From: TPA_inf: Saccharomyces
Taxonomy: Eukaryota
NCBI GenBank assembly: GCA_000146045.2
Contig: BK006949.2
Coordinates: forward strand, 512,001-576,000
Direction: 5' to 3'
Length of the DNA stretch: 64,000 nt
Translations under genes and position numbers: made by a program
Part shown: piece by piece, positions 1 to 64,000 of the stretch
Position numbering within the stretch: the stretch's first letter is position 1
How the letters are laid out: every line of letters begins with the position of its first letter
The notes under the pieces: generated by a model
What the model was told of the DNA's origin: nothing
Databases searched by the model: none
The model's input: the letters and a program-made list of their open reading frames with translations, nothing else

Positions 1-312
1 CAATAGATTGATATCCAAGAGAAGGTTCAATTAAGGAATTTCATTTCGTTCTAATCTTTTGTTGAAAATAAAAATTTTTACTTATATGTTAAAGCTTAAG
101 ATTCCACATAAGGTCGAAGACAATCGTCACTAATGTGTGGTTCTGCCTGCTCATCTCTAAAATATATTACTTTTTGTACAGACATCTAAATTGAGCTGGT
201 GCTTATGCTATTCTTATGATTTATTTTCAAGTGGTTTATTGAACTTTATTCCATATCCAATGATCTGAATATTTCTACTTATGTATAATAATTGTATATT
301 ATAAAAGAATAA

Positions 313-2178
313 CTATTTTAAAGCGTCGGTTAAAATCAAATGGGCAATAAATCTTCTCATCCTAATCGCATCTTTATAATCAAAATCCAATGGCGCATCT
401 GCACTTCCATAGAGAGTATTCATACAAACATATATTCCACAGTCGTAGCCATTTGGTTGCTGCGGACAATCTAAATGAATCAAATCAAAGTCTTCTCCTA
501 TTGTATGCTTACTTTCCTCCATAACATATTTTTGCAAGTCAGTCAGTATAGCGAAACTCATAGCATTTGGACCATTCGATAATGAATCTACGTAACCTAT
601 AGTTTTCTTTTTTAAATCAATTATGCCCAACGCCCAGTGGGATTGGTTCAAATTTATTGGTGTAAAGATTTTATCAAGTTTATCAATTTGTGTCTTCTTT
701 CTCTTCATCCACCTCCGGACGCCTTGATAACCCCTTTCTGATAAATTGGTATAGAAAAATGAATTAAACGCCACTGTATTAGGGGTAGATTTTTCAATGT
801 ATTTCATAAAAAACTCAATGATAGTGTCATTTAGCCATCTTCGTGGTGCCAAGGTCTTAAAATCACGTACTGTTATCTCTATATTATCTCTATTCATTAA
901 CTGAGTATTTTCTCTAGATGCCAAAGCTTTTTGTACTTGGTCATCGTCTTTTTCATTTAATTCAGGAACAAGTTTCTTCTTGGCCAATTGTTCTTTCTTT
1001 TTTTTAAGATCTTCTTGAATCTTCTTTCTTTCATTTAAAATTTCGTTATATCTTTTGAAGTCTTTCTCAAACTCTAATATAGATCTATCAAACTTCAACT
1101 TTTGATTTAAGTAATCCTTATGTTTCCTTTCCAAAGAAGATATCTTTTTTTCTTTAACAAATACTAAATCATCATCATTTTCATTTCTTGTCTGTAGTCT
1201 GTTCTTGTTGTTCTCAATTAAAATTGTTTTGATCTTTTCAGTTAAGTCGATTATAGACTTTTTTAAGCCAGTGTCTTTTTCCTTATCCATATCCATTAAT
1301 TTTAACTGTCTTTCTCTTTCTTCTTTTAATATTTTTGGAACTTTATATTCTCCGTTGAATATTTGTCGTAAATATGTTACTTCCTCAGATTGTGCTCTCG
1401 ACACCAGTTTAGTATTGTTAATGTTCTGTTTTGCAACTTTTTTCTTTCTAATAAAGGCTGTCCCATACTGTCGCCTGTCGTAGCTATTTTTCTGATCAGA
1501 AGTGTTATTTTCTGAGTTAGAACCAATAGCACTTGTTTTCCACTTATTCCAACCAAAAGGATCTCTCGAAAAAGTTATGCTATTGTCACTATCACAATTG
1601 CTTTTTTGAGAAGCCAAAGAGCTGATTGGTGAGGTTGAAGGTGTCCCCACACCTTCACTTTCGATTCTTCTCCTTTTATTTGGTAAGGCCCACGTCGACG
1701 TATCGAATTTGTGTTTTCTTGTATCCGAGGAATAATTTTCACGTAGACCATATGGTACGTCACTGCTCCTACTTCCAGAACTTCTGCTCTCAACGTCGCT
1801 GTTACCACTTGCTTCTACTTCAGAACCATCAAAATTGCGAGGTTCGTTTTTCACAAATGTGTGCCATAAGTACTTACCTGAGTTCCAAAGAGTTTCTCTT
1901 ATGCCTCCTATAAAACCAGCTTTACTAGCTCTATCTGACCCATCTTTCATTGATTCTTCCATTGATAAAACACGGCGGTCGTTTAAATAATTGAATCTTG
2001 ACGTATTGGTTCTTTTTTTATAAATACCACTAAAACTGGCTGATCTTCTAGACTCGGAGGGATTGTTCAATACCCGAGGATAACACCTATATGTAGAAAT
2101 TGGGGAGAATAAAGGGGAGTAAGGGTTCTTTTTATGATACTGTAGTGTGTTCCGGTGCTTATCTACTTCAACTGACAT
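313..2178 (-). CDS. ULP1: SUMO (Smt3) protease Ulp1. The ORF track runs to 2193, but the reference protein starts MSVEVDKHRNTL, so the start is trimmed to the internal ATG and the product is 621 aa.
   Basis: The C-terminal cysteine-protease domain shows the catalytic triad context HWALGIID ... D ... NGYDCGIYVC. The length equals the known 621 aa. The neighbours VTC3, CTF19 and SWI1 reproduce the YPL020C-YPL016W order. Confidence 0.93.
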   Translation of the reverse strand: MSVEVDKHRNTLQYHKKNPYSPLFSPISTYRCYPRVLNNPSESRRSASFSGIYKKRTNTSRFNYLNDRRVLSMEESMKDGSDRASKAGFIGGIRETLWNSGKYLWHTFVKNEPRNFDGSEVEASGNSDVESRSSGSRSSDVPYGLRENYSSDTRKHKFDTSTWALPNKRRRIESEGVGTPSTSPISSLASQKSNCDSDNSITFSRDPFGWNKWKTSAIGSNSENNTSDQKNSYDRRQYGTAFIRKKKVAKQNINNTKLVSRAQSEEVTYLRQIFNGEYKVPKILKEERERQLKLMDMDKEKDTGLKKSIIDLTEKIKTILIENNKNRLQTRNENDDDLVFVKEKKISSLERKHKDYLNQKLKFDRSILEFEKDFKRYNEILNERKKIQEDLKKKKEQLAKKKLVPELNEKDDDQVQKALASRENTQLMNRDNIEITVRDFKTLAPRRWLNDTIIEFFMKYIEKSTPNTVAFNSFFYTNLSERGYQGVRRWMKRKKTQIDKLDKIFTPINLNQSHWALGIIDLKKKTIGYVDSLSNGPNAMSFAILTDLQKYVMEESKHTIGEDFDLIHLDCPQQPNGYDCGIYVCMNTLYGSADAPLDFDYKDAIRMRRFIAHLILTDALK

Positions 2179-2510
2179 TATTATGATATCCAAAGGTCAG
2201 AGGAAGAAGAGGAAAAAAACTGAAACAGAAGTAGATATTGATGAATAATTTTAATTAGCAATATAGATTTGCGGAGCTGAAACGAACGTTTCAGCTATTT
2301 TTTGATCTGGGTTTAACTATCACACACATCTTCTCATTATGTGCATTTTGAATTTTGAAAATAAAAAGAGGCGGCGCCGGCACCTGCTGAAAGCTGTTTA
2401 ATATGATTTAATACGGAAGAGCAAATATGTATAAATAGAGAACAATTAATTAATTATGATAGTAACTGGTACTTGTGTAATATATGTGTATATAAAAAAT
2501 ATACATGTTC

Positions 2511-5075
<2,565 letters not shown>

Positions 5076-5266
5076 CTATAGTGATAATAAAAAAAGCGCT
5101 AAGGAGGTACTACTTGGATTAGATCACTCTTATGCGTATTATTACCCGCCAATGGGCCCTCTCGATATTGAGAAGATGAAGTAAGTTCGAGAAAAGATGT
5201 CTGATGTAAGCCGCTCTCTGGCCTCTATTTAAAAGTTCTTCCTGGATGAAACCCACTCGAAAGTTG

Positions 5267-5287
5267 GGTGTGTGCGTGTGTGTATGT
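5267..5287 (+). repeat. A short imperfect (TG)n dinucleotide repeat in the VTC3-CTF19 divergent intergenic region.
   Basis: The sequence reads gggtgtgtgcgtgtgtgtatg. Confidence 0.7.
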
Positions 5288-5290
5288 TTC

Positions 5291-5365
5291 CACGTTTCTG
5301 CCTTGTGCTTTCAAAATCGCATGCACGTGCTTGCGACTGCACTGTGTTGTATTAAGCCACGTGGG
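5291..5365. promoter_or_regulatory. A cluster of three Pho4-type E-boxes in the VTC3 upstream region: CACGTTT (5291-5297), CACGTG (5324-5329) and CACGTGGG (5358-5365), 270-345 bp upstream of the VTC3 ATG.
   Basis: The motifs are exact matches: CACGTGGG is the high-affinity UASp2 type and CACGTTT the PHO5 UASp1 type. VTC3 is a PHO-regulon polyphosphate gene. Cbf1 could also bind the CACGTG cores. Confidence 0.65.
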
Positions 5366-5565
5366 CCCTCGCACATTGAAAAAAAGAAAAGCTGTACAGG
5401 GAAAAATGTGCCAAGAAGTCCAAATACCAATAGCTGTGCAAGTTACTCATTAACATCCAAACCGTGAAGGTCACGGCATATATACTCTGGCGTTCTACTA
5501 TGTGGCCGGTAATGTAACCGGTAATGGTGACTATCTAATAGTTGGAGTCCGCCGAAAAATCAGAA

Positions 5566-5571
5566 ACGCGT
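5566..5571. promoter_or_regulatory. MCB (ACGCGT) 80 bp upstream of the CTF19 ATG.
   Basis: It is an exact MluI-box hexamer in a kinetochore-gene promoter. A single hexamer also occurs by chance, about 8 times per 64 kb. Confidence 0.4.
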
Positions 5572-5650
5572 AATTTAGACTTATATAAACAGCTATATAC
5601 CTTGGAGCTAGTGTGATCTTGTTGATACTAGGTCGGCAAAGAACGCAAAT

Positions 5651-6760
5651 ATGGATTTTACGTCTGATACGACGAATTCGCACGACACATCGAATTCGCA
5701 TTTAAGTCTGGAAGACGCTGTGGGTACACATCATGCTGGTGAAGCAGATGTAAACATTGATGGGGACGAGAAGCAACAACTATCGCTATTAGATGATGAT
5801 CAGGTACGCGCACTGAAGCTACAGGAGGAGAAGGATGCGCTGTTGACAAGGAGAAATACTCTTTTACAAGAGATCCAGACGTACCAAAATATCTTGATGA
5901 AGGAAAATAACAGTAAGACTAAAAATGGTGATATCCTCCAAAACGATATCACACAGGATTTTCTTAATCTAATCTCGATCTCATCCTCTAATCCTAATTC
6001 GGCGATAAGTGACCGCAAGCGGGTCGAGAGGATCAATGGGCTAACTAACTTGCAGAAGGAACTAGTAACAAAATACGACACGTTACCTTTGTTAAATATG
6101 AATCTACGGCTAAGTTATTTGAGAGACCACACATACCCGCATCTTCAAGTTTCTGTGCAATCAAGAGACAGAGTACATAACGATGGGATTGAAGTTTTGG
6201 TGGTCAATTATAAATTCTGCAGAAACACGATGAATCCTTTTGAAATTCAGTTCAAAATGTTCTATAAATTTGAAGATTCCACACTGCTGAAGTGGGAAAT
6301 CTTGCGAATTTCCACAAACGTTAGACTGAAGGCCAAGCAATTACTGGCAACACGTAACTTCCAGAAGTGTCTATTAAGCCTTTATGAGTTTGATAAGATC
6401 AAGTCCAAAAAAACTGGAATTTTCCAAAATTTGATTAATTTATTGAAAAGGAAAACCAGGTGTTATCTAATGAATAATAGTGACTCATTAATTGTGGAAA
6501 GAGTTATTAGAGAAGGAAGACTCACGACGATAAAATTGCAGATAAATTTCATCATTACAATGCCCGGTGAGAGAGGCAAACCTCGTAACTGTTTTCTGCC
6601 CATGAGTAAAATTTCAATAGCGCTATGGAAGGGGGGAGAAAGATTTAACCAGATAGATTTGGACGAGATATGCTACGGACTTATCAAGGAATATGGTGTG
6701 AAAACCGGGTTAAAGGAGATCTGCAACGTTTGCCTATTCCCGGACATGTACGCCAGGTGA
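5651..6760 (+). CDS. CTF19: Outer kinetochore COMA-complex protein Ctf19, 369 aa.
   Basis: The ORF length is exactly 369 aa. It sits between VTC3 and IRC15. A coiled-coil N-terminal half is followed by an RWD-like C-terminal half. Confidence 0.88.
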   Translation: MDFTSDTTNSHDTSNSHLSLEDAVGTHHAGEADVNIDGDEKQQLSLLDDDQVRALKLQEEKDALLTRRNTLLQEIQTYQNILMKENNSKTKNGDILQNDITQDFLNLISISSSNPNSAISDRKRVERINGLTNLQKELVTKYDTLPLLNMNLRLSYLRDHTYPHLQVSVQSRDRVHNDGIEVLVVNYKFCRNTMNPFEIQFKMFYKFEDSTLLKWEILRISTNVRLKAKQLLATRNFQKCLLSLYEFDKIKSKKTGIFQNLINLLKRKTRCYLMNNSDSLIVERVIREGRLTTIKLQINFIITMPGERGKPRNCFLPMSKISIALWKGGERFNQIDLDEICYGLIKEYGVKTGLKEICNVCLFPDMYAR

Positions 6761-8233
6761 TGTTCCATTTGCCATTGCCAACTGGACGGCTTGCTTAAAC
6801 GATTCCGATAAGCTCGGATGAGGGAACGGTACTTTACAGACATCATGGGCGGTAAGGCCAAGCGACACCGCCATCGATGCTTGCGACAGCAATTCATTTG
6901 CATCGTCGTTTATCATATGAACGCCTAGTATTTTCATGTCACGAGAATCTATCAGAACTTTAATGAAAGGAGAAACTGTAGTATTCTCTTCCCGTGGTAA
7001 TAACGTGTTATATCTAACGTTCTGTGAGAACAAAACCCTGCCTTTTTGATATGGGATGCGAGCCTTTGCCAACCCCTCCTCAGTGTATCCGACCCAGCCA
7101 ATCTGAGGCTGACAGTACAGCACATTTGGTGGGAAGCCACAATTCGAGGTTCCGTCGGAGCCTGTACAGCCTATTGATTGAATGGCCCTTATAGCTTGTT
7201 CTTCCGCTTTCAGCGCCAGCATGGGGCCCAATGTAACGTCTCCTATGGGTTTAATATGAGGGTACTTTAGCAGACTTTGGGTTTGTACGTCAACATTTTC
7301 TACAAAATCCCGTTCGTCTAGACCAATGCTGGAAATATCTAAACCTTTTAGCAGGGGACGTCTACCAATAGAAACCATCAAGACGTCGCAATGATGTACA
7401 TATGTTTTCTTTGACACCTTGTTAAGCAAGGTGATGTTCAGCTGACCGGCAGCATCGGCTTCCGCGAGCTGCACTCTAGTGTCTAAAAGAAAAGCTATAC
7501 CCTGACACTGCAAGAGGGTCTTCGTGGCAGAAGCCAACTCATTGTCCATATTTTGACAGATCTCGCTTTGAGATTCAACGATAGTAACCCGAGAGCCCAA
7601 ATTATTGAATATGCATGCGATTTCTAGTCCAATTGTACCTCCTCCCATGATAGTAAAACGTGAAGGTATATAATCCAGTGACAATGCCTTATCAGATGAA
7701 ATTATCTTGTCATTATCTATTGCAACACCAGGACACTGAATAACCGCAGATCCGGTCGCCACAACAATATATTTCGCCTCTACGATGAACGGTTTCATGC
7801 CGCGCTGCGCAATCTCAACGTGGTGAGGATCTTTGAAAGCAGCCGTGCCTTTATACACAGTAACATTATTTTTAGATAGCTCACGTTTATACACATTGCC
7901 CAACTCTTCTATATTATGTTTGAGTGCACTCTGGGCCGCCTGCATATCGAATTTTGCAGGAAACAGCCGCGTGCCACGTTGCTCGATAAGTTCTTGCTGT
8001 TGTAGCAGCCGATAAAGATAAGACTCATATAACAAGGTCTTGGACGGGACTGCCCCGTCTACAAGGTAGGCGCCCCCCAGCGAGGCACGCTGGTCAACAC
8101 ATGCTGTGAGCAGGCCTGCTTGCGAAGCCTGCATCGCTGCAGTAAAGCCACCAGGCCCGCAACCAATTACCAGGACATCGTAAACTGCCGCAAAATCCTC
8201 CATCGTGCTTAATATTTCGTCTTCACCTCCCAT
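6734..8233 (-). CDS. IRC15: Microtubule-associated protein Irc15, 499 aa, a dihydrolipoamide-dehydrogenase-like flavoprotein paralog.
   Basis: It carries an FAD-binding GxGxxG motif (VLVIGCGPGGFTAAM) and a pyridine-nucleotide-disulfide oxidoreductase fold without the redox-active CxxxxC pair. The length is 499 aa from the MGGEDE start. Its 3' end overlaps the CTF19 3' end. Confidence 0.88.
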   Translation of the reverse strand: MGGEDEILSTMEDFAAVYDVLVIGCGPGGFTAAMQASQAGLLTACVDQRASLGGAYLVDGAVPSKTLLYESYLYRLLQQQELIEQRGTRLFPAKFDMQAAQSALKHNIEELGNVYKRELSKNNVTVYKGTAAFKDPHHVEIAQRGMKPFIVEAKYIVVATGSAVIQCPGVAIDNDKIISSDKALSLDYIPSRFTIMGGGTIGLEIACIFNNLGSRVTIVESQSEICQNMDNELASATKTLLQCQGIAFLLDTRVQLAEADAAGQLNITLLNKVSKKTYVHHCDVLMVSIGRRPLLKGLDISSIGLDERDFVENVDVQTQSLLKYPHIKPIGDVTLGPMLALKAEEQAIRAIQSIGCTGSDGTSNCGFPPNVLYCQPQIGWVGYTEEGLAKARIPYQKGRVLFSQNVRYNTLLPREENTTVSPFIKVLIDSRDMKILGVHMINDDANELLSQASMAVSLGLTAHDVCKVPFPHPSLSESFKQAVQLAMANGTSPGVHVRE

Positions 8234-8952
8234 TACCAAAAATGCTCACCGTTAATTATATCATACTTCTCTTCTCCTCTCGTAAAATCGTGCGCATGTT
8301 AAATAGCCGCCGAAACAGCAGATGCATGCCTGCAGGTCTGGGTGTACCCCCTGCCTGAGTGTTCCACCCAGGCCTCGCCGGAGGAAAATGCCACCGCACT
8401 CAAGTTCGCACAGAAACTACCGCATAAATTTATTCTAACCCGGAACTGACGTTTATCGTGATATGAACTTTGGGTATCTCCGATTACGAAACGACGCCAC
8501 CCCTCCTTCCCCAAAGCACCGAGAAAAGATTTTTTTTAAAACTGAACGCTGATTGACTTTACGTATTATTACCACTATGCATTATTGTTGTTTCTGTTGT
8601 GGTTGTTGCCAGTTGTAATCATATTCACATTGCGTTTTAGTCATAACCACCTTCCGGTATTCATCATTCGTATTGAATAACAATATTTATACCGCAAAAC
8701 ACTATACGGCAAGGCAACTGATTACACTTTGTTTACCTTATTTTTTTATTATTTATTTTTCTAGAAAGTATTGTTGTGTGGCTCTATCCTTATTACACCA
8801 TCTCTGCTTTGGCATTTCGCGTTGTTTCCTCTCACGGATTGCAGATTATTGTTCACCAGGTAATAATCACTGACTGGCGGCTATTTTCCTATTACACTCA
8901 TTATTCTTAAAATTTTCTTTTTCTATCTCTATTTTCTTTCTTTTCGTGTCTT

Positions 8953-8983
<31 letters not shown>

Positions 8984-9093
8984 TAGTAATAATAAAAATA
9001 GTAATAAATAAAGATGGATTTCTTTAATTTGAATAATAATAATAATAATAATAATACTACTACTACTACTACTACTACCAATAACAATAATAC

Positions 9094-9124
<31 letters not shown>

Positions 9125-9160
9125 CCTGCTAATAATACCAATAACAACAATAGCACAGGC
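8953..9160 (+). repeat. An (AAT)n / (AAC)/(ACT) trinucleotide microsatellite block running from the SWI1 5' flank (8953-9013) into its first approximately 50 codons, encoding poly-Asn/Thr.
   Basis: Runs of AATAATAAT..., ACTACTACT... and AATAAC... are visible in the sequence. The antisense strand yields the spurious poly-Leu/poly-Tyr ORFs in the track. Confidence 0.9.
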
Positions 9161-12100
9161 CATAGTAGTAATACTAATAACAATACTAATAACAACAATA
9201 CGAATACCGGAGCCAGTGGTGTAGACGATTTTCAGAATTTTTTCGACCCAAAACCTTTTGACCAGAATTTGGATTCCAACAATAACAACAGTAATAGTAA
9301 TAACAATGATAACAATAACAGTAACACGGTAGCCTCCAGCACGAACTTTACTTCTCCAACAGCAGTCGTTAATAATGCCGCTCCTGCTAATGTTACCGGT
9401 GGAAAAGCTGCTAATTTCATTCAGAACCAGTCTCCCCAATTCAATTCTCCATATGACTCAAACAATTCCAACACAAATTTAAACAGCCTGTCTCCTCAGG
9501 CTATTTTAGCCAAGAATTCAATCATTGATTCTTCCAATTTACCTCTTCAAGCTCAACAACAGCTATATGGCGGTAACAATAATAATAATAGCACCGGAAT
9601 TGCGAACGATAATGTAATAACACCCCATTTTATCACCAATGTTCAATCCATCAGTCAAAATTCCTCATCTTCTACTCCGAACACAAACTCTAACTCTACT
9701 CCGAATGCAAATCAACAATTTTTGCCATTCAATAACAGTGCTTCCAATAATGGTAATTTGACGTCTAACCAGCTTATTTCTAATTACGCTGCTTCAAATT
9801 CAATGGACAGATCATCCTCTGCAAGCAATGAATTTGTTCCGAACACAAGTGACAACAACAACAACAGTAATAACCATAATATGCGTAATAACAGCAATAA
9901 TAAAACGAGCAATAACAATAATGTCACTGCCGTGCCTGCTGCAACTCCCGCTAATACCAATAATTCAACTTCAAACGCAAATACAGTGTTCTCTGAAAGA
10001 GCTGCAATGTTTGCCGCTTTGCAGCAAAAGCAGCAGCAACGTTTTCAGGCTCTACAGCAGCAGCAGCAGCAGCAACAAAATCAACAACAGCAAAATCAAC
10101 AACCACAACAGCAACAACAGCAACAACAGAATCCCAAATTTTTGCAGAGTCAACGGCAGCAACAACAAAGATCTATTTTACAAAGTCTGAACCCGGCATT
10201 ACAAGAGAAAATATCTACTGAATTGAATAACAAACAATATGAACTTTTTATGAAATCTTTGATTGAAAACTGTAAAAAAAGAAATATGCCGTTACAATCA
10301 ATACCAGAAATCGGCAACAGAAAAATAAATCTTTTTTATCTTTATATGTTGGTTCAAAAATTCGGTGGTGCAGATCAAGTAACAAGGACCCAACAGTGGT
10401 CTATGGTGGCCCAAAGGCTGCAAATTTCCGATTACCAACAATTAGAATCAATCTATTTTAGAATTTTATTACCTTACGAAAGACACATGATTTCCCAAGA
10501 AGGTATAAAGGAAACTCAAGCGAAAAGAATATTCTTGCAACAGTTCTTACAAGAACTATTGAAGAAAGTTCAACAACAGCAGCAGGCCGCTGCATTGGCC
10601 AATGCCAACAATAACATTAATAGTGCATCGTCAGCACCAACCCCCGCGGCTCCTGGCGCGTCCGTTCCTGCTACAGCAGCACCAGGAACAGAAGCAGGGA
10701 TCGTTCCGGTTTCAGCAAACACTCCAAAAAGCTTGAATAGCAATATTAATATCAACGTAAATAATAACAATATTGGCCAACAGCAAGTTAAGAAGCCAAG
10801 AAAGCAAAGAGTGAAAAAAAAGACCAAAAAGGAATTGGAACTAGAACGTAAAGAAAGGGAGGATTTTCAGAAACGACAACAAAAACTTTTAGAGGATCAA
10901 CAAAGGCAACAGAAATTGCTATTAGAGACAAAATTACGTCAACAATATGAAATCGAACTAAAAAAATTGCCTAAAGTCTACAAGAGATCAATTGTTAGGA
11001 ACTACAAACCCCTAATCAACCGCCTCAAGCATTACAATGGTTACGATATCAATTACATCTCTAAAATAGGAGAGAAAATAGATTCCAACAAGCCAATTTT
11101 TCTCTTCGCGCCAGAGTTAGGTGCAATTAATTTACATGCTTTATCAATGTCCCTCCAATCGAAGAATCTTGGAGAAATAAACACCGCCTTGAACACCTTG
11201 TTGGTCACAAGCGCTGACTCGAACTTAAAAATATCTCTGGTCAAATACCCTGAATTATTAGACTCCTTGGCAATACTCGGCATGAATTTACTGTCAAATT
11301 TGTCACAAAATGTTGTTCCATACCATCGAAACACTTCTGACTATTATTATGAGGATGCTGGATCAAATCAATACTATGTTACCCAACACGATAAAATGGT
11401 TGATAAAATTTTTGAAAAGGTAAACAACAACGCTACACTTACACCGAATGATTCTAACGATGAAAAAGTCACTATCCTGGTAGATTCTTTAACAGGTAAT
11501 CAATTGCCCACCCCTACTCCTACTGAAATGGAGCCTGATCTCGACACTGAATGTTTTATAAGTATGCAGTCGACATCTCCCGCAGTTAAACAGTGGGACT
11601 TATTGCCTGAACCAATAAGATTCCTCCCTAACCAATTTCCTTTGAAAATTCACAGAACTCCTTATTTGACTTCTTTGAAAAAAATCAAGGATGAAATTGA
11701 TGATCCATTTACAAAAATAAATACCAGAGGGGCAGAGGATCCCAAAGTTCTGATTAACGATCAACTGTCTACCATCTCGATGATTTTGAGGAATATTTCA
11801 TTCTCCGATAACAACTCCAGAATCATGTCGAGAAATTTTTACCTAAAGAGATTTATATCTGATCTACTTTGGTTAGTCTTAATCCATCCAGAAAACTTTA
11901 CATGCAATAGGAAAATACTAAATTTCAAGAAGGATTTGGTTATTGTTTTATCAAATATTTCTCATTTATTAGAGATCGCTTCGTCCATTGATTGCTTGTT
12001 AATTCTTATTCTAGTCATAAGTTTTGGTCAACCAAAACTCAATCCAATGGCGTCTTCGTCATCATTTGGCTCTGAATCTTTGACCTTCAACGAATTCCAG

Positions 12101-12958
12101 TTGCAATGGGGAAAATATCAAACTTTCGGTGTAGATATTTTGGCCAAATTATTTTCATTGGAAAAACCGAACCTAAATTATTTCAAATCAATCCTTCTGA
12201 ACAAAAACACAGGTAACAACCTCTATGATCGCAACAGTAACAACAACCACAAGGACAAAAAGTTGTTACGAAGACTTTTGAATTTATACAATGATAACAA
12301 TAAAAATAATAACAATAGGCACAACTTGCTAAATGATGTGGTTTCGTTTTTATTTTCTGCCATACCGCTGCAGCAAGTGTTATCGCAATCAGCTGATCCA
12401 AGTTTGCTGATCGACCAATTTTCTCCGGTAATTTCTCAGAGTCTAACTAGCATCTTAGTCATTGTACAAAAAATATTGCCGTTATCCAATGAAGTATTTG
12501 AAATCAGTGAGAATAATTCAGACAGTAACAGTAACAATAACGGCAACAAAGATTCTAGCTTCAATTTCAACAAGAATTTACCATTTGTGTGGTTGAGCTC
12601 TGAAGAAAATATTGGATCTGGACTATTGAAGTTAAGTGAGATAATATTGAATATTAACAATTCCACAAGTAAGAATACTTTGTTACAGCAACAAAATTAT
12701 TCAAAGGTGCTCCTACCGTCAATTAACATATCCTGTGTTCAGTTAATCAAATGTTTGGTTGAAAAAAGTATTTGTTTTGAAAACTGCCTAAACAACGACC
12801 CGGAAATATTAAAAAAAATAGCATCGATTCCAAATTTGTTCCCCACGGATTTAGAAATTTTCCAGTTATTCACTAATCCATCAGTTGATATTCAAATAAT
12901 AAACCAGTATCAATTACTTTACAATTTAAAAAATGATATCCTAACCAATTTGGAATGA
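9014..12958 (+). CDS. SWI1: SWI/SNF chromatin-remodelling subunit Swi1, 1314 aa. The N-terminal Asn-rich region is the [SWI+] prion-forming region, and the protein also carries a Q-rich tract and an ARID domain.
   Basis: The first approximately 320 residues have extreme N/T/S bias. A poly-Q block (QQQQQQQQNQQQQNQQPQQQQQQQQ) follows. The length equals 1314 aa exactly. The ARID-like region reads NKQYELFMKSLIENCKKRNMPLQSIPEIGNRKINLFYLYMLVQKFGG. Confidence 0.95.
10021..10170 (+). repeat. A CAG/CAA repeat block encoding the SWI1 poly-Gln tract.
   Basis: The sequence reads cagcagcagcagcagcaacaaaatcaacaacagcaaaatcaacaaccacaacagcaacaacagcaacaacag. Confidence 0.9.
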
Positions 12959-13809
12959 TGCGATTTTTTTAAACAATATTCTTTTACTGCTTATTTCTTC
13001 CTTGCGCACTATTTTCTTTTTATAAACCTATATAAAATGTTGTAACTAATATAATAGACCTTATGGAAACAATACAGTCGGAAGAGCGCCTTTAGTGCCA
13101 AAAGCCCAAATGAACGTATAGCTGCCATGAAGTCACATCTTGGGCGGCTCAACTAAACAATGGTTTTAGTAACTTCCCACTGGTCCCGTCGCGGCTACAA
13201 AAATTCCTTGAAATTGTATAAAGGAGTTTATGACTCCATTTCAGGCAGTAAATACAATTCATACACACCACACATACATTCAGAGTTAACGTTCGCTATA
13301 ATAAAACGGTAGAGAGTCAGATGTGGAGTCAGCGTGGGGGGTGGGGTAACACTCCACCTTTGAAAACGGTGTGACTTCGCCCTTTCGATGGGAGGAGGTA
13401 AAGCTCAAATAGGACAGAATCATCCAAGAAAATTTCAAGCTGCCCACAAAGTCAAGATCGCTTCAGAAGCTGTTCGGCGCAGTATTGAGATGAATTGGCT
13501 GCATTGACGGTTCGGGAACCCATTCTACTTATCTATATATTCTGAGTACTTATCCAGAAAGAGAAAAAAGTCAGCTGGCGCCGTATTTTTTATCAAACCT
13601 AATTGGCTAAAGTAGAATTGCACGTCAGAGCTTACAAATTTTTCGATATCTATAAGGGGGTGGGGGGAAAGAATATGTATGCAATGTCAAACGCGTAGGA
13701 AAGCCAAGCTCAATTACGCGTCTCTTTTATTTTTAAACTATCAAATTGCCGCGCATGCTAGATGAATAAGGAAAAAAAAAGGGGGACGGAAAACATTGCA
13801 ACCAACACA

Positions 13810-15000
<1,191 letters not shown>

Positions 15001-15546
15001 CTATTCCTTATTCTTAAGATCGGCGAAGCTAACAGAGTTAATGCTGGGCCATAGCTGGACGGCAGAAAGCACGCAGGCAGGGGGCCTCTGCGTAGGGCGG
15101 GAGACGCCTCCGTAAGGAAAACGGCGCGGGAAGGGCGGCTTCTTACTACATTTTTTTGCCACTCCGGAACTCGCGCAGGGGGAAGACATATGCCCACTTT
15201 GGGAAATAGAAATGGTCATTTTAAGCTCAAGTGAAGCGAAAAAAGGAGGTATACTCCTTTACGCGTCACCCAATCTGGATAGGCACGTCAAACTCATTAG
15301 GTCTCATCAAGAACTAGTGTAGAAATGACGCTTGAACTCCGAACTTTAAACAAAGTTCTGTTTTTGTTTCTGTTTCTGTTTCCTGTTGCTGTCTCTGTTT
15401 CTATTTTTTTCGTATAGCTCTATTTCCCTTGTAGATAAACATATATAAGAATGCTATTATAGAAGCGTGTATTTTCCTCCCCCTAGCTTCAACCTGTAAT
15501 TCCCTTCTTAGTAAAGCGAACTAGAACCAGTTTAATAGGATATAGA

Positions 15547-16692
15547 ATGCTGCTGGAAAGATTGCACAAGAGATTACACGCCGGCTCTTCTAGGCGATCT
15601 CAAGAAAATAAGGACAAGAATTGCAAGCCCGAAGACGCGTTGCCCATCCAACCAGAAGCTCAACATCAAACTCAGGACCCTCAGCCGTTGTTAAATTGTG
15701 ATTACGATGACATGATTGCATTTGACAGAAACTTGTCCACTCCCGTTTTCACTCCGGTAATGACTCCTATAAATAATAGCAGCTCCAATCAGGCGAAAAG
15801 CTCGGATGCCTCGTATTTTCCACCTTACCTCAATGCTAATAGAACCAGACAGAATAGCGCCTCTTCGCTGGCGAGTTCCGTTTCCGATTTCGCTCAGAAT
15901 TTCAAACAACATACCTTTTACAACAATAACGCTCAATTCACTTCGTTCACACCGCAGTTTGTCGGCCTTCTATTAGAAGTTTACCAAAACACGTGCAGCG
16001 ATCCTACGATAACTCCGTTTGATACTACAAACCCTCCCTCAGGAATATTGAATAGAGTTGCCAAAGCGGCTATACAGCAATCTGAGCTTCAACAATTGGA
16101 TATCGGATGTGACAGAAATAGCTGGCTTTTAACATTGGTAAGACAGCGCTTGTTGCAAGAGGTCAGAAAAGACGGCTATCTTTCTCGTAACACTTCTTTA
16201 ACTTCTTTACCCCCACCACCCCCACCACAGTTTTCTGAAATGCTTAGAGTTCCCTCCCCGTTTGTTAACGCAGATATTACCGATCCAATCCCCTTATCAA
16301 ACACAAACTCGAATCCGAATGTAAGCTCTACTACCAGCCTGACCAACACGTTGAACTGGTATTCCTTACAAAGATCCAACGTCTCAATGAAGAATAGAAA
16401 TGGCTCGTCCCAGTATATTTCAGAATTACAACCACAACCTATCTTAGCCCGCACAAATTCTAACAATAGTGTTAGCAACAGTAATGCCTTTTCTTTACTC
16501 ACGCCAACGCCTACAACAGATTCCGCATTTAATTTTAACATAGCTCTGCTATCGAGACAACGTAGCAATATCATATCGTCCCCCTTAGCTAGTACTCGTT
16601 TACCTACAGCAAACGTGTCCACTGAAGAATCCTCTATTTTACCAAATGAATCATTGAAGCTAAAAAGAGATTTATTGCGTCTTAAAAGGTAA
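15547..16692 (+). CDS. CIP1: Cdk1-interacting protein Cip1 (YPL014W), 381 aa, a low-complexity Ser/Thr/Asn-rich protein.
   Basis: The length is 381 aa. It sits between HST2 and MRPS16. It has no recognisable enzymatic domain and a proline-rich PPPPPQF segment. Confidence 0.8.
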   Translation: MLLERLHKRLHAGSSRRSQENKDKNCKPEDALPIQPEAQHQTQDPQPLLNCDYDDMIAFDRNLSTPVFTPVMTPINNSSSNQAKSSDASYFPPYLNANRTRQNSASSLASSVSDFAQNFKQHTFYNNNAQFTSFTPQFVGLLLEVYQNTCSDPTITPFDTTNPPSGILNRVAKAAIQQSELQQLDIGCDRNSWLLTLVRQRLLQEVRKDGYLSRNTSLTSLPPPPPPQFSEMLRVPSPFVNADITDPIPLSNTNSNPNVSSTTSLTNTLNWYSLQRSNVSMKNRNGSSQYISELQPQPILARTNSNNSVSNSNAFSLLTPTPTTDSAFNFNIALLSRQRSNIISSPLASTRLPTANVSTEESSILPNESLKLKRDLLRLKR

Positions 16693-16984
16693 ATAGTGCC
16701 GAACAGTCAGGAGCACACAATACATGACCTATAATGACACTATCTTAATGAAATTCTATTACACTTTCTCTTTTCTTCACATTCGATTAAGAATTTAATT
16801 TATTCCATTTCAAGTCTCATTCTCCATTTTCTGGTTGGCCATAGATGTATTATTTACAAGTCTGATAGATATAAAAGCGCCAAGTAAAACATATATACAA
16901 CATATACATATACACCTCGCATCAATTAAAACACGTTCCTTTGCTTTCCTTTCTTTTTCTTTTTTTTTTTTTTTCCGATCTTTT

Positions 16985-17362
<378 letters not shown>

Positions 17363-17506
17363 CTATTACAATTTCTTAACGGAATACCAGTCAGAACTCC
17401 TCCGTTACTTAAGTCGTGTATATATTCCCCTTCCTTTTTTCTTACAACTGTTCTTGGTGTACTATTTCATTTTTTCCGTCCTGAATGATAGATGATCATA
17501 ATTAGT

Positions 17507-17566
17507 GAAAATTTTTCTTTTCGCTGCAGTGTTTAAAATTTTAATTATATCATCTCATCTCATCGC
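17507..17566. promoter_or_regulatory. Ribosome-biogenesis promoter motifs upstream of RRP12: RRPE-like GAAAATTTTT (17507-17516) and PAC CTCATCGC, equivalent to GCGATGAG on the minus strand (17559-17566), at about -215 and -160 from the ATG.
   Basis: PAC (GCGATGAG) and RRPE (AAAAATTTT) are the defining motifs of the ribi regulon. Both are present with the typical spacing upstream of a ribi gene. Confidence 0.65.
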
Positions 17567-17722
17567 GCAATTAGAACTTCCTCGGTCGCAGTTAATTCTC
17601 TCAGAGAAGAGTTTTAGTTTGAAAAGGTTCAACTTATTTTTTTACTGATTGAATTCAACCAGGTAATTTCTAGATTTTGAACAGCATCTCGCGAATTGAA
17701 TCAGCAAATCTCAGAGTTCATC

Positions 17723-20700
17723 ATGGATCAAGACAAAGTTGCTTTTCTTTTAGAGCTGGAGGACAAGCTGGCTAAAATTCGTTCCCAAGTAAACTCTAAA
17801 TTGGAGAATCAAAAGCATATTGCTATAATATTAACTGCCGTTGAGGAAAATATTGCAGGTCAAGCTACAAATGATGTTTCAAAAAACATTGTAAATTATA
17901 TCATTTCCTTTATGTCACTATTGGATCAAGCAGTAGACCCATCTACTCATGAAATAAAAGATATTCAATTGGCTTCCTCATCTACATATCTTCTAGATCT
18001 GATATTTCATTATTCGCCTAAGGTATTATTAAGATCGAAGTTTTCTGAAATCCTAACGAAAATTGCCCCATGTATCACTGCAGAAAAGGCTAATGCCCCT
18101 CTAATTAGAGCTGCTATTGGTTGTTTAGAATCTCTTCTTATTGCTCAAGATGCACAAGCCTGGAACAATACTTATGATCTAAACGTCACTCCAAAAAGAG
18201 GTTTGCAGGGTATACTTGAACTTTCTTTAGATGTAAGACCAAAAGTTAGAAAGAGAGCGCTAGATGCAGTTCATGCGGTCTTATTAAACCCTCCTGTTGC
18301 ACCAACTGCAGAGCATGTAGCGGCAGTTTTTGTAGCAGATTTCTGTGACAAGCAGTTAGCAGGTATTTTAAATGATCTCTCGAATTTATCAAATAAACAA
18401 TTGAAAGCACAGAAAACAAAGGAAGACATTAACGCTAGTGTCATGCGCTCTCTAAGGTTGATTACTTCAGTCGTCTCTACTGGACAGTGGCCATCTTCAC
18501 AGATTGAGCCTCTTTGTGATGTACTATTGGGAGTCACCAAAAGCTCAGAGCAATATCTCGTTTCTGCATCATTTGAATGTTTTGAAAGCATGTTCAAAAC
18601 AATGGCAGAAACTACCATTTCTTCTGGATTGGCTGAAAATAAGTACCTAAGAGTCTTGGATACCATTTTTGCATTAAAACCCTCAAATGTCGATACATTA
18701 TTAACCAAGTCCTGGATTGCTGTGGTCATTAAGGGTATGTCCACTTACGCAACACATCAACCACTGAAAGCGCTACGTAAAATTCCTGGTGTATTTCACA
18801 TTATGTGCACATATTTAGCTAGTGAAACTCCAGAAGTGTACCAAGCTGCCTCTCAATGTCTTATCTCAATCCTTTCTGAGTCTGTTAAAGATGATTTGTT
18901 ATTGTATACACCAAGTGTGGATGAGAAAGTTTTCAAAAACGTAGATGAAATCATCTCTCAAATTGCGAAAACATTTATCGACTTTTTATCCATTAGATAT
19001 TCCCATTGTTCCAGAGAAATTCTTAAGATTTTGGTGGCAGCATTCAACAAATTCAGATATAGATCTAATCCTCACTTTTTAAAATCACTGAAAATAGTCG
19101 ATACATGGAGAGTAAATGAAGAACAGTTTATGGATTTGAGAAATGAAATCGAATTAGTAATCGGAGCCTCCATTTCTGCTATGGGCCCTGAAATGATACT
19201 CGCAGAAGCACCCCTGAATTTAGACAATCCATCTTCCGAAAGACCTGGCAGGGCTTGGTTGTTACCGCTTATTAGAGATTATACGAAAAATGCGAACCTT
19301 GCAACTTTTCAAAACGAATTGGCACCATACATTAAAAGTTTTCAATCTAAGTTCGATAAAGTCCCGGAAGAATCTATTCAATTGAGAGTTTTTCAAACTA
19401 TTGTTGACCAAATCTGGTCTACACTTCCACGGTTTTGTGAACTCCCAATGGACTTGAGGGAATCCTTCACTGACGAATTTGCCTCAGAACTATCTTCTTT
19501 ATTATACAGCGAGGTTGAGTTAAGAACTACAATTTGTCATGCTTTAAAGGTCTTGGCAGAAAGCAATGTTTCATATGCCGAAGAGTCCTCTTCTCACAAC
19601 GTTTTATTGTTGCAACGTTTCCCCATTTCTGAAGCTCAAAAGAATATAGAATACCTTTCAACCAAATCAACGAATCTTCTAGCAGTTTTGTTCAATGTTT
19701 ATACTCAAACCACTCCAAATGCAAGGAGTTATATTTTGGAAACGATTGATCAATATTTAAAGATTACTTCAAAGGAAGATTTGGAGAAAACTTTCAACAA
19801 CGTATGTGGTCTTTTGAAGAATTCTATGAATGAAGAAAGTAGCGGAAATGTGAACAAAGAAAAGAAAAAGCCTCAATTGACAGCGACACTATTGGACTTA
19901 ATCATATGTATGATAACATACTTACCTGTCTCGTCTTATTCTGCTTTATTCTCAATGTTTAGCCTCACCGTAAATTCTGCTGACGCGCTAATTCAAAAAA
20001 GAGCTTATAGAATTATTACAAAGCTTTCTGAGTTGAAATCGGGATCAACAGCTGTCGCCCAATTCATTTCGGATATTGAGAATGTCATGGTAGATAGCGC
20101 CTCCTCTGTTCAAACATCTGCTAAAGCTGCAAGATTAACAGCAATTAAAACCATAGTAGAATTATTACCTTTAGATCATCTTGATTTCATTGTTAGAACC
20201 GTCGCTGAGGTTATTTTGAGTACAAAGGATGTGAATGAAAAATCTAGAGAGACCGCTTTTGATACTTTAATTTGTATGGGAAGAAAAATGAATGAGCCAA
20301 ATGGTATTATCAAATTATTCCAAATACCAGGTTATGATCCTACCACTCCAGATCAATCGTCGTCAATATCAGAGTTTTTTAAGATCATTTCTGCCGGTCT
20401 TATTGGTGAATCTCAACATATGGTTAGTAGTTCAATTACGGGTTATGCTTGTTTAGTTTTTGAATTCAAAAATGAACTCGATTCCGGTATACTAATGGAT
20501 ATATATGACACCATTGAATTGTACTTAACTTCTAACTCTAGGGAAATTGTAAAAAGCGCCATTGGGTTTACCAAGGTTTGTGTTTTGGGGCTTCCAGAAG
20601 AACTGATGAGGCCAAAGGTGCCAGAGTTACTTCTAAAGTTATTAAGATGGTCTCACGAACACACTGGTCATTTCAAAGCCAAAGTCAAGCATATTATTGA

Positions 20701-21409
20701 AAGATTAATAAGGAGATTTGGATATGACTACATTGAAGCCAACTTCCCTGAAGAAGATAGGAGATTATTAACAAATATAAGAAAGATGCGCAATAGGAAT
20801 AAGCGTAAAGATGAAGAAGTTACTACTGGAGTTAGTGATGTAGCTGCCACAAAGGGTTCAAGATTTATGTCTGCATTCGATGAAGCTGTTTATGGGTCTG
20901 ATGAAGAAAATGATAATGGATCAGATCAGGAGGAAAATGTTGCTGGTGGCAAAATGAAGAATGGGGCAAAGCAATTTATTGTAGAATCCGGTGACAACCC
21001 ACTAGATTTGTTAGATTCTCAAACACTAGCTCATATATCATCTACCAGACCAAAGAAATTCAATAAGAATCAAAATAGAGCAAGGTTTAATGATGATGCG
21101 TTTAACTTTGACTCAGAAGGAAAACTCGTTGTCAAGGGGCAACCTAAACCCTCTACTAATGTAGACGATCCATTGAGTGCTGTGACAAGCGGAATCAATG
21201 CGTATCTAGAGGCTGTGAAAAGTGGTCCTGTAAGAGGTCAAAGAAACAAGCTGAAATTCAGGAAAAATGGAAAGGACTCTGATGAATTTGGCGATGATGA
21301 TGATGGTGAAAAGGATAGTAGGCTAATGAGAGGAAGAGTAAATCAAGGTAACAAGATTGGCAAACATAATAAGAAAGGTCCAAAGTTCAAATCTAGAAAA
21401 AAATTATAG
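17723..21409 (+). CDS. RRP12: Ribosome biogenesis and nuclear export factor Rrp12, 1228 aa from the internal ATG (MDQDKVAFLLELEDKL).
   Basis: It is a HEAT-repeat protein. The length is 1228 aa after trimming nine codons. PAC and RRPE motifs lie upstream. The basic C-terminal tail resembles an NLS. Confidence 0.92.
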   Translation: MDQDKVAFLLELEDKLAKIRSQVNSKLENQKHIAIILTAVEENIAGQATNDVSKNIVNYIISFMSLLDQAVDPSTHEIKDIQLASSSTYLLDLIFHYSPKVLLRSKFSEILTKIAPCITAEKANAPLIRAAIGCLESLLIAQDAQAWNNTYDLNVTPKRGLQGILELSLDVRPKVRKRALDAVHAVLLNPPVAPTAEHVAAVFVADFCDKQLAGILNDLSNLSNKQLKAQKTKEDINASVMRSLRLITSVVSTGQWPSSQIEPLCDVLLGVTKSSEQYLVSASFECFESMFKTMAETTISSGLAENKYLRVLDTIFALKPSNVDTLLTKSWIAVVIKGMSTYATHQPLKALRKIPGVFHIMCTYLASETPEVYQAASQCLISILSESVKDDLLLYTPSVDEKVFKNVDEIISQIAKTFIDFLSIRYSHCSREILKILVAAFNKFRYRSNPHFLKSLKIVDTWRVNEEQFMDLRNEIELVIGASISAMGPEMILAEAPLNLDNPSSERPGRAWLLPLIRDYTKNANLATFQNELAPYIKSFQSKFDKVPEESIQLRVFQTIVDQIWSTLPRFCELPMDLRESFTDEFASELSSLLYSEVELRTTICHALKVLAESNVSYAEESSSHNVLLLQRFPISEAQKNIEYLSTKSTNLLAVLFNVYTQTTPNARSYILETIDQYLKITSKEDLEKTFNNVCGLLKNSMNEESSGNVNKEKKKPQLTATLLDLIICMITYLPVSSYSALFSMFSLTVNSADALIQKRAYRIITKLSELKSGSTAVAQFISDIENVMVDSASSVQTSAKAARLTAIKTIVELLPLDHLDFIVRTVAEVILSTKDVNEKSRETAFDTLICMGRKMNEPNGIIKLFQIPGYDPTTPDQSSSISEFFKIISAGLIGESQHMVSSSITGYACLVFEFKNELDSGILMDIYDTIELYLTSNSREIVKSAIGFTKVCVLGLPEELMRPKVPELLLKLLRWSHEHTGHFKAKVKHIIERLIRRFGYDYIEANFPEEDRRLLTNIRKMRNRNKRKDEEVTTGVSDVAATKGSRFMSAFDEAVYGSDEENDNGSDQEENVAGGKMKNGAKQFIVESGDNPLDLLDSQTLAHISSTRPKKFNKNQNRARFNDDAFNFDSEGKLVVKGQPKPSTNVDDPLSAVTSGINAYLEAVKSGPVRGQRNKLKFRKNGKDSDEFGDDDDGEKDSRLMRGRVNQGNKIGKHNKKGPKFKSRKKL

Positions 21410-21641
21410 AAGATTGAAACTGAGCAATATGGCTAATTACACACCTGGAGAAAAAATCAGATATGTATATATAAGAATATTATAATACTGTATATTAAAA
21501 ATGATTAAAATAAAGAAAAAAATGAATCGGGCGTTTAATTGCTTATTATCTTGAAGAAGCGAAAGTACACTATATAGTAATAATGTGAGGTTAATTAAAT
21601 ATGGATGAGATAATGACGAAAGAAAATGCAGAAATGTCGTT

Positions 21642-22703
21642 TTAAAAGTAACCCCCATAATCTAGTGAGGTTCGACGTTGAAATGTGCTGTCCATATCTT
21701 CCTGCTCTGCCCATTTAGTATCAACATTTGAGTCGAATTGAAACATTGATATGTCACGGTCATCACCATGAGGAGACTCTGTTAAACTTTTATTGTTCTC
21801 TTTAAAACTTTCCTCATTGTTATTTTCTTGAGACTTTTGGTTAGGGCCTTCCACTTCGCCAAGTGATTCAAGCTCCTCATCCTCAAATGAAAGAGTTATA
21901 TTTTCTAACCTATTTTCTTTTCTCATTATCGGCAGTTTGCTAGTTACAAATGGATTTTCTTGGATCTCTGTTAAGGCATCCTCATCTCTTGGGGTCATCG
22001 CCGAAGGCATCCTATCTTCGTTTGTTATGGTAGTGTGGTGATGGCGGCTTAGAATGGAAGATTTATAGCCTGCAATATGTGGTAAAGCCGGTACATTTTG
22101 AGATTCTTTTTTGGAAGCTCTTTCAATCATGTTTATACGTTGTCTAGCAATGACTAATTTGATCCAATCATCTAATCCATTATTATTTATTAGATCTTCT
22201 ATCAACTCTGTTTTTCTATTCTTTGTTTCTAATTTCTGTTTCGCACCCTTGTTTTGCAGTAATTGATTGAGATAGTCAGGTATTGCTGACAAAGGATCAG
22301 ATTCTTTTTCCTCACTTTGTAGTAATTCTACTGTGGGTAAGGCAGTTATTCGCGCGTCGGTCAATTGAGTACTATAAATACACCAGTCCTTGAACTTTTC
22401 CATTCCTCGTGAACTTGATAATTCGGAGTTTTCATCATAGACATCCAGAACGTTCGTAGGCTTAACAATACCTAGATTTTCCAGAGCCAGAGTTATATCT
22501 TGTAAAGCAATTGTATCGTCCTGATCACATCTTGCCTGAGCGATAGAACTGACCTCTGATGCTAACAAACTCAAGAATTTTGCATAGAGATCGGTCATGA
22601 CATCCACCAGACTGGGCCTTGCCCTGTCAAATCCTTGTGCCTTCAATAATTGGAGAATAGATATGCGTAGTAGAGCAAAATAGAAGTCATTATTTGTAGT
22701 CAT
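21642..22703 (-). CDS. TAF3: TFIID subunit Taf3 (TAF47), 353 aa.
   Basis: The length is 353 aa. A histone-fold-like N-terminus is present (FYFALLRISILQLLKAQGF). It sits between RRP12 and RET3. Confidence 0.88.
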   Translation of the reverse strand: MTTNNDFYFALLRISILQLLKAQGFDRARPSLVDVMTDLYAKFLSLLASEVSSIAQARCDQDDTIALQDITLALENLGIVKPTNVLDVYDENSELSSSRGMEKFKDWCIYSTQLTDARITALPTVELLQSEEKESDPLSAIPDYLNQLLQNKGAKQKLETKNRKTELIEDLINNNGLDDWIKLVIARQRINMIERASKKESQNVPALPHIAGYKSSILSRHHHTTITNEDRMPSAMTPRDEDALTEIQENPFVTSKLPIMRKENRLENITLSFEDEELESLGEVEGPNQKSQENNNEESFKENNKSLTESPHGDDRDISMFQFDSNVDTKWAEQEDMDSTFQRRTSLDYGGYF

Positions 22704-23017
22704 AGCAGAGGAACTCTATTGACCCAAAGATATCGCTGTTTTCCGCTAGTAGGTGATTTGGAATTGCTCAGGAAGCTACTTCAAGTGTTATATTAGCATA
22801 CCTTCATCATGCAATATGAAATTACTGAAAAAAAAAACTAAAGCATCGCGAGCTTACCCGTTTCGCCACTTCTGTCAAGTGAAAAAACACGTTTGCATTG
22901 TTTAGGCTACAAGGTGTGGAATATCGAAGTTATTGCTAGACAGAAGTTCTTTAGGCATTTAGGTTTTGTTTGTGAGCTGGCTTGCTAATTTTGAGTACTG
23001 TGCATCATTGTTCCAGG

Positions 23018-23587
23018 ATGTCTTCTTTATCGCTATATACTGTTCAGGCTGTTTTAATACTAGATCAGCAAGGAGAACGAATTTATGCAAAGTATTATCA
23101 ACCTCCTCATAGATCTGATGAAGGACACCAATTGCTCTTCAATTCGGTGAAGAAGCAAAAAGAGTTTGAGAAACAACTATACCGTAAGACTCACAAGCAA
23201 GATTCGGAGATTTTAATCTTCGAGGATCATTTAGTCCTTTACAAAGAATACATTGATATCACGATATATTTAGTTGCTTCGCTGGAAGAGAATGAAATTG
23301 TTCTTCAGCAAGGATTTTCAGCAATCAGAGGAGCTTTGGATTTGATTTTGAACTCAGGAATGGACAAAAAAAACATCCAAGAAAACTATGATATGGTTTT
23401 ATTAGCTATTGATGAAACCATTGATAATGGTGTTATCCTCGAAACTGACTCTAACACTATTGCATCCAGAGTTTCTAAACCACCTACGAACGAACCCCAA
23501 ATGGCATTAGATTTGGATAAGGGTTTCTTAGGCGCGTGGGGTTTCGCAAAGAGCAAGTTTCAAGAAAGGTTACAGCAAGGCTTATGA
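23018..23587 (+). CDS. RET3: Coatomer zeta subunit Ret3, 189 aa from the internal ATG (MSSLSLYTVQAVLILDQQGERIYAKYY).
   Basis: It has the zeta-COP / AP sigma-like longin fold. The length is 189 aa after trimming 12 codons. Confidence 0.92.
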   Translation: MSSLSLYTVQAVLILDQQGERIYAKYYQPPHRSDEGHQLLFNSVKKQKEFEKQLYRKTHKQDSEILIFEDHLVLYKEYIDITIYLVASLEENEIVLQQGFSAIRGALDLILNSGMDKKNIQENYDMVLLAIDETIDNGVILETDSNTIASRVSKPPTNEPQMALDLDKGFLGAWGFAKSKFQERLQQGL

Positions 23588-23819
23588 TCACAAGGCAAAG
23601 CGGATAGAAGAAAATTTTAGCTGGTCTTATATGGTATATATGCAGTGTCTTACTTTCTCCCTTCCATATATATGTATCTACTTATATATATAAGTATATG
23701 TTGCTCATTTAGAAATGATTGTCACCTCATGCTAATCATTTTATTCTTCTCGTTGGTCTGTGATGAAAAATAATGAAAAAATTATAATTGCTGTCTATTT
23801 TCTTTTCATCTCATATGAT

Positions 23820-24732
23820 TTAGCGTTTTTTTTTGCCCTTCTTCGAAGAGTTACCACCGTTCTTGGTGGATTTCTGCCCAGCGATTGTTACTTTTAACTT
23901 GTCGACACAGAGCAGAAGAACCAAGTCCTGTTCCTTCAAGCCTTTAATCATTTCATGTTCTTGGGGCCAATCCATTTCGTTGTCAGTTGAAGAACCGTCT
24001 AGTGGTCTACTCTTGAAATAATGTAAAATTTCAGTTAAAGTCTTAGTTTTCTTCGCACTTCCCGGTTGTATTTTGACTTTGTATTTATATTTCAAAAGCG
24101 CAGGCCAGGGGGCAAATACTGGTATAATATCATCAACCACATCGCCCTTATCGAGAGATGGTTTTAATTCGGACTTGTGTTTATCATAGTTCACTCTTGC
24201 TTTCTCTTTTTTGGTGAATTTTAAAGCCTGTAGTCTTCTTTGTTTCTCGCGTTTATTCTTTCTATCTTCTCTAACTTCTCGCTTCATTATTTCTTCTTTC
24301 TTCCTTTGTTGCTGCTTTTCGATACCCTTCAAAGTACCCAAGGCCTCCAAACGCAAGAGACGTTCAGTTTCATCCTGGTCGGCGTATTTCTTTTGAATTT
24401 TCTTCAATTTTCCTCTTTTACCACGGACGTTACTGTTTATGTTTTCGATTAAAGATATCGGAACACCTGGTTCATCAAGGATACGCTGCGTACTGCTATT
24501 GTCATTTTTGGCTTTAGCATTTCCAGAATCAGAGTCGGTATCGGATGATATGGTGCAATGCTTTTCGATGTCTTTTTCAAGATTATCGTGTTCAAAACTG
24601 TTGTTTTTCGTGCTATCGTTTGAATCTCCACCCTTCTCTAACCCATTGACCTCGTTACTATCGTCTTCATCTTGCTGTTGCTCTTCTTCTTTTTCTTCTT
24701 CTTCTTTTTCTTCTTCTTCTTCTTCTTCTTCT

Positions 24733-24779
<47 letters not shown>

Positions 24780-26936
24780 GTCATCATCACCATTATCCTC
24801 ATTTCCACTGGTTTTCACTTTCCATAAAAATCCAAAACCCATCACAAGTTGAGCAGGGGGTAAATGGTTTTGATCATTCTCATTTTTCAACCGAAAGGCA
24901 CCTTCTGGCAGAATGGAGTTATCAGAGCCATCGAATTTACTAACATTCTTTGCAAAGCACCACCATGGAGAAGAAGATATCTTCTTCGACCAAGCCTCGC
25001 TTGAGGACATGCATAGTATACCCGCTTGCATCAAAGTGTTCGGTGGAACTTCTGTTTTTTCTGGATTTTTGATCCATACATGAGAGTTAAAACTATTGGA
25101 CATATAAATATCATCATCTTCAATATATTTTGAATAGATTTGATCTGTCTCAGCCGGACTTTTACCCATCATGACCAAAAATCCTTCACTTGAAATAAAC
25201 CAACTATATTTTTCAAAAAAGTAAGGAGTGCGGATCTTTTTTAAGACACTGTGAGAATCTTTTAGCTTTTTTTTCAATTGTTGATCAATTTTGACTTCAA
25301 TATTCTTCATAGCCTTGCCGACATTCTTTTCGACTTTTTTCTGCTTTTGAGCACTTGTTTTTTTGATATTGAAATATTCAGTGGCATTGGCATAAGCTGA
25401 TAAACCAAGGTCAATTGTAACGTTTATCTTTTCATTAGATTTTCTTTTCATACTTTTTGTACTCCTCTCCTTCGAACTCTCCATGTCTTCTGAGTCTGAG
25501 TCACTAGAACTATCAGTAGTATTGCCTTCTGATTCATTGTCCTCGTCTGAAGAAGTGTTGAGTTCCTTGCTAGAGAGATCAAGCTTGACGCTAATTTTGT
25601 TCTGTTTCAAGTTCAAAGGCAAGTTCAAAAGCTGAGCAATTCTGTTGCCTTTTTTTTGTTCACTTTTAATTAGTTTCTCAATAGTGTTCCAGTCCATTTG
25701 TTGATCGATTAGACCCTGAACAGCAAGCTTAACTTCCTCTATTAAGGGTGCATTTTCAATTATGAGATGGCCTTTCCTTTCATTTAGTTCTTGGACGTCT
25801 AATAAAGCTTGTATTTTTCTATCATTTTCGGCACGAGCATCATCGATTTTCTTTTGCGCTTGCGATTCCTGATTTTGTATACGTAGAGCATACTTAGAGG
25901 ATTCTATTGTTGAGAAAAATTTGTCTAGCGTCCTATTGTAAGGACCTTCAACTTCAATGATACAAGAAGAGTCAGTGTCTCCCCCATTTATATATGGCTT
26001 AAAGGGATGGAATGTATCATAAATAAATTCCAAATCGGCAGTATCTTTTTCAGAGATATAATTTTCATTTCTTTTGGCCAAAATGTAACCCTTTCTATCG
26101 GTGGTAGTTAAAAGTTGATTATATTCTAACTGAGTACTGTTTAGCAATTCGGCGAGTGAGTCTGTTTCCTCCAAAAGATTTAAACAAGACTCTGAAGGGT
26201 CGATATTGAATACCTTAAGGTTCTTTGATAATAAATCTGAAGACAAATGAGGGACTTTCGAAAGCAGCAGTTTATGGATGGAAGGTACTTTCACTTTTTT
26301 TTTTTTAGCGCCCTCCTTCCCTTGAATGTTAAGTTGCTTAATAACAGTAATGTCTGATTCATACTTGGCTTGAACTGCTTTTATCCACTCGTTGACTAGT
26401 TCAGAGGTGTATTCTGCCTTTCTGTTTTTTTCTATGGATTCATCAGCAGACTCGTTATTTGTGGTAAAAAGTGATTCGTCAAACATTTCATAAATTTGTC
26501 CGACCTTATTTTCATGCTCTAGAACGACTCTTTGCAAAGCCATAATTCTTCTGTTCTCATCTAGAAGAATGACATTCCCTGCACTGAAAAATTCCAAAAC
26601 TAAATAGAAGTGGCCATCAGCAAATTGTAGAACAAGAATTCTATCCTGGTCTACTTGCTTTAAAGCTGTTAACCGTTTAGCTTTAAGATGCTTCCTTAGT
26701 TTGACAACAAAGCCGGAAGGAGTTGGAGGTATTGGCCTACTAAATTCAGTTAAGTAAATTCTTAAGCCACAATCGACAACAACATTGAGTTTAGAATCTG
26801 GTTTATTAAATTTCAGCAAAAATTGTTTTGAGGAATCGGCAATGTTATATATATTACTCAATCGGTAGCCTTCCAAATCCTGTTTCAGCTCTCTAGCCAA
26901 CAGCAGTAAATCTAGGGCACTAATTCTTTGCTTCAT
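23820..26936 (-). CDS. RQC2: Ribosome quality control complex subunit Rqc2 (Tae2), 1038 aa, an NFACT-family protein with an internal poly-Glu tract.
   Basis: An N-terminal NFACT domain is present (MKQRISALDLLLLARELKQDLEGYRLSNIYNI). The length is 1038 aa. A run of about 40 E residues is encoded by a CTT/CTC repeat on the + strand. Confidence 0.93.
24663..24786 (+). repeat. A (CTT)n/(CTC) repeat of about 120 bp on the + strand, equivalent to GAA/GAG on the coding strand, encoding the RQC2 poly-Glu tract.
   Basis: There are uninterrupted cttcttctt... runs. They translate to EEEEEEEE... in the minus-strand RQC2 frame. Confidence 0.9.
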
Positions 26937-27384
26937 CGCTATTAATCTCTTGCCTGCCTGACTTCTTAGACCGGATAATAAGTAGCAACTTTCTTTTCAA
27001 TTTGCCATCGGATTCTTTTAAAACTATTTTTCAGGCGAAATTTCATTTTTCTATCCTTCCGCAGCATGAATGAAAAGTTCAAACGCGTCCAAATATACAA
27101 TAGATATAGTGCATTAGTTAATGTCCGGAAGAGAAGTCGCAATTGTTGAAAAGGTTAAAACTCAGGCTATTTATTGAAAATCCAATTTTAATCGTAACCA
27201 CAGAGTTGAGGTAGAGGCTCATTTGTTACCTGACAGTTGATGACATTATCACTGACATATTTAAATTCATCATTAGTGTAATCAGCACATGCTAAGTTGA
27301 GGGCACTACTGCAACTTCAGTTTGTTTCCTTAAAACCCAAAAGAGTAGAAAACCAGGCTAAAAACAGTCACACTAGTCCAAAAA

Positions 27385-29970
27385 ATGGACAAAAAGGAAT
27401 ATTCGGAGACTTTCTATCATCCTTATAAGCCCTATGATATTCAGGTACAGTTAATGGAAACTGTATACAGAGTGCTATCCGAAGGGAAGAAAATAGCTAT
27501 CCTGGAAAGCCCCACTGGGACAGGCAAGACGCTGTCCTTAATCTGTGCCACGATGACTTGGTTGAGAATGAATAAAGCAGATATTTTCACCCGCATGGAA
27601 ACTAACATCAAAACGAATGAAGATGATAGTGAAAACCTAAGCGATGACGAGCCAGACTGGGTTATTGACACTTATCGAAAGTCTGTTTTACAAGAAAAGG
27701 TGGATTTGCTAAATGATTATGAGAAGCATTTAAACGAAATTAACACGACCAGTTGTAAGCAGTTGAAAACTATGTGTGATTTAGATAAAGAACATGGAAG
27801 ATATAAATCAGTTGATCCATTAAGAAAGAAACGCAAAGGCGCTAGGCACCTTGATGTATCACTTGAAGAACAAGATTTTATTCCGCGCCCGTACGAATCA
27901 GATTCTGAAAACAATGATACCTCCAAAAGCACAAGAGGAGGAAGAATATCTGATAAAGATTACAAATTGAGTGAACTAAATTCACAAATAATAACACTTT
28001 TAGACAAAATTGATGGGAAGGTTTCGAGAGATCCAAACAATGGCGATCGCTTTGACGTTACAAATCAAAATCCAGTGAAAATATATTATGCATCCAGAAC
28101 TTATTCACAATTAGGTCAATTTACTTCTCAGTTAAGATTACCCTCGTTCCCATCATCCTTTAGGGATAAGGTCCCAGATGAAAAGGTGAAGTACTTACCA
28201 CTTGCTTCGAAAAAGCAGCTTTGTATTAATCCAAAAGTGATGAAGTGGAAAACATTGGAAGCTATTAATGACGCATGTGCGGACCTTAGACATAGTAAAG
28301 AGGGATGTATCTTTTATCAAAATACAAACGAATGGCGTCATTGTCCTGATACGTTAGCTCTCAGAGATATGATTTTTTCAGAAATTCAAGATATTGAAGA
28401 TTTAGTTCCCCTGGGAAAATCTTTGGGAATTTGTCCCTATTACGCCTCGAGGGAGGCACTTCCTATTGCGGAGGTAGTGACTTTGCCATATCAATACTTA
28501 CTTTCTGAGTCCACCCGTTCAAGTCTTCAAATAAACCTTGAAAATTCTATAGTAATTATTGATGAGGCTCATAATTTGATAGAAACAATAAATTCTATAT
28601 ATTCCTCTCAGATCTCGTTGGAGGACTTAAAGAATTGCCATAAGGGGATAGTAACTTATTTCAACAAATTTAAGTCCAGGCTCAATCCCGGTAACAGAGT
28701 AAATCTATTAAAGCTCAATTCACTTTTGATGACTCTGATTCAATTTATAGTTAAAAATTTCAAGAAGATAGGACAAGAAATAGATCCTAACGATATGTTC
28801 ACAGGAAGTAACATCGATACCCTAAACATTCATAAACTATTGAGATATATAAAAGTCTCCAAAATTGCTTACAAAATTGACACGTATAACCAGGCACTAA
28901 AAGAGGAAGAATCGTCAAAAAATGAAAATCCAATAAAAGAAACGCATAAAAAATCAGTTTCTTCTCAGCCATTACTTTTCAAGGTTTCTCAATTCCTATA
29001 TTGTTTGACAAATTTGACGTCAGAAGGACAATTTTTTTTTGAGAAAAATTATTCAATAAAGTACATGCTTCTAGAACCAAGTAAACCTTTTGAGTCAATA
29101 CTAAATCAAGCAAAATGTGTAGTCCTTGCAGGTGGGACAATGGAACCCATGTCAGAGTTTTTGTCGAATTTGCTACCTGAAGTTCCTTCTGAAGACATTA
29201 CGACCTTGTCGTGCAATCATGTTATACCGAAAGAGAATTTGCAAACTTATATCACAAACCAGCCTGAGCTTGAGTTCACATTCGAAAAAAGAATGTCTCC
29301 CTCCCTTGTAAATAATCATCTTTTTCAATTTTTTGTTGATCTGAGCAAAGCAGTTCCTAAAAAGGGTGGTATTGTAGCTTTTTTTCCAAGCTATCAGTAT
29401 TTGGCGCATGTAATTCAGTGCTGGAAACAGAATGACAGGTTTGCTACATTAAATAACGTGAGGAAAATATTCTATGAAGCAAAAGACGGCGATGATATTC
29501 TATCTGGATATTCTGATTCGGTAGCAGAGGGAAGGGGGTCTCTTTTGCTGGCTATTGTTGGGGGAAAATTATCAGAGGGAATAAATTTTCAAGATGATTT
29601 ATGTAGGGCTGTGGTGATGGTGGGCCTGCCGTTCCCAAATATTTTTAGTGGAGAACTAATAGTTAAAAGGAAGCATTTGGCCGCTAAAATAATGAAGTCA
29701 GGCGGAACGGAAGAGGAAGCTTCACGAGCAACAAAGGAGTTTATGGAGAATATTTGTATGAAAGCTGTCAACCAAAGTGTTGGACGTGCTATACGGCATG
29801 CAAATGATTACGCAAACATTTACTTGCTCGATGTGCGATATAATAGGCCCAATTTCCGGAAAAAATTGTCACGTTGGGTGCAAGATTCTATCAATTCCGA
29901 ACATACAACACATCAGGTCATTTCTTCAACACGGAAGTTTTTTTCAATGCGCAGCCTGAATTCACGCTAA
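27385..29970 (+). CDS. CHL1: DEAH-box DNA helicase Chl1 (FANCJ/DDX11-like), 861 aa, involved in sister chromatid cohesion.
   Basis: A Walker A motif ([11 protein letters not shown]) and a DEAH box (IIDEAHNL) are present, along with the Fe-S cluster cysteines (C..C..C) of XPD-family helicases. The length is 861 aa. Confidence 0.95.
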
Positions 29971-30081
29971 AAGGAATACGTTTACGTGTATACTGTGATT
30001 ACTACTATATATTATAGTAAACTAAACTGATATTTATGACTACTTTTTATATCTGCAAGTAATTCTTTGTCTCTTGTATCC

Positions 30082-31848
30082 TTACATAACTTCCAGCGTT
30101 GTTCCACAATATACGCTTATTTCATTAAATCTTTCTAATAGACCCCTTGTAAACCAACCATAATCATTCAAATCATCTCGTTTTATGTCTATTACCCGTT
30201 GTTTGCTCACGGGACATATCTTTACATGCGTTGTAAGTATTGGAAGCAAAGTGACACCACACCTCTTCCACGTGTTATTCGTGGTGGATGTTACAGTTTC
30301 AGGGTCAGCCGTGAAGCTTTCTAAATTGAACGTTTCCTCGAGAAAGCTGTTCTTCATCAATAACGTGCCGTTGTAAATTGGCGCTTCTCTTTTAAGTATT
30401 GCCGCTATAGATAATACGCAAGCTAAATCAAAACTATTCGTTAATTCGGATTTTTTGTTTATAGCGTATTCATATAAGGCTTCCAAAAATGACAAAATTG
30501 ACGGTTTATCGATAGTCATATTCAAGAACATTATAATCCTCATCTCTTCACTTTTCATTAATGCATTGAGGTATGATTGGAAATCCAGACTAATAGGGTA
30601 ATTACCATTCAGTAATTTCTTGTTCATACTGAAATTTTCTGGAAGTTTGGGCAGCGATTGGTTGTAAATTTGGTACGTCTGATACCACGCTAATCCAACA
30701 GCACGTTCAGAAATTGTCCAAGTATGATATAGTGGGGCGAACATGATGTTAAACGATTGTTCTGAAGCTATTTTATATTTGAAAGCCACCCGTTCCATAT
30801 CGTATACTATGGCTATTGAATAGCCGTCTGGAGAGAGAGATATTCCGTGTATGACAAGAGTTGTTTCATAATTATTGAATTCATTCCAAATTGTGCTCCA
30901 TTTCTTGAATTTCTTCTCTAAGTAAGGCGCGATAATATTATCAGCCGTCACATGAAGTTCGTCTTCTAGTAAAACTTTATAACTAGTCTTATTGGACATC
31001 AATAATATCGTGCTCTCTTTCTCATGATTCAATGGGATTATATGAAAATTTTCGAGAGATCCTGTTTTCAAGCTAGAAATTGAATAATTTTTTAAATCTA
31101 TCTTATGCACATATCCGGGACAAGTTAAAACCACCTTATAATCCACTATCTTTAAATCAGTAATTTTTCTTCTCGAAGCATTTTGTATCATTCTAGAAAC
31201 GGGTTGATGAGAGGAAGCAGAAACTGTCATTGAAAATACAGAATTGTTTGAAAGCGCCGCTACAAGAACGTCTTCGTACCATACTATATGAGTGACCCAG
31301 TCTTTTGAGCCTGCGTCACTTAATCTAATACTACTCTCAAAATAAAATTCTGGAGTATTTTCTGAATTTTTGCGAATGCTAAAGAATTGAAGCTCACCGT
31401 CTTCATTACCAACCACGATTGATGATTCAATAGGATTCCATTCAAAACAATGGTAGGTTCTGCTACTTAAGTTTCCTTTTGAATCGAGATTTGTGAGCAT
31501 TTTGTTATCTTTGAACACAGAAACATTACCATTATTGCTCAATACGGCCATCCAATCGTCTATTGGTGATGGCTTACAGACTCTGGGATAACAAACAGGT
31601 TGTGAATTTAATAACCCATTCTGTTGCGCCAGCTCGAAATCCAGTTTATTTTCAAATTCTAGCGGGAATTCTTTCACATGAAATAAATTCTTACTGTTGC
31701 AATTAATGTCTTTAGCATATTTTGGCTGCCCAATGCTAATATCAGGAAATGTGGTCAAATATAGAGTACCATCCCGAGCCCATGTTAAATTGTTCTTCCA
31801 ATCCTCAAATTCCTTTCTATCTACCAATAAGTCCTTTAGAAGCTTCAT
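30082..31848 (-). CDS. TFC8: TFIIIC subunit tau60 (Tfc8), 588 aa.
   Basis: The length is 588 aa. It has a WD40-like beta-propeller composition. It sits between CHL1 and NCR1. Confidence 0.87.
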   Translation of the reverse strand: MKLLKDLLVDRKEFEDWKNNLTWARDGTLYLTTFPDISIGQPKYAKDINCNSKNLFHVKEFPLEFENKLDFELAQQNGLLNSQPVCYPRVCKPSPIDDWMAVLSNNGNVSVFKDNKMLTNLDSKGNLSSRTYHCFEWNPIESSIVVGNEDGELQFFSIRKNSENTPEFYFESSIRLSDAGSKDWVTHIVWYEDVLVAALSNNSVFSMTVSASSHQPVSRMIQNASRRKITDLKIVDYKVVLTCPGYVHKIDLKNYSISSLKTGSLENFHIIPLNHEKESTILLMSNKTSYKVLLEDELHVTADNIIAPYLEKKFKKWSTIWNEFNNYETTLVIHGISLSPDGYSIAIVYDMERVAFKYKIASEQSFNIMFAPLYHTWTISERAVGLAWYQTYQIYNQSLPKLPENFSMNKKLLNGNYPISLDFQSYLNALMKSEEMRIIMFLNMTIDKPSILSFLEALYEYAINKKSELTNSFDLACVLSIAAILKREAPIYNGTLLMKNSFLEETFNLESFTADPETVTSTTNNTWKRCGVTLLPILTTHVKICPVSKQRVIDIKRDDLNDYGWFTRGLLERFNEISVYCGTTLEVM

Positions 31849-32573
31849 TATGAATTGAATTGGCTTTCCTAACTCCTAACAAAGTTAGTCATGCTGCTTT
31901 TTTCATTATATATAATTCTGTCTAATCATTGTTTAGATCTCATTATTGAGAAAAGTGCGTTGCGCGTAAGAAACAGAATACACTTAAGGTGCGAAATGAC
32001 GGAAGAAATACGCCATTTAAAGCCTTCCAATACGAAGCAAAACTTCAAAAGCAAATGCTGGGAAGTTGGATTATCTTTGGGAAGGTCTATTTCCTTTTTT
32101 ATTGAAATAAATCATTCAGCTAATTGCATACCGTGGCTAATGTCACAACAGATGTAAGCAACAATTTAATCTTACATAAATGTGTTGCAGTTGTGGTATT
32201 TCGTAATATATACGCAATGATTCTCTCCTATTATTGAACTGCTATGCAGGTATTCGCTACATTGTTTTTCTACAGGCAGTCGTCGACATAAATAACTTGT
32301 ATAATCATTTAAGCGCATCCCAGTAATTAACTATTACCGAACGATAGAGTAGTCAAGATATTCTCTTCCCATCACTAACATCAAGAGCGCCACTTTTTGG
32401 CAATTAAACTAGACTTCTGGATGGCGCTAGCCCATTACCTACAGTACTAAAGATTATTTGCGATATTCTGATAAAGAGCCTTGAACTTCTCGGGTGACCC
32501 CCTTAGCGTTTATATAGCGGGAGTGCCAAACGAGAGGAACATCAACAACCAGTATAACAACGTTCTTGTGTAG

Positions 32574-36143
<3,570 letters not shown>

Positions 36144-36470
36144 CCATAGCAGATTATACTATATTTTACGTAGTGAAAAAATAGGTAAAAATTCGTTAAT
36201 TATTCTGATGCCACACCAGAAAATCTGTGGGAAAATTTTTCGAGTCAGAAATGATAACACTAACACAGGCTTCGTTGTTATCGTGCATTGAAGTTAGATA
36301 CTTCTACTATATTTAATCTTTAATAGTGTCATAAAAGTATTATTGGTTTCGGGCGAAAATCGTCATTTTCGCACACAGAACTTCAAAAGAGGAAAGGCCA
36401 AAAGAACTAAAACCGATTACTTCGGGGTGATTTTGTTCTGGCATCTTCTGGCACTCTTGGGCATCCTTAG

Positions 36471-38306
<1,836 letters not shown>

Positions 38307-38631
38307 TGAGGGAGGCATAAGTGCCCTGGCATTTGGACAGGAATTTTATTAATATAGGCATTTTTATTGTACATATATACTTCATAGATCATATTCATTT
38401 AATTAGACTTCGAAAAGTTGAATCTCTTACGGCAAAGGAGAACAAGAGAAAGGTTAATTATTAGGTCTTATAAAATTTGTTCAATTAATTATAAAGGTGA
38501 TTACAATACCGGAATATTGGCCGAACAATACTTGAACCAAATTCAGATGAAATTAATAATAGGTAGACACGAGCTGGTGAAAAACAAGCACAATATAGAA
38601 AGGTTCGAATATATTAATTATTAGAAAAAAC

Positions 38632-39657
38632 TCAGATGTTTTCAGAACCGGAGGTATGACCGTTTTGACTAACATGATGATCGGCCTCATGGGCTTCATC
38701 ATCTACAGGAACTTCAGTAGTCCATTCAACTTCCTCTTCTTCGACTACTTGACCGGGGATATCTCCATTTTGGATTTCAGGTTCTTCTTCTTCTTCACCA
38801 TCTTCGTCTTCATAGACGTCATCAACGGTCTGATGAAATGAAAGAGTTGGTTTGACTGCAGCCATGTCTAGGGTCCAAGATTCCAAGGCCGATTCAGCAT
38901 CCATAATAATTTGGCGAGAAGCTTCATAGCCATCGTACGCTGGTCTAGCTTCACCTGGAGTGACAGGAGAGTCATCTAGCAGCTCCAATAAGGCCTTTCC
39001 GTATCCAGCAATCAGGGCAAATTTTTCAGAAAGCTCTCTTAATGAATCAAACATATAACTATAAGCAGCCTTTAATTTTTCACGTGTGATATTCGATAAT
39101 TGAGCCTCCGCAACCAAAGATTCAGCTTCGGCACGAACTAGTTCTTGCTCTAAAACTGGGATTTTTGTTGATTGAGGATCTTTATATTTCAAATGGGCAA
39201 TTTCATCTGTGATCTTTTCCTTACGATCTCTCGAAGGTTGAACAGAGGCTTCAATGTTCCTAATTGATTTTAATGTGACTCTGTATTGATCATATTTATC
39301 GATGAACTGGTCCTGTAGTTCACCCAACTCATATATTAAGACGCCTAATTTGTCGGTTACGTCGGAAACATCATCATCATTGTCAGCACCCCATAGAGAC
39401 AGTTGCTTTGCAGCTTCACGGCGTTCGCTGGCAACAACTTCCATAGCTCTAAGGACACCTTTTTCAGTCTTAACCAATTGAGATAATTTACGAGCCAACT
39501 CTGGCCCAAAGTTACCAGCCGCATTTTTTCTAAAACTAGACGCAATAGAGGCCTTTCCGAAGAACTTGGACTTCGTTGAGGATGGTGGTGGTGGAGGAGC
39601 TTGTAGCTCAGCAGCCGTTGGAGCTCTTTGATTTCTTAAAGAGTAAGTTCTGTGCAT
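38632..39657 (-). CDS. LSP1: Eisosome BAR-domain protein Lsp1, 341 aa from the internal ATG (MHRTYSLRNQRAPTAAELQ).
   Basis: It has the Pil1/Lsp1 BAR domain and an acidic C-terminus. The length is 341 aa after trimming 21 codons. Confidence 0.92.
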   Translation of the reverse strand: MHRTYSLRNQRAPTAAELQAPPPPPSSTKSKFFGKASIASSFRKNAAGNFGPELARKLSQLVKTEKGVLRAMEVVASERREAAKQLSLWGADNDDDVSDVTDKLGVLIYELGELQDQFIDKYDQYRVTLKSIRNIEASVQPSRDRKEKITDEIAHLKYKDPQSTKIPVLEQELVRAEAESLVAEAQLSNITREKLKAAYSYMFDSLRELSEKFALIAGYGKALLELLDDSPVTPGEARPAYDGYEASRQIIMDAESALESWTLDMAAVKPTLSFHQTVDDVYEDEDGEEEEEPEIQNGDIPGQVVEEEEVEWTTEVPVDDEAHEADHHVSQNGHTSGSENI

Positions 39658-39834
39658 TCTTGTGTTGGAGCTTTGAAAGTTTAATCTTTCGTATACCAAA
39701 TAAAGAGAATTTACGGTCAAGCATTGGAATTGAGGAAAGAGGTTAACTGATTTTTTTCTTTTCTATCTCACCTGTTTATATATTGCGATTTAGCCGTTGC
39801 ATCTTCCCGGTTTTTCCGTCTTTTTTTTAAAGGG

Positions 39835-39850
39835 CCCCTTTTTATCCCCT
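39835..39850. promoter_or_regulatory. Two STRE cores CCCCT (39835-39839 and 39846-39850), about 180-190 bp upstream of the LSP1 ATG.
   Basis: They are exact Msn2/4 STRE pentamers. Their function is not verified. Confidence 0.4.
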
Positions 39851-40019
39851 CTAACGCCTTTCGCAATCCCCTTTTCACTCGGCTGCAACGAGCGGGGTTG
39901 TAAGAGCTAAGCTTTCTAGCCTAGCAATGAAATAGAAGGACAAGTCAGACGATTGACGTCAAAAAAATGAGTCGCCTCTCTTTCTTTCTTAGGCCAACTA
40001 GACAGCCGTAGATGAAAAT

Positions 40020-41408
40020 ATGGAAAGATATGATAGACAGCTGAGACTATGGGGAGCATTGGGCCAAGATAGTTTGAACCGGTCCCGTGTGTGCGTGGTA
40101 GGACCTGCTACACCTTTGCTGCAGGAAGTTTTTAAGAATCTGGTGCTTGCCGGAATATCATCTCTTACTTGGCTCAAAGTAGAGTGTGCAGTTCAATCGG
40201 GTTCTCTGTTTTTAGCAGAGCTTAAAAAAGATCTTGAGCCATTGGCTTCTAAACAGCTAGAATATGAGGAAAATGACCTTAGAAAGACGTTACAGCAACC
40301 TCAGTATGATTGGACCCGCTTCTCGGTGGTGATCTTGACTTGTATTGGTGAGCAAACTGCGATGCTCGATTTAAATGAGATTAGGCGGCAGAGAGGAACA
40401 AAGTTTCCGCCTGTTCTAAACACTTTCGTCTCTGGATTTTATGGATATATATATCTGGTACTCTCAGAAACACATTTTGTTTTGCAAGCACACCCAGATA
40501 GTAAGAAGTATGATTTACGGTTACAGAACCCTTGGCCTGAACTAATAAATTACGTAGATACATTTGACCTAAGTAAAATGGATACAGCCACGTTTTCTGG
40601 TATTCCATATACTGTTTTGCTCATGAAGTGTATTGCAAAACTTGAAAGGGATGGTAATAATGGGAGGATAACGATTGATCAGATGAAGAAAGTTTTAGAC
40701 CAAATTTGCCTTCCTTTAGGGAATGATGTTATCTACGAACCCAATTATGTGGAAGCTAAACGCTATGCTTACTTGGCCTGCTCTCAAAATGATTGTTGTA
40801 AAGAACTGGAAGATCTGCTCCGAAATTTGGAAATATCAGATTATGGGAACGATTGGCATGATACTTATAACTACGAGATTCTCACACTATTATTGACTTT
40901 GAAAAATATTGCTAAAGAGAATGGGGAGCTCAGCTTTCAACCTTTAACGGGCACTCTCCCAGATATGGAGTCAACAACGGAAAATTATATCAGACTCAAG
41001 AAACTGTATGAAGTAAAAGCAAAGCTTGACAAGTCTCGTGTGGAGGAAAGTTTGGCTCGCAGTAAAAAAATAGTTTCACAGGATGTCTTGGAGACATTTT
41101 GTTCTCATTACGGGGAGGTCAGGAAAATATTGCCGCCAAAAAGTGACTTGTTAGGTATTTTTAGCACCTCGAATGCCCTTTTAGATGCATTAGTTATGGT
41201 CCAATTCTGGGAGCAACCGGCAGTAACTGCAGAGGATAAAGATGAGTTTATTGGTTTACGAGTCGACGATAACTATTCCGTAATGGCCTTTTTTGGAGGT
41301 GCAGTGGTTCAAGAGGCTATAAAGCTTATCACACACCATTACGTTCCTATTGATAACCTATTTTTATATAATGGCATTAATAATTCATCCGCAACATATA
41401 AAATATAA
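40020..41408 (+). CDS. ULA1: NEDD8 (Rub1)-activating enzyme E1 regulatory subunit Ula1, 462 aa.
   Basis: A ThiF/E1-like fold begins MERYDRQLRLWG. The length is 462 aa. Confidence 0.9.
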   Translation: MERYDRQLRLWGALGQDSLNRSRVCVVGPATPLLQEVFKNLVLAGISSLTWLKVECAVQSGSLFLAELKKDLEPLASKQLEYEENDLRKTLQQPQYDWTRFSVVILTCIGEQTAMLDLNEIRRQRGTKFPPVLNTFVSGFYGYIYLVLSETHFVLQAHPDSKKYDLRLQNPWPELINYVDTFDLSKMDTATFSGIPYTVLLMKCIAKLERDGNNGRITIDQMKKVLDQICLPLGNDVIYEPNYVEAKRYAYLACSQNDCCKELEDLLRNLEISDYGNDWHDTYNYEILTLLLTLKNIAKENGELSFQPLTGTLPDMESTTENYIRLKKLYEVKAKLDKSRVEESLARSKKIVSQDVLETFCSHYGEVRKILPPKSDLLGIFSTSNALLDALVMVQFWEQPAVTAEDKDEFIGLRVDDNYSVMAFFGGAVVQEAIKLITHHYVPIDNLFLYNGINNSSATYKI

Positions 41409-41626
41409 AATTTTTTCGTCAGCTCTCCGAGTTCATAGAATGCTTATTTTATTGTACTTCCCTGGTTTGCGTTGATGCAAATAAAGACTAAATGTAAACT
41501 TTTATGATGCATATGATATCGAATGTTTACAACAACGAGAGATCACCGGTAAGAACTGTGCTCAATAAAATACAACATCGATAAATACTTAACGCTCATC
41601 CACCATTCCTGTTCAAGTCAACTATC

Positions 41627-42328
41627 TCACAGTTGCCTCGTAATCCAAGAGGGATCCCAATACAACGCCTCTGCACCACCTTGATAATCAATCCACAATA
41701 AACCGTTAGCGACCATTTCATCAAGAGCAGATTTACTCCTAACAGCCTCCCATCCCAAGTTTGCCTTTAATAAAGAGATACTTGAGTAGCCCAGAATTGA
41801 GCATATTTCCAAAATCTTTGTTTGATCTGATGTCAACTCATTTGGAACACTTCGTAAAAACTTTTTGCCGCGAATTTGAAATATCTCAAAACACTCTAGG
41901 CTCTTTAGCATGTCGATAGATTTTTCCAAATCATCGAGTCCAACATTCAGCTTACGAAAATGCACCTTCTCCAACTCTTGAAAAGAAATGACGCCTCCAT
42001 TCATATCTTTAGTTTGCCGACAAATTTCTATAACTTTAAGACATACTTCATAATAAAAATCATTCACTGTAAATAAGTGCTTATCTCGATCAAATAAAGA
42101 TAGGGGATCAATCCCAATAGATGAGCACATATGCATGAATTTTGAGCGGAATTCAGGTGAAGCTTGAAGCTCGCTATTGTGTTTCTTGGCAAATTCTACC
42201 AGTCGTTCTTGGAATACCATTAATTGGTCCCTTAGTTCGACAGATTGCTTTTCAAGTATGGTTTTGTTTACGTCATTGTACTTTCCATCCTTCAACTCGT
42301 CAAAGGCTGCCAGTCCAAACTGTTTCAT
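41627..42328 (-). CDS. SNF8: ESCRT-II subunit Snf8 (Vps22), 233 aa.
   Basis: It has tandem winged-helix domains. The length is 233 aa. Confidence 0.9.
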   Translation of the reverse strand: MKQFGLAAFDELKDGKYNDVNKTILEKQSVELRDQLMVFQERLVEFAKKHNSELQASPEFRSKFMHMCSSIGIDPLSLFDRDKHLFTVNDFYYEVCLKVIEICRQTKDMNGGVISFQELEKVHFRKLNVGLDDLEKSIDMLKSLECFEIFQIRGKKFLRSVPNELTSDQTKILEICSILGYSSISLLKANLGWEAVRSKSALDEMVANGLLWIDYQGGAEALYWDPSWITRQL

Positions 42329-42577
42329 GTTAGTGAGTTTCGAAGTTGGCTGTTACGCCAAGCATTTTCAAGTCGTGGTAAAGTCTTTGGTCTACTGCAT
42401 CGCCTCAAAAGGTTATAATATATCCCAGAATTGATGGATTAAGTTCTTGAAATAGCACACCGTTATAAGTGATAAATATATTGTCTTCGAATAACGAATT
42501 TATTAGATTTCTATGTATTTCTACTTGAAGTTAGGAATAGATCTTTCTGGAATTGTTTTCAGCAAAATTATGCTTAA

Positions 42578-43729
<1,152 letters not shown>

Positions 43730-43956
43730 CTGTTTATTAAATATATAATAACATATTTATTTGTTTAACAAGCCTGAAATAAGAAATTCTTTTATAAATA
43801 CATCATCGAGATGATCATCAAAGTGTCTCTATAGTTAATATAAGCTTATGCAAAGGTTGAAGCCGTTATGTTGTCGTAATTCTAAATTACAGGTTATATT
43901 AAAGAGATTATCTTGACTGATATAAAATTTCTTATCATGGTAGTGATCACAAATAG

Positions 43957-44071
43957 ATCACATGATATATTTTTTATTTTTAATTTTTTTTAATTATAAA
44001 AATAATTTTTTTCTTTAAATTAAACAAAAATAAAAAATTGTTTTTTGTTGGTTAAGATTTCCGAAAATAGA
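43957..44071. other. CEN16: Point centromere CEN16: CDEI ATCACATG (43957-43964), CDEII of about 81 bp that is more than 90 percent A+T (43965-44045), and CDEIII TGTTGGTTAAGATTTCCGAAAATAGAAA with the essential CCG at 44061-44063.
   Basis: The CDEI consensus is RTCACRTG. The AT-rich spacer has the canonical length. The CDEIII core TTCCGAA is flanked by TGT and AAA. The element lies in the intergenic gap between HAT1 and CIT3, where CEN16 maps. Confidence 0.9.
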
Positions 44072-44376
44072 AATATTATTCAGTTGAAAGACAAAAAAAC
44101 ATAAATATTTCTATGAGCAAACAATTTGAACAGAAAAATAAAATTGGGGAAGTGACACACCATGGTAGCGGTTCTAAAGCGAAATCGGCAAAGCGGCTAA
44201 ATAGCAGTTTTGATGACTTACTCCACACTGAAAATGGATGACCTTAAATAGGAGATAAAGCTTTTTCATCCCTATGTATTTAAGATGACTGGCTTGTCAA
44301 GCATTCTAATCATAAAAAAAAGATCGTATTTGATCAAGAATTTATACATAGACGCCGCTAAATAATTGAATACAAA

Positions 44377-45837
44377 ATGGTACAAAGGCTTCTACCGGGC
44401 GCACATATATGCAGAAGGTCCTTCAATTCGTCTGCAATTATAAAGTCTTCTGCATTGACTCTCAAGGAAGCATTAGAAAACGTGATACCTAAGAAAAGAG
44501 ATGCTGTGAAGAAATTGAAGGCCTGTTATGGCAGCACGTTTGTCGGACCGATTACCATTTCATCAGTTCTAGGTGGGATGAGAGGTAATCAGTCAATGTT
44601 TTGGCAAGGAACATCATTAGATCCCGAACATGGCATTAAATTTCAAGGTTTAACGATTGAAGAATGTCAAAATAGATTACCTAATACAGGTATTGATGGC
44701 GATAATTTCCTGCCAGAATCAATGTTATGGCTGTTGATGACAGGTGGTGTGCCAACTTTCCAGCAAGCTGCTTCTTTCAGGAAAGAATTGGCTATTCGTG
44801 GAAGGAAATTGCCACATTATACAGAGAAAGTTTTGTCAAGTTTACCCAAAGATATGCACCCTATGACCCAACTTGCAATTGGTTTAGCATCAATGAACAA
44901 AGGATCCCTCTTTGCTACAAACTACCAAAAGGGCCTCATAGGAAAGATGGAATTTTGGAAAGATACTCTTGAAGATTCGCTAAATTTAATTGCTTCACTC
45001 CCGCTGCTGACTGGGAGAATTTATTCGAACATTACAAATGAGGGACACCCATTAGGTCAATATAGTGAGGAGGTGGATTGGTGTACAAACATATGTTCCC
45101 TGCTCGGCATGACAAATGGAACGAACTCTTCTAATACATGCAACCTTACTTCCCAGCAATCCCTGGACTTCATAAACTTGATGCGGTTATATACCGGTAT
45201 ACATGTAGACCATGAAGGTGGTAATGTTTCTGCTCACACCACCCACTTGGTTGGAAGTGCGTTGAGTGACCCGTATCTCAGCTATTCATCTGGAATAATG
45301 GGATTAGCGGGTCCTTTGCATGGGTTAGCAGCACAAGAAGTAGTAAGGTTTCTCATAGAGATGAACTCTAATATTTCCAGCATTGCACGAGAACAAGAAA
45401 TCAAAGATTATCTTTGGAAAATTTTGAATTCAAACCGTGTGATCCCCGGTTATGGGCACGCAGTTTTGCGTAAACCGGATCCTCGATTTACAGCAATGCT
45501 TGAATTTGCGCAAAAGAGGCCTATTGAATTTGAGAACGACAAGAACGTTTTGTTGATGCAAAAATTGGCAGAAATAGCGCCTAAGGTTTTGTTGGAACAC
45601 GGAAAGAGTAAGAATCCATTTCCCAATGTTGACTCTGCATCGGGGATTTTGTTTTATCATTATGGAATCAGGGAATTATTATTCTTTACCGTCATTTTTG
45701 GGTGTTCAAGGGCCATGGGACCCTTGACACAACTTGTTTGGGATCGCATTCTAGGTTTACCAATTGAAAGGCCCAAGAGTTTGAACTTGGAGGGTCTGGA
45801 AGCACTTACCAAAGCAAGCAATGTTAACAAGTTGTAA
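44377..45837 (+). CDS. CIT3: Mitochondrial citrate / 2-methylcitrate synthase Cit3, 486 aa.
   Basis: The citrate synthase signature GYGHAVLR and a catalytic His/Asp context are present. The length is 486 aa. Confidence 0.94.
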   Translation: MVQRLLPGAHICRRSFNSSAIIKSSALTLKEALENVIPKKRDAVKKLKACYGSTFVGPITISSVLGGMRGNQSMFWQGTSLDPEHGIKFQGLTIEECQNRLPNTGIDGDNFLPESMLWLLMTGGVPTFQQAASFRKELAIRGRKLPHYTEKVLSSLPKDMHPMTQLAIGLASMNKGSLFATNYQKGLIGKMEFWKDTLEDSLNLIASLPLLTGRIYSNITNEGHPLGQYSEEVDWCTNICSLLGMTNGTNSSNTCNLTSQQSLDFINLMRLYTGIHVDHEGGNVSAHTTHLVGSALSDPYLSYSSGIMGLAGPLHGLAAQEVVRFLIEMNSNISSIAREQEIKDYLWKILNSNRVIPGYGHAVLRKPDPRFTAMLEFAQKRPIEFENDKNVLLMQKLAEIAPKVLLEHGKSKNPFPNVDSASGILFYHYGIRELLFFTVIFGCSRAMGPLTQLVWDRILGLPIERPKSLNLEGLEALTKASNVNKL

Positions 45838-46384
45838 CGCAGTTCCAATTTACAAGAATGCTTCGTTTGCTATTACAATATTGAAATATAAATAAAATTC
45901 CATACAGCATGTCTAATCATAGCTAATTTATACATATTCATCATGAAAACATATAGGGGAAAATATGGTCGGTTAACACACCTATCAAAAAATTATTCAG
46001 CAATTCCAATCTCGTTAGTAAAATATATTCTTATTTTTTTTTTTTTTCTCTGATTGTATTATTTCTGGAGTTTTGACTTATTTTTTTACCACATCGCGCT
46101 TTTCGTCCCCAATCTCTCTGATATATGATGCTGTCTATAGGTAGCCACTTCCCCGATGTCGGACCTCGGGCCGTTTACAAACTTTATTGAGATGACCTTA
46201 TTTCTCCACATTCTAGTCATTCAACTTTTACCCTCATATGTTTACCTTCACTAATGTGAAAGCATGACCAAAGAAAGTGTATAAGGTATATAAATCTGCC
46301 ATAATGTATGTATAACTTATTAGGACTTTCTCAAATAGTATTTTGGTATTTTCTACTGTTCTCTGATGATCGAGAGCAAACAGA

Positions 46385-47935
46385 ATGTTTTTAGCCAAAA
46401 ATCTAAAAAATAATAAAATCAAGGTATGCTTGCCTAAAAAGAAATTTGCTGCGCTGAGTACAGCGTCTATACAAACTAATGAAAGACCAAATCCAGATAA
46501 GGTTTTGAAGGACATCGCGAAATATGTCCATGAAACCCCATTAAAATCATCTTTGGCTCTAGATACAGCACGACTCTGTTTCCTTGATACTCTAGGCTGT
46601 GGCTTGGCGGCTTTGAAATTTAAGCAGGCTCAAAATATTATTAAACCAATTGTGCCAGGAACAATAGTTCCCAGTGGAACAAAAATATTGGGCACATCTT
46701 ACGTTATGGATCCAGTGAAGGGAGCTTTTGCCATTGGTACTCTAATACGTTGGTTAGATTACAATGACTGCTGGTTAGCTGCCGAGTGGGGGCACCCATC
46801 AGATAACCTTGGGGGAATTTTAGCTGTCGCGGATCACTTGTCCAGATTAAACAAGGCTACCCACGGAAAGAATGGAAAACAGTTTCTTGTTAAAGACGTA
46901 TTAGAGGCAATGATTAAAGCGCATGAAATCCAAGGTATTATAGCGCTCGAAAATTCTTTCAATAAAGTAGGTTTAGATCATGTGGTACTCGTGAAAGTAG
47001 CAACGGCTGGTGTTGTCTCGAAGATGCTGGGCCTGAGCCAGGAACAAACTATTGAAGCATTGTCACAAGCATTTGTAGACGGTCAATCACTGCGTACTTA
47101 CCGTCATGCCCCAAATACTGGATCTAGAAAGTCGTGGGCGGCGGGAGATGCAGTTTCGAGGGCTGTAAACTTGGCTTATTTAGTCAAAAATGCTAATGTT
47201 GGCACGATACCTTCAGTATTAACAGCTAGAACCTGGGGATTTTATGACGTTTTATTTAAGGGTAAACCTTTTTCATTCCAACAAAGATCAAAATATGATT
47301 CCTACGTCATGGAAAACGTTCTGTTCAAGATATCATTTCCTGCCGAATTCCATGCGCAAACTGCTGTAGAAGCTGCTGTAAAAGCATATAGGATTCTTGC
47401 CAAACAAGGGAAAACTTTTAAAGATATTAAATCGATCAGAATTAGAACTCAAGAGGCGGCAATGAGGATTATAGATAAATCCGGTCCTCTGTATAATTAT
47501 GCCGATAGGGATCATTGTATCCAGTACATGATCGCGGTTCCGCTGATTACTGGTAATCTCACAGCTACTGATTATTCGGATGAGGTCGCAAGAAATCCTG
47601 AGATCGATAACTTGAGATCGAAAATGTACTGTATCGAAGATACTCATCTCACTCAAAACTATCACGATCCTGATAAAAGGTCGATAGGAAACGCTCTTCT
47701 CATAGAGCTGAACGATGGGACGCAGTTGGATGAAATTTTTGTAGAGTACCCTGTTGGTCACAAATTTAGACGAGAGGAAGGAATACCATTACTAATGAAT
47801 AAATTTCAAAGGCATCTGCGCGAACATTTTGTAGAGAGCCCTGATAAAGTCGACCTTATAATGAAGGTAAGTTCAAAAACAAACTTTTTGAATATGCAAA
47901 TCGACAAATACATGGATTTGTTTACTGAGGGATGA
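46385..47935 (+). CDS. PDH1: Mitochondrial 2-methylcitrate dehydratase Pdh1, 516 aa, PrpD/MmgE family.
   Basis: It has the PrpD/MmgE fold. The length is 516 aa. It lies next to CIT3. Confidence 0.92.
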   Translation: MFLAKNLKNNKIKVCLPKKKFAALSTASIQTNERPNPDKVLKDIAKYVHETPLKSSLALDTARLCFLDTLGCGLAALKFKQAQNIIKPIVPGTIVPSGTKILGTSYVMDPVKGAFAIGTLIRWLDYNDCWLAAEWGHPSDNLGGILAVADHLSRLNKATHGKNGKQFLVKDVLEAMIKAHEIQGIIALENSFNKVGLDHVVLVKVATAGVVSKMLGLSQEQTIEALSQAFVDGQSLRTYRHAPNTGSRKSWAAGDAVSRAVNLAYLVKNANVGTIPSVLTARTWGFYDVLFKGKPFSFQQRSKYDSYVMENVLFKISFPAEFHAQTAVEAAVKAYRILAKQGKTFKDIKSIRIRTQEAAMRIIDKSGPLYNYADRDHCIQYMIAVPLITGNLTATDYSDEVARNPEIDNLRSKMYCIEDTHLTQNYHDPDKRSIGNALLIELNDGTQLDEIFVEYPVGHKFRREEGIPLLMNKFQRHLREHFVESPDKVDLIMKVSSKTNFLNMQIDKYMDLFTEG

Positions 47936-48197
47936 ATGGTTGGCTCTTTAAGAGCGAACGGCATGGTACCTACTTCAATTTTTAAAGACAAAAGGCGCCG
48001 TTTCGATAAACAAGAAATCACTTTCAAAACATAATTAAACCAAAGAACATGCGGTTTTCTAATTATGCTGGCTTAATTTTACTGGTATTTATCTACATAA
48101 TAATAACTATTAAAAAATTAAATAATTGGCTCTATTTATTTTTCTTTCTTCAACTTGCAAGAGTTCGTCAATTCATGGAAAAATACAAAAATAGAAA

Positions 48198-48289
48198 TGC
48201 GAATTCTGTGGATCGAACACAGGACCTCCAGATAACTTGACCGAAGTTTTTTCTTCAGTCTGGCGCTCTCCCAACTGAGCTAAATCCGC
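48198..48289 (-). tRNA. tF(GAA): tRNA-Phe (GAA) with a 19-nt intron after anticodon-loop position 37. The mature body on the minus strand is GCGGATTTAGCTCAGTTGGGAGAGCGCCAGACTGAAGA[intron]TCTGGAGGTCCTGTGTTCGATCCACAGAATTCGCA.
   Basis: The exon sequence is identical to yeast tRNA-Phe. The A box reads TAGCTCAGTTGGGA and the B box GGTTCGATCC. A T-run terminator follows on the minus strand. Confidence 0.95.
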
Positions 48290-48372
48290 TCAATTTCTAT
48301 GCTCTAACCACCTTAGCTAAAAACTCAATACAGGATTAGTTGATAAATGGGTGTTATCAACTCAATCCACAG

Positions 48373-48419
48373 TGTTGGAATCAGAGTCAGTTATCATCTT
48401 TGGGCTAGTATTATTGTAA
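48373..48419 (+). mobile_element. A 47-bp 5' fragment of a delta-like (Ty1/Ty2) LTR, TGTTGGAATCAGAGTCAGTTATCATC....
   Basis: It starts with the LTR terminal TGTTGGAAT and aligns to the first approximately 47 bp of delta. It is truncated by the next element. Confidence 0.6.
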
Positions 48420-49160
48420 GTGTTGGAATAAAAATTCTAAAATATCATCCATTTAGTAGTGTTCATATTACTAATATATCTGTTGGAATAAAAATCCACT
48501 ATCGTCTATCAACTAATAGTTATATTATCAATATATTATCATATACGGTGTTAAGATGATGACATAAGTTATGAGAAGCTGTCATCGAGGTTAGAGGAAG
48601 CTGAAGTGCAAGGATTGATAATGTAATAGGATAATGAAACATATAAAACGGAATGAGGAATATTCGTAATATTAGTATGTAGAAATATAGATTCCATTTT
48701 GAGGATTCCTATATCCTCGAGGAGAACTTCTAGTATATTCTGTATACCTAATATTATAGCCTTCATCAACAATGGAATCCCAACAATTATCTCAACATTC
48801 ACCCATTTCTCAATATCATCACGTGCGGTCTAAGAAGATGATATGAAGATTGAGAATAGTCATCAGGTGTAATGGAAGCTAATTGCAAGGATTGGTAATT
48901 TAGTAGGATGATGAATGACAGTCACATAAGATGAAAAGGAAAACAATAATGCCATTATATCGAGAATATCGATCTCTTCGTGGATTCTTCTCATAGAGAA
49001 ATTCTAGTATAATATATATACGAAATATTATGGCCTTTAACAACAATAAAATTCCAACAATTATCAACTAATTCGAACATCTCTTGACAATATACATTAT
49101 TAATTTTTACATTTCGACTTTCTTTGAATTAGGGACTGTCTCTCAATTCATCTCTTTCTC
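48420..49160 (+). mobile_element. An older diverged copia-type solo LTR, most likely Ty4 tau given its length of about 400 bp. It is split into 48420-48477 and 48813-about 49160 by the delta insertion. It begins TGTTGGAATAAAAATTC and ends ...CATCTCTTTCTCA.
   Basis: The sequence is continuous across the delta insertion when 48477 is joined to 48813. It is related to delta at roughly 70-75 percent identity. The terminal TGTTGG...TCTCA structure is present. The end coordinate is uncertain by about 20 bp. Confidence 0.65.
48478..48812 (+). mobile_element. Solo delta (Ty1/Ty2 LTR), 335 bp, TGTTGGAATAAAAATCCACTATCG...CACCCATTTCTCA, flanked by a 5-bp target-site duplication ATATC (48473-48477 and 48813-48817).
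   Basis: It is a full-length match to the delta consensus with TG...CA termini and a perfect 5-bp TSD. The dubious antisense ORF 48569-48802 lies inside it. Confidence 0.9.
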
Positions 49161-49503
49161 ATACAGAATATCACTTATCCTATATAACTTATATAAGATT
49201 AGAATCTAACTAGAGCGAGGAGAGCGGAAACTCGGATCAAAAGTGATTGTTTAAGTGTTTGTGCGTTTGTGCGGCTCATTAAGACAATAAGGTTTTGCTT
49301 TTGTATTCAATTTTGTGGGTTTTATAACGTATAAATGCGCTTCTTGAAAGCTTGTTAACGATTTTATCGTAAAGAAATAAATAAACTAAAGAATTGAGGA
49401 GACAATACTGTTTTGATAAATAAGCCCCAAAAATATTATAGGGCCGCAAGGAATAAATTTCATAATGCGCATATGCCCAGACTCCTCTGTTTCTTTCGAA
49501 GTT

Positions 49504-51768
49504 TTACACTAGACTTGAATTAAATAAAGTATTGGACATAAAACTCTCCGAATCATTGTTCGGGACGTTGTTCCCTTTAATTTTCATTTTCTCAATTTCA
49601 TAAAGAGCCGCATCAATGCTATCGAAGTACGGAGAATATGTCTCTCCTGCATCACTAAATGTGTTGCTAGTATTATTTTCGTTGTTATTTGCTTGCGCTC
49701 TTTCCACACTAGCAGCTACACCTGCTTTGAATAATCGCCTTCTTACTTTGTCATTTATAGATACATTGACAAGGTAAATAAAGACATTGCGCCTCTTGTA
49801 ACTAGTGATAATTTCCTCCAGCACTTGGGCGGCTGAAGAATCTATTGAGGTCATCCCACCTAAATCGAAAATGACATATTTTATGGAATCCTTCGAGCGA
49901 AGTGATTTCCTTCCAGGATGTATCTTAGACGAACCGTACCTCTCTATTCTGTCAAGTCTCTGTTTTAAATCTTCGCTGTTTGTAAATGTGAGAGGCTCAG
50001 GTATTCTAACAATCATGCATCCCTCGATTTCTTCTGTGCCCTCAACATCCAGAGAGTTCCTTTTCATGTTCATCATGTAGTCGTCAAGATTCGTAAAGTT
50101 CGACGTTCCCGCTACCCTAGCCAGAATTTGGATTCTTGACTTTGCTGAATGCTTTATAATATTTATAATTGAATAGACACATCCGATGCATATTCCTGCT
50201 TCGATTGAGTAAAATATTGTAGTGCAGAAGGTAACAGCAAAAACAAATAGTTCACTAAAGCCACCACATCGCAAATGGAACTTTATGTCGCCTGGCACTT
50301 CCTCTAATAAACTAATTCCGATGATGGTTGTTATGACGGATAAAACACAATTAGGAATATAATGTACGAATTGAAGAAGTAAATTCATTGTGATTAGGGT
50401 GATGACACCCATAAACACTCCCGACATTACGCTTTGTGCTCCTGATAGGGCGTTGATCTTGGATCTTCCATATCCGCCGAATGCGGGAAGAGCACCGAAT
50501 AATGAGATGACAATATTCATGAATCCTAAAGCTACTAGTTCTCTATTAGAGGAAACGGTAAGATTGTAAGTTGTTCCAAGAGATTTCGACGCGGTCGTAG
50601 ATTCAAAAAAACCCAACATTGCCACTATTAGAGATGCACTAAAAAGATCTGGTATTAGCTTACGTCTAGGACGAGTTAAAGGGTTTTTCAATTCATCAAA
50701 ATTGTCCATGCTAAAGTCGCCAATGATAGAAATACCATATCTGTGTTTTAAATTAAATTTCATGGAAATAAGAATAGTAACAATTACCACCAATAATATA
50801 TCTGGAAAAAATATTGCGCTCTTGTGATATTTCATTAATTTCCTCTTTAGTAGACGCGTTAAAAAGAGGACAATCAAGCAACATCCGCTGAATATTGCCG
50901 TTGGTATATGGTATTGTGCTGGTGCATAATCAATGAGGAAAAGTATTTTCTCGAAAGGGGTATGGTAGTGTTGAGGCAAGCTTACTAAAAATTTGTCTAG
51001 CTTTAATTCAGAAATCAAAGAGTTGATTATCATAACCAGTCCTACTGAACTTATGAAACCTCGTAGAAGTGCCTTGCTAAGAACATTTCCAAGGAAACCA
51101 AATCTGGAAATACCAGAAAAAAGTAGGATAGTGCCACTAACAAATGTTATTACTGTTGAAATATCAATTAGAGAAACATTTTCTTTATGTAGTGTTATAG
51201 ATTCGACTGCTTGTCCCACGACCAAGGAAATTGCACTTTCGGGCCCAACTATCATCTGAGGAACAGAACCTAAAATACCATAGACAAATGGGCTAATAGC
51301 CAAAGAATATAGTCCGCATAAAGGTGGGACATGTGCAATTGAAGTTGTGTACGATAGCGCAAGTGGTATCTGAAATGACGCTACTGAGATACCTGCGATT
51401 ACGTCGCCCCACAGTTTATTGAAAGTGTACTCAGGAAGCCATGAAAAGCAGGGCAGGTAATAAGGTAAAGTTTCAAACACTGTATTCTCATCAACGCTAT
51501 CATTATTGTTCGTATTACTTGTATTACTTGTATTATTTGTATTATTTGTATTATTGGTGCATCCTGATCTTGAGTTGTTGGGTGGGGGTACCCCAGTAGT
51601 TGAATTAGATGCTGCAATATAGGTCCTGCCTCGATTGGATGAATCCTTATCATAATCAAAATTGTCCGAGAAAGTGTCACGCTGGTCGACTGATCTTTTG
51701 AATCTTGGTGGAGCGGTAGAGGAATATGACATCCTTCCACGCCCCAATAACGAATTATTTGATGTCAT
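49504..51768 (-). CDS. Putative SulP/SLC26-family anion (sulfate) transporter YPR003C, 754 aa, with a C-terminal STAS domain.
   Basis: Its multi-TM core resembles Sul1/Sul2. The C-terminus carries a STAS domain. The N-terminus is N/S-rich. The length is 754 aa. Confidence 0.88.
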   Translation of the reverse strand: MTSNNSLLGRGRMSYSSTAPPRFKRSVDQRDTFSDNFDYDKDSSNRGRTYIAASNSTTGVPPPNNSRSGCTNNTNNTNNTSNTSNTNNNDSVDENTVFETLPYYLPCFSWLPEYTFNKLWGDVIAGISVASFQIPLALSYTTSIAHVPPLCGLYSLAISPFVYGILGSVPQMIVGPESAISLVVGQAVESITLHKENVSLIDISTVITFVSGTILLFSGISRFGFLGNVLSKALLRGFISSVGLVMIINSLISELKLDKFLVSLPQHYHTPFEKILFLIDYAPAQYHIPTAIFSGCCLIVLFLTRLLKRKLMKYHKSAIFFPDILLVVIVTILISMKFNLKHRYGISIIGDFSMDNFDELKNPLTRPRRKLIPDLFSASLIVAMLGFFESTTASKSLGTTYNLTVSSNRELVALGFMNIVISLFGALPAFGGYGRSKINALSGAQSVMSGVFMGVITLITMNLLLQFVHYIPNCVLSVITTIIGISLLEEVPGDIKFHLRCGGFSELFVFAVTFCTTIFYSIEAGICIGCVYSIINIIKHSAKSRIQILARVAGTSNFTNLDDYMMNMKRNSLDVEGTEEIEGCMIVRIPEPLTFTNSEDLKQRLDRIERYGSSKIHPGRKSLRSKDSIKYVIFDLGGMTSIDSSAAQVLEEIITSYKRRNVFIYLVNVSINDKVRRRLFKAGVAASVERAQANNNENNTSNTFSDAGETYSPYFDSIDAALYEIEKMKIKGNNVPNNDSESFMSNTLFNSSLV

Positions 51769-52006
51769 CCTATAATTGTTTCCGTAAGTTCTTGGAAATC
51801 ACTAGGAAGTTTGTGGAGTTATTGTTCTCCTCATATTCTCCCATCTGGAAGAACTCTATTATTCCTTTGCCATTTCTCGTAGTCTTTTATATTTAGTCCG
51901 CTTTACACCGAAAAGGTCATTTTTAAAAAGGCAAGAGAACTAGGAAAAGTAAAACGTGCCCCCTTCAAAGCGAAGAGATGAATATATTTAGAAGTTAAGA
52001 ATTTAT

Positions 52007-53041
52007 TTATTTATATTTACCAAGTTTTTCAGTTAGTTCAGGGACTATTTTGTAAAGATCCCCTTGCAACCCATAGTCAGCGACATTAAATATAGGGGCA
52101 TCAGGATCATTGTTAATGGCAACGATAACTTTCGAATCCTTCATTCCCGCTAAATGCTGAACTGCACCAGAAACGCCAATGGCTATATACAAATTTGGTG
52201 CGACTACCTTACCAGTCTGACCGATTTGTAGAGAATTATCACATAGTCCATTATCAACAGAAGCTCTTGTGGCACCTATAGCAGCGTGCAAAACATCTGC
52301 TAGCGGCGATAATAGCTTCTCAAATGTCTCCTTATCCTTGAGTGCCCTTCCACCAGTTACCACGTTCTGTGCAGAAGTAAGTTCAGGCCTTTCACTCTTG
52401 GTAAGAATAGTTTTAACCCAGGTAACATTTAAGTCACAAGGAGGAATATCAGTTCTCTTCTCAATGGTAACAGAATCCATACTACCCTCTGCAATTGGTG
52501 GAAAAGCTGATGCCCTAATAATCAACAGTTTTTTTTCTGCCTGGCATTCTATTGTAGAAATAATGTTACCTGCATAAATTGGCCTTATAAAGGTCTTAGG
52601 ATCTTTGATTACAGTAACCTCACAAACAGGTTGGACGTCCAAGAGCGCACCCACCCGAGGTAAAACACTTTTTCCAACAGAGGAGTTTGAGACAACAAAA
52701 TGTGAATAGTCGCCGCCTTTTAATAGTTTCACTAATAACGGAGTTAGTTGTTCGGGAAGACAGGTATCTAATTTTGAATCTTCAAATATGACAAGCTTTT
52801 CTAAATTGCTGCATGAATATGAAGATTTTAGCGCCTCAGCAGTTTTTTCAGCTTTGCTACCTGTGATTACAGCTGTGATAGGGTTAGACAACTTTTGTGC
52901 AGCAGCCAATAAACTCAATGATGACCTTGAAACAGAGCCATCTTTTGAGCTTTCAATGAAAGCTAAAGTGGAGGCGTAATTTTTCTGGAGGAACTTTGCC
53001 TTGCTAGCTCTAGGCAAGACAGCAGCCAATGATTTAAACAT
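52007..53041 (-). CDS. AIM45: Mitochondrial electron-transfer flavoprotein alpha subunit Aim45, 344 aa from the internal ATG (MFKSLAAVLPR).
   Basis: It has the ETF-alpha FAD-binding C-terminal domain (NNDPDAPIFNVADYGLQGDLYKIVPEL). The length is 344 aa after trimming four codons. Confidence 0.9.
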   Translation of the reverse strand: MFKSLAAVLPRASKAKFLQKNYASTLAFIESSKDGSVSRSSLSLLAAAQKLSNPITAVITGSKAEKTAEALKSSYSCSNLEKLVIFEDSKLDTCLPEQLTPLLVKLLKGGDYSHFVVSNSSVGKSVLPRVGALLDVQPVCEVTVIKDPKTFIRPIYAGNIISTIECQAEKKLLIIRASAFPPIAEGSMDSVTIEKRTDIPPCDLNVTWVKTILTKSERPELTSAQNVVTGGRALKDKETFEKLLSPLADVLHAAIGATRASVDNGLCDNSLQIGQTGKVVAPNLYIAIGVSGAVQHLAGMKDSKVIVAINNDPDAPIFNVADYGLQGDLYKIVPELTEKLGKYK

Positions 53042-53786
53042 AGAAATTAACAATTAGCTGCTTTACCGTTAATGGTAGTAAATTATATCACTAGATTTTG
53101 TTTGTTGATTATTTTAATTGTTTTTAATTTTTAGTTAGTAGATTTTCGTTCGAGGCCCTAAAAATGTACCGAAAAGTCATAATAAACGGGCGGAGTCACA
53201 TCGTAAGAGTAACATATACAATATGCGAGCAGACTTTGTCCATTAAGCCAAGTAACAACAAAAGAACCAAAAAAAGGAAAGTATCTCGTCTCTGTTGAGT
53301 AATTCTTATATCTTGCAAGATTTAATTCTCACTACTAATACGGAACTCAATCAAAGTGGCTTAATCCCAAGACATGCATTGAATACGGTATCATTGGCTG
53401 TTGACAGTTTAAGAAAAGTAGTTGTCACGTTCCTGAGGTTACTGGGGACAAGGGAAAGTAGATACTCGTCTTACGAAATTGGATATAGTTACTCTCTAAT
53501 GCTCAATCCATGTAAAGCATGAATCATCTCAACAGAAAAATCTGGGAGAGCATATTTGCAACAAAAGAATCCAAATATCAGTATATAATTATATAAGTGA
53601 GCTAAGAAGTGAACAAAAGAAAAGGAAGAGGGGAAAAATTTTGGCTGGACTTGTAGAACGATAGAACGAAAGAGTCCAAGGGGGAAGTAATAAAGTTATT
53701 GAACGAAACAACAAAAATTCGATGGAGATATTAACAAATGCATAGCAGCGCAGCTAACCGACCCGAAGCTAGTACCAACGAATTTT

Positions 53787-54671
53787 TCAACTATTCTGTG
53801 TTGATTGTCTCCTTTGCAACACCGAGCTCTTCAGTATTCTCAGCTGAAAGTTATTATTGAAATCACGTTGGGGACTTTCATGATCTAGTGGTCTTGGTGA
53901 GTAGCATTTAATATTTTGACCATTGAAAGGGCATCTCTCAATTGGAGAAAGGCCACTCTTAGGGATAGGCGTTTTAACAATCTGTTTATGGGATGAATGA
54001 TATATTTTTGAGGATGGATTCACGATACTGATATGTTTCCCGTCCGCATTATTCGGATATGTAGTGCCTTCTTTCGATAAAATAGATGCCAATCCTGGCG
54101 TATGCTTTGTTTCGATGACGGAGCTTACCAATTTTTCACTTCGTATTTTCGATGAGTTCTTATTTTTACATTTGACGTTCAATATTCCGACATACGTCTC
54201 TCTTTCTGAAATGTTGGAACTCTGTGGCCTTGGATTTGGTGTTTTTTCACCCGAAAAATTGTTGATAACTGCACTTTTCTTTGAGGTACTACTATTTATA
54301 TCTTCCTGCTCTTTTGTTCCCCGCTTAAGATGTTTTGGATGGCAAGTTTCAATAAACTGCGGTTTTATTCCTGCTTCTGAAGAGGTGCCCGAGATGTGAA
54401 CCTCATTTCCACCACTACCAGTATAAGTAAAGTAGTCCGTACCTTCTTTTCCAAAGTCATTTGAGGAATATACCAAAAAAACACCTTCCTTTACTTGAAA
54501 GCGATCCACGAATGGGAAAGTATCCCCTTCCGAAGTCACATCTGAGGGAACAAATTTTAAAACATATGAGATGTTGTTTTCATCCACGGCATCATAAAAT
54601 TTACAGCAATTATTCTCATACATCAAGTTTTTGAGAGTGTAGTCATGCAATCCTAAATCTTTGAAATGCAT
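53787..54671 (-). CDS. HAL1: Halotolerance protein Hal1, 294 aa.
   Basis: The length is 294 aa. It lies between AIM45 and ICL2. A CRE-like TTACGTAA sits in the upstream region. Confidence 0.85.
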   Translation of the reverse strand: MHFKDLGLHDYTLKNLMYENNCCKFYDAVDENNISYVLKFVPSDVTSEGDTFPFVDRFQVKEGVFLVYSSNDFGKEGTDYFTYTGSGGNEVHISGTSSEAGIKPQFIETCHPKHLKRGTKEQEDINSSTSKKSAVINNFSGEKTPNPRPQSSNISERETYVGILNVKCKNKNSSKIRSEKLVSSVIETKHTPGLASILSKEGTTYPNNADGKHISIVNPSSKIYHSSHKQIVKTPIPKSGLSPIERCPFNGQNIKCYSPRPLDHESPQRDFNNNFQLRILKSSVLQRRQSTQNS

Positions 54672-54885
54672 CTGATCTATTTGTTTCTGTATTTCTCTTT
54701 TCTTGAGTTATATAAACGGAATGATTAGTAGTTTGGCAGAATTTATAGCAAGTATTAAATAGTTGAATACCTCAATATTCTCCATAATAAACGCCATATC
54801 GTACATAAAGGCTAAAACAAGAATGCCTGATACCGTTCTGCTTTTTGTTTTATCTTTCCCTATATTTTCTTTCCCTTTTGATGCT

Positions 54886-54893
54886 TTACGTAA
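54886..54893. promoter_or_regulatory. CRE / ATF-CREB site TTACGTAA about 215 bp upstream of the HAL1 ATG. It is a candidate Sko1 repressor site.
   Basis: A perfect palindromic TTACGTAA lies in the HAL1 5' region. HAL1 is an established osmostress gene regulated through a CRE. Confidence 0.55.
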
Positions 54894-55268
54894 TTTTTCC
54901 CGGCATATGTGAGCTTCCTAATAGACTCTATTTTTATTTTTCCCTTTCAAAGTGCGAGAGAAATACACACAACCAGCCTACGCTTATTTTCACCCATACC
55001 GTCATACGCCATATGATATATAATGTGAAACAAACGCGGGGAAGAGCGCGACACGACAGCTTAGCAGGGGCATTCCACGCAACACCTGAAACTTTAAGTA
55101 AAACTGTTTCTGCGAGGATATCTTGGCAAAACAAACACTAACTTTCGAACTAAATATAGTGATCGTGGTCATAAATTAATAAAAAGAGGATAAATAGAGA
55201 TAAAAGAGATATGTGACTAAGTTGCTGGCAATATGTATTATTTATACTTTTATCTTCTTGAAGCGTAT

Positions 55269-56996
55269 TCAAAATTGCGTTTCGGTAAAGCTCTCACCAG
55301 ATGTACTTAAAGTTTGGGATGAAGCACCGTTTTGGACAACTTTCATTAAGGAATCAACATATTCTGCACCAGACCATAGCTGGTGTGTCATGATATCACA
55401 ATTAGTCTCCTTTTCCCGTTTTTGCACTTTTTCGACGTATGCTTTCATTCCGTCACTTTGGAAGCTATTGGCTAATTCCCAGAATGATACTCCATCTGAA
55501 TGCAGACCGGCAAGGGAAACCAGTTGCAACGTGAAGCCTTCTTTTGCCAAGTCCCATACGAAGGATTTTAATGCCTTATCATCAAAGCCGTGAGCGCTCC
55601 AATTGAAACTAGGAGATAAGTTATATACTAGCTTGGTAGCTGGAAGTTGTTTATGAATTTTTCTTGAAAATGAGCGTGCCTGCTCCAGGTCAGGAGTTTT
55701 CGTTTCCAGCCAAATCATATCAGAATATGGGGCAAACACCAAAGATCTTCTAATAGCTGCTTCAATACAACCGTTAAACATGTAATATCCCTCTTTGGTC
55801 CTCGGAGCATCCCAGTCAAATATAATTTTCTTTAGTGGTGTCACTTCTTGAGCTAAAAGTTTCATTTCTCTTAAGCTTAGGTATGCTCTACCCAGCTTGT
55901 TTACCATAAGGTCTTCCTTCTTTTCTTTATAGCTTTCAAACTCGCTTGCCGTAAACTGCTTTTCTAAGGCCTCTTCAAATGTAAACAGCTCATTTTCATG
56001 GTACCATTCTTTTTCCATGTCAGCAATGGCGGAGTTGGGAATTTTTTTGTCCTCCATCTCAATCAATTTTTCGCTCCAAGGCACCACGTTATCTCTTATT
56101 ATACCCCTAATGAATTCGTGGTCTCTCGGATCACTGCTTGAACTCAACAGCTTACCATTACAGGAATCTGTTCTTGCAATAACCAAATTTTCTGTCCCCA
56201 TGATATCCCATTGAAACCTGGTGGAAATCAATCTCATAAGATGTGTTGCTGTGGGCACCAAAACAGCCCCACTTAGATGGCCACACCTTTTGCCTCCCAC
56301 CATCTGATCTTCAAGATGAATACCAGCAGCCCCTTTCTCCGCAAACAACTTAGCAACTTTCATTACAGTCGTTGGGCCACCGTGACCCATGTCTGCGTCC
56401 GCGATAATTGGTTTTAAATAATCAACAGGAGTAGAACCTTTGATGGAGGCCTCCAAGAAAGCCTTTCGATCGTGCAATTGCTGCGCCTTGAATATTCTCT
56501 CCACTTGATTCGGCACAGTATCGTATGGATAATCGCCAAAATCCGGCGATACTTCATTTGTAGATCCAACTAATGTGGAAGAACAAGCCCAACCAGATAT
56601 GTAAGCAACTTTGATATTTCTGCAACGGGCCAACTGACTCATTTGTACAGGATCGATAACTCCCAACGTGTGAAGTGGAGTACCATTCTTGAAATTCTCT
56701 TCTAGTAAGTTGAACAGCTTTCGAGCTTGATAAGATGAAGGATAAATTGAAGTATTAGCAGGAAGGCTGCCCCGATGCTTTACAACATCCGTAGCTGAGT
56801 ATGGACGACTGATATTCTTAAATCTGGCTGATTCCCACCATTCTTCTACTTTACTTGATTCCGAGAACACGAAGTCTTTAGTACTGCTTGCCCCGTTGAA
56901 AGATCTTCGCAGTGACTTGTCTGATGACAAAACCAGCTTCTTCAGTGTTCCCGTAGTTTTTCTATTGAAAGTTTTGTTGTTAATCATTGTAATCAT
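55269..56996 (-). CDS. ICL2: Mitochondrial 2-methylisocitrate lyase Icl2, 575 aa.
   Basis: The isocitrate-lyase family signature reads GGKRCGHLSG, in a PEP-mutase/ICL barrel. The length is 575 aa. Confidence 0.93.
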   Translation of the reverse strand: MITMINNKTFNRKTTGTLKKLVLSSDKSLRRSFNGASSTKDFVFSESSKVEEWWESARFKNISRPYSATDVVKHRGSLPANTSIYPSSYQARKLFNLLEENFKNGTPLHTLGVIDPVQMSQLARCRNIKVAYISGWACSSTLVGSTNEVSPDFGDYPYDTVPNQVERIFKAQQLHDRKAFLEASIKGSTPVDYLKPIIADADMGHGGPTTVMKVAKLFAEKGAAGIHLEDQMVGGKRCGHLSGAVLVPTATHLMRLISTRFQWDIMGTENLVIARTDSCNGKLLSSSSDPRDHEFIRGIIRDNVVPWSEKLIEMEDKKIPNSAIADMEKEWYHENELFTFEEALEKQFTASEFESYKEKKEDLMVNKLGRAYLSLREMKLLAQEVTPLKKIIFDWDAPRTKEGYYMFNGCIEAAIRRSLVFAPYSDMIWLETKTPDLEQARSFSRKIHKQLPATKLVYNLSPSFNWSAHGFDDKALKSFVWDLAKEGFTLQLVSLAGLHSDGVSFWELANSFQSDGMKAYVEKVQKREKETNCDIMTHQLWSGAEYVDSLMKVVQNGASSQTLSTSGESFTETQF

Positions 56997-57335
56997 CGGC
57001 GAAATACTAGAAAAGTCGAAATCGATATTATTATCGGCGCTGTAGCTTCTTTAGGCCACTAGTACTTTTATAAGCTCTTCAACCGCAACAAAAGTTAAGA
57101 AATAAGAGAGTTATTCTTAAGCCCATTTTTTACATTATATAGTGTACGTATGATATCGCTAGCATGATGTTAGTGTTTCGGCGCTTCTAATTGAAGAGCA
57201 TATCCTTTTCTTCTCCAATGCACTTTTATTTCTTTCCCCGCAAGCATATTCGGCCCGGATCTCGGACTTGGATCATTAACCTGAGGACAGCGGCTAGTAA
57301 CCGCTGTCGCTCATATGGAAGGAGAAAATAAAAAT

Positions 57336-59378
57336 TCAGGCATATACAATTATTTCGTCCTCTCTTCTCAGTTTAAGATCTTTAGTTACCGCATCTGCAA
57401 CAGGATATTCGTTCAACTTGACCATCCCTTTCGTAGCCAAATTCAGTAAGGATAGGAAGGCACTGGCGGCTATCTGTCTGCTGACACCTCTTTCTACATC
57501 ATCAAAGTTAGCTCCCGTTTGAGCTTCGCCCATGCGGCTTGGGATGATGTCAACCAACAGCATCTTTCTCTTGAAAGGCGGATTGGAGCGCGTTGTTCTT
57601 CCGACAACAATTGATCTTTCTTTGATGTAATCGTAGAATTTTTTAGTTTGATAATCCAGAATGACGTCTTGAAAATTTGTTTTGTCCTGCTGCAAATTTT
57701 GCTGAGAGCCATCAGAAAAACAACTGTTGCTGGAATCGTCTTCCTCGGCAAAATTCTGTTCAGATGGCCCGACTCTCCTTCTGAGAGCACCAACTATATC
57801 TTCATTGAAACCACTAGACCTGGTTGAGTTTCTGGTATGACTTCTTCCAAAACTTGAAGGAGGTAGATTCAAATTAAAATCTAGGATGTTACCTTGAGAG
57901 TTTTCTTCAATATAGTGCCCATCTTCCAAATCCTCATTAATTTGTTCAAGGTTTAAAAGTAAATTATCATTTTCCATATCGGAAGAATAATTATCGTTCT
58001 TATTATTGCGAAAACTTTTCCTACCATATTCGTGACTTCTGGTACTACTTGAGCTTTGGGTTGATACTAAAGAATGTGCTCTTTTTCTCCCTCTTTCAAC
58101 TGAACTAAAACCTTGGGGATATAAGTCCCATTCGCTAGTCTTTATATTGGAAAAGTCGTTAAATATACTTAACCAATTTGTTGAAAAAAATTCTTCCTCA
58201 CCACATGACCTTACCAAACTACTTATGTTAGAGGTGAGAAAATTTTGGCCGGTTAGTTTTCTAATCCTGTTTTTTTCCATTAAGTGACTGTAATTTCCAT
58301 GGTTGAATTTGAGAACTTCATTTGGATAACTCGTTTTGGCATCAAATTGTACCTTAGAAAATTGCCCACCTACATCGGCGCGATGTCCTCTTTGCATTCT
58401 GGTGTTAAGTTTCTGTTGAAGATCGTTTTCTTCTTCAGAAGCCTGCGCTTCTAACCCCAATTCGTAGTCTTTGAGATTGGCTACCGGCCCTTCATTTTCA
58501 ACTGATGTATCTTCTCCTCCATTACTGTTATTTTCATTATCGTTCTCAAAATTCAACACCAATTCATCTCCTTGATAATTAAACTTGAAATCGTTTCCAT
58601 CCTTCTGTGAACTTGAGTGAGAGCCTAAAGGTGTCCCCTGATGGCTCACTATATCATCTAAGTCCAGGTTAAAGTCCACATCAACGGGAATTTCATCCAG
58701 CGGAAAAGAATTTCTAACGTTAGATCCTAGATTACTTTGCGCGTCTGAGTTAGTCATGTCCCCATGAAGCTCGAACCTGTTAGAATTACTTAACTCATTG
58801 ATGTAGTCTTGTCTCCTTATTGATTTAGCTTCCTCAATAAAAGATACATTATCTTGGAGAGTAGTGTTAAGAAACTCCAGTGCGGGAACTTTAGTAATAT
58901 CATATAAGGGATCGTCATCGAAAAAAACGCATTCTTCCCAGGTGTAATTATTGTTTTTGTTTCCTATAATACTGTTATTACTATTCAATCCATTAATCCT
59001 CGTAGACTTATTTTTGGCCTTAAAAGCGTATACATCATTTTTTTGTAACTGCACAAGCAGGTGATTTAGGTCATTCAACACATACTCGGTTTTTTTATTA
59101 TAGCAAATTGTCACTCCATATAAAAGATTAGAAATGTATCTAAGAGAAAAATCATTTTCGAAATTTTGAATTTCATCACATGTTTTTGGTATGGAAATAT
59201 TTACGATGTCTTTTTTCTTAACGGTGGATGAAGATATGTTTCCAGTGGAGTTGCTTTTGTTTGAATAATAATTGTTACTTTCCTTTACAATGGAATTTCC
59301 CAACGCAGAAAGCAACCACACTGTTGTGAGGCCCTTATATTTCTTGTCATCTTTAAAGTTCAACGAAAGAGGTGCCAT
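57336..59378 (-). CDS. REC8: Meiosis-specific cohesin kleisin subunit Rec8, 680 aa.
   Basis: It has the N-terminal kleisin (Rad21/Rec8) domain and a C-terminal winged-helix domain. The length is 680 aa. URS1 and MCB motifs lie upstream. Confidence 0.9.
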   Translation of the reverse strand: MAPLSLNFKDDKKYKGLTTVWLLSALGNSIVKESNNYYSNKSNSTGNISSSTVKKKDIVNISIPKTCDEIQNFENDFSLRYISNLLYGVTICYNKKTEYVLNDLNHLLVQLQKNDVYAFKAKNKSTRINGLNSNNSIIGNKNNNYTWEECVFFDDDPLYDITKVPALEFLNTTLQDNVSFIEEAKSIRRQDYINELSNSNRFELHGDMTNSDAQSNLGSNVRNSFPLDEIPVDVDFNLDLDDIVSHQGTPLGSHSSSQKDGNDFKFNYQGDELVLNFENDNENNSNGGEDTSVENEGPVANLKDYELGLEAQASEEENDLQQKLNTRMQRGHRADVGGQFSKVQFDAKTSYPNEVLKFNHGNYSHLMEKNRIRKLTGQNFLTSNISSLVRSCGEEEFFSTNWLSIFNDFSNIKTSEWDLYPQGFSSVERGRKRAHSLVSTQSSSSTRSHEYGRKSFRNNKNDNYSSDMENDNLLLNLEQINEDLEDGHYIEENSQGNILDFNLNLPPSSFGRSHTRNSTRSSGFNEDIVGALRRRVGPSEQNFAEEDDSSNSCFSDGSQQNLQQDKTNFQDVILDYQTKKFYDYIKERSIVVGRTTRSNPPFKRKMLLVDIIPSRMGEAQTGANFDDVERGVSRQIAASAFLSLLNLATKGMVKLNEYPVADAVTKDLKLRREDEIIVYA

Positions 59379-59522
59379 TGCAGAATATTTGTAATATTAA
59401 TCTATATATAGCAAATGCTTTAGAGTTGCTGAGGCTAAAAAGAAATTATAGAACAACTATAAAATATTAAGTCCGGATACACTGCTTCCTTTATACCATG
59501 CCCTTCCCTTTATAGTGTAAAA

Positions 59523-59564
59523 ACGCGTAATCTTAATCAATCTGATATATTGGTTTGCCGCCGA
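59523..59564. promoter_or_regulatory. REC8 promoter elements: an MCB ACGCGT (59523-59528) and a URS1 core TGCCGCCGA (59556-59564, equivalent to TCGGCGGCA on the minus strand), 145-185 bp upstream of the REC8 ATG.
   Basis: URS1 (GGCGGC core) is the Ume6 site of early meiotic genes. MCB is the MBF site of premeiotic/G1-S genes. Both are exact matches in the correct promoter. Confidence 0.6.
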
Positions 59565-59714
59565 AGTCAAGTTCTCCTGCTAAAACGAGACAAAAAGAAC
59601 ACGTGAAAGAAGAAAGAAAAACGTTACGATAAAATAAGTTTTATACCTACTTTCATATCTACCAAAGGAACACAATGAATTGCCGTATGTTATTCTTGAA
59701 GTAAGAGTCAAGTA

Positions 59715-59788
59715 TTATTTATGGACTAGTATTCACGTTACTAGTACATTATCACATGCGGTGTAAGAAGATGATATAAAAATTGAGG
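59715..59788 (+). mobile_element. An approximately 75-bp internal fragment of a tau/delta-like LTR in + orientation (…TTACTAGTACATTATCACATGCGGTGTAAGAAGATGATATAAAAATTGAG).
   Basis: It aligns to positions of about 35-110 of the older LTR at 48420-49160. It is truncated at both ends. The boundaries are uncertain by about 10 bp. Confidence 0.5.
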
Positions 59789-60173
59789 GACAGTAATCAA
59801 ATTCAACGGAAGTCAAAAAGGAAGGATTGGTAATGTATAATATCGAAAAATGTGCGAAATAGTTGATAATTGTTGGAGTTTTATAGTTGTTAAAGGCTAT
59901 AATATTACGTATTTAGAATATACTAGAATTTCTCTATGAGAAGAACCCACGAAGAGATCGATATTCTCGATATAATGGCATTATTGTTATCCTTTTCATC
60001 TTATGTGACTGTCATTCATCATCCTACTAAATTATCAATCCTTGCAATTAGCTTCTATTACACCTGATGACTGTTTTTCAATCTTTATGTGATCTTTTTA
60101 CACCCAATGTGATAAAGTACTAGTAACATGAATACTACTAAACAGATGATACTTTAGAGTTTTCATTCCAACA
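59789..60173 (-). mobile_element. A near full-length copy, about 385 bp, of the same tau-like LTR as 48420-49160 but in inverted (minus) orientation. The TGTTGGAATGAAAACTC terminus reads as GAGTTTTCATTCCAACA at 60157-60173 on the + strand.
   Basis: Its reverse complement aligns end to end with the older LTR at 48420-49160. I estimate more than 85 percent identity over the long central block. It lies 96 bp upstream of tG(GCC). Confidence 0.7.
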
Positions 60174-60268
60174 CTCAATTGTAAAAATAAGACAATATTA
60201 TGATTTTTTGGCTGTATAACCACATCTATTTAGTAGCAGGGTGACATGTTACTCCCACACAATACTTC

Positions 60269-60339
60269 GCGCAAGTGGTTTAGTGGTAAAATCCAACGTT
60301 GCCATCGTTGGGCCCCCGGTTCGATTCCGGGCTTGCGCA
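60269..60339 (+). tRNA. tG(GCC): tRNA-Gly (GCC), 71 nt, GCGCAAGTGGTTTAGTGGTAAAATCCAACGTTGCCATCGTTGGGCCCCCGGTTCGATTCCGGGCTTGCGCA, followed by a T5 terminator.
   Basis: It is identical to yeast tRNA-Gly(GCC), with no intron. The B box reads GGTTCGATTCC. It ends in ATTTTTCC. Confidence 0.95.
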
Positions 60340-61017
60340 ATTTTTCCCCCTCGCCCTGAAGGGCGTAACGTTAACGCTTCCGGTAATTTGCGAATAATTT
60401 TTCTTCCCATTTCCCCTTTCTTTTCCCTTTAACATGTGGAGCATAGCAGGCTCTTTACTTTTTTACGCATTCAGACAGTCGGGAGGTCAATTGGTGGTGC
60501 CGGTTGTGGGAAAGAGGTAATTTTATTTCCTTTATTGGACATGATTTCAATAGTCACATTGGGGCAGGAAAAAGAAAAGGGAGAAAAAAATTCAGTAAAG
60601 AAAAAAAATAAGAAAAAGAGAAAAGAAACAAGAGAGGGCTACAGATTTCTAAATATCCTTTTGCTGCACATTTTTTATTTACCTGCTAATTGGTCTTAGT
60701 AATACAGAGTCGTGCATTTCCACTTTATAAGAAAAAAAAAAGGGATAACAGCACCAGCACTTGATTGAAAACTAGAAAGTTCACGTTTTATAAGTCCTTT
60801 CCGTTCTCTTTATCAGTTATAATAAAAGAGCCAAGACAAAACGTGGCAGGGAAGCTTTTCCAAGGAAAAGAGGGTTGTAATATTAAACAAAAACCGTAAT
60901 CAAGCAAAATAAGACCCCGTGGTTTTTTATCATAGGAAAAGAGTTCTCTGTTGTCACTCTACCATATTTGACAAGAAAAAGGAAACAAAAGTATAGAAAA
61001 AAAAAACCTAAAAAATA

Positions 61018-63102
61018 ATGGTCTTGATAAATGGCATAAAGTATGCCTGTGAGAGGTGCATAAGAGGCCATAGAGTAACAACATGCAATCATACAGATCA
61101 ACCGCTTATGATGATCAAACCCAAAGGTAGACCTTCCACTACATGCGACTATTGTAAACAACTTCGAAAAAACAAGAATGCAAATCCTGAAGGTGTTTGC
61201 ACGTGTGGCCGGCTAGAGAAGAAAAAACTGGCACAGAAAGCCAAAGAAGAAGCAAGAGCTAAAGCCAAAGAAAAACAAAGAAAACAGTGTACCTGCGGGA
61301 CTGATGAGGTTTGCAAATATCATGCTCAAAAGAGACATCTAAGAAAGTCCCCTTCAAGTTCTCAAAAGAAAGGAAGATCCATTTCTCGTTCTCAACCAAT
61401 GTTTGAAAGGGTATTGTCTTCTACTTCACTTGACAGCAATATGTTATCCGGCCACGGAGCACTATCAGATACCTCTAGCATACTGACGAGCACATTTTTA
61501 GACAGTGAGCCGGGTGTTGGTAAAATTTCAAAAGATTACCATCATGTCCCTTCATTGGCCTCCATTTCATCCTTACAATCCTCGCAATCGTTAGATCAAA
61601 ATTTCAGTATACCACAAAGCCCGCCGTTATCTTCAATGTCATTTAATTTTCTCACGGGAAATATCAATGAAACCAACCAAAATCACAGTAATCATCAGCA
61701 TTCAAAATCAGGCAATAACTGGCAAGATAGTTCGGTAAGCTTGCCAGCGAAAGCTGATTCACGTCTTAACATGATGGATAAAAACAACTCTGTGGGTCTT
61801 GACCTATTAGGCCATTCAAAACGAATATCGCCGATATCAAACTCTCGTGTGGGCGAAGTTAGCGTTCCGCTAGAAGAATATATTCCTTCTGACATTGATG
61901 GGGTTGGAAGAGTTACTGATAAAAGCTCTTTGGTCTACGATTGGCCATTTGATGAAAGTATTGAGAGAAATTTCAGTACAACCGCAACCGCTGCAACTGG
62001 TGAAAGTAAGTTCGACATTAACGACAACTGTAATAGAATTAATAGCAAAAGTTATAGTAAGACTAATAGTATGAATGGAAACGGTATGAACAATAGCAAT
62101 AATAATAATATCAACAGTAATGGCAACGACAAGAACAATAACAACTCTTCTAGACAAGAACATCAAGGAAATGGACTATTTGACATGTTTACAGATTCAT
62201 CGTCGATTTCAACGCTTTCCCGTGCAAACTTATTATTGCAAGAAAAAATTGGTTCGCAAGAAAACTCTGTCAAACAAGAAAACTATTCGAAAAATCCTCA
62301 ACTTCGTCATCAATTAACTTCCAGAAGTAGATCATTTATTCATCATCCGGCAAACGAGTATTTGAAGAATACTTTTGGAAATTCACATAGTAATGACATC
62401 GGAAAGGGAGTTGAAGTGCTATCTTTGACACCGAGTTTTATGGATATTCCCGAAAAAGAAAGAGAAACGGAAAGATCGCCATCATCCAATTACATTACTG
62501 ACAGACCTTTCACTCGAAAACCTAGATCTTCTAGCATTGACGTAAACCATAGGTATCCACCTATGGCACCAACAACCGTAGCGACATCTCCCGGTGCATT
62601 GAACAATGCCGTAGCAAGCAATCTCGACGATCAACTGAGTTTAACATCACTAAACTCTCAGCCATCATCGATAGCAAATATGATGATGGACCCTTCAAAC
62701 CTAGCTGAGCAAAGTTCTATTCATTCAGTTCCTCAGTCAATAAACTCTCCGAGAATGCCTAAAACTGGAAGTCGCCAAGACAAGAACATTCACACTAAGA
62801 AGGAAGAAAGAAATCCGCTAAATAACATACACGATCTGTCACAATTGGAAAATGTACCAGACGAGATGAACCAAATGTTCTCCCCACCATTAAAAAGTAT
62901 GAATAGACCGGATGCCATAAGGGAAAATTCATCTAGTAGTAATTTCATAATCCAAGGAAATAGCATGATCTCTACGCCTTCCGGAAGGAATGACCTTCCA
63001 GATACCTCTCCAATGAGTAGTATTCAAACAGCGTCACCACCAAGTCAATTACTGACCGATCAAGGATTTGCGGATTTGGATAATTTCATGTCTTCGTTAT
63101 GA
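61018..63102 (+). CDS. HAA1: Weak-acid stress transcription activator Haa1, 694 aa, with a copper-fist-type zinc-binding DNA-binding domain.
   Basis: An N-terminal copper-fist domain is present (MVLINGIKYACERCIRGHRVTTCNH...CDYC), as in Ace1/Mac1. The length is 694 aa. Confidence 0.94.
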   Translation: MVLINGIKYACERCIRGHRVTTCNHTDQPLMMIKPKGRPSTTCDYCKQLRKNKNANPEGVCTCGRLEKKKLAQKAKEEARAKAKEKQRKQCTCGTDEVCKYHAQKRHLRKSPSSSQKKGRSISRSQPMFERVLSSTSLDSNMLSGHGALSDTSSILTSTFLDSEPGVGKISKDYHHVPSLASISSLQSSQSLDQNFSIPQSPPLSSMSFNFLTGNINETNQNHSNHQHSKSGNNWQDSSVSLPAKADSRLNMMDKNNSVGLDLLGHSKRISPISNSRVGEVSVPLEEYIPSDIDGVGRVTDKSSLVYDWPFDESIERNFSTTATAATGESKFDINDNCNRINSKSYSKTNSMNGNGMNNSNNNNINSNGNDKNNNNSSRQEHQGNGLFDMFTDSSSISTLSRANLLLQEKIGSQENSVKQENYSKNPQLRHQLTSRSRSFIHHPANEYLKNTFGNSHSNDIGKGVEVLSLTPSFMDIPEKERETERSPSSNYITDRPFTRKPRSSSIDVNHRYPPMAPTTVATSPGALNNAVASNLDDQLSLTSLNSQPSSIANMMMDPSNLAEQSSIHSVPQSINSPRMPKTGSRQDKNIHTKKEERNPLNNIHDLSQLENVPDEMNQMFSPPLKSMNRPDAIRENSSSSNFIIQGNSMISTPSGRNDLPDTSPMSSIQTASPPSQLLTDQGFADLDNFMSSL

Positions 63103-64000
63103 TAAATTTGCTTTTCGTCTCTTGCTTCTCTGTAACTGTAGTTTTCCTCCTCCCACATATATATATATATATACACTTTTATACACCTAATAATATCATC
63201 GGCATTATGATTGCTTATACATTTTCATAATCAATATTACTGTTCACCATTTGAATCACTGCAGAAATATGCACTGCGCCTTCTTTTTCTTTGCCTGAAG
63301 CACCCACACACAAGAACAGGAATGTGAATGGCCTCCCCATCTCACTTTTACTTAATAGTATTCTGACAATATAAGGTATCAGAGAGTAAGACCATTATTA
63401 GGCAAACAATAATCTTCAGAATTTTTAGTAGCGCATTCTCAACCTTTCTAGGTGCGTTTTTCTAATGAAATAGTATCGTTTTCCTTCCGCATTCCTTGCG
63501 TAGTTTGTTGTGTAAATATAGCAATAAGAAACCCTATAAATCATTATGATGTAACTCCCGATTCTTTTAAATAATTACATAAACTAGGAAGGCAAGTCCG
63601 AACACGCAGAGATGAGGTATTTGCACTCAATGACAAATCTAGGTTTAAACTACGGGGCTCCATACCTTATCTCTTCACTTATCAAAAGTAGGCAAAAGAA
63701 AAGAAAATAAATATAATTTCTTTTTCTGCAGGCAAGATTTTAAAAGAACTTGCGCGTCCTCTGTGCAATCTACCTGGGGAGTCTCGGGCTTTAACCGCTC
63801 CCCATTCTAAACTGCTTCCATTGACGTGTACTATACTGCTCACTTCTTGCTCTTCGAGCAACAAAATCTGTATTACGTTTCTTACACTAGTCGAGTGAAA
63901 GAGATAAGATACCCACTTTTACTTGCCGGGAGAATGGAAAAGAGAAAACGGAAGAAAGGGCTTAAATACATTTTCCTTTAATATGAACATCCTACTGTAA

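Follow-up and report, generated by a model that had tools for sequence, protein, structure and literature searches.

A methylcitrate-cycle gene cluster beside CEN16 of Saccharomyces cerevisiae, probably old and partly decayed

The genes CIT3, PDH1 and ICL2, grouped next to CEN16, are best read as the S. cerevisiae version of an old fungal cluster of primary-metabolism genes, that of the methylcitrate cycle, a reading to which we give a probability of about 0.75. The grouping is real but not new, having been reported before from other fungi, and we regard it as ancient and in part eroded. The methylcitrate cycle serves propionyl-CoA detoxification, and conserved primary-metabolism gene clusters are rare in budding yeast. 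Such clusters are used for testing the causes of eukaryotic gene clustering, namely co-regulation, toxic intermediates and linkage. The analysis established what the genes are, where they lie, how their synteny varies and that a motif is enriched, and beyond these results we infer a single ancestral cluster and selection through 2-methylcitrate toxicity. Its additions are an evolutionary account of the spacing in S. cerevisiae and a candidate promoter element common to CIT3 and PDH1; knowledge of the pathway itself is unchanged.

The window, that is, the whole stretch of DNA analyzed, comprises 64 kb of S. cerevisiae chromosome XVI around CEN16. CIT3 (YPR001W; 44377-45837, + strand) encodes a mitochondrial citrate/2-methylcitrate synthase (Pfam Citrate_synt, 1.6e-85), PDH1 (YPR002W; 46385-47935, + strand) a probable 2-methylcitrate dehydratase of the PrpD family (Pfam MmgE_PrpD_N and MmgE_PrpD_C), and ICL2 (YPR006C; 55269-56996, - strand) a mitochondrial 2-methylisocitrate lyase (Pfam ICL, 5e-167). 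The translations match the S288C proteins Cit3p, Pdh1p and Icl2p exactly. One pathway is represented by three unrelated Pfam families (Citrate_synt, MmgE_PrpD and ICL), and the subfamily matches point to a methylcitrate synthase, PrpD and an ICL2-type lyase. The best solved relative of CIT3 is the A. fumigatus 2-methylcitrate synthase (486 bits, with citrate synthases at no more than 434 bits), and the name of the matching database protein makes Cit3 a dual citrate/methylcitrate synthase. PDH1 matches the solved 2-methylcitrate dehydratase structures 1szq and 5mvi, which we take to be E. coli PrpD, with E = 4e-183. The best solved relative of ICL2 is 8z1r (565 bits), and ICL1-type structures reach at most 458 bits.

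The three genes span 12,620 bp, with spacers of 547 bp between CIT3 and PDH1 and 7.3 kb between PDH1 and ICL2. The initial annotation had placed all three within 12.6 kb; the coordinates hold, and the arrangement is far beyond chance, the probability that three specified genes in a genome of 12.07 Mb come to lie within 12,620 bp being 3.3e-6 (1.7e-6 by gene order). Two given genes are adjacent by chance with a probability of about 3e-4 per genome. The description of the genes as three consecutive steps has to be corrected, as they represent steps 1, 2 and 4. Aconitase, which hydrates 2-methyl-cis-aconitate between the PDH1 and ICL2 steps, is encoded elsewhere. No aconitase-family gene was found at 40-64 kb of the window in the ORF list or in a Pfam scan of 10 ORFs, and the locus thus holds an incomplete pathway.

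Synteny was compared in a sample of about 20 species, chosen by availability, using annotated loci and locus-tag pairs. CIT3 and PDH1 are adjacent in all Saccharomycetaceae loci and locus-tag pairs checked except those of N. dairenensis (five genes between), K. naganishii (one gene between) and E. cymbalariae (CIT3 decayed). Adjacency was seen directly in the loci of Z. rouxii, GCA_900180425.1, N. bracarensis and Cyberlindnera fabianii, and consecutive locus tags indicate it in V. polyspora, T. blattae, T. phaffii, K. africana, E. gossypii, S. mikatae and W. mucosus. The citrate synthase (CS)-PrpD pair is kept in Cyberlindnera, Wickerhamomyces and Babjeviella despite unrelated flanking genes, so that the linkage of CIT3 and PDH1 goes beyond that of the surrounding synteny; in Babjeviella, the two genes are adjacent but divergently oriented. 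The PrpD-adjacent citrate synthases of Cyberlindnera fabianii and Babjeviella are of the methylcitrate-synthase type, scoring 77-88 bits above the best citrate synthase. The adjacency of CIT3 and PDH1 is deeply conserved, and the dispersal in related yeasts that the initial annotation had named as grounds for calling the cluster coincidental is not seen for these two genes in the Saccharomycetaceae checked or in Cyberlindnera, Wickerhamomyces and Babjeviella. As a core pair, adjacent, co-oriented and separately promoted, CIT3 and PDH1 have been kept together through extensive reshuffling around them, with Cit3 making 2-methylcitrate and Pdh1, the probable dehydratase, removing it. ICL2 is a third member whose linkage is loose.

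The same dispersal test turned out against ICL2, which is linked to the pair only loosely and often not at all. In N. dairenensis, T. phaffii and V. polyspora, ICL2 lies on a different chromosome or scaffold from CIT3-PDH1. In T. blattae the distance is about 470 locus-tag steps, in E. gossypii about 60 genes, with ICL2 on the other arm, and in K. lactis more than 10 kb; ICL2 is also unlinked or distant in Sugiyamaella, Ascoidea and W. ciferrii. Linkage was found only in some lineages (Babjeviella, Lipomyces, Nakaseomyces and Kazachstania). In N. bracarensis, at least seven genes and 14.2 kb intervene between PDH1 and ICL2, in the order HAT1-CIT3-PDH1-NIC96-RPN11-SAD1-M24-YPR003C-AIM45-HAL1-ICL2-REC8-HAA1, and the order before the whole-genome duplication (WGD) was HAT1-LOC1-CIT3-PDH1-NIC96-YPI1-RPN11-SAD1-M24. 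After the WGD, same-track and split outcomes for ICL2 look about even, as under neutral reciprocal gene loss. The simplest account of the closeness of PDH1 and ICL2 in S. cerevisiae is that it resulted from the post-WGD loss of NIC96 through YFR006W. ICL2 would initially have stood about eight genes from PDH1 in this lineage; the chromosome XVI copy would then have lost NIC96, YPI1, RPN11, SAD1 and YFR006W, which chromosome VI kept, and this loss would have halved the distance between PDH1 and ICL2.

The gap between PDH1 and ICL2 now holds three unrelated protein genes, one tRNA gene and two LTR-like remnants. The intron-containing tRNA gene (48198-48289, - strand; Rfam RF00005, 56.7 bits) was missed by ARAGORN. 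It is followed at about 48480-49090 by two diverged tandem solo-LTR-like repeats that start with TGTTGGAATA (direct repeats D1 and D2, spacing 274-277 bp, identity 76-86%) and that, judged by sequence appearance, are presumably Ty delta LTRs. The protein genes, all on the - strand, are YPR003C (49504-51768), which by its S288C name match and the Pfam Sulfate_transp and STAS domains encodes a SulP-family anion transporter; AIM45 (52007-53041), encoding an electron-transfer flavoprotein alpha subunit (Pfam ETF and ETF_alpha; 344 amino acids from the ATG at 53041); and HAL1 (53787-54671), whose product is exactly the S288C halotolerance protein Hal1p and has no Pfam domain. AIM45 and an anion transporter had correctly been named as intervening genes, but HAL1, the tRNA gene and the two repeats had been omitted. 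No link of AIM45 or YPR003C to the pathway was found. AIM45, which lacks the motif and a literature link and is absent from the outgroup clusters, was rejected as a pathway member.

The tRNA gene and the repeats sit at the junction of the CIT3-PDH1 pair and the YPR003C-ICL2 block. Such elements are typical of rearrangement sites, and they agree with a neutral origin of the whole arrangement, in which linkage is historical, CIT3-PDH1 was kept since a 547-bp spacer by the centromere has few viable breakpoints, ICL2 came close through neutral post-WGD deletions, and clustering itself was not under selection. The loss of NIC96 through YFR006W accounts for the compaction, and the linkage of ICL2 is broken in about half of the post-WGD lineages sampled, both as expected under neutrality. 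However, Cyberlindnera and Babjeviella retain the CS-PrpD pair with every flank different and outside any Saccharomycetaceae centromere context, all three pairings of the genes recur in distant lineages, and adjacency by chance is rare at the rate given above. We therefore consider a purely neutral relic unlikely.

The recurring pairings are ICL-CS, CS-PrpD and ICL-PrpD, each found among Babjeviella, Lipomyces and, from a published description, Paracoccidioides (PMC7324963). Babjeviella has a contiguous ICL-CS-PrpD arrangement (ICL 4971-6659, CS 6890-8368, PrpD 10001-11488), ICL at 7338-9142 adjoins PrpD at 10001 in Lipomyces, and all three methylcitrate genes of Paracoccidioides lie within about 22 kb (PMC7324963). 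In Tuber and Coprinellus, neither CS nor ICL was found within 10 kb of PrpD. Gene order and orientation vary between lineages, and because of this the cluster may have been assembled independently in different lineages. The ancestral arrangement was probably a contiguous ICL-CS-PrpD, as still present in Babjeviella, with ICL2 as its remnant. A fuller version of the old-cluster reading, in which a contiguous ICL-CS-PrpD cluster of the budding-yeast ancestor, possibly of Ascomycota, survives in decayed form, its genes having stayed together over hundreds of millions of years under selection arising from the toxicity of 2-methylcitrate, and is controlled via a conserved (G)ATGACCT(T) candidate cis-element, is offered tentatively, as a possibility with less than even odds.

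The point centromere CEN16 (about 43957-44073) is located between HAT1 and CIT3. It consists of CDEI (ATCACATG), an 81-bp CDEII of 96% A+T, and CDEIII (TGTTGGTTAAGATTTCCGAAAATAGAAA), which contains TTCCGAA. The cluster starts at the CIT3 ATG, 303 bp downstream, and occupies the region 0.3-12.9 kb from the centromere. Crossovers are suppressed for about 20 kb, and double-strand breaks (DSBs) for about 3 kb, on each side of a centromere (PMC4749563); the whole cluster is inside the former zone, and CIT3 and most of PDH1 are inside the latter. The initial annotation was thus right about a crossover-poor pericentromeric position. It had further suggested that this position would keep the alleles linked. 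As an explanation of the cluster, the position would hold co-adapted alleles of CIT3, PDH1 and ICL2 together and would be why the cluster is there. Consistent with such an explanation, the order HAT1-CEN-(LOC1)-CIT3-PDH1 is conserved in Saccharomycetaceae, and a CDEIII-like TTCCGAA is also present in the corresponding spacers of Z. rouxii and N. bracarensis. However, clusters in Cyberlindnera, Babjeviella, Lipomyces and Paracoccidioides have entirely unrelated neighbors, so the cluster is older than this centromere context and can do without it, and the centromere cannot explain its origin. Furthermore, ICL2 has left the neighborhood in several species whose CIT3-PDH1 pair stayed, a distance of 12.6 kb means tight linkage at any genomic position, and no sign of co-adapted alleles was found. 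As an explanation of the cluster, low recombination is very unlikely. The pair bracketing the toxic 2-methylcitrate is almost never split, while ICL2 drifts away freely, a pattern that the toxic-intermediate idea fits better than the low-recombination idea.

The promoters of the pair share a 10-mer, GATGACCTTA, found at 44237-44246 (+ strand, -140 from the ATG) for CIT3 and at 46191-46200 (+ strand, -194) for PDH1, in the same orientation relative to the gene. Nowhere else in the 64-kb window does the exact sequence occur. In an unbiased scan of 19 methylcitrate-gene promoters, its core ATGACCT was the top 7-mer, present in 10 of the 19 orthologous promoters (1.6 expected, P = 5e-7) and enriched 6.4-fold relative to control intergenic DNA of the same loci (P = 2.4e-7). 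The proposal that all three genes might share a promoter motif therefore holds for CIT3 and PDH1 and fails for ICL2, as ATGACCT is absent from the S. cerevisiae ICL2 promoter. GATGACCTTA is a candidate functional promoter element. The reverse complement of (G)ATGACCT(T), GGTCAT, is one base off GGTCAC, the R box of Rtg1/Rtg3. No site common to all three S. cerevisiae promoters was found among CSRE, ORE, HAP CCAAT, R box GGTCAC, Gcn4, Leu3, Hap1 and the others scanned; the Adr1 half-site TTGGRG occurs once in each of the three (-222 to -278), which is near chance expectation. A CGG-rich likeness between the PDH1 and ICL2 promoters (CGGGCCG at -225 and -261, respectively) was present in no orthologue and was treated as chance. 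ATGACCT also occurs in the YPR003C promoter (51914-51920, -146), but there it overlaps a weak Zap1 site described in the literature (PMC2535606), and the orthologous YPR003C promoters of N. bracarensis and GCA_900180425.1 lack it. YPR003C was accordingly rejected as a fourth member of the regulon.

Published data show that the three genes are co-regulated. The protein levels of CIT3, PDH1 and ICL2 are RTG-dependent (PMC8198273), tellurite co-represses the three genes (PMC6089990), and in K. marxianus they are induced 294-, 32- and 28-fold (PMC4912071); further support is available (PMC3930817, PMC5773181). A lack of co-regulation, which had been named as a second reason to regard the cluster as coincidental, is contradicted by these reports. 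Co-expression would run via shared trans-acting factors on separate promoters, with no common transcript, and CIT3 and PDH1 respond to the same signals, that is, glucose derepression and mitochondrial retrograde (RTG) signaling.

A metagenome scan for fungal loci returned almost only inferred-bacterial prp operons, PrpD being so conserved, and these were used as a comparison only. The bacterial prpBCD(E) operon resembles the yeast locus in grouping the same three activities of the same pathway, and its PrpD is closely homologous to Pdh1. Across 80 metagenome loci (inferred bacterial, G+C mostly 0.5-0.7), PDH1 and PrpD share 58-64% identity, about as much as PDH1 shares with distant fungal orthologues, and prpC is directly upstream of prpD in 48 of the 55 inferred-bacterial loci with upstream room, mirroring CIT3-PDH1. 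This identity, together with the strong match to the solved dehydratases, would suit the horizontal acquisition of a bacterial prpBCD operon as the source of the yeast cluster. However, PDH1 alone is close to its bacterial counterpart: in the same 80 loci, identity to CIT3 is only 22-29% for the PrpC-like proteins, and identity to ICL2 is 26-31% for the PrpB-like proteins, in most loci over about 120-245 residues. CIT3 groups with eukaryotic mitochondrial citrate/methylcitrate synthases and ICL2 with fungal isocitrate lyases; both are eukaryotic proteins, paralogous to citrate synthase and isocitrate lyase rather than orthologous to PrpC and PrpB, and the resemblance in grouping is therefore convergent. 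Bacterial prp operons are polycistronic and usually have a dedicated regulator, whereas the yeast genes are separately promoted and lie on both strands, with ICL2 opposite to the other two and unrelated genes in between, and do not form a single polycistronic unit. A bacterial transfer is extremely improbable.

Co-localization of methylcitrate genes has been published for K. marxianus in 2018 (PMC5773181) and for Paracoccidioides spp. in 2020 (PMC7324963). K. marxianus has the same three enzyme genes as S. cerevisiae, with CIT3 and PDH1 adjacent, ICL2 nearby and all strongly co-induced. The Paracoccidioides locus has the same loose architecture, with six or seven unrelated genes interspersed, although its adjacent pair is mcl-mcs and that of S. 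cerevisiae is of the mcs-mcd type. Unlike the clusters in both reports, that of S. cerevisiae lies directly beside a point centromere, and gene loss after the WGD would have compacted it. The primary description of ICL2 is said to be that of Luttik et al. in 2000, which possibly remarks on the proximity to CIT3 and PDH1. GAL1-GAL10-GAL7 and DAL likewise consist of linked non-homologous genes of one catabolic pathway, co-regulated via shared trans-acting factors, with a toxic intermediate proposed as the selective agent. These clusters are contiguous, whereas only two of the three methylcitrate genes are adjacent, and DAL was assembled recently by relocation, whereas the methylcitrate cluster appears old and decaying. 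Fungal maleidride and alkylcitrate biosynthetic clusters are reported to contain pairs of citrate-synthase-like and PrpD-like genes (PMC8851701). Like CIT3-PDH1, these clusters combine a gene of the citrate-synthase family and one of the 2-methylcitrate-dehydratase family in one locus, but they belong to secondary metabolism in filamentous fungi and consist of diverged paralogues, whereas CIT3 and PDH1 encode enzymes of primary metabolism.

The gene order of the locus was taken from the ORF list and a Pfam scan of the window. CEN16 lies at about 43957-44073, where CDEI, CDEII and CDEIII could be read in the sequence: CDEI has the textbook form ATCACATG, CDEII is 81 bp long with 96% A+T, and CDEIII includes TTCCGAA. 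To its left are SNF8 (41627-42328, minus strand) and HAT1 (42605-43729, plus strand). The ATG of CIT3 (YPR001W; 44377-45837, plus) is 303 bp from the end of CEN16, and CIT3 is followed by PDH1 (46385-47935, plus), the SulP transporter gene YPR003C (49504-51768, minus), the ETF-alpha gene AIM45 (52007-53041, minus), HAL1 (53787-54671, minus), ICL2 (55269-56996, minus), REC8 (57336-59378, minus) and HAA1 (61018-63102, plus). All seven proteins looked up (Cit3p, Pdh1p, YPR003C, Hal1p, Icl2p, Rec8p and Haa1p) are exact S288C sequences. PDH1 and YPR003C are arranged tail to tail, and the 1.57-kb spacer between them is filled by an intron-containing tRNA gene (48198-48289, minus; Rfam 56.7 bits), which ARAGORN missed, and by two diverged tandem LTR-like repeats (about 48480-49090). 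The ORF list, the Pfam scan and the S288C matches show that the coordinates and gene calls of the initial annotation were correct; it had left out HAL1, the tRNA gene and the LTR-like repeats between PDH1 and ICL2.

The score of CIT3 was 486 bits with the solved 2-methylcitrate synthase of A. fumigatus and at most 434 bits with true citrate synthases. PDH1 matched the solved 2-methylcitrate dehydratase structures 1szq and 5mvi, which we take to be E. coli PrpD, with an E value of 4e-183. ICL2 was closest to one solved lyase, 8z1r (565 bits), with ICL1-type enzymes reaching at most 458 bits, and the sources name it methylisocitrate lyase. In the methylcitrate cycle, the synthase is followed by the dehydratase, then by an aconitase, which performs the re-hydration, and finally by the lyase. 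Because the aconitase acts before the lyase, the three genes do not encode consecutive steps, as had been claimed, but steps 1, 2 and 4; no aconitase gene is present in the locus. Judged by their systematic names, the three yeast citrate synthase genes, CIT1 (YNR001C), CIT2 (YCR005C) and CIT3 (YPR001W), all lie close to a centromere. Since CIT1 and CIT2 arose as a pair in the whole-genome duplication (WGD), this represents two independent centromere-adjacent placements of citrate synthase paralogues. A published study names YNR001C as a citrate synthase gene, although its prose swaps the names as "CIT3 (YNR001C)" and "CIT1 gene (YPR001W)", while its Table 1 correctly gives CIT3 as YPR001W (PMC4912071).

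For three given genes in a 12.07-Mb genome, the probability of lying within a 12,620-bp span is 3.3e-6, or 1.7e-6 when proximity is counted by gene order. Random placement does not account for the proximity of CIT3, PDH1 and ICL2, even allowing for a few hundred pathways, and the real question is then the history of the grouping. The analysis bears out the observation of a cluster. The grouping is biologically real, and the description that fits it best is a conserved CIT3-PDH1 pair with a loosely linked ICL2, that is, an eroded old fungal methylcitrate cluster.

Synteny was read from the DNA fetched around PDH1 and ICL2 orthologues and from locus tags. In the Saccharomycetaceae checked, the adjacency of CIT3 and PDH1 held with three exceptions, whereas the proximity of ICL2 did not, as it is distant or unlinked in many. 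CIT3 adjoins PDH1 in Z. rouxii, N. bracarensis (L007) and GCA_900180425.1, which we believe to be a Kazachstania and which would then be post-WGD. Consecutive tags were found in V. polyspora (Kpol_354p5/p6), T. blattae (0C05230/40), T. phaffii (0P00490/500), K. africana (0B01840/50), E. gossypii (AGR002W/003W), S. mikatae and W. mucosus. Adjacency is lost in K. naganishii, where one gene intervenes, in N. dairenensis, where five do, and in E. cymbalariae. Z. rouxii and GCA_900180425.1 share the order DEG1-SNF8-HAT1-LOC1-CIT3-PDH1, continued by NIC96-YPI1-RPN11, a zf-UBP/UCH gene and an M24 peptidase gene, and the E. cymbalariae locus (L002) has the same order save for CIT3. No ORF in its 1.9-kb slot between LOC1 and PDH1 (8076-10000) exceeds 150 aa. 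With tblastn, three weak CIT3 fragments (E = 0.003-0.02) were found there, colinear and on the same strand, covering residues 185-302, 282-313 and 429-454. PDH1 is intact in this species, and E. gossypii retains CIT3 (AGR002W). The E. cymbalariae CIT3 therefore looks like a decayed pseudogene. By position, LOC1 and the genes from NIC96 to the M24 peptidase gene are presumably YFR001W-YFR006W of S. cerevisiae chromosome VI, so the ancestral region interleaves the present CEN16 and CEN6 neighbourhoods. Farther out, a citrate-synthase-family gene is followed by a co-oriented PDH1-family (PrpD) gene in Cyberlindnera fabianii, flanked by genes for SAM synthetase and a proteasome ATPase, and the two are divergently oriented in Babjeviella. 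Both synthases are of the methylcitrate-synthase type, and the pair is kept in both species although every neighbour differs.

ICL2 has been far more mobile. The order in N. bracarensis is CIT3-PDH1-NIC96-RPN11-SAD1-like-M24-YPR003C-AIM45-HAL1-ICL2-REC8-HAA1, with 14.2 kb and at least seven genes between PDH1 and ICL2. S. cerevisiae has this order without the chromosome-VI-type genes, and its PDH1-ICL2 gap is halved to 7.3 kb. The tRNA gene and LTR-like repeats occupy the deletion junction, at the site of the N. bracarensis NIC96, RPN11, SAD1-like and M24 peptidase genes. The tightness of the S. cerevisiae cluster is thus most simply explained as an incidental result of post-WGD gene loss. In GCA_900180425.1, 21.6 kb separate the CIT3-PDH1 pair from a REC8-ICL2-HAL1-AIM45-YPR003C block on its opposite side, and locus tags place ICL2 on that same side in K. 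africana and K. naganishii, 8-9 genes from CIT3; one pericentric inversion could have produced this arrangement. ICL2 is on a different chromosome from the pair in N. dairenensis (0B vs 0C) and T. phaffii (0P vs 0H), on a different scaffold in V. polyspora, about 470 locus-tag steps away in T. blattae, and on the other arm in E. gossypii (AGL057W vs AGR003W). In K. lactis it is on the same chromosome, with neither CIT3 nor PDH1 within 10 kb. Estimates of the pre-WGD distance of ICL2 disagree, from about 60 genes in E. gossypii and about 17 in Torulaspora (tags from two different strains) to at least seven in N. bracarensis. Neutral reciprocal loss after the WGD puts two linked units on one daughter chromosome about half the time, and the sampled post-WGD outcomes for ICL2 look like such loss. 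No sign of active upkeep of ICL2 linkage was found in the sampled Saccharomycetaceae.

The initial annotation had proposed that low pericentromeric recombination keeps the alleles linked. Crossovers are suppressed for about 20 kb and double-strand breaks for about 3 kb on each side of centromeres (PMC4749563). The cluster, at 0.3-12.9 kb from CEN16, is inside the first zone and partly inside the second, so the low-crossover position stands. The HAT1-CEN-(LOC1)-CIT3-PDH1 context is also conserved within Saccharomycetaceae. However, unrelated neighbours surround the cluster in four outgroup lineages, and ICL2 has repeatedly moved out of the pericentromere. Low recombination therefore accounts neither for how the cluster arose nor for how it has been maintained; its contribution is at most a slight addition to the linkage already given by 12.6 kb.

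In Babjeviella inositovora (L009) the three genes are contiguous: the ICL2-family gene (4971-6659, plus; 57% identical to ICL2, with the same best structural match), the synthase gene (6890-8368, minus) and the PrpD gene (10001-11488, plus). In Lipomyces starkeyi an ICL2-type gene is directly upstream of PrpD. The three genes span about 22 kb in Paracoccidioides, with mcl and mcs adjacent and 6 or 7 unrelated genes before mcd (2020; PMC7324963), and in K. marxianus CIT3 adjoins PDH1 with ICL2 near, all three being co-induced (2018; PMC5773181). In distant ascomycetes, each of the three possible pairs therefore recurs as neighbours. This pattern is most simply read as an old three-gene cluster, later rearranged and eroded, although the clusters may have arisen by independent assembly in different lineages. 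ICL2 is on a separate scaffold in Sugiyamaella, Ascoidea and W. ciferrii, and the cluster was not found within 10 kb in Tuber or Coprinellus. Co-localisation in other fungi was thus already published, and the S. cerevisiae gene map became public with the genome sequence. The present analysis makes modest additions: the history of compaction, a contiguous cluster in Babjeviella, the ICL-PrpD pair of Lipomyces and a candidate promoter element common to CIT3 and PDH1.

A PDH1 scan of metagenomes gave 80 loci (L013-L092; G+C mostly 0.5-0.7), presumably bacterial prp operons, and in 48 of the 55 informative ones prpD directly follows prpC. The yeast CIT3-PDH1 pair has the same gene order, yet it consists of eukaryotic paralogues. 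CIT3 is just 22-29% identical to the neighbouring PrpC, and ICL2 just 26-31% identical to PrpB, in most loci along some 120-245 residues. The likeness in order is convergence and does not reflect an inherited or transferred prp operon. The metagenome PrpD proteins are 58-64% identical to PDH1, about as near as the fungal orthologues outside Saccharomycetaceae (62-72%). This closeness would imply either that the protein is extremely conserved or that the fungal gene came from bacteria relatively recently.

The three genes co-vary in published data: their proteins show RTG-dependent levels in colonies (PMC8198273), the genes are jointly repressed by tellurite (PMC6089990) and respond jointly to oxygen supply (PMC3930817), and in K. 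marxianus they are induced 294-, 32- and 28-fold on xylose (PMC4912071). The exact 10-mer GATGACCTTA is common to the CIT3 (-140) and PDH1 (-194) promoters in identical orientation and occurs nowhere else in the 64-kb window. When 7-mers were scanned without bias in 19 promoters of CIT3, PDH1 and ICL2 orthologues from nine species, ATGACCT ranked first, occurring in 10 promoters against 1.6 expected (P = 5e-7; about 4e-3 once corrected for 8,192 words), followed by GGGG-type words (Mig1- or Adr1-like). ATGACCT has 13 matches in 14.3 kb of promoters, whereas 63.5 kb of control intergenic sequence taken from these loci has 9 (P = 2.4e-7). The promoters that carry it are chiefly those of CIT3, with two of PDH1 and, in N. 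bracarensis and K. lactis, that of ICL2. A candidate shared promoter motif is thus found for CIT3 and PDH1, through the 10-mer, but not for S. cerevisiae ICL2, whose promoter lacks ATGACCT. The reverse complement of the motif, GGTCAT, and the Rtg1/3 R box, GGTCAC, differ at a single base, a likeness that would fit the RTG dependence. The YPR003C promoter also has ATGACCT (51914-51920, minus; at -146), with AAAGCGGACTAAATA after it; a similar sequence, AAAGCGGCTAAATA, is found in the CIT3 promoter at about 44195-44208. This ATGACCT falls on a weak Zap1 site described earlier (PMC2535606), and the two orthologous promoters checked both lack it. Two genes from ICL2 is HAA1, encoding a copper-fist transcription factor that drives adaptation to acetic and propionic acids. 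The REC8-HAA1 neighbourhood of ICL2 is kept in N. bracarensis (L006), and the position of a propionate-stress regulator beside genes of propionyl-CoA catabolism may be a coincidence.

Follow-up and report, generated by a model that had tools for sequence, protein, structure and literature searches.

A stack of solo LTRs upstream of the tRNA-Phe gene tF(GAA) on Saccharomyces cerevisiae chromosome XVI, with a polymorphic delta nested in an older delta

Integration of a Ty element duplicates 5 bp of the target, and recombination between the LTRs of the inserted element leaves a solo LTR. When a small target window is used repeatedly, new Ty copies inevitably come to lie inside old ones, and nested Ty LTR clusters at tRNA genes were reportedly surveyed by Kim et al. 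in 1998. Ty1, Ty2, and Ty4 integrate within a window of ~1 kb upstream of Pol III-transcribed genes, with the integrase contacting Pol III subunits such as Rpc40, and TFIIIB directs Ty3 to sites 1-4 bp from the start of tRNA transcription (reviewed in PMC5911963). The nested clusters documented by Carr et al. 2012 (PMC3511429, Figure 1 and File S3) arose by successive Ty1/2/3/4 insertions upstream of Pol III genes, and contain younger LTRs that split older ones, solo LTRs produced by LTR-LTR recombination, and 5-bp target-site duplications (TSDs). The locus described here resembles them in all of these respects. The targeting of Pol III genes by Ty elements is textbook knowledge, as are the formation of solo LTRs, their nesting, and their presence/absence polymorphism, and the locus contains no new biology.

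The locus lies within the 64,000-nt stretch of DNA analyzed here (the window; all coordinates are window positions unless stated otherwise). It is the interval between PDH1 and YPR003C on chromosome XVI of S. cerevisiae, and three ORFs around the LTR stack are exact matches of CIT3, PDH1 (YPR002W), and YPR003C of this species. The Pol III target drawing the Ty insertions is a tRNA-Phe gene that was missed by ARAGORN and recovered by Rfam:

48198-48289, minus strand: intron-containing tRNA-Phe(GAA) gene, tF(GAA) (Rfam RF00005, 56.7 bits), with the sequence GCGGATTTAGCTCAG...GAATTCGCA

The preliminary description correctly gave a distance of 84 nt between the 5' end of the tRNA and the first LTR base that it reported upstream, 48373. 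Two ORFs, of 70 codons (48347-48559, plus strand) and 77 codons (48569-48802, minus strand), are present inside the stack and give no sign of coding. SGD reportedly lists a small ORF near this stack, YPR002C-A, as overlapping a Ty1 LTR in part.

The youngest layer is a complete delta, with the following features:

48481-48812, plus strand: complete solo delta, YPRWdelta12 (chrXVI_st208+_TY1), 325/332 identical to the RepBase TY1-LTR
48813-48817, no strand: right ATATC copy of the YPRWdelta12 TSD, where empty-site alleles have a single ATATC

This element matches TY1-LTR with a BLAST E value of 3e-159 (97.9% identity to the active-clade reference), is 332 bp long, and has the termini TGTTGG...TCTCA. 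A complete delta had previously been placed at 48478-48812 with a length of 335 bp, a start that takes in 3 nt of the TSD. The ATATC duplication itself was correctly recognized on both flanks, at 48476-48480 and 48813-48817, and its left copy is found 187-191 nt upstream of the tRNA-Phe gene, in agreement with the ~1 kb rule for Ty1 (PMC5911963). Sequence identity, TG...CA termini, TSD, and a position upstream of a Pol III gene all identify the element as a Ty1/Ty2 delta solo LTR. YPRWdelta12 and its polymorphism have already been named and published; it is the same element, without any difference, as that listed by Carr et al. 2012 (PMC3511429, Files S2/S3) as a solo LTR of the active clade, polymorphic and present in 15/28 scorable strains. 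The coordinates of that study (2008 reference) equal window coordinates plus 511997, a constant offset over five Ty features, which places YPRWdelta12 at 560478-560809. The window is accordingly the S288C reference or a near-identical sequence.

To compare strains, the same interval was fetched from other assemblies via the PDH1 and CIT3 proteins. Eight other long S. cerevisiae assemblies have a precise empty site, in which the old LTR is unbroken and ATATC occurs once (...ACTAATATATCATCACGTG..., ...TTCATATTACTAATATATCATCACGTGCGG...). YPRWdelta12 is present in 13 and absent from 8 long assemblies (counts that leave out HN1 and XXYS1_4); these assemblies are a non-random sample, and the counts should not be read as frequencies. 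Four of the empty-site alleles (L002, L003, L004, and L006) have 48421-48480 contiguous with 48818 onward. Since the empty-site alleles carry a continuous old LTR, they demonstrate the nesting, the TSD, and the order of events, with the old LTR first and the delta last. This is the order that had been proposed, and it is also reflected in the survey of Carr et al., where the old LTR is fixed (27/27) and the delta is found in 15/28 strains. The proposed continuity of the old LTR on joining 48477 to 48813 is likewise borne out, with a shifted junction, as that exact join leaves 2 extra bases. The junctions of the two older delta layers described below occur in 22 of the 23 informative long assemblies.

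Presence and absence alone give no polarity, and the alleles without the delta could be read as secondary losses through recombination between the ATATC copies, in which case the order would not be established. We consider this extremely improbable. Nothing specific speaks for it, and a segregating insertion is a far more probable explanation of the eight empty assemblies than their exact loss of the delta via 5-bp repeats. Further, YPRWdelta12 is 97.9% identical to the active-clade reference, compared with 78% for the LTR that hosts it, and Carr et al. (PMC3511429) place it in the recently active clade. The HN1 strain, moreover, combines an empty site with a different insertion in the same host LTR. 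These observations support YPRWdelta12 as a segregating insertion into an older LTR.

The LTR that hosts YPRWdelta12 is divided by it into two pieces, and is separated from a 47-nt delta fragment on its left by a single G (48420) that is assigned to neither:

48421-48480, plus strand: first 60 nt of the middle delta (layer 1), with ATATC at its right edge; match to TY2-LTR positions 1-56 (E=3e-7)
48818-49089, plus strand: last 272 nt of the middle delta (layer 1), with the terminus ...TTGACA; 48813-49065 matches TY1-LTR positions 53-317 (E=4e-25)

We compared these pieces with LTR references for Ty1, Ty2, Ty3, Ty3p, Ty4 (tau, 371 bp), and Ty5 taken from File S1 of Carr et al. 2012. Searched separately by BLAST, the left piece stops at about delta position 56 and the right piece begins at position 53. 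When they are joined, the resulting 332 nt give one BLAST match over delta positions 1-317 (E=3e-33), and a global alignment has 249/320 identities (77-78% to the Ty1 and Ty2 deltas; z=19 versus shuffles). On the basis of these alignments, the older LTR is identified as a diverged Ty1/Ty2 delta of normal length that ends at 49089. The nesting of one delta in an older LTR therefore stands, both as a single match of the joined flanks and as a joined sequence found in other strains.

The family of the older LTR has to be corrected from tau to delta. In the preliminary description, the region 48420-49160 was taken as one tau-like (Ty4) LTR of about 400 bp, with the delta nested in it and an unrelated 47-bp delta fragment at its left edge, making three layers. 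This reading had some appeal, as ~400 nt remain between the TGTTGG start at 48421 and the terminal ...TTTCTCA near 49160 after subtraction of the delta, and none of the S. cerevisiae reference LTRs exceeds tau (371 bp) in length. However, similarity to tau is absent. The middle LTR gives a best BLAST E value of 0.09 and a global z of 2.6 against tau, which is below the background value of z=3.6 obtained when the genuine inner delta is compared with tau, whereas the delta references give z=19. The 406-nt join proposed earlier scores z=0.2 against tau and z=15 against TY1-LTR. The flanks thus align as one continuous LTR, with delta and not with tau. Homology to delta covers the LTR from position 1 to its end and goes no further than 49089 (...TTGACA), so that the real length is 332 nt and a tau-like length of ~371 bp does not apply; the further 72 nt belong to another element and are also unlike tau (p=0.94). 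The figure of ~400 bp arose because the 332-nt delta had been fused with this 72-nt tail, and a single tau-like LTR at this position is very improbable. The tau LTR (GenBank X67284 according to File S1 of Carr et al.) has in common with the stack only the TGTTGGAA...CA termini and the preference for sites upstream of tRNA genes, and it has no sequence similarity to any of the layers.

A TSD was sought for the middle delta and none was found, as GTAAG on the left faces ATATA on the right; a simple insertion of this LTR into the next layer is thus not demonstrated. The missing TSD fits an old copy, recombination, or deletion, and is therefore compatible with the assignment of this LTR to the deltas by sequence.

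On either side of the middle delta are two short pieces that resemble the two ends of a further delta:

48373-48419, plus strand: 47-nt 5' end of the putative oldest delta (layer 0); match to TY2-LTR positions 1-40 at 75% (E=0.007)
49090-49161, plus strand: tail of 72 nt with the terminus TTTCTCA, probably the 3' end of the same delta; 44/67 identity to the delta 3' end
49162-49166, no strand: TACAG, right copy of the putative layer-0 TSD, lying where the TY3 LTR reads TTCACGGAAT

The 47-nt fragment starts at delta position 1 and is identical to delta at 33/48 positions by eye, with a local score of 40 against a shuffle mean of 18 (p=0.0005). Its match to tau is confined to the common TGTTGGAA terminus. 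The tail is colinear with the last 72-74 nt of the deltas in a global alignment, in which it has 44/67 identities (p=0.02-0.07 with dinucleotide shuffles). Its first 49 nt are weakly delta-like, and its last 23 nt match the delta 3' terminus with p=0.0015, a value for a sub-region picked after seeing the alignment. BLAST against the LTR references gave no match above chance for the tail. Other origins of the tail were considered as well. Continuation of a Ty3/Ty3p LTR was rejected (p=0.81), and an inverted delta piece (49093-49145 versus TY2 positions 144-91, BLAST E=0.09-0.29; inverted repeat I1) was judged to be a chance match.

The fragment and the tail have the same orientation, and the tail finishes at the last base of the delta. 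Directly outside them are CACAG on the left (48368-48372) and TACAG on the right (49162-49166), which match at 4/5 positions. We suggest that the two pieces are probably the ends of one older delta with the TSD CACAG/TACAG, in which case ~215 nt are missing between them. The earlier report of a 47-bp delta 5' fragment was right about the fragment, which probably represents the 5' end of an older delta and does not merely abut the next LTR. The terminal ...TTTCTCA reported at 49160 ends at 49161 and would be part of this different, older element.

The sequences outside the putative TSD point to a still older LTR of the Ty3 type:

48338-48372, minus strand: old Ty3/Ty3p sigma-like LTR, probable left part on the side of the tRNA gene, from a joined alignment; its last 5 nt, CACAG, are the left copy of the putative layer-0 TSD
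49167-49330, minus strand: right part of an old Ty3/Ty3p sigma-like solo LTR (chrXVI_s412-_TY3_1p), matching the Ty3p and Ty3 LTRs

For the right part, BLAST aligns 49173-49269 with TY3_1p LTR positions 248-151 (E=2.7e-14) and 49163-49251 with TY3 LTR positions 237-150 (E=1.4e-11). This part has the expected sigma/Ty3p similarity on its own, and the left part is recognized through the joined alignment alone. When 48306-48372 is joined to 49167-49340, the local alignment to the reverse-complemented TY3 LTR extends across the junction and scores 124, compared with 101 before joining. A gain of 23 was reached by only 0.07% of shuffled left flanks (p=0.0007), and trimming either side of the join by 5, 10, or 15 nt lowered the score. 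Against the Ty3p (S. paradoxus) reference, the same join gains only 5 (p=0.13). The delta cluster thus probably sits inside a minus-strand Ty3/Ty3p sigma-like LTR and splits it, a split that is probable and not proven because the gain with the Ty3p reference is small. Across the proposed insertion point, the intact LTR would probably read ...AATCCACAGAATATCAC...; among the assemblies compared, no allele was found that lacks either of the older delta layers and has an intact sigma-like LTR.

This outermost layer is similar to the Ty3 sigma and Ty3p solo LTRs found at tRNA start sites, both in sequence and in adjoining a tRNA gene. Unlike a canonical sigma, it is without ~70 nt at each terminus and is split by the delta cluster. 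The 48 nt between the tRNA gene and the first recognizable sigma-like base (48290-48337) intervene, and the original insertion point is unreadable.

Alternatively, the 47-nt fragment and the 72-nt tail could be remnants of separate elements, with a coincidental CACAG/TACAG pair and sigma read-through. The cluster would then be partly tandem, with YPRWdelta12 in the middle delta as the only true nesting. The tail is only weakly delta-like (p=0.02-0.07), the TSD is imperfect (4/5), the Ty3p reference shows no significant gain on joining (p=0.13), and the RepeatMasker/REannotate run of Carr et al. recognized neither the two pieces nor any nesting here, all of which would be consistent with such remnants. 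However, the exact outer join is the best of the offsets tested and gains 23 against TY3 (p=0.0007), the 4/5 pentamer is found exactly at both outer edges, and two same-oriented pieces that begin at delta position 1 and finish at the last delta base are difficult to reconcile with unrelated fragments. We therefore regard independent remnants as unlikely, and retain the reading of the two pieces as the ends of one delta within a sigma-like LTR.

Taken as a whole, the locus is very probably a stack of fossil solo LTRs, the remains of successive Ty integrations upstream of tF(GAA), in an order of four steps. From the flanks and the topology of the layers, we infer the first three steps and their sequence as follows. 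A Ty3/Ty3p-type element would have inserted beside the tRNA gene and decayed to the minus-strand sigma-like LTR. A Ty1/Ty2-type element may then have entered this LTR with the TSD CACAG, its delta remaining as the 47-nt 5' and 72-nt 3' ends. A second delta would subsequently have come to lie between these ends, through recombination between two insertions or a later ~215-nt deletion of the oldest delta; an origin of this kind is probable because the middle delta has no TSD. The simplest history may be either two insertions into the oldest delta followed by LTR recombination, or one insertion followed by deletion. The fourth step, which like the identity of the layers other than the oldest delta is documented directly by the comparisons above, is the recent integration of a Ty1-clade element at approximately position 55 of the middle delta, duplicating ATATC. 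LTR-LTR recombination then collapsed this element to the solo YPRWdelta12, which is still segregating in the species.

The three layers counted in the preliminary description are probably an undercount, as the 47-nt fragment and the tail are likely one older delta and the whole cluster apparently lies within a Ty3/Ty3p-type LTR. With somewhat better than even confidence, we consider the locus to be a four-deep nest (sigma-like LTR, delta, delta, YPRWdelta12) that has been published as three adjacent fragments, with 48338-48372, 48373-48419, 48421-48480, and 49090-49161 unannotated. Besides YPRWdelta12, Carr et al. 2012 (PMC3511429) list chrXVI_st209+_TY1, which corresponds to 48813-49084 (inactive, fixed in 27/27, without an SGD name), and chrXVI_s412-_TY3_1p, which corresponds to 49168-49323 (minus strand, fixed in 26/26). 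The st208 and st209 rows are adjacent and are without the '1-nested_LTR' tag used elsewhere in File S3. Nothing is annotated at 48373-48480 or 49085-49167, nor is the left part of the Ty3p LTR (48338-48372). Since four pieces and the nesting are omitted there, the nesting depth found here exceeds that of the annotation. The sole addition made by the present analysis is this small refinement of the annotation, in which nesting had gone unflagged and four short pieces had gone unannotated. If such short flanking pieces are often missed, nesting depth and the number of ancient integrations at tRNA genes would be systematically undercounted in the reference annotation. The locus is also instructive as a clear case where a TSD and the succession of insertions are proved by alleles with an empty site.

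Independent hits in other strains show that the region upstream of tF(GAA) is a recurrent Ty target. Repeated Ty integration upstream of a Pol III gene, as first proposed for this locus, is supported both by these hits and by the nested layers. Eleven assemblies (L005, L007, L010, L017, L018, and L020-L025) have a 341-bp Ty3 sigma in minus orientation, absent from the window, with the TSD TGCTC at window positions 48301-48305. Lying 12-16 nt upstream of the 5' end of the tRNA-Phe gene, this TSD occupies the position canonical for Ty3 (PMC5911963). In our sample, this sigma was seen only on haplotypes bearing YPRWdelta12 (11/13). In the HN1 strain (L012, ScRAP assembly), the YPRWdelta12 site is empty and the old LTR that contains this site was hit separately by a minus-strand delta, whose TSD is GATTG at window positions 48890-48894. 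Across lineages, tF(GAA) has been hit independently at least six times, and it could serve as a marker locus for strain typing.

XXYS1_4 (L014, GCA_947370505.1) has a remodelled cluster at intergenic positions 440-1100. It consists of the first 15 nt of a delta, a minus-strand tau 3' fragment of 55 nt, a Ty2 LTR (minus strand, 332-17), and a Ty1 LTR (plus strand, 52-338), and its junction with the Ty3p fragment is 19 nt deeper in that fragment than the junction in the window. This cluster is without TSDs and is therefore probably a product of recombination or deletion. Like other East Asian wild strains, XXYS1_4 was examined for the pre-insertion state, and no ancestral arrangement was found there.

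Three older assemblies, of HN1 (L011, GCA_903819125.2), EM14S01-3B (L013, GCA_903819205.2), and XXYS1_4 (L015, GCA_903819195.2), are without the tRNA-Phe gene. They break 1-81 nt past the PDH1 stop codon and continue into Ty3 or delta mosaics, and those of HN1 and XXYS1_4 conflict with newer assemblies of the same strains. These arrangements reflect either assembly collapse at repeats or real structural differences, and the three assemblies were not used as evidence. A metagenome contig (L001, ERZ27275356 k141_8903; locus position 6424 onward) matches the window as far as 48808, inside YPRWdelta12, beyond which come another delta, a different tRNA gene, and unrelated LplA-type and cullin genes. 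It is either a chimeric assembly or a delta-mediated rearrangement. Seven Logan short-read contigs with this PDH1 allele (L028-L034) all end exactly 290 nt past the PDH1 stop, inside the tRNA-Phe gene, indicating that short-read assembly is interrupted here by the repeated sequences of the tRNA and the LTRs.

A second LTR cluster is present in the window, 96-573 nt upstream of tG(GCC), the tRNA-Gly(GCC) gene at 60269-60339. It comprises the Ty1 fragment st210 of Carr et al. (59696-59837, plus strand) and YPRCdelta13 (59845-60173, minus strand), both of which are fixed and inactive.

Follow-up and report, generated by a model that had tools for sequence, protein, structure and literature searches.

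Old inverted delta-like LTRs beside CEN16 and a rare natural inversion of the YPR003C–REC8 block in Saccharomyces cerevisiae

Organization of the region right of CEN16

The analysed stretch of DNA (the window, 64,000 nucleotides in full) was located on S. cerevisiae chromosome XVI, immediately right of CEN16. The centromere was read from the sequence, and its position presumably corresponds to a window offset of chrXVI:512001–576000 in SGD coordinates. Two old delta-like LTRs, designated A_L (left) and A_R (right), bracket five genes, with A_L starting 4.35 kb right of CEN16. The following features were assigned:

43957–44073, no strand given, CEN16, with CDEI ATCACATG, AT-rich CDEII and CDEIII containing TTCCGAAA
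48198–48289, minus strand, intron-containing tRNA-Phe(GAA) gene (Rfam RF00005, 56.7 bits)
48421–48480, plus strand, 5′ part of A_L (positions 1–60), from alignment to A_R
48481–48812, plus strand, nested canonical Ty1/Ty2 delta solo LTR (delta1), younger and polymorphic, 332 bp, TGTTGGAAT...TCTCA
48818–49145, plus strand, 3′ part of A_L (positions 61–388), from alignment, including the 3′ tail at 49090–49145
49504–59378, minus strand, invertible block of five genes
49504–51768, minus strand, YPR003C
about 52007–53041, minus strand, AIM45
53787–54671, minus strand, HAL1
55269–56996, minus strand, ICL2
57336–59378, minus strand, REC8
59694–59783, plus strand, B_R, 5′ fragment (positions about 1–93) of a younger delta, from alignment
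59784–60173, minus strand, A_R, old delta-like solo LTR of 390 bp, from alignment, with the 3′ tail at 59784–59841
60269–60339, plus strand, tRNA-Gly(GCC) gene (ARAGORN; Rfam 60.3 bits)

The block and its genes were identified from ORFs, Pfam labels and orthologue order, which agreed with the names given in an earlier reading of the letters without database searches (the sequence-only reading). The same reading had placed each LTR next to a tRNA gene, and ARAGORN and Rfam located tRNA-Phe 131 bp from A_L and tRNA-Gly 95 bp from A_R, both LTRs lying on the upstream side of the tRNA gene with the U3 end nearest to it. The S. paradoxus orthologue of the tRNA-Phe gene was also called as tRNA-Phe GAA by ARAGORN, and the tRNA-Gly(GCC) gene was kept in all Saccharomyces species checked.

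Structure of the LTR pair

A repeat search of the window returned inverted arms at 48855–49130 and 59800–60075 (276 nt, 90% identity), and blastn aligned A_L with A_R over 390 nt with E = 5e-130, so the inverted pair recognized in the sequence-only reading stands far above chance. The two LTRs are 10,638 bp apart. Their description as near-identical did not hold, as pairwise alignment gave a global identity of 85.7% (56 differences in 392 columns). The identity was uneven, reaching 94.8% in a core of 213 columns (104–316) and about 75% in the flanks, a contrast attained in none of 300 permutations.

The segment 48420–49160, previously taken for a single LTR, consists of A_L (388 bp, 48421–48480 plus 48818–49145) split by delta1. 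The nested delta is flanked by an ATATC target-site duplication (48476–48480 and 48813–48817) and contains ATGGAATCCCAACAATTATCTCAACATTCACCCATTTCT, which we take to be the start of the Ty1/2 Gag. Delta1 was missing, and a single ATATC present, in L014, L016, L032 and L033, and the two parts of A_L were contiguous in the delta1-less strains L014 and L016. Younger polymorphic insertions (delta1, delta2, a sigma and full-length Ty elements) were seen at these spots in other strains.

A_L and A_R both begin with TGTTGGAAT, and their delta-homologous part stops at about position 335 (..TCTTGACA in A_L, ..TTTTCGA in A_R). The unit common to both goes on for another 55 bp, to ..CTCTCA and ..CCCTCA, respectively, giving a total of 388–390 bp; this 3′ tail of about 55 bp repeats delta positions about 93–150 in inverted orientation. 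No target-site duplication was found at A_L (GTAAG / ATTCA) or A_R (TTGAG / AATTT), either directly or crosswise, which may be attributed to the erosion expected at their age.

Distribution in Saccharomyces and origin of the pair

A_L and A_R were present at an identity of at least 98.9% in every S. cerevisiae assembly whose stretch reached the LTR. In S. paradoxus other deltas occupy both sites, in S. mikatae the A_R site is empty, and copies of A_L or A_R were not found in S. kudriavzevii or S. eubayanus. The order of HAA1 followed by REC8 to YPR003C was identical in these four species, and PDH1 was seen at the far side of the block in three of them, the S. eubayanus stretch being without it. 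In the reference, the block lies in its ancestral orientation. The past rearrangement considered possible in the sequence-only reading is thus unsupported for the reference lineage, since the four other Saccharomyces species have the same orientation.

The shared junction to the inverted-delta tail is not explained by independent insertion of ordinary deltas. It could be accounted for if A_L and A_R were inverted duplicates, made at the DNA level, of one composite (an LTR and part of a neighbouring inverted LTR) and not independent retrotranspositions; the breakpoint duplication of an old inversion, ectopic conversion of an LTR with its flank and aberrant integration of a snap-back cDNA are possible routes. 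Such an origin is consistent with the gap-free junction of the delta-homologous end and the 55-bp tail in both copies, with the A_R tail running collinearly into the fragment B_R, and with a 480-bp composite being the sole inserted material at the right site in comparison with S. mikatae. However, the homology is limited by the TGTTGG start and the ...TCTCA (+3 nt) end, the TG...CA limits to be expected for a transposed LTR unit, and the inverted fragment has no significant continuation on the left (A_L) side. B_R is also far younger than the tail, with about 92% identity to an S. paradoxus-type delta as opposed to about 62% for the adjoining tail (hand count on the multiple alignment), which fits a later deletion or recombination joining a younger delta to the tail. 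An inversion with duplicated breakpoints did not occur in this lineage, given that the block has kept its ancestral orientation. We consider a duplicate origin unlikely.

A naturally inverted block in GCA_947370465.1

In the reference, the gene order is PDH1(+), YPR003C(−) to REC8(−), HAA1(+). Assembly GCA_947370465.1 has CIT3(+) and PDH1(+), followed by REC8(+), ICL2(+), HAL1(+), AIM45(+) and YPR003C(+), and then HAA1(+). Positions 1–8408 of its stretch (L023/L058) match window 39890–48305 (+), positions 9276–20961 match 60104–48419 (−) and positions 20874–22043 match 60090–61257 (+). The contig is listed in two samples, possibly two deposits of one assembly; the inversion is counted in one assembly. 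Among about 24 S. cerevisiae assemblies inspected this was the only one inverted, about 23 being standard; block orientation, for which the sequence-only reading had proposed a survey, is not uniform.

Both breakpoints were inside the LTRs. At 80+ diagnostic sites, the junction LTRs proved to be reciprocal chimeras (J1 passing from A_L to A_R, J2 from A_R to A_L): the LTR on the tRNA-Phe side has A_L alleles and then A_R alleles, and that on the tRNA-Gly side A_R alleles and then A_L alleles. In a comparison of the inverted L023 with its closest standard relative, L022, the exchange points fell within identical runs of 45 bp and 28 bp, and a conversion tract of 83–155 bp lies between them, with six diagnostic sites of the A_L type in both products. 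The recombination intervals derived from the diagnostic sites, with those of A_L converted from alignment column numbering, are as follows:

48896–49051, plus strand, recombination interval in A_L, exchange points within 48896–48940 and 49024–49051
59879–60034, minus strand, recombination interval in A_R, exchange points within 59990–60034 and 59879–59906

Added together, the intergenic regions on either side of the block measure 3892 bp in the inverted strain and likewise in the standard relative, as in a balanced exchange. The view of the sequence-only reading that the pair is a substrate for inversion of the block is borne out by this assembly, with its breakpoints in the LTRs and its reciprocal chimeras. 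That reading had regarded low identity, different LTR families, or a uniformly conserved orientation together with absence of the LTRs from all other strains as arguments against such a role; the two copies are 86% identical, were assigned to one family and occurred in every S. cerevisiae assembly seen.

These repeats trouble assemblers, as short-read contigs end inside A_L and A_R (L009–L012, L024–L041), and the inversion was seen in just 1 of about 24 assemblies. It might accordingly be supposed that the pair is inert, the inverted order being a mis-assembly or polishing artefact across the repeat and the paralogue-matching variants ancestral polymorphism. However, the inverted contig is chromosome-scale (970 kb), and a mis-join predicts one A_L and one A_R allele at each diagnostic site, whereas the six sites of the A_L type in both copies span at least 83 bp beside the switch points. 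The balance of the exchange to the base and a 17-site conversion tract in independent standard-orientation strains (described below) also speak against an artefact, which we regard as improbable.

Conversion between the LTRs in standard-orientation strains

In L055 and L056, both of standard orientation, 17 diagnostic sites of A_L (between columns 258 and 367) have the A_R allele. Since these are independent standard strains, the tract demonstrates that A_L and A_R exchange sequence. Smaller conversion patches were detected in L007, L016, L032, L033, L053 and L057. Conversion between A_L and A_R thus occurs in standard-orientation strains without inversion. Some of the paralogue-matching polymorphisms may be retained ancestral alleles or the result of allelic recombination.

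Assignment of the LTRs to the delta family

The blastn comparison of A_L and A_R with the nested canonical delta gave 69–71% identity over 322–352 nt (E-values from 6e-27 to 3e-31), and in a multiple alignment both were collinear end to end with the Ty1/Ty2 deltas of S. cerevisiae, S. paradoxus and S. mikatae. Ty1 targets the upstream side of Pol III genes, and both LTRs, at 131 bp and 95 bp, lie inside the Ty1 integration window upstream of such a gene. As judged from the alignments, A_L and A_R are Ty1/Ty2-type delta LTRs.

The label tau-like given in the sequence-only reading, i.e., Ty4 elements, was not upheld and is very improbable: the 388–390 bp of A_L and A_R are nearer the 371 bp of a tau LTR than the about 334 bp of a delta and both start with TGTTGGAA like a Ty4-like LTR, but the surplus length is the 55-bp tail, the homology to canonical deltas extends over the full length, including the Ty1/2 Gag start region, and the terminal TGTTG...CAACA is absent, the 5′ end being TGTTGG and the 3′ end ...CTCA. 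The reference element, from another species, was the Ty4-like element of S. kudriavzevii (L021, LTRs at 7698–8001 and 13453–13758, Gag starting MATPVR), in which the LTR 3′ end is ...ATCAACA; against its LTRs the best match of A_L and A_R had E = 0.04 over at most 23 nt. A published guide RNA and one check primer for YPRCtau3, a tau site named in SGD, had no match within the window.

Proposed course of events

The reading that we favour, with a probability of roughly 0.85, is that A_L and A_R are old delta solo LTRs which recombine as homeologous inverted repeats, mostly by conversion, with an occasional crossover that inverts the block. They would be Ty1/Ty2-superfamily solo LTRs, found here only in S. 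cerevisiae, that remain from elements which inserted where Ty integration is usual, upstream of two tRNA genes transcribed divergently; this would account for their mutually inverted orientation. They would have no function of their own, and ectopic homologous recombination between them would continue. Most events would be non-crossover gene conversions, in which one LTR receives patches of the other, and such conversion probably explains why the core of about 210 bp is still about 95% identical. In an occasional crossover repair of a break, the 10.6 kb between the LTRs would be inverted with no DNA gained or lost; the initiating break appears to have been in A_R, with repair from A_L. The inversion is likely to be selectively near-neutral, as no gene or promoter is cut and a low crossover rate is expected beside a centromere.

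With about 23 assemblies standard, the inversion evidently arises seldom or persists poorly. Mismatch-repair anti-recombination is expected to curb exchange between A_L and A_R strongly at their overall identity of 86%; in an ectopic assay, 2% divergence alone gave an about 5-fold reduction (PMC6511840).

Comparison with known systems

The pair resembles Ty1/Ty2 delta solo LTRs at tRNA genes in its full-length delta homology and its location about 100–130 bp upstream of Pol III genes, and the delta clusters at Ty integration hot spots in its nested and fragmentary neighbours and polymorphic younger insertions. Unlike ordinary delta solo LTRs, A_L and A_R share a 55-bp 3′ extension of inverted delta sequence, and unlike canonical deltas, to which they are about 70% identical, they have no recognisable target-site duplication. 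Inverted repeats of about 350–390 bp were reportedly used in the assays of Datta and Jinks-Robertson, in which a crossover is said to flip the segment and divergence and mismatch repair to limit the rate; A_L and A_R differ in that they lie naturally in a chromosome and have diverged by 14%.

Inversions mediated by LTR or Ty repeats have been catalogued in S. cerevisiae assemblies, in ScRAP (PMC10412453), with 84 inversions containing genes, and in a 1,086-genome panel (PMC12711572). The present inversion is like the catalogued ones in being copy-neutral, rare and non-subtelomeric with breakpoints in dispersed repeats, and it contains five whole genes; it is unlike them in that the repeats are short (390 bp), old and 86% identical, and that the exchange points are placed in islands of 45 bp and 28 bp with a conversion tract between them. 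The YPR003C–REC8 inversion was not found individually described in the searchable literature. In the 24-kb inversion polymorphism of chromosome XIV (Salzberg et al. 2022, cited in PMC12711572), the flanking inverted repeats are kept alike by recurrent homogenisation. The two cases share inverted repeats bracketing genes, conversion between the repeats and the natural occurrence of both orientations. On chromosome XIV, the repeats are gene duplicates and the polymorphism is common and shared among species, whereas beside CEN16 the repeats are remnants of LTRs, the inversion is so far a singleton and other species are without the repeats.

The CEN16-side inversion is a rare natural product of ordinary LTR-mediated recombination, with no new mechanism. 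It is doubtful that the pair is more than an accidental substrate, either as a self-maintaining hot spot of inversion and conversion beside CEN16 or as a new Ty1-family product. If it were a hot spot, recurrent conversion would keep the core of about 210 bp recombinogenic and inversions of the block would recur within the species, a miniature of the chromosome XIV polymorphism. A new Ty1-family product would be an LTR variant in which an inverted stretch of its U3 lengthens the U5 end or, alternatively, a snap-back cDNA that was inserted through its ends.

The inversion represents a natural yeast crossover, resolved to the base, in which the inverted repeats are short (390 bp) and 14% diverged, and it helps to gauge how much divergence dispersed repeats can tolerate before they cease to rearrange genomes. 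Not every strain has the segment with REC8, ICL2, HAL1, AIM45 and YPR003C, 4–16 kb from CEN16, in the reference orientation, which is relevant to mapping, marker design and studies of pericentromeric recombination. In practical terms, A_L and A_R are the exact sites at which short-read assemblies break.

An inverted pair of old LTRs brackets the five-gene block

The window carries the CIT3, PDH1, YPR003C, AIM45, HAL1, ICL2, REC8 and HAA1 genes, and this gene content together with the CDEI-CDEII-CDEIII centromere places it on S. cerevisiae chromosome XVI, immediately right of CEN16 (presumably chrXVI:512001-576000 in SGD coordinates). The block from YPR003C to REC8 is bracketed by two old LTR copies, A_L on the left and A_R on the right. 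The tRNA genes next to them are transcribed divergently, with LTR material upstream of both.

Features of the locus (positions in the window)
43957-44073, centromere (CDEI-CDEII-CDEIII), read from the sequence
48198-48289, minus strand, intron-containing tRNA-Phe gene
48421-48480 and 48818-49145, plus strand, A_L, old LTR in two pieces
48481-48812, complete canonical delta splitting A_L, target-site duplication ATATC
49090-49145, tail of A_L, inverted copy of delta positions ~93-150
59784-59841, tail of A_R, inverted copy of the same delta positions
59784-60173, minus strand, A_R, old LTR, 390 bp
60269-60339, plus strand, tRNA-Gly(GCC) gene

The alignment of A_L with A_R revealed reverse complements over the full length (E 5e-130), and the inverted pair, its orientation, spacing and adjoining tRNA-Phe and tRNA-Gly genes had been correctly described in the sequence-only reading. 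The copies were, however, not near-identical as claimed there, since their identity was 85.7% (56 differences in 392 columns). Columns 104-316 of this alignment were 94.8% identical, with merely four differences across columns 104-257, whereas both ends showed about 75% identity, a contrast matched by 0 of 300 permutations. The longest perfect matches were 45, 42, 27 and 20 bp. No target-site duplications of A_L and A_R, direct or swapped, were found. The left interval, previously taken as a single LTR, does contain one on the plus strand, but it is a composite of A_L split by a nested delta (delta1). In four comparison sequences (L014, L016, L032 and L033), A_L was uninterrupted, 388 bp long, with a single ATATC and no inner delta, which confirms the nesting and marks the inner delta as a recent, polymorphic insertion. 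Short delta 5'-end debris was also noticed by eye between the old LTRs and the tRNA genes, at 48374-48420 (TGTTGGAATCAGAGTCAGTTATCATC...) and 60215-60250 (CCACATCTATTTAGTAGCAGGGTGACATGTTACTCC), which fits repeated insertions at both sites.

The block is inverted in one natural assembly

The orientation of the block was surveyed across public assemblies by sampling REC8, YPR003C and ICL2 protein variants. The standard orientation was detected in about 23 S. cerevisiae sequences and the inverted one in a single assembly, GCA_947370465.1, on the 970 kb contig CANBYC010000016.1 (fetched twice, as L023 and L058). The gene order in this assembly was HAT1+ CIT3+ PDH1+ / REC8+ ICL2+ HAL1+ AIM45+ YPR003C+ / HAA1+. 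Megablast aligned L023 1-8408 with window positions 39890-48305 (plus), 9276-20961 with 60104-48419 (minus) and 20874-22043 with 60090-61257 (plus). Short-read and Logan contigs (L009-L012, L024-L041) ended within the identical LTR core, so short-read assemblies cannot distinguish the two orientations.

Positions distinguishing A_L from A_R alleles (diagnostic sites) showed that the LTR on the tRNA-Phe side of L023 was A_L-type and then A_R-type, with the reciprocal order on the tRNA-Gly side. The exchange was mapped against L022, the closest standard-orientation relative, which agreed with L023 in the REC8 and ICL2 alleles, the putative sigma element at tRNA-Phe, delta1 in A_L and a second delta nested in A_R. 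Relative to L022, the switch on the tRNA-Gly side fell within a 45-bp identical run (A_L 48896-48940 / A_R 59990-60034) and that on the tRNA-Phe side within a 28-bp identical run (A_L 49024-49051 / A_R 59879-59906). The two flanking intergenic regions totaled 3892 bp in L023 and in L022. Had a standard genome simply been mis-joined, each site would retain one allele of each type, but all six diagnostic sites separating the two switches were A_L-type in both products. The exchange pattern is the signature of double-strand-break repair with a conversion tract of 83-155 bp and crossover resolution. The natural inversion and the conversion tracts between the LTRs support the earlier proposal that the LTR pair is a substrate for inversion of the block.

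The arrangement of HAA1 and REC8-ICL2-HAL1-AIM45-YPR003C was identical in S. paradoxus, S. mikatae, S. kudriavzevii and S. eubayanus, with PDH1 on the far side observed in the first three of these outgroups. The block was also internally collinear in Zygosaccharomyces rouxii. The orientation of the reference, shared with the outgroups, is therefore ancestral, with no sign of a past rearrangement in the reference lineage.

A_L and A_R exchange sequence in standard-orientation strains

In L055 and L056, both of standard orientation, A_L carried A_R alleles at 17 diagnostic sites in columns 258-367, two A_L sites falling within this conversion tract. The start of the 3' part of A_L was A_R-type in L053, and shorter A_L/A_R patches were detected in L007, L016, L032, L033 and L057. 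A_L and A_R exchange sequence without inversion too. Retention of ancestral alleles could account for some of the short patches but not for the long L055/L056 tract. The high-identity core is most economically explained by repeated conversion.

The LTRs are diverged deltas with a common tail

Both copies were collinear with delta LTRs from S. paradoxus and S. mikatae as well as with the canonical delta nested in A_L, in an alignment spanning the stretch that we take to carry the Gag start of active Ty1/2 elements. Viral contigs searched with a Ty4 Gag query gave no match, and Ty4/Tsu4-like Gag proteins were recovered by a large protein search. The reference was supplied by a Ty4-like element of S. 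kudriavzevii with LTRs of 304-306 bp (TGTTGGAAC...ATCAACA) and a Gag (MATPVR...) beginning at the LTR edge. No similarity between A_L or A_R and these LTRs was detectable (best E 0.04). The identification with the tau site YPRCtau3 was rejected, as the window lacks both its published guide RNA and one of its check primers. The delta collinearity, the lack of Ty4-like LTR similarity and the absence of the YPRCtau3 guide and primer indicate that the copies are diverged members of the delta family, and the label tau-like was wrong. The reference Ty4-like element itself lies in a complex array (L021 6300-17239, S. kudriavzevii IFO 1802, JH797039.1), with LTRs at 7698-8001 and 13453-13758 and partial Gag-region/upstream repeats 6.5-9.3 kb further downstream, which suggests tandem or nested Ty4-like copies.

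The extra length of the copies over delta is a 55-bp 3' tail common to both, which joins the delta-homologous end at the same point in A_L and A_R. The right tail extends in collinear fashion into the 5' fragment of a plus-strand delta at 59694-59783. In a hand count on the alignment with an S. paradoxus-type delta, this fragment was about 92% and the tail about 62% identical; with the fragment far less diverged than the tail, young and old sequence are combined in the right piece. On the left, shuffle tests gave no significant support for the inverted fragment extending past 49145, and one BLAST extension beyond this position was accounted for by the tail itself. Metagenome contigs were scanned for exact 20-mers of the variant; this locus and one further hit were returned, with no confirmed third copy. 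The tail may derive from an extended-U5 LTR subfamily (extinct), from snap-back cDNA or from a DNA-level copy. A staggered break or a past inversion as the source of the duplicated ends was discarded, given the ancestral orientation of the block.

Every S. cerevisiae assembly whose read stretch includes the LTR carried A_L and A_R at no less than 98.9% identity. The right site was empty in S. mikatae, where the 480-bp composite 59694-60173 was the sole extra S. cerevisiae DNA, and the LTRs were not found in S. kudriavzevii or S. eubayanus. Different deltas occupied both sites in S. paradoxus; being nearer to canonical deltas than to A_L and A_R and without the tail, they are unlikely orthologues.

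Consequences of the inversion

No gene should be disrupted, as both breakpoints fall between genes and the promoter side of each gene stays with it. In the inverted strain REC8 would lie about 5-7 kb from CEN16 vs. about 13-15 kb in the standard arrangement, and ICL2 would be on the strand of PDH1 and CIT3. In a heterozygote, crossovers inside the 11-kb paracentric inversion would be expected to be lost, probably at little cost, since few crossovers occur this near a centromere.

S. cerevisiae populations are well known to carry solo deltas beside tRNA genes, nested insertions and inversions associated with LTRs or Ty elements (PMC10412453, PMC12711572). Ectopic recombination is suppressed by divergence, 2% causing an approximately 5-fold drop in one assay (PMC6511840). 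In the literature searched, no paper mentioned an inversion together with these genes; the inversion is probably already present, unremarked, in structural-variant catalogues. It is a further rare, well-resolved example of a known process, with no new mechanism.

Neighboring polymorphisms

A polymorphic 340-bp element, presumably a Ty3 sigma solo LTR inserted where Pol III initiates, was located about 10-16 bp upstream of tRNA-Phe, between 48299 and 48305, in L023 (8409-8747), L005, L022, L047 and L053. It reads TGTTGTATCTCAAAATGAGATACG...CCCGTAATACAACA and is not in the window. The second nested delta, a canonical Ty1-type one, was found within the 5' portion of A_R in a single clade (L022, L023 and L051), at LTR position ~69 (window ~60105), only about 9 bp off the position of delta1 in A_L; it was 82% identical to the nested delta of the window. 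The HAA1-REC8 spacer of L052 was 7.6 kb long, probably because a full-length Ty has inserted at this position. Downstream of YPR003C, the similarity of L045 and L046 to the window broke off just short of tRNA-Phe (window ~48302 and ~48378) over more than 3.5 kb, and L046 had an inverted delta there; full-length Ty elements inserted into this hot spot are the probable cause. In L006 (GCA_030036235.2), no HAL1 was called and the ICL2-AIM45 spacer was short by about 1.4 kb compared with other strains (window ~53100-55200), which suggests a deletion polymorphism removing HAL1.
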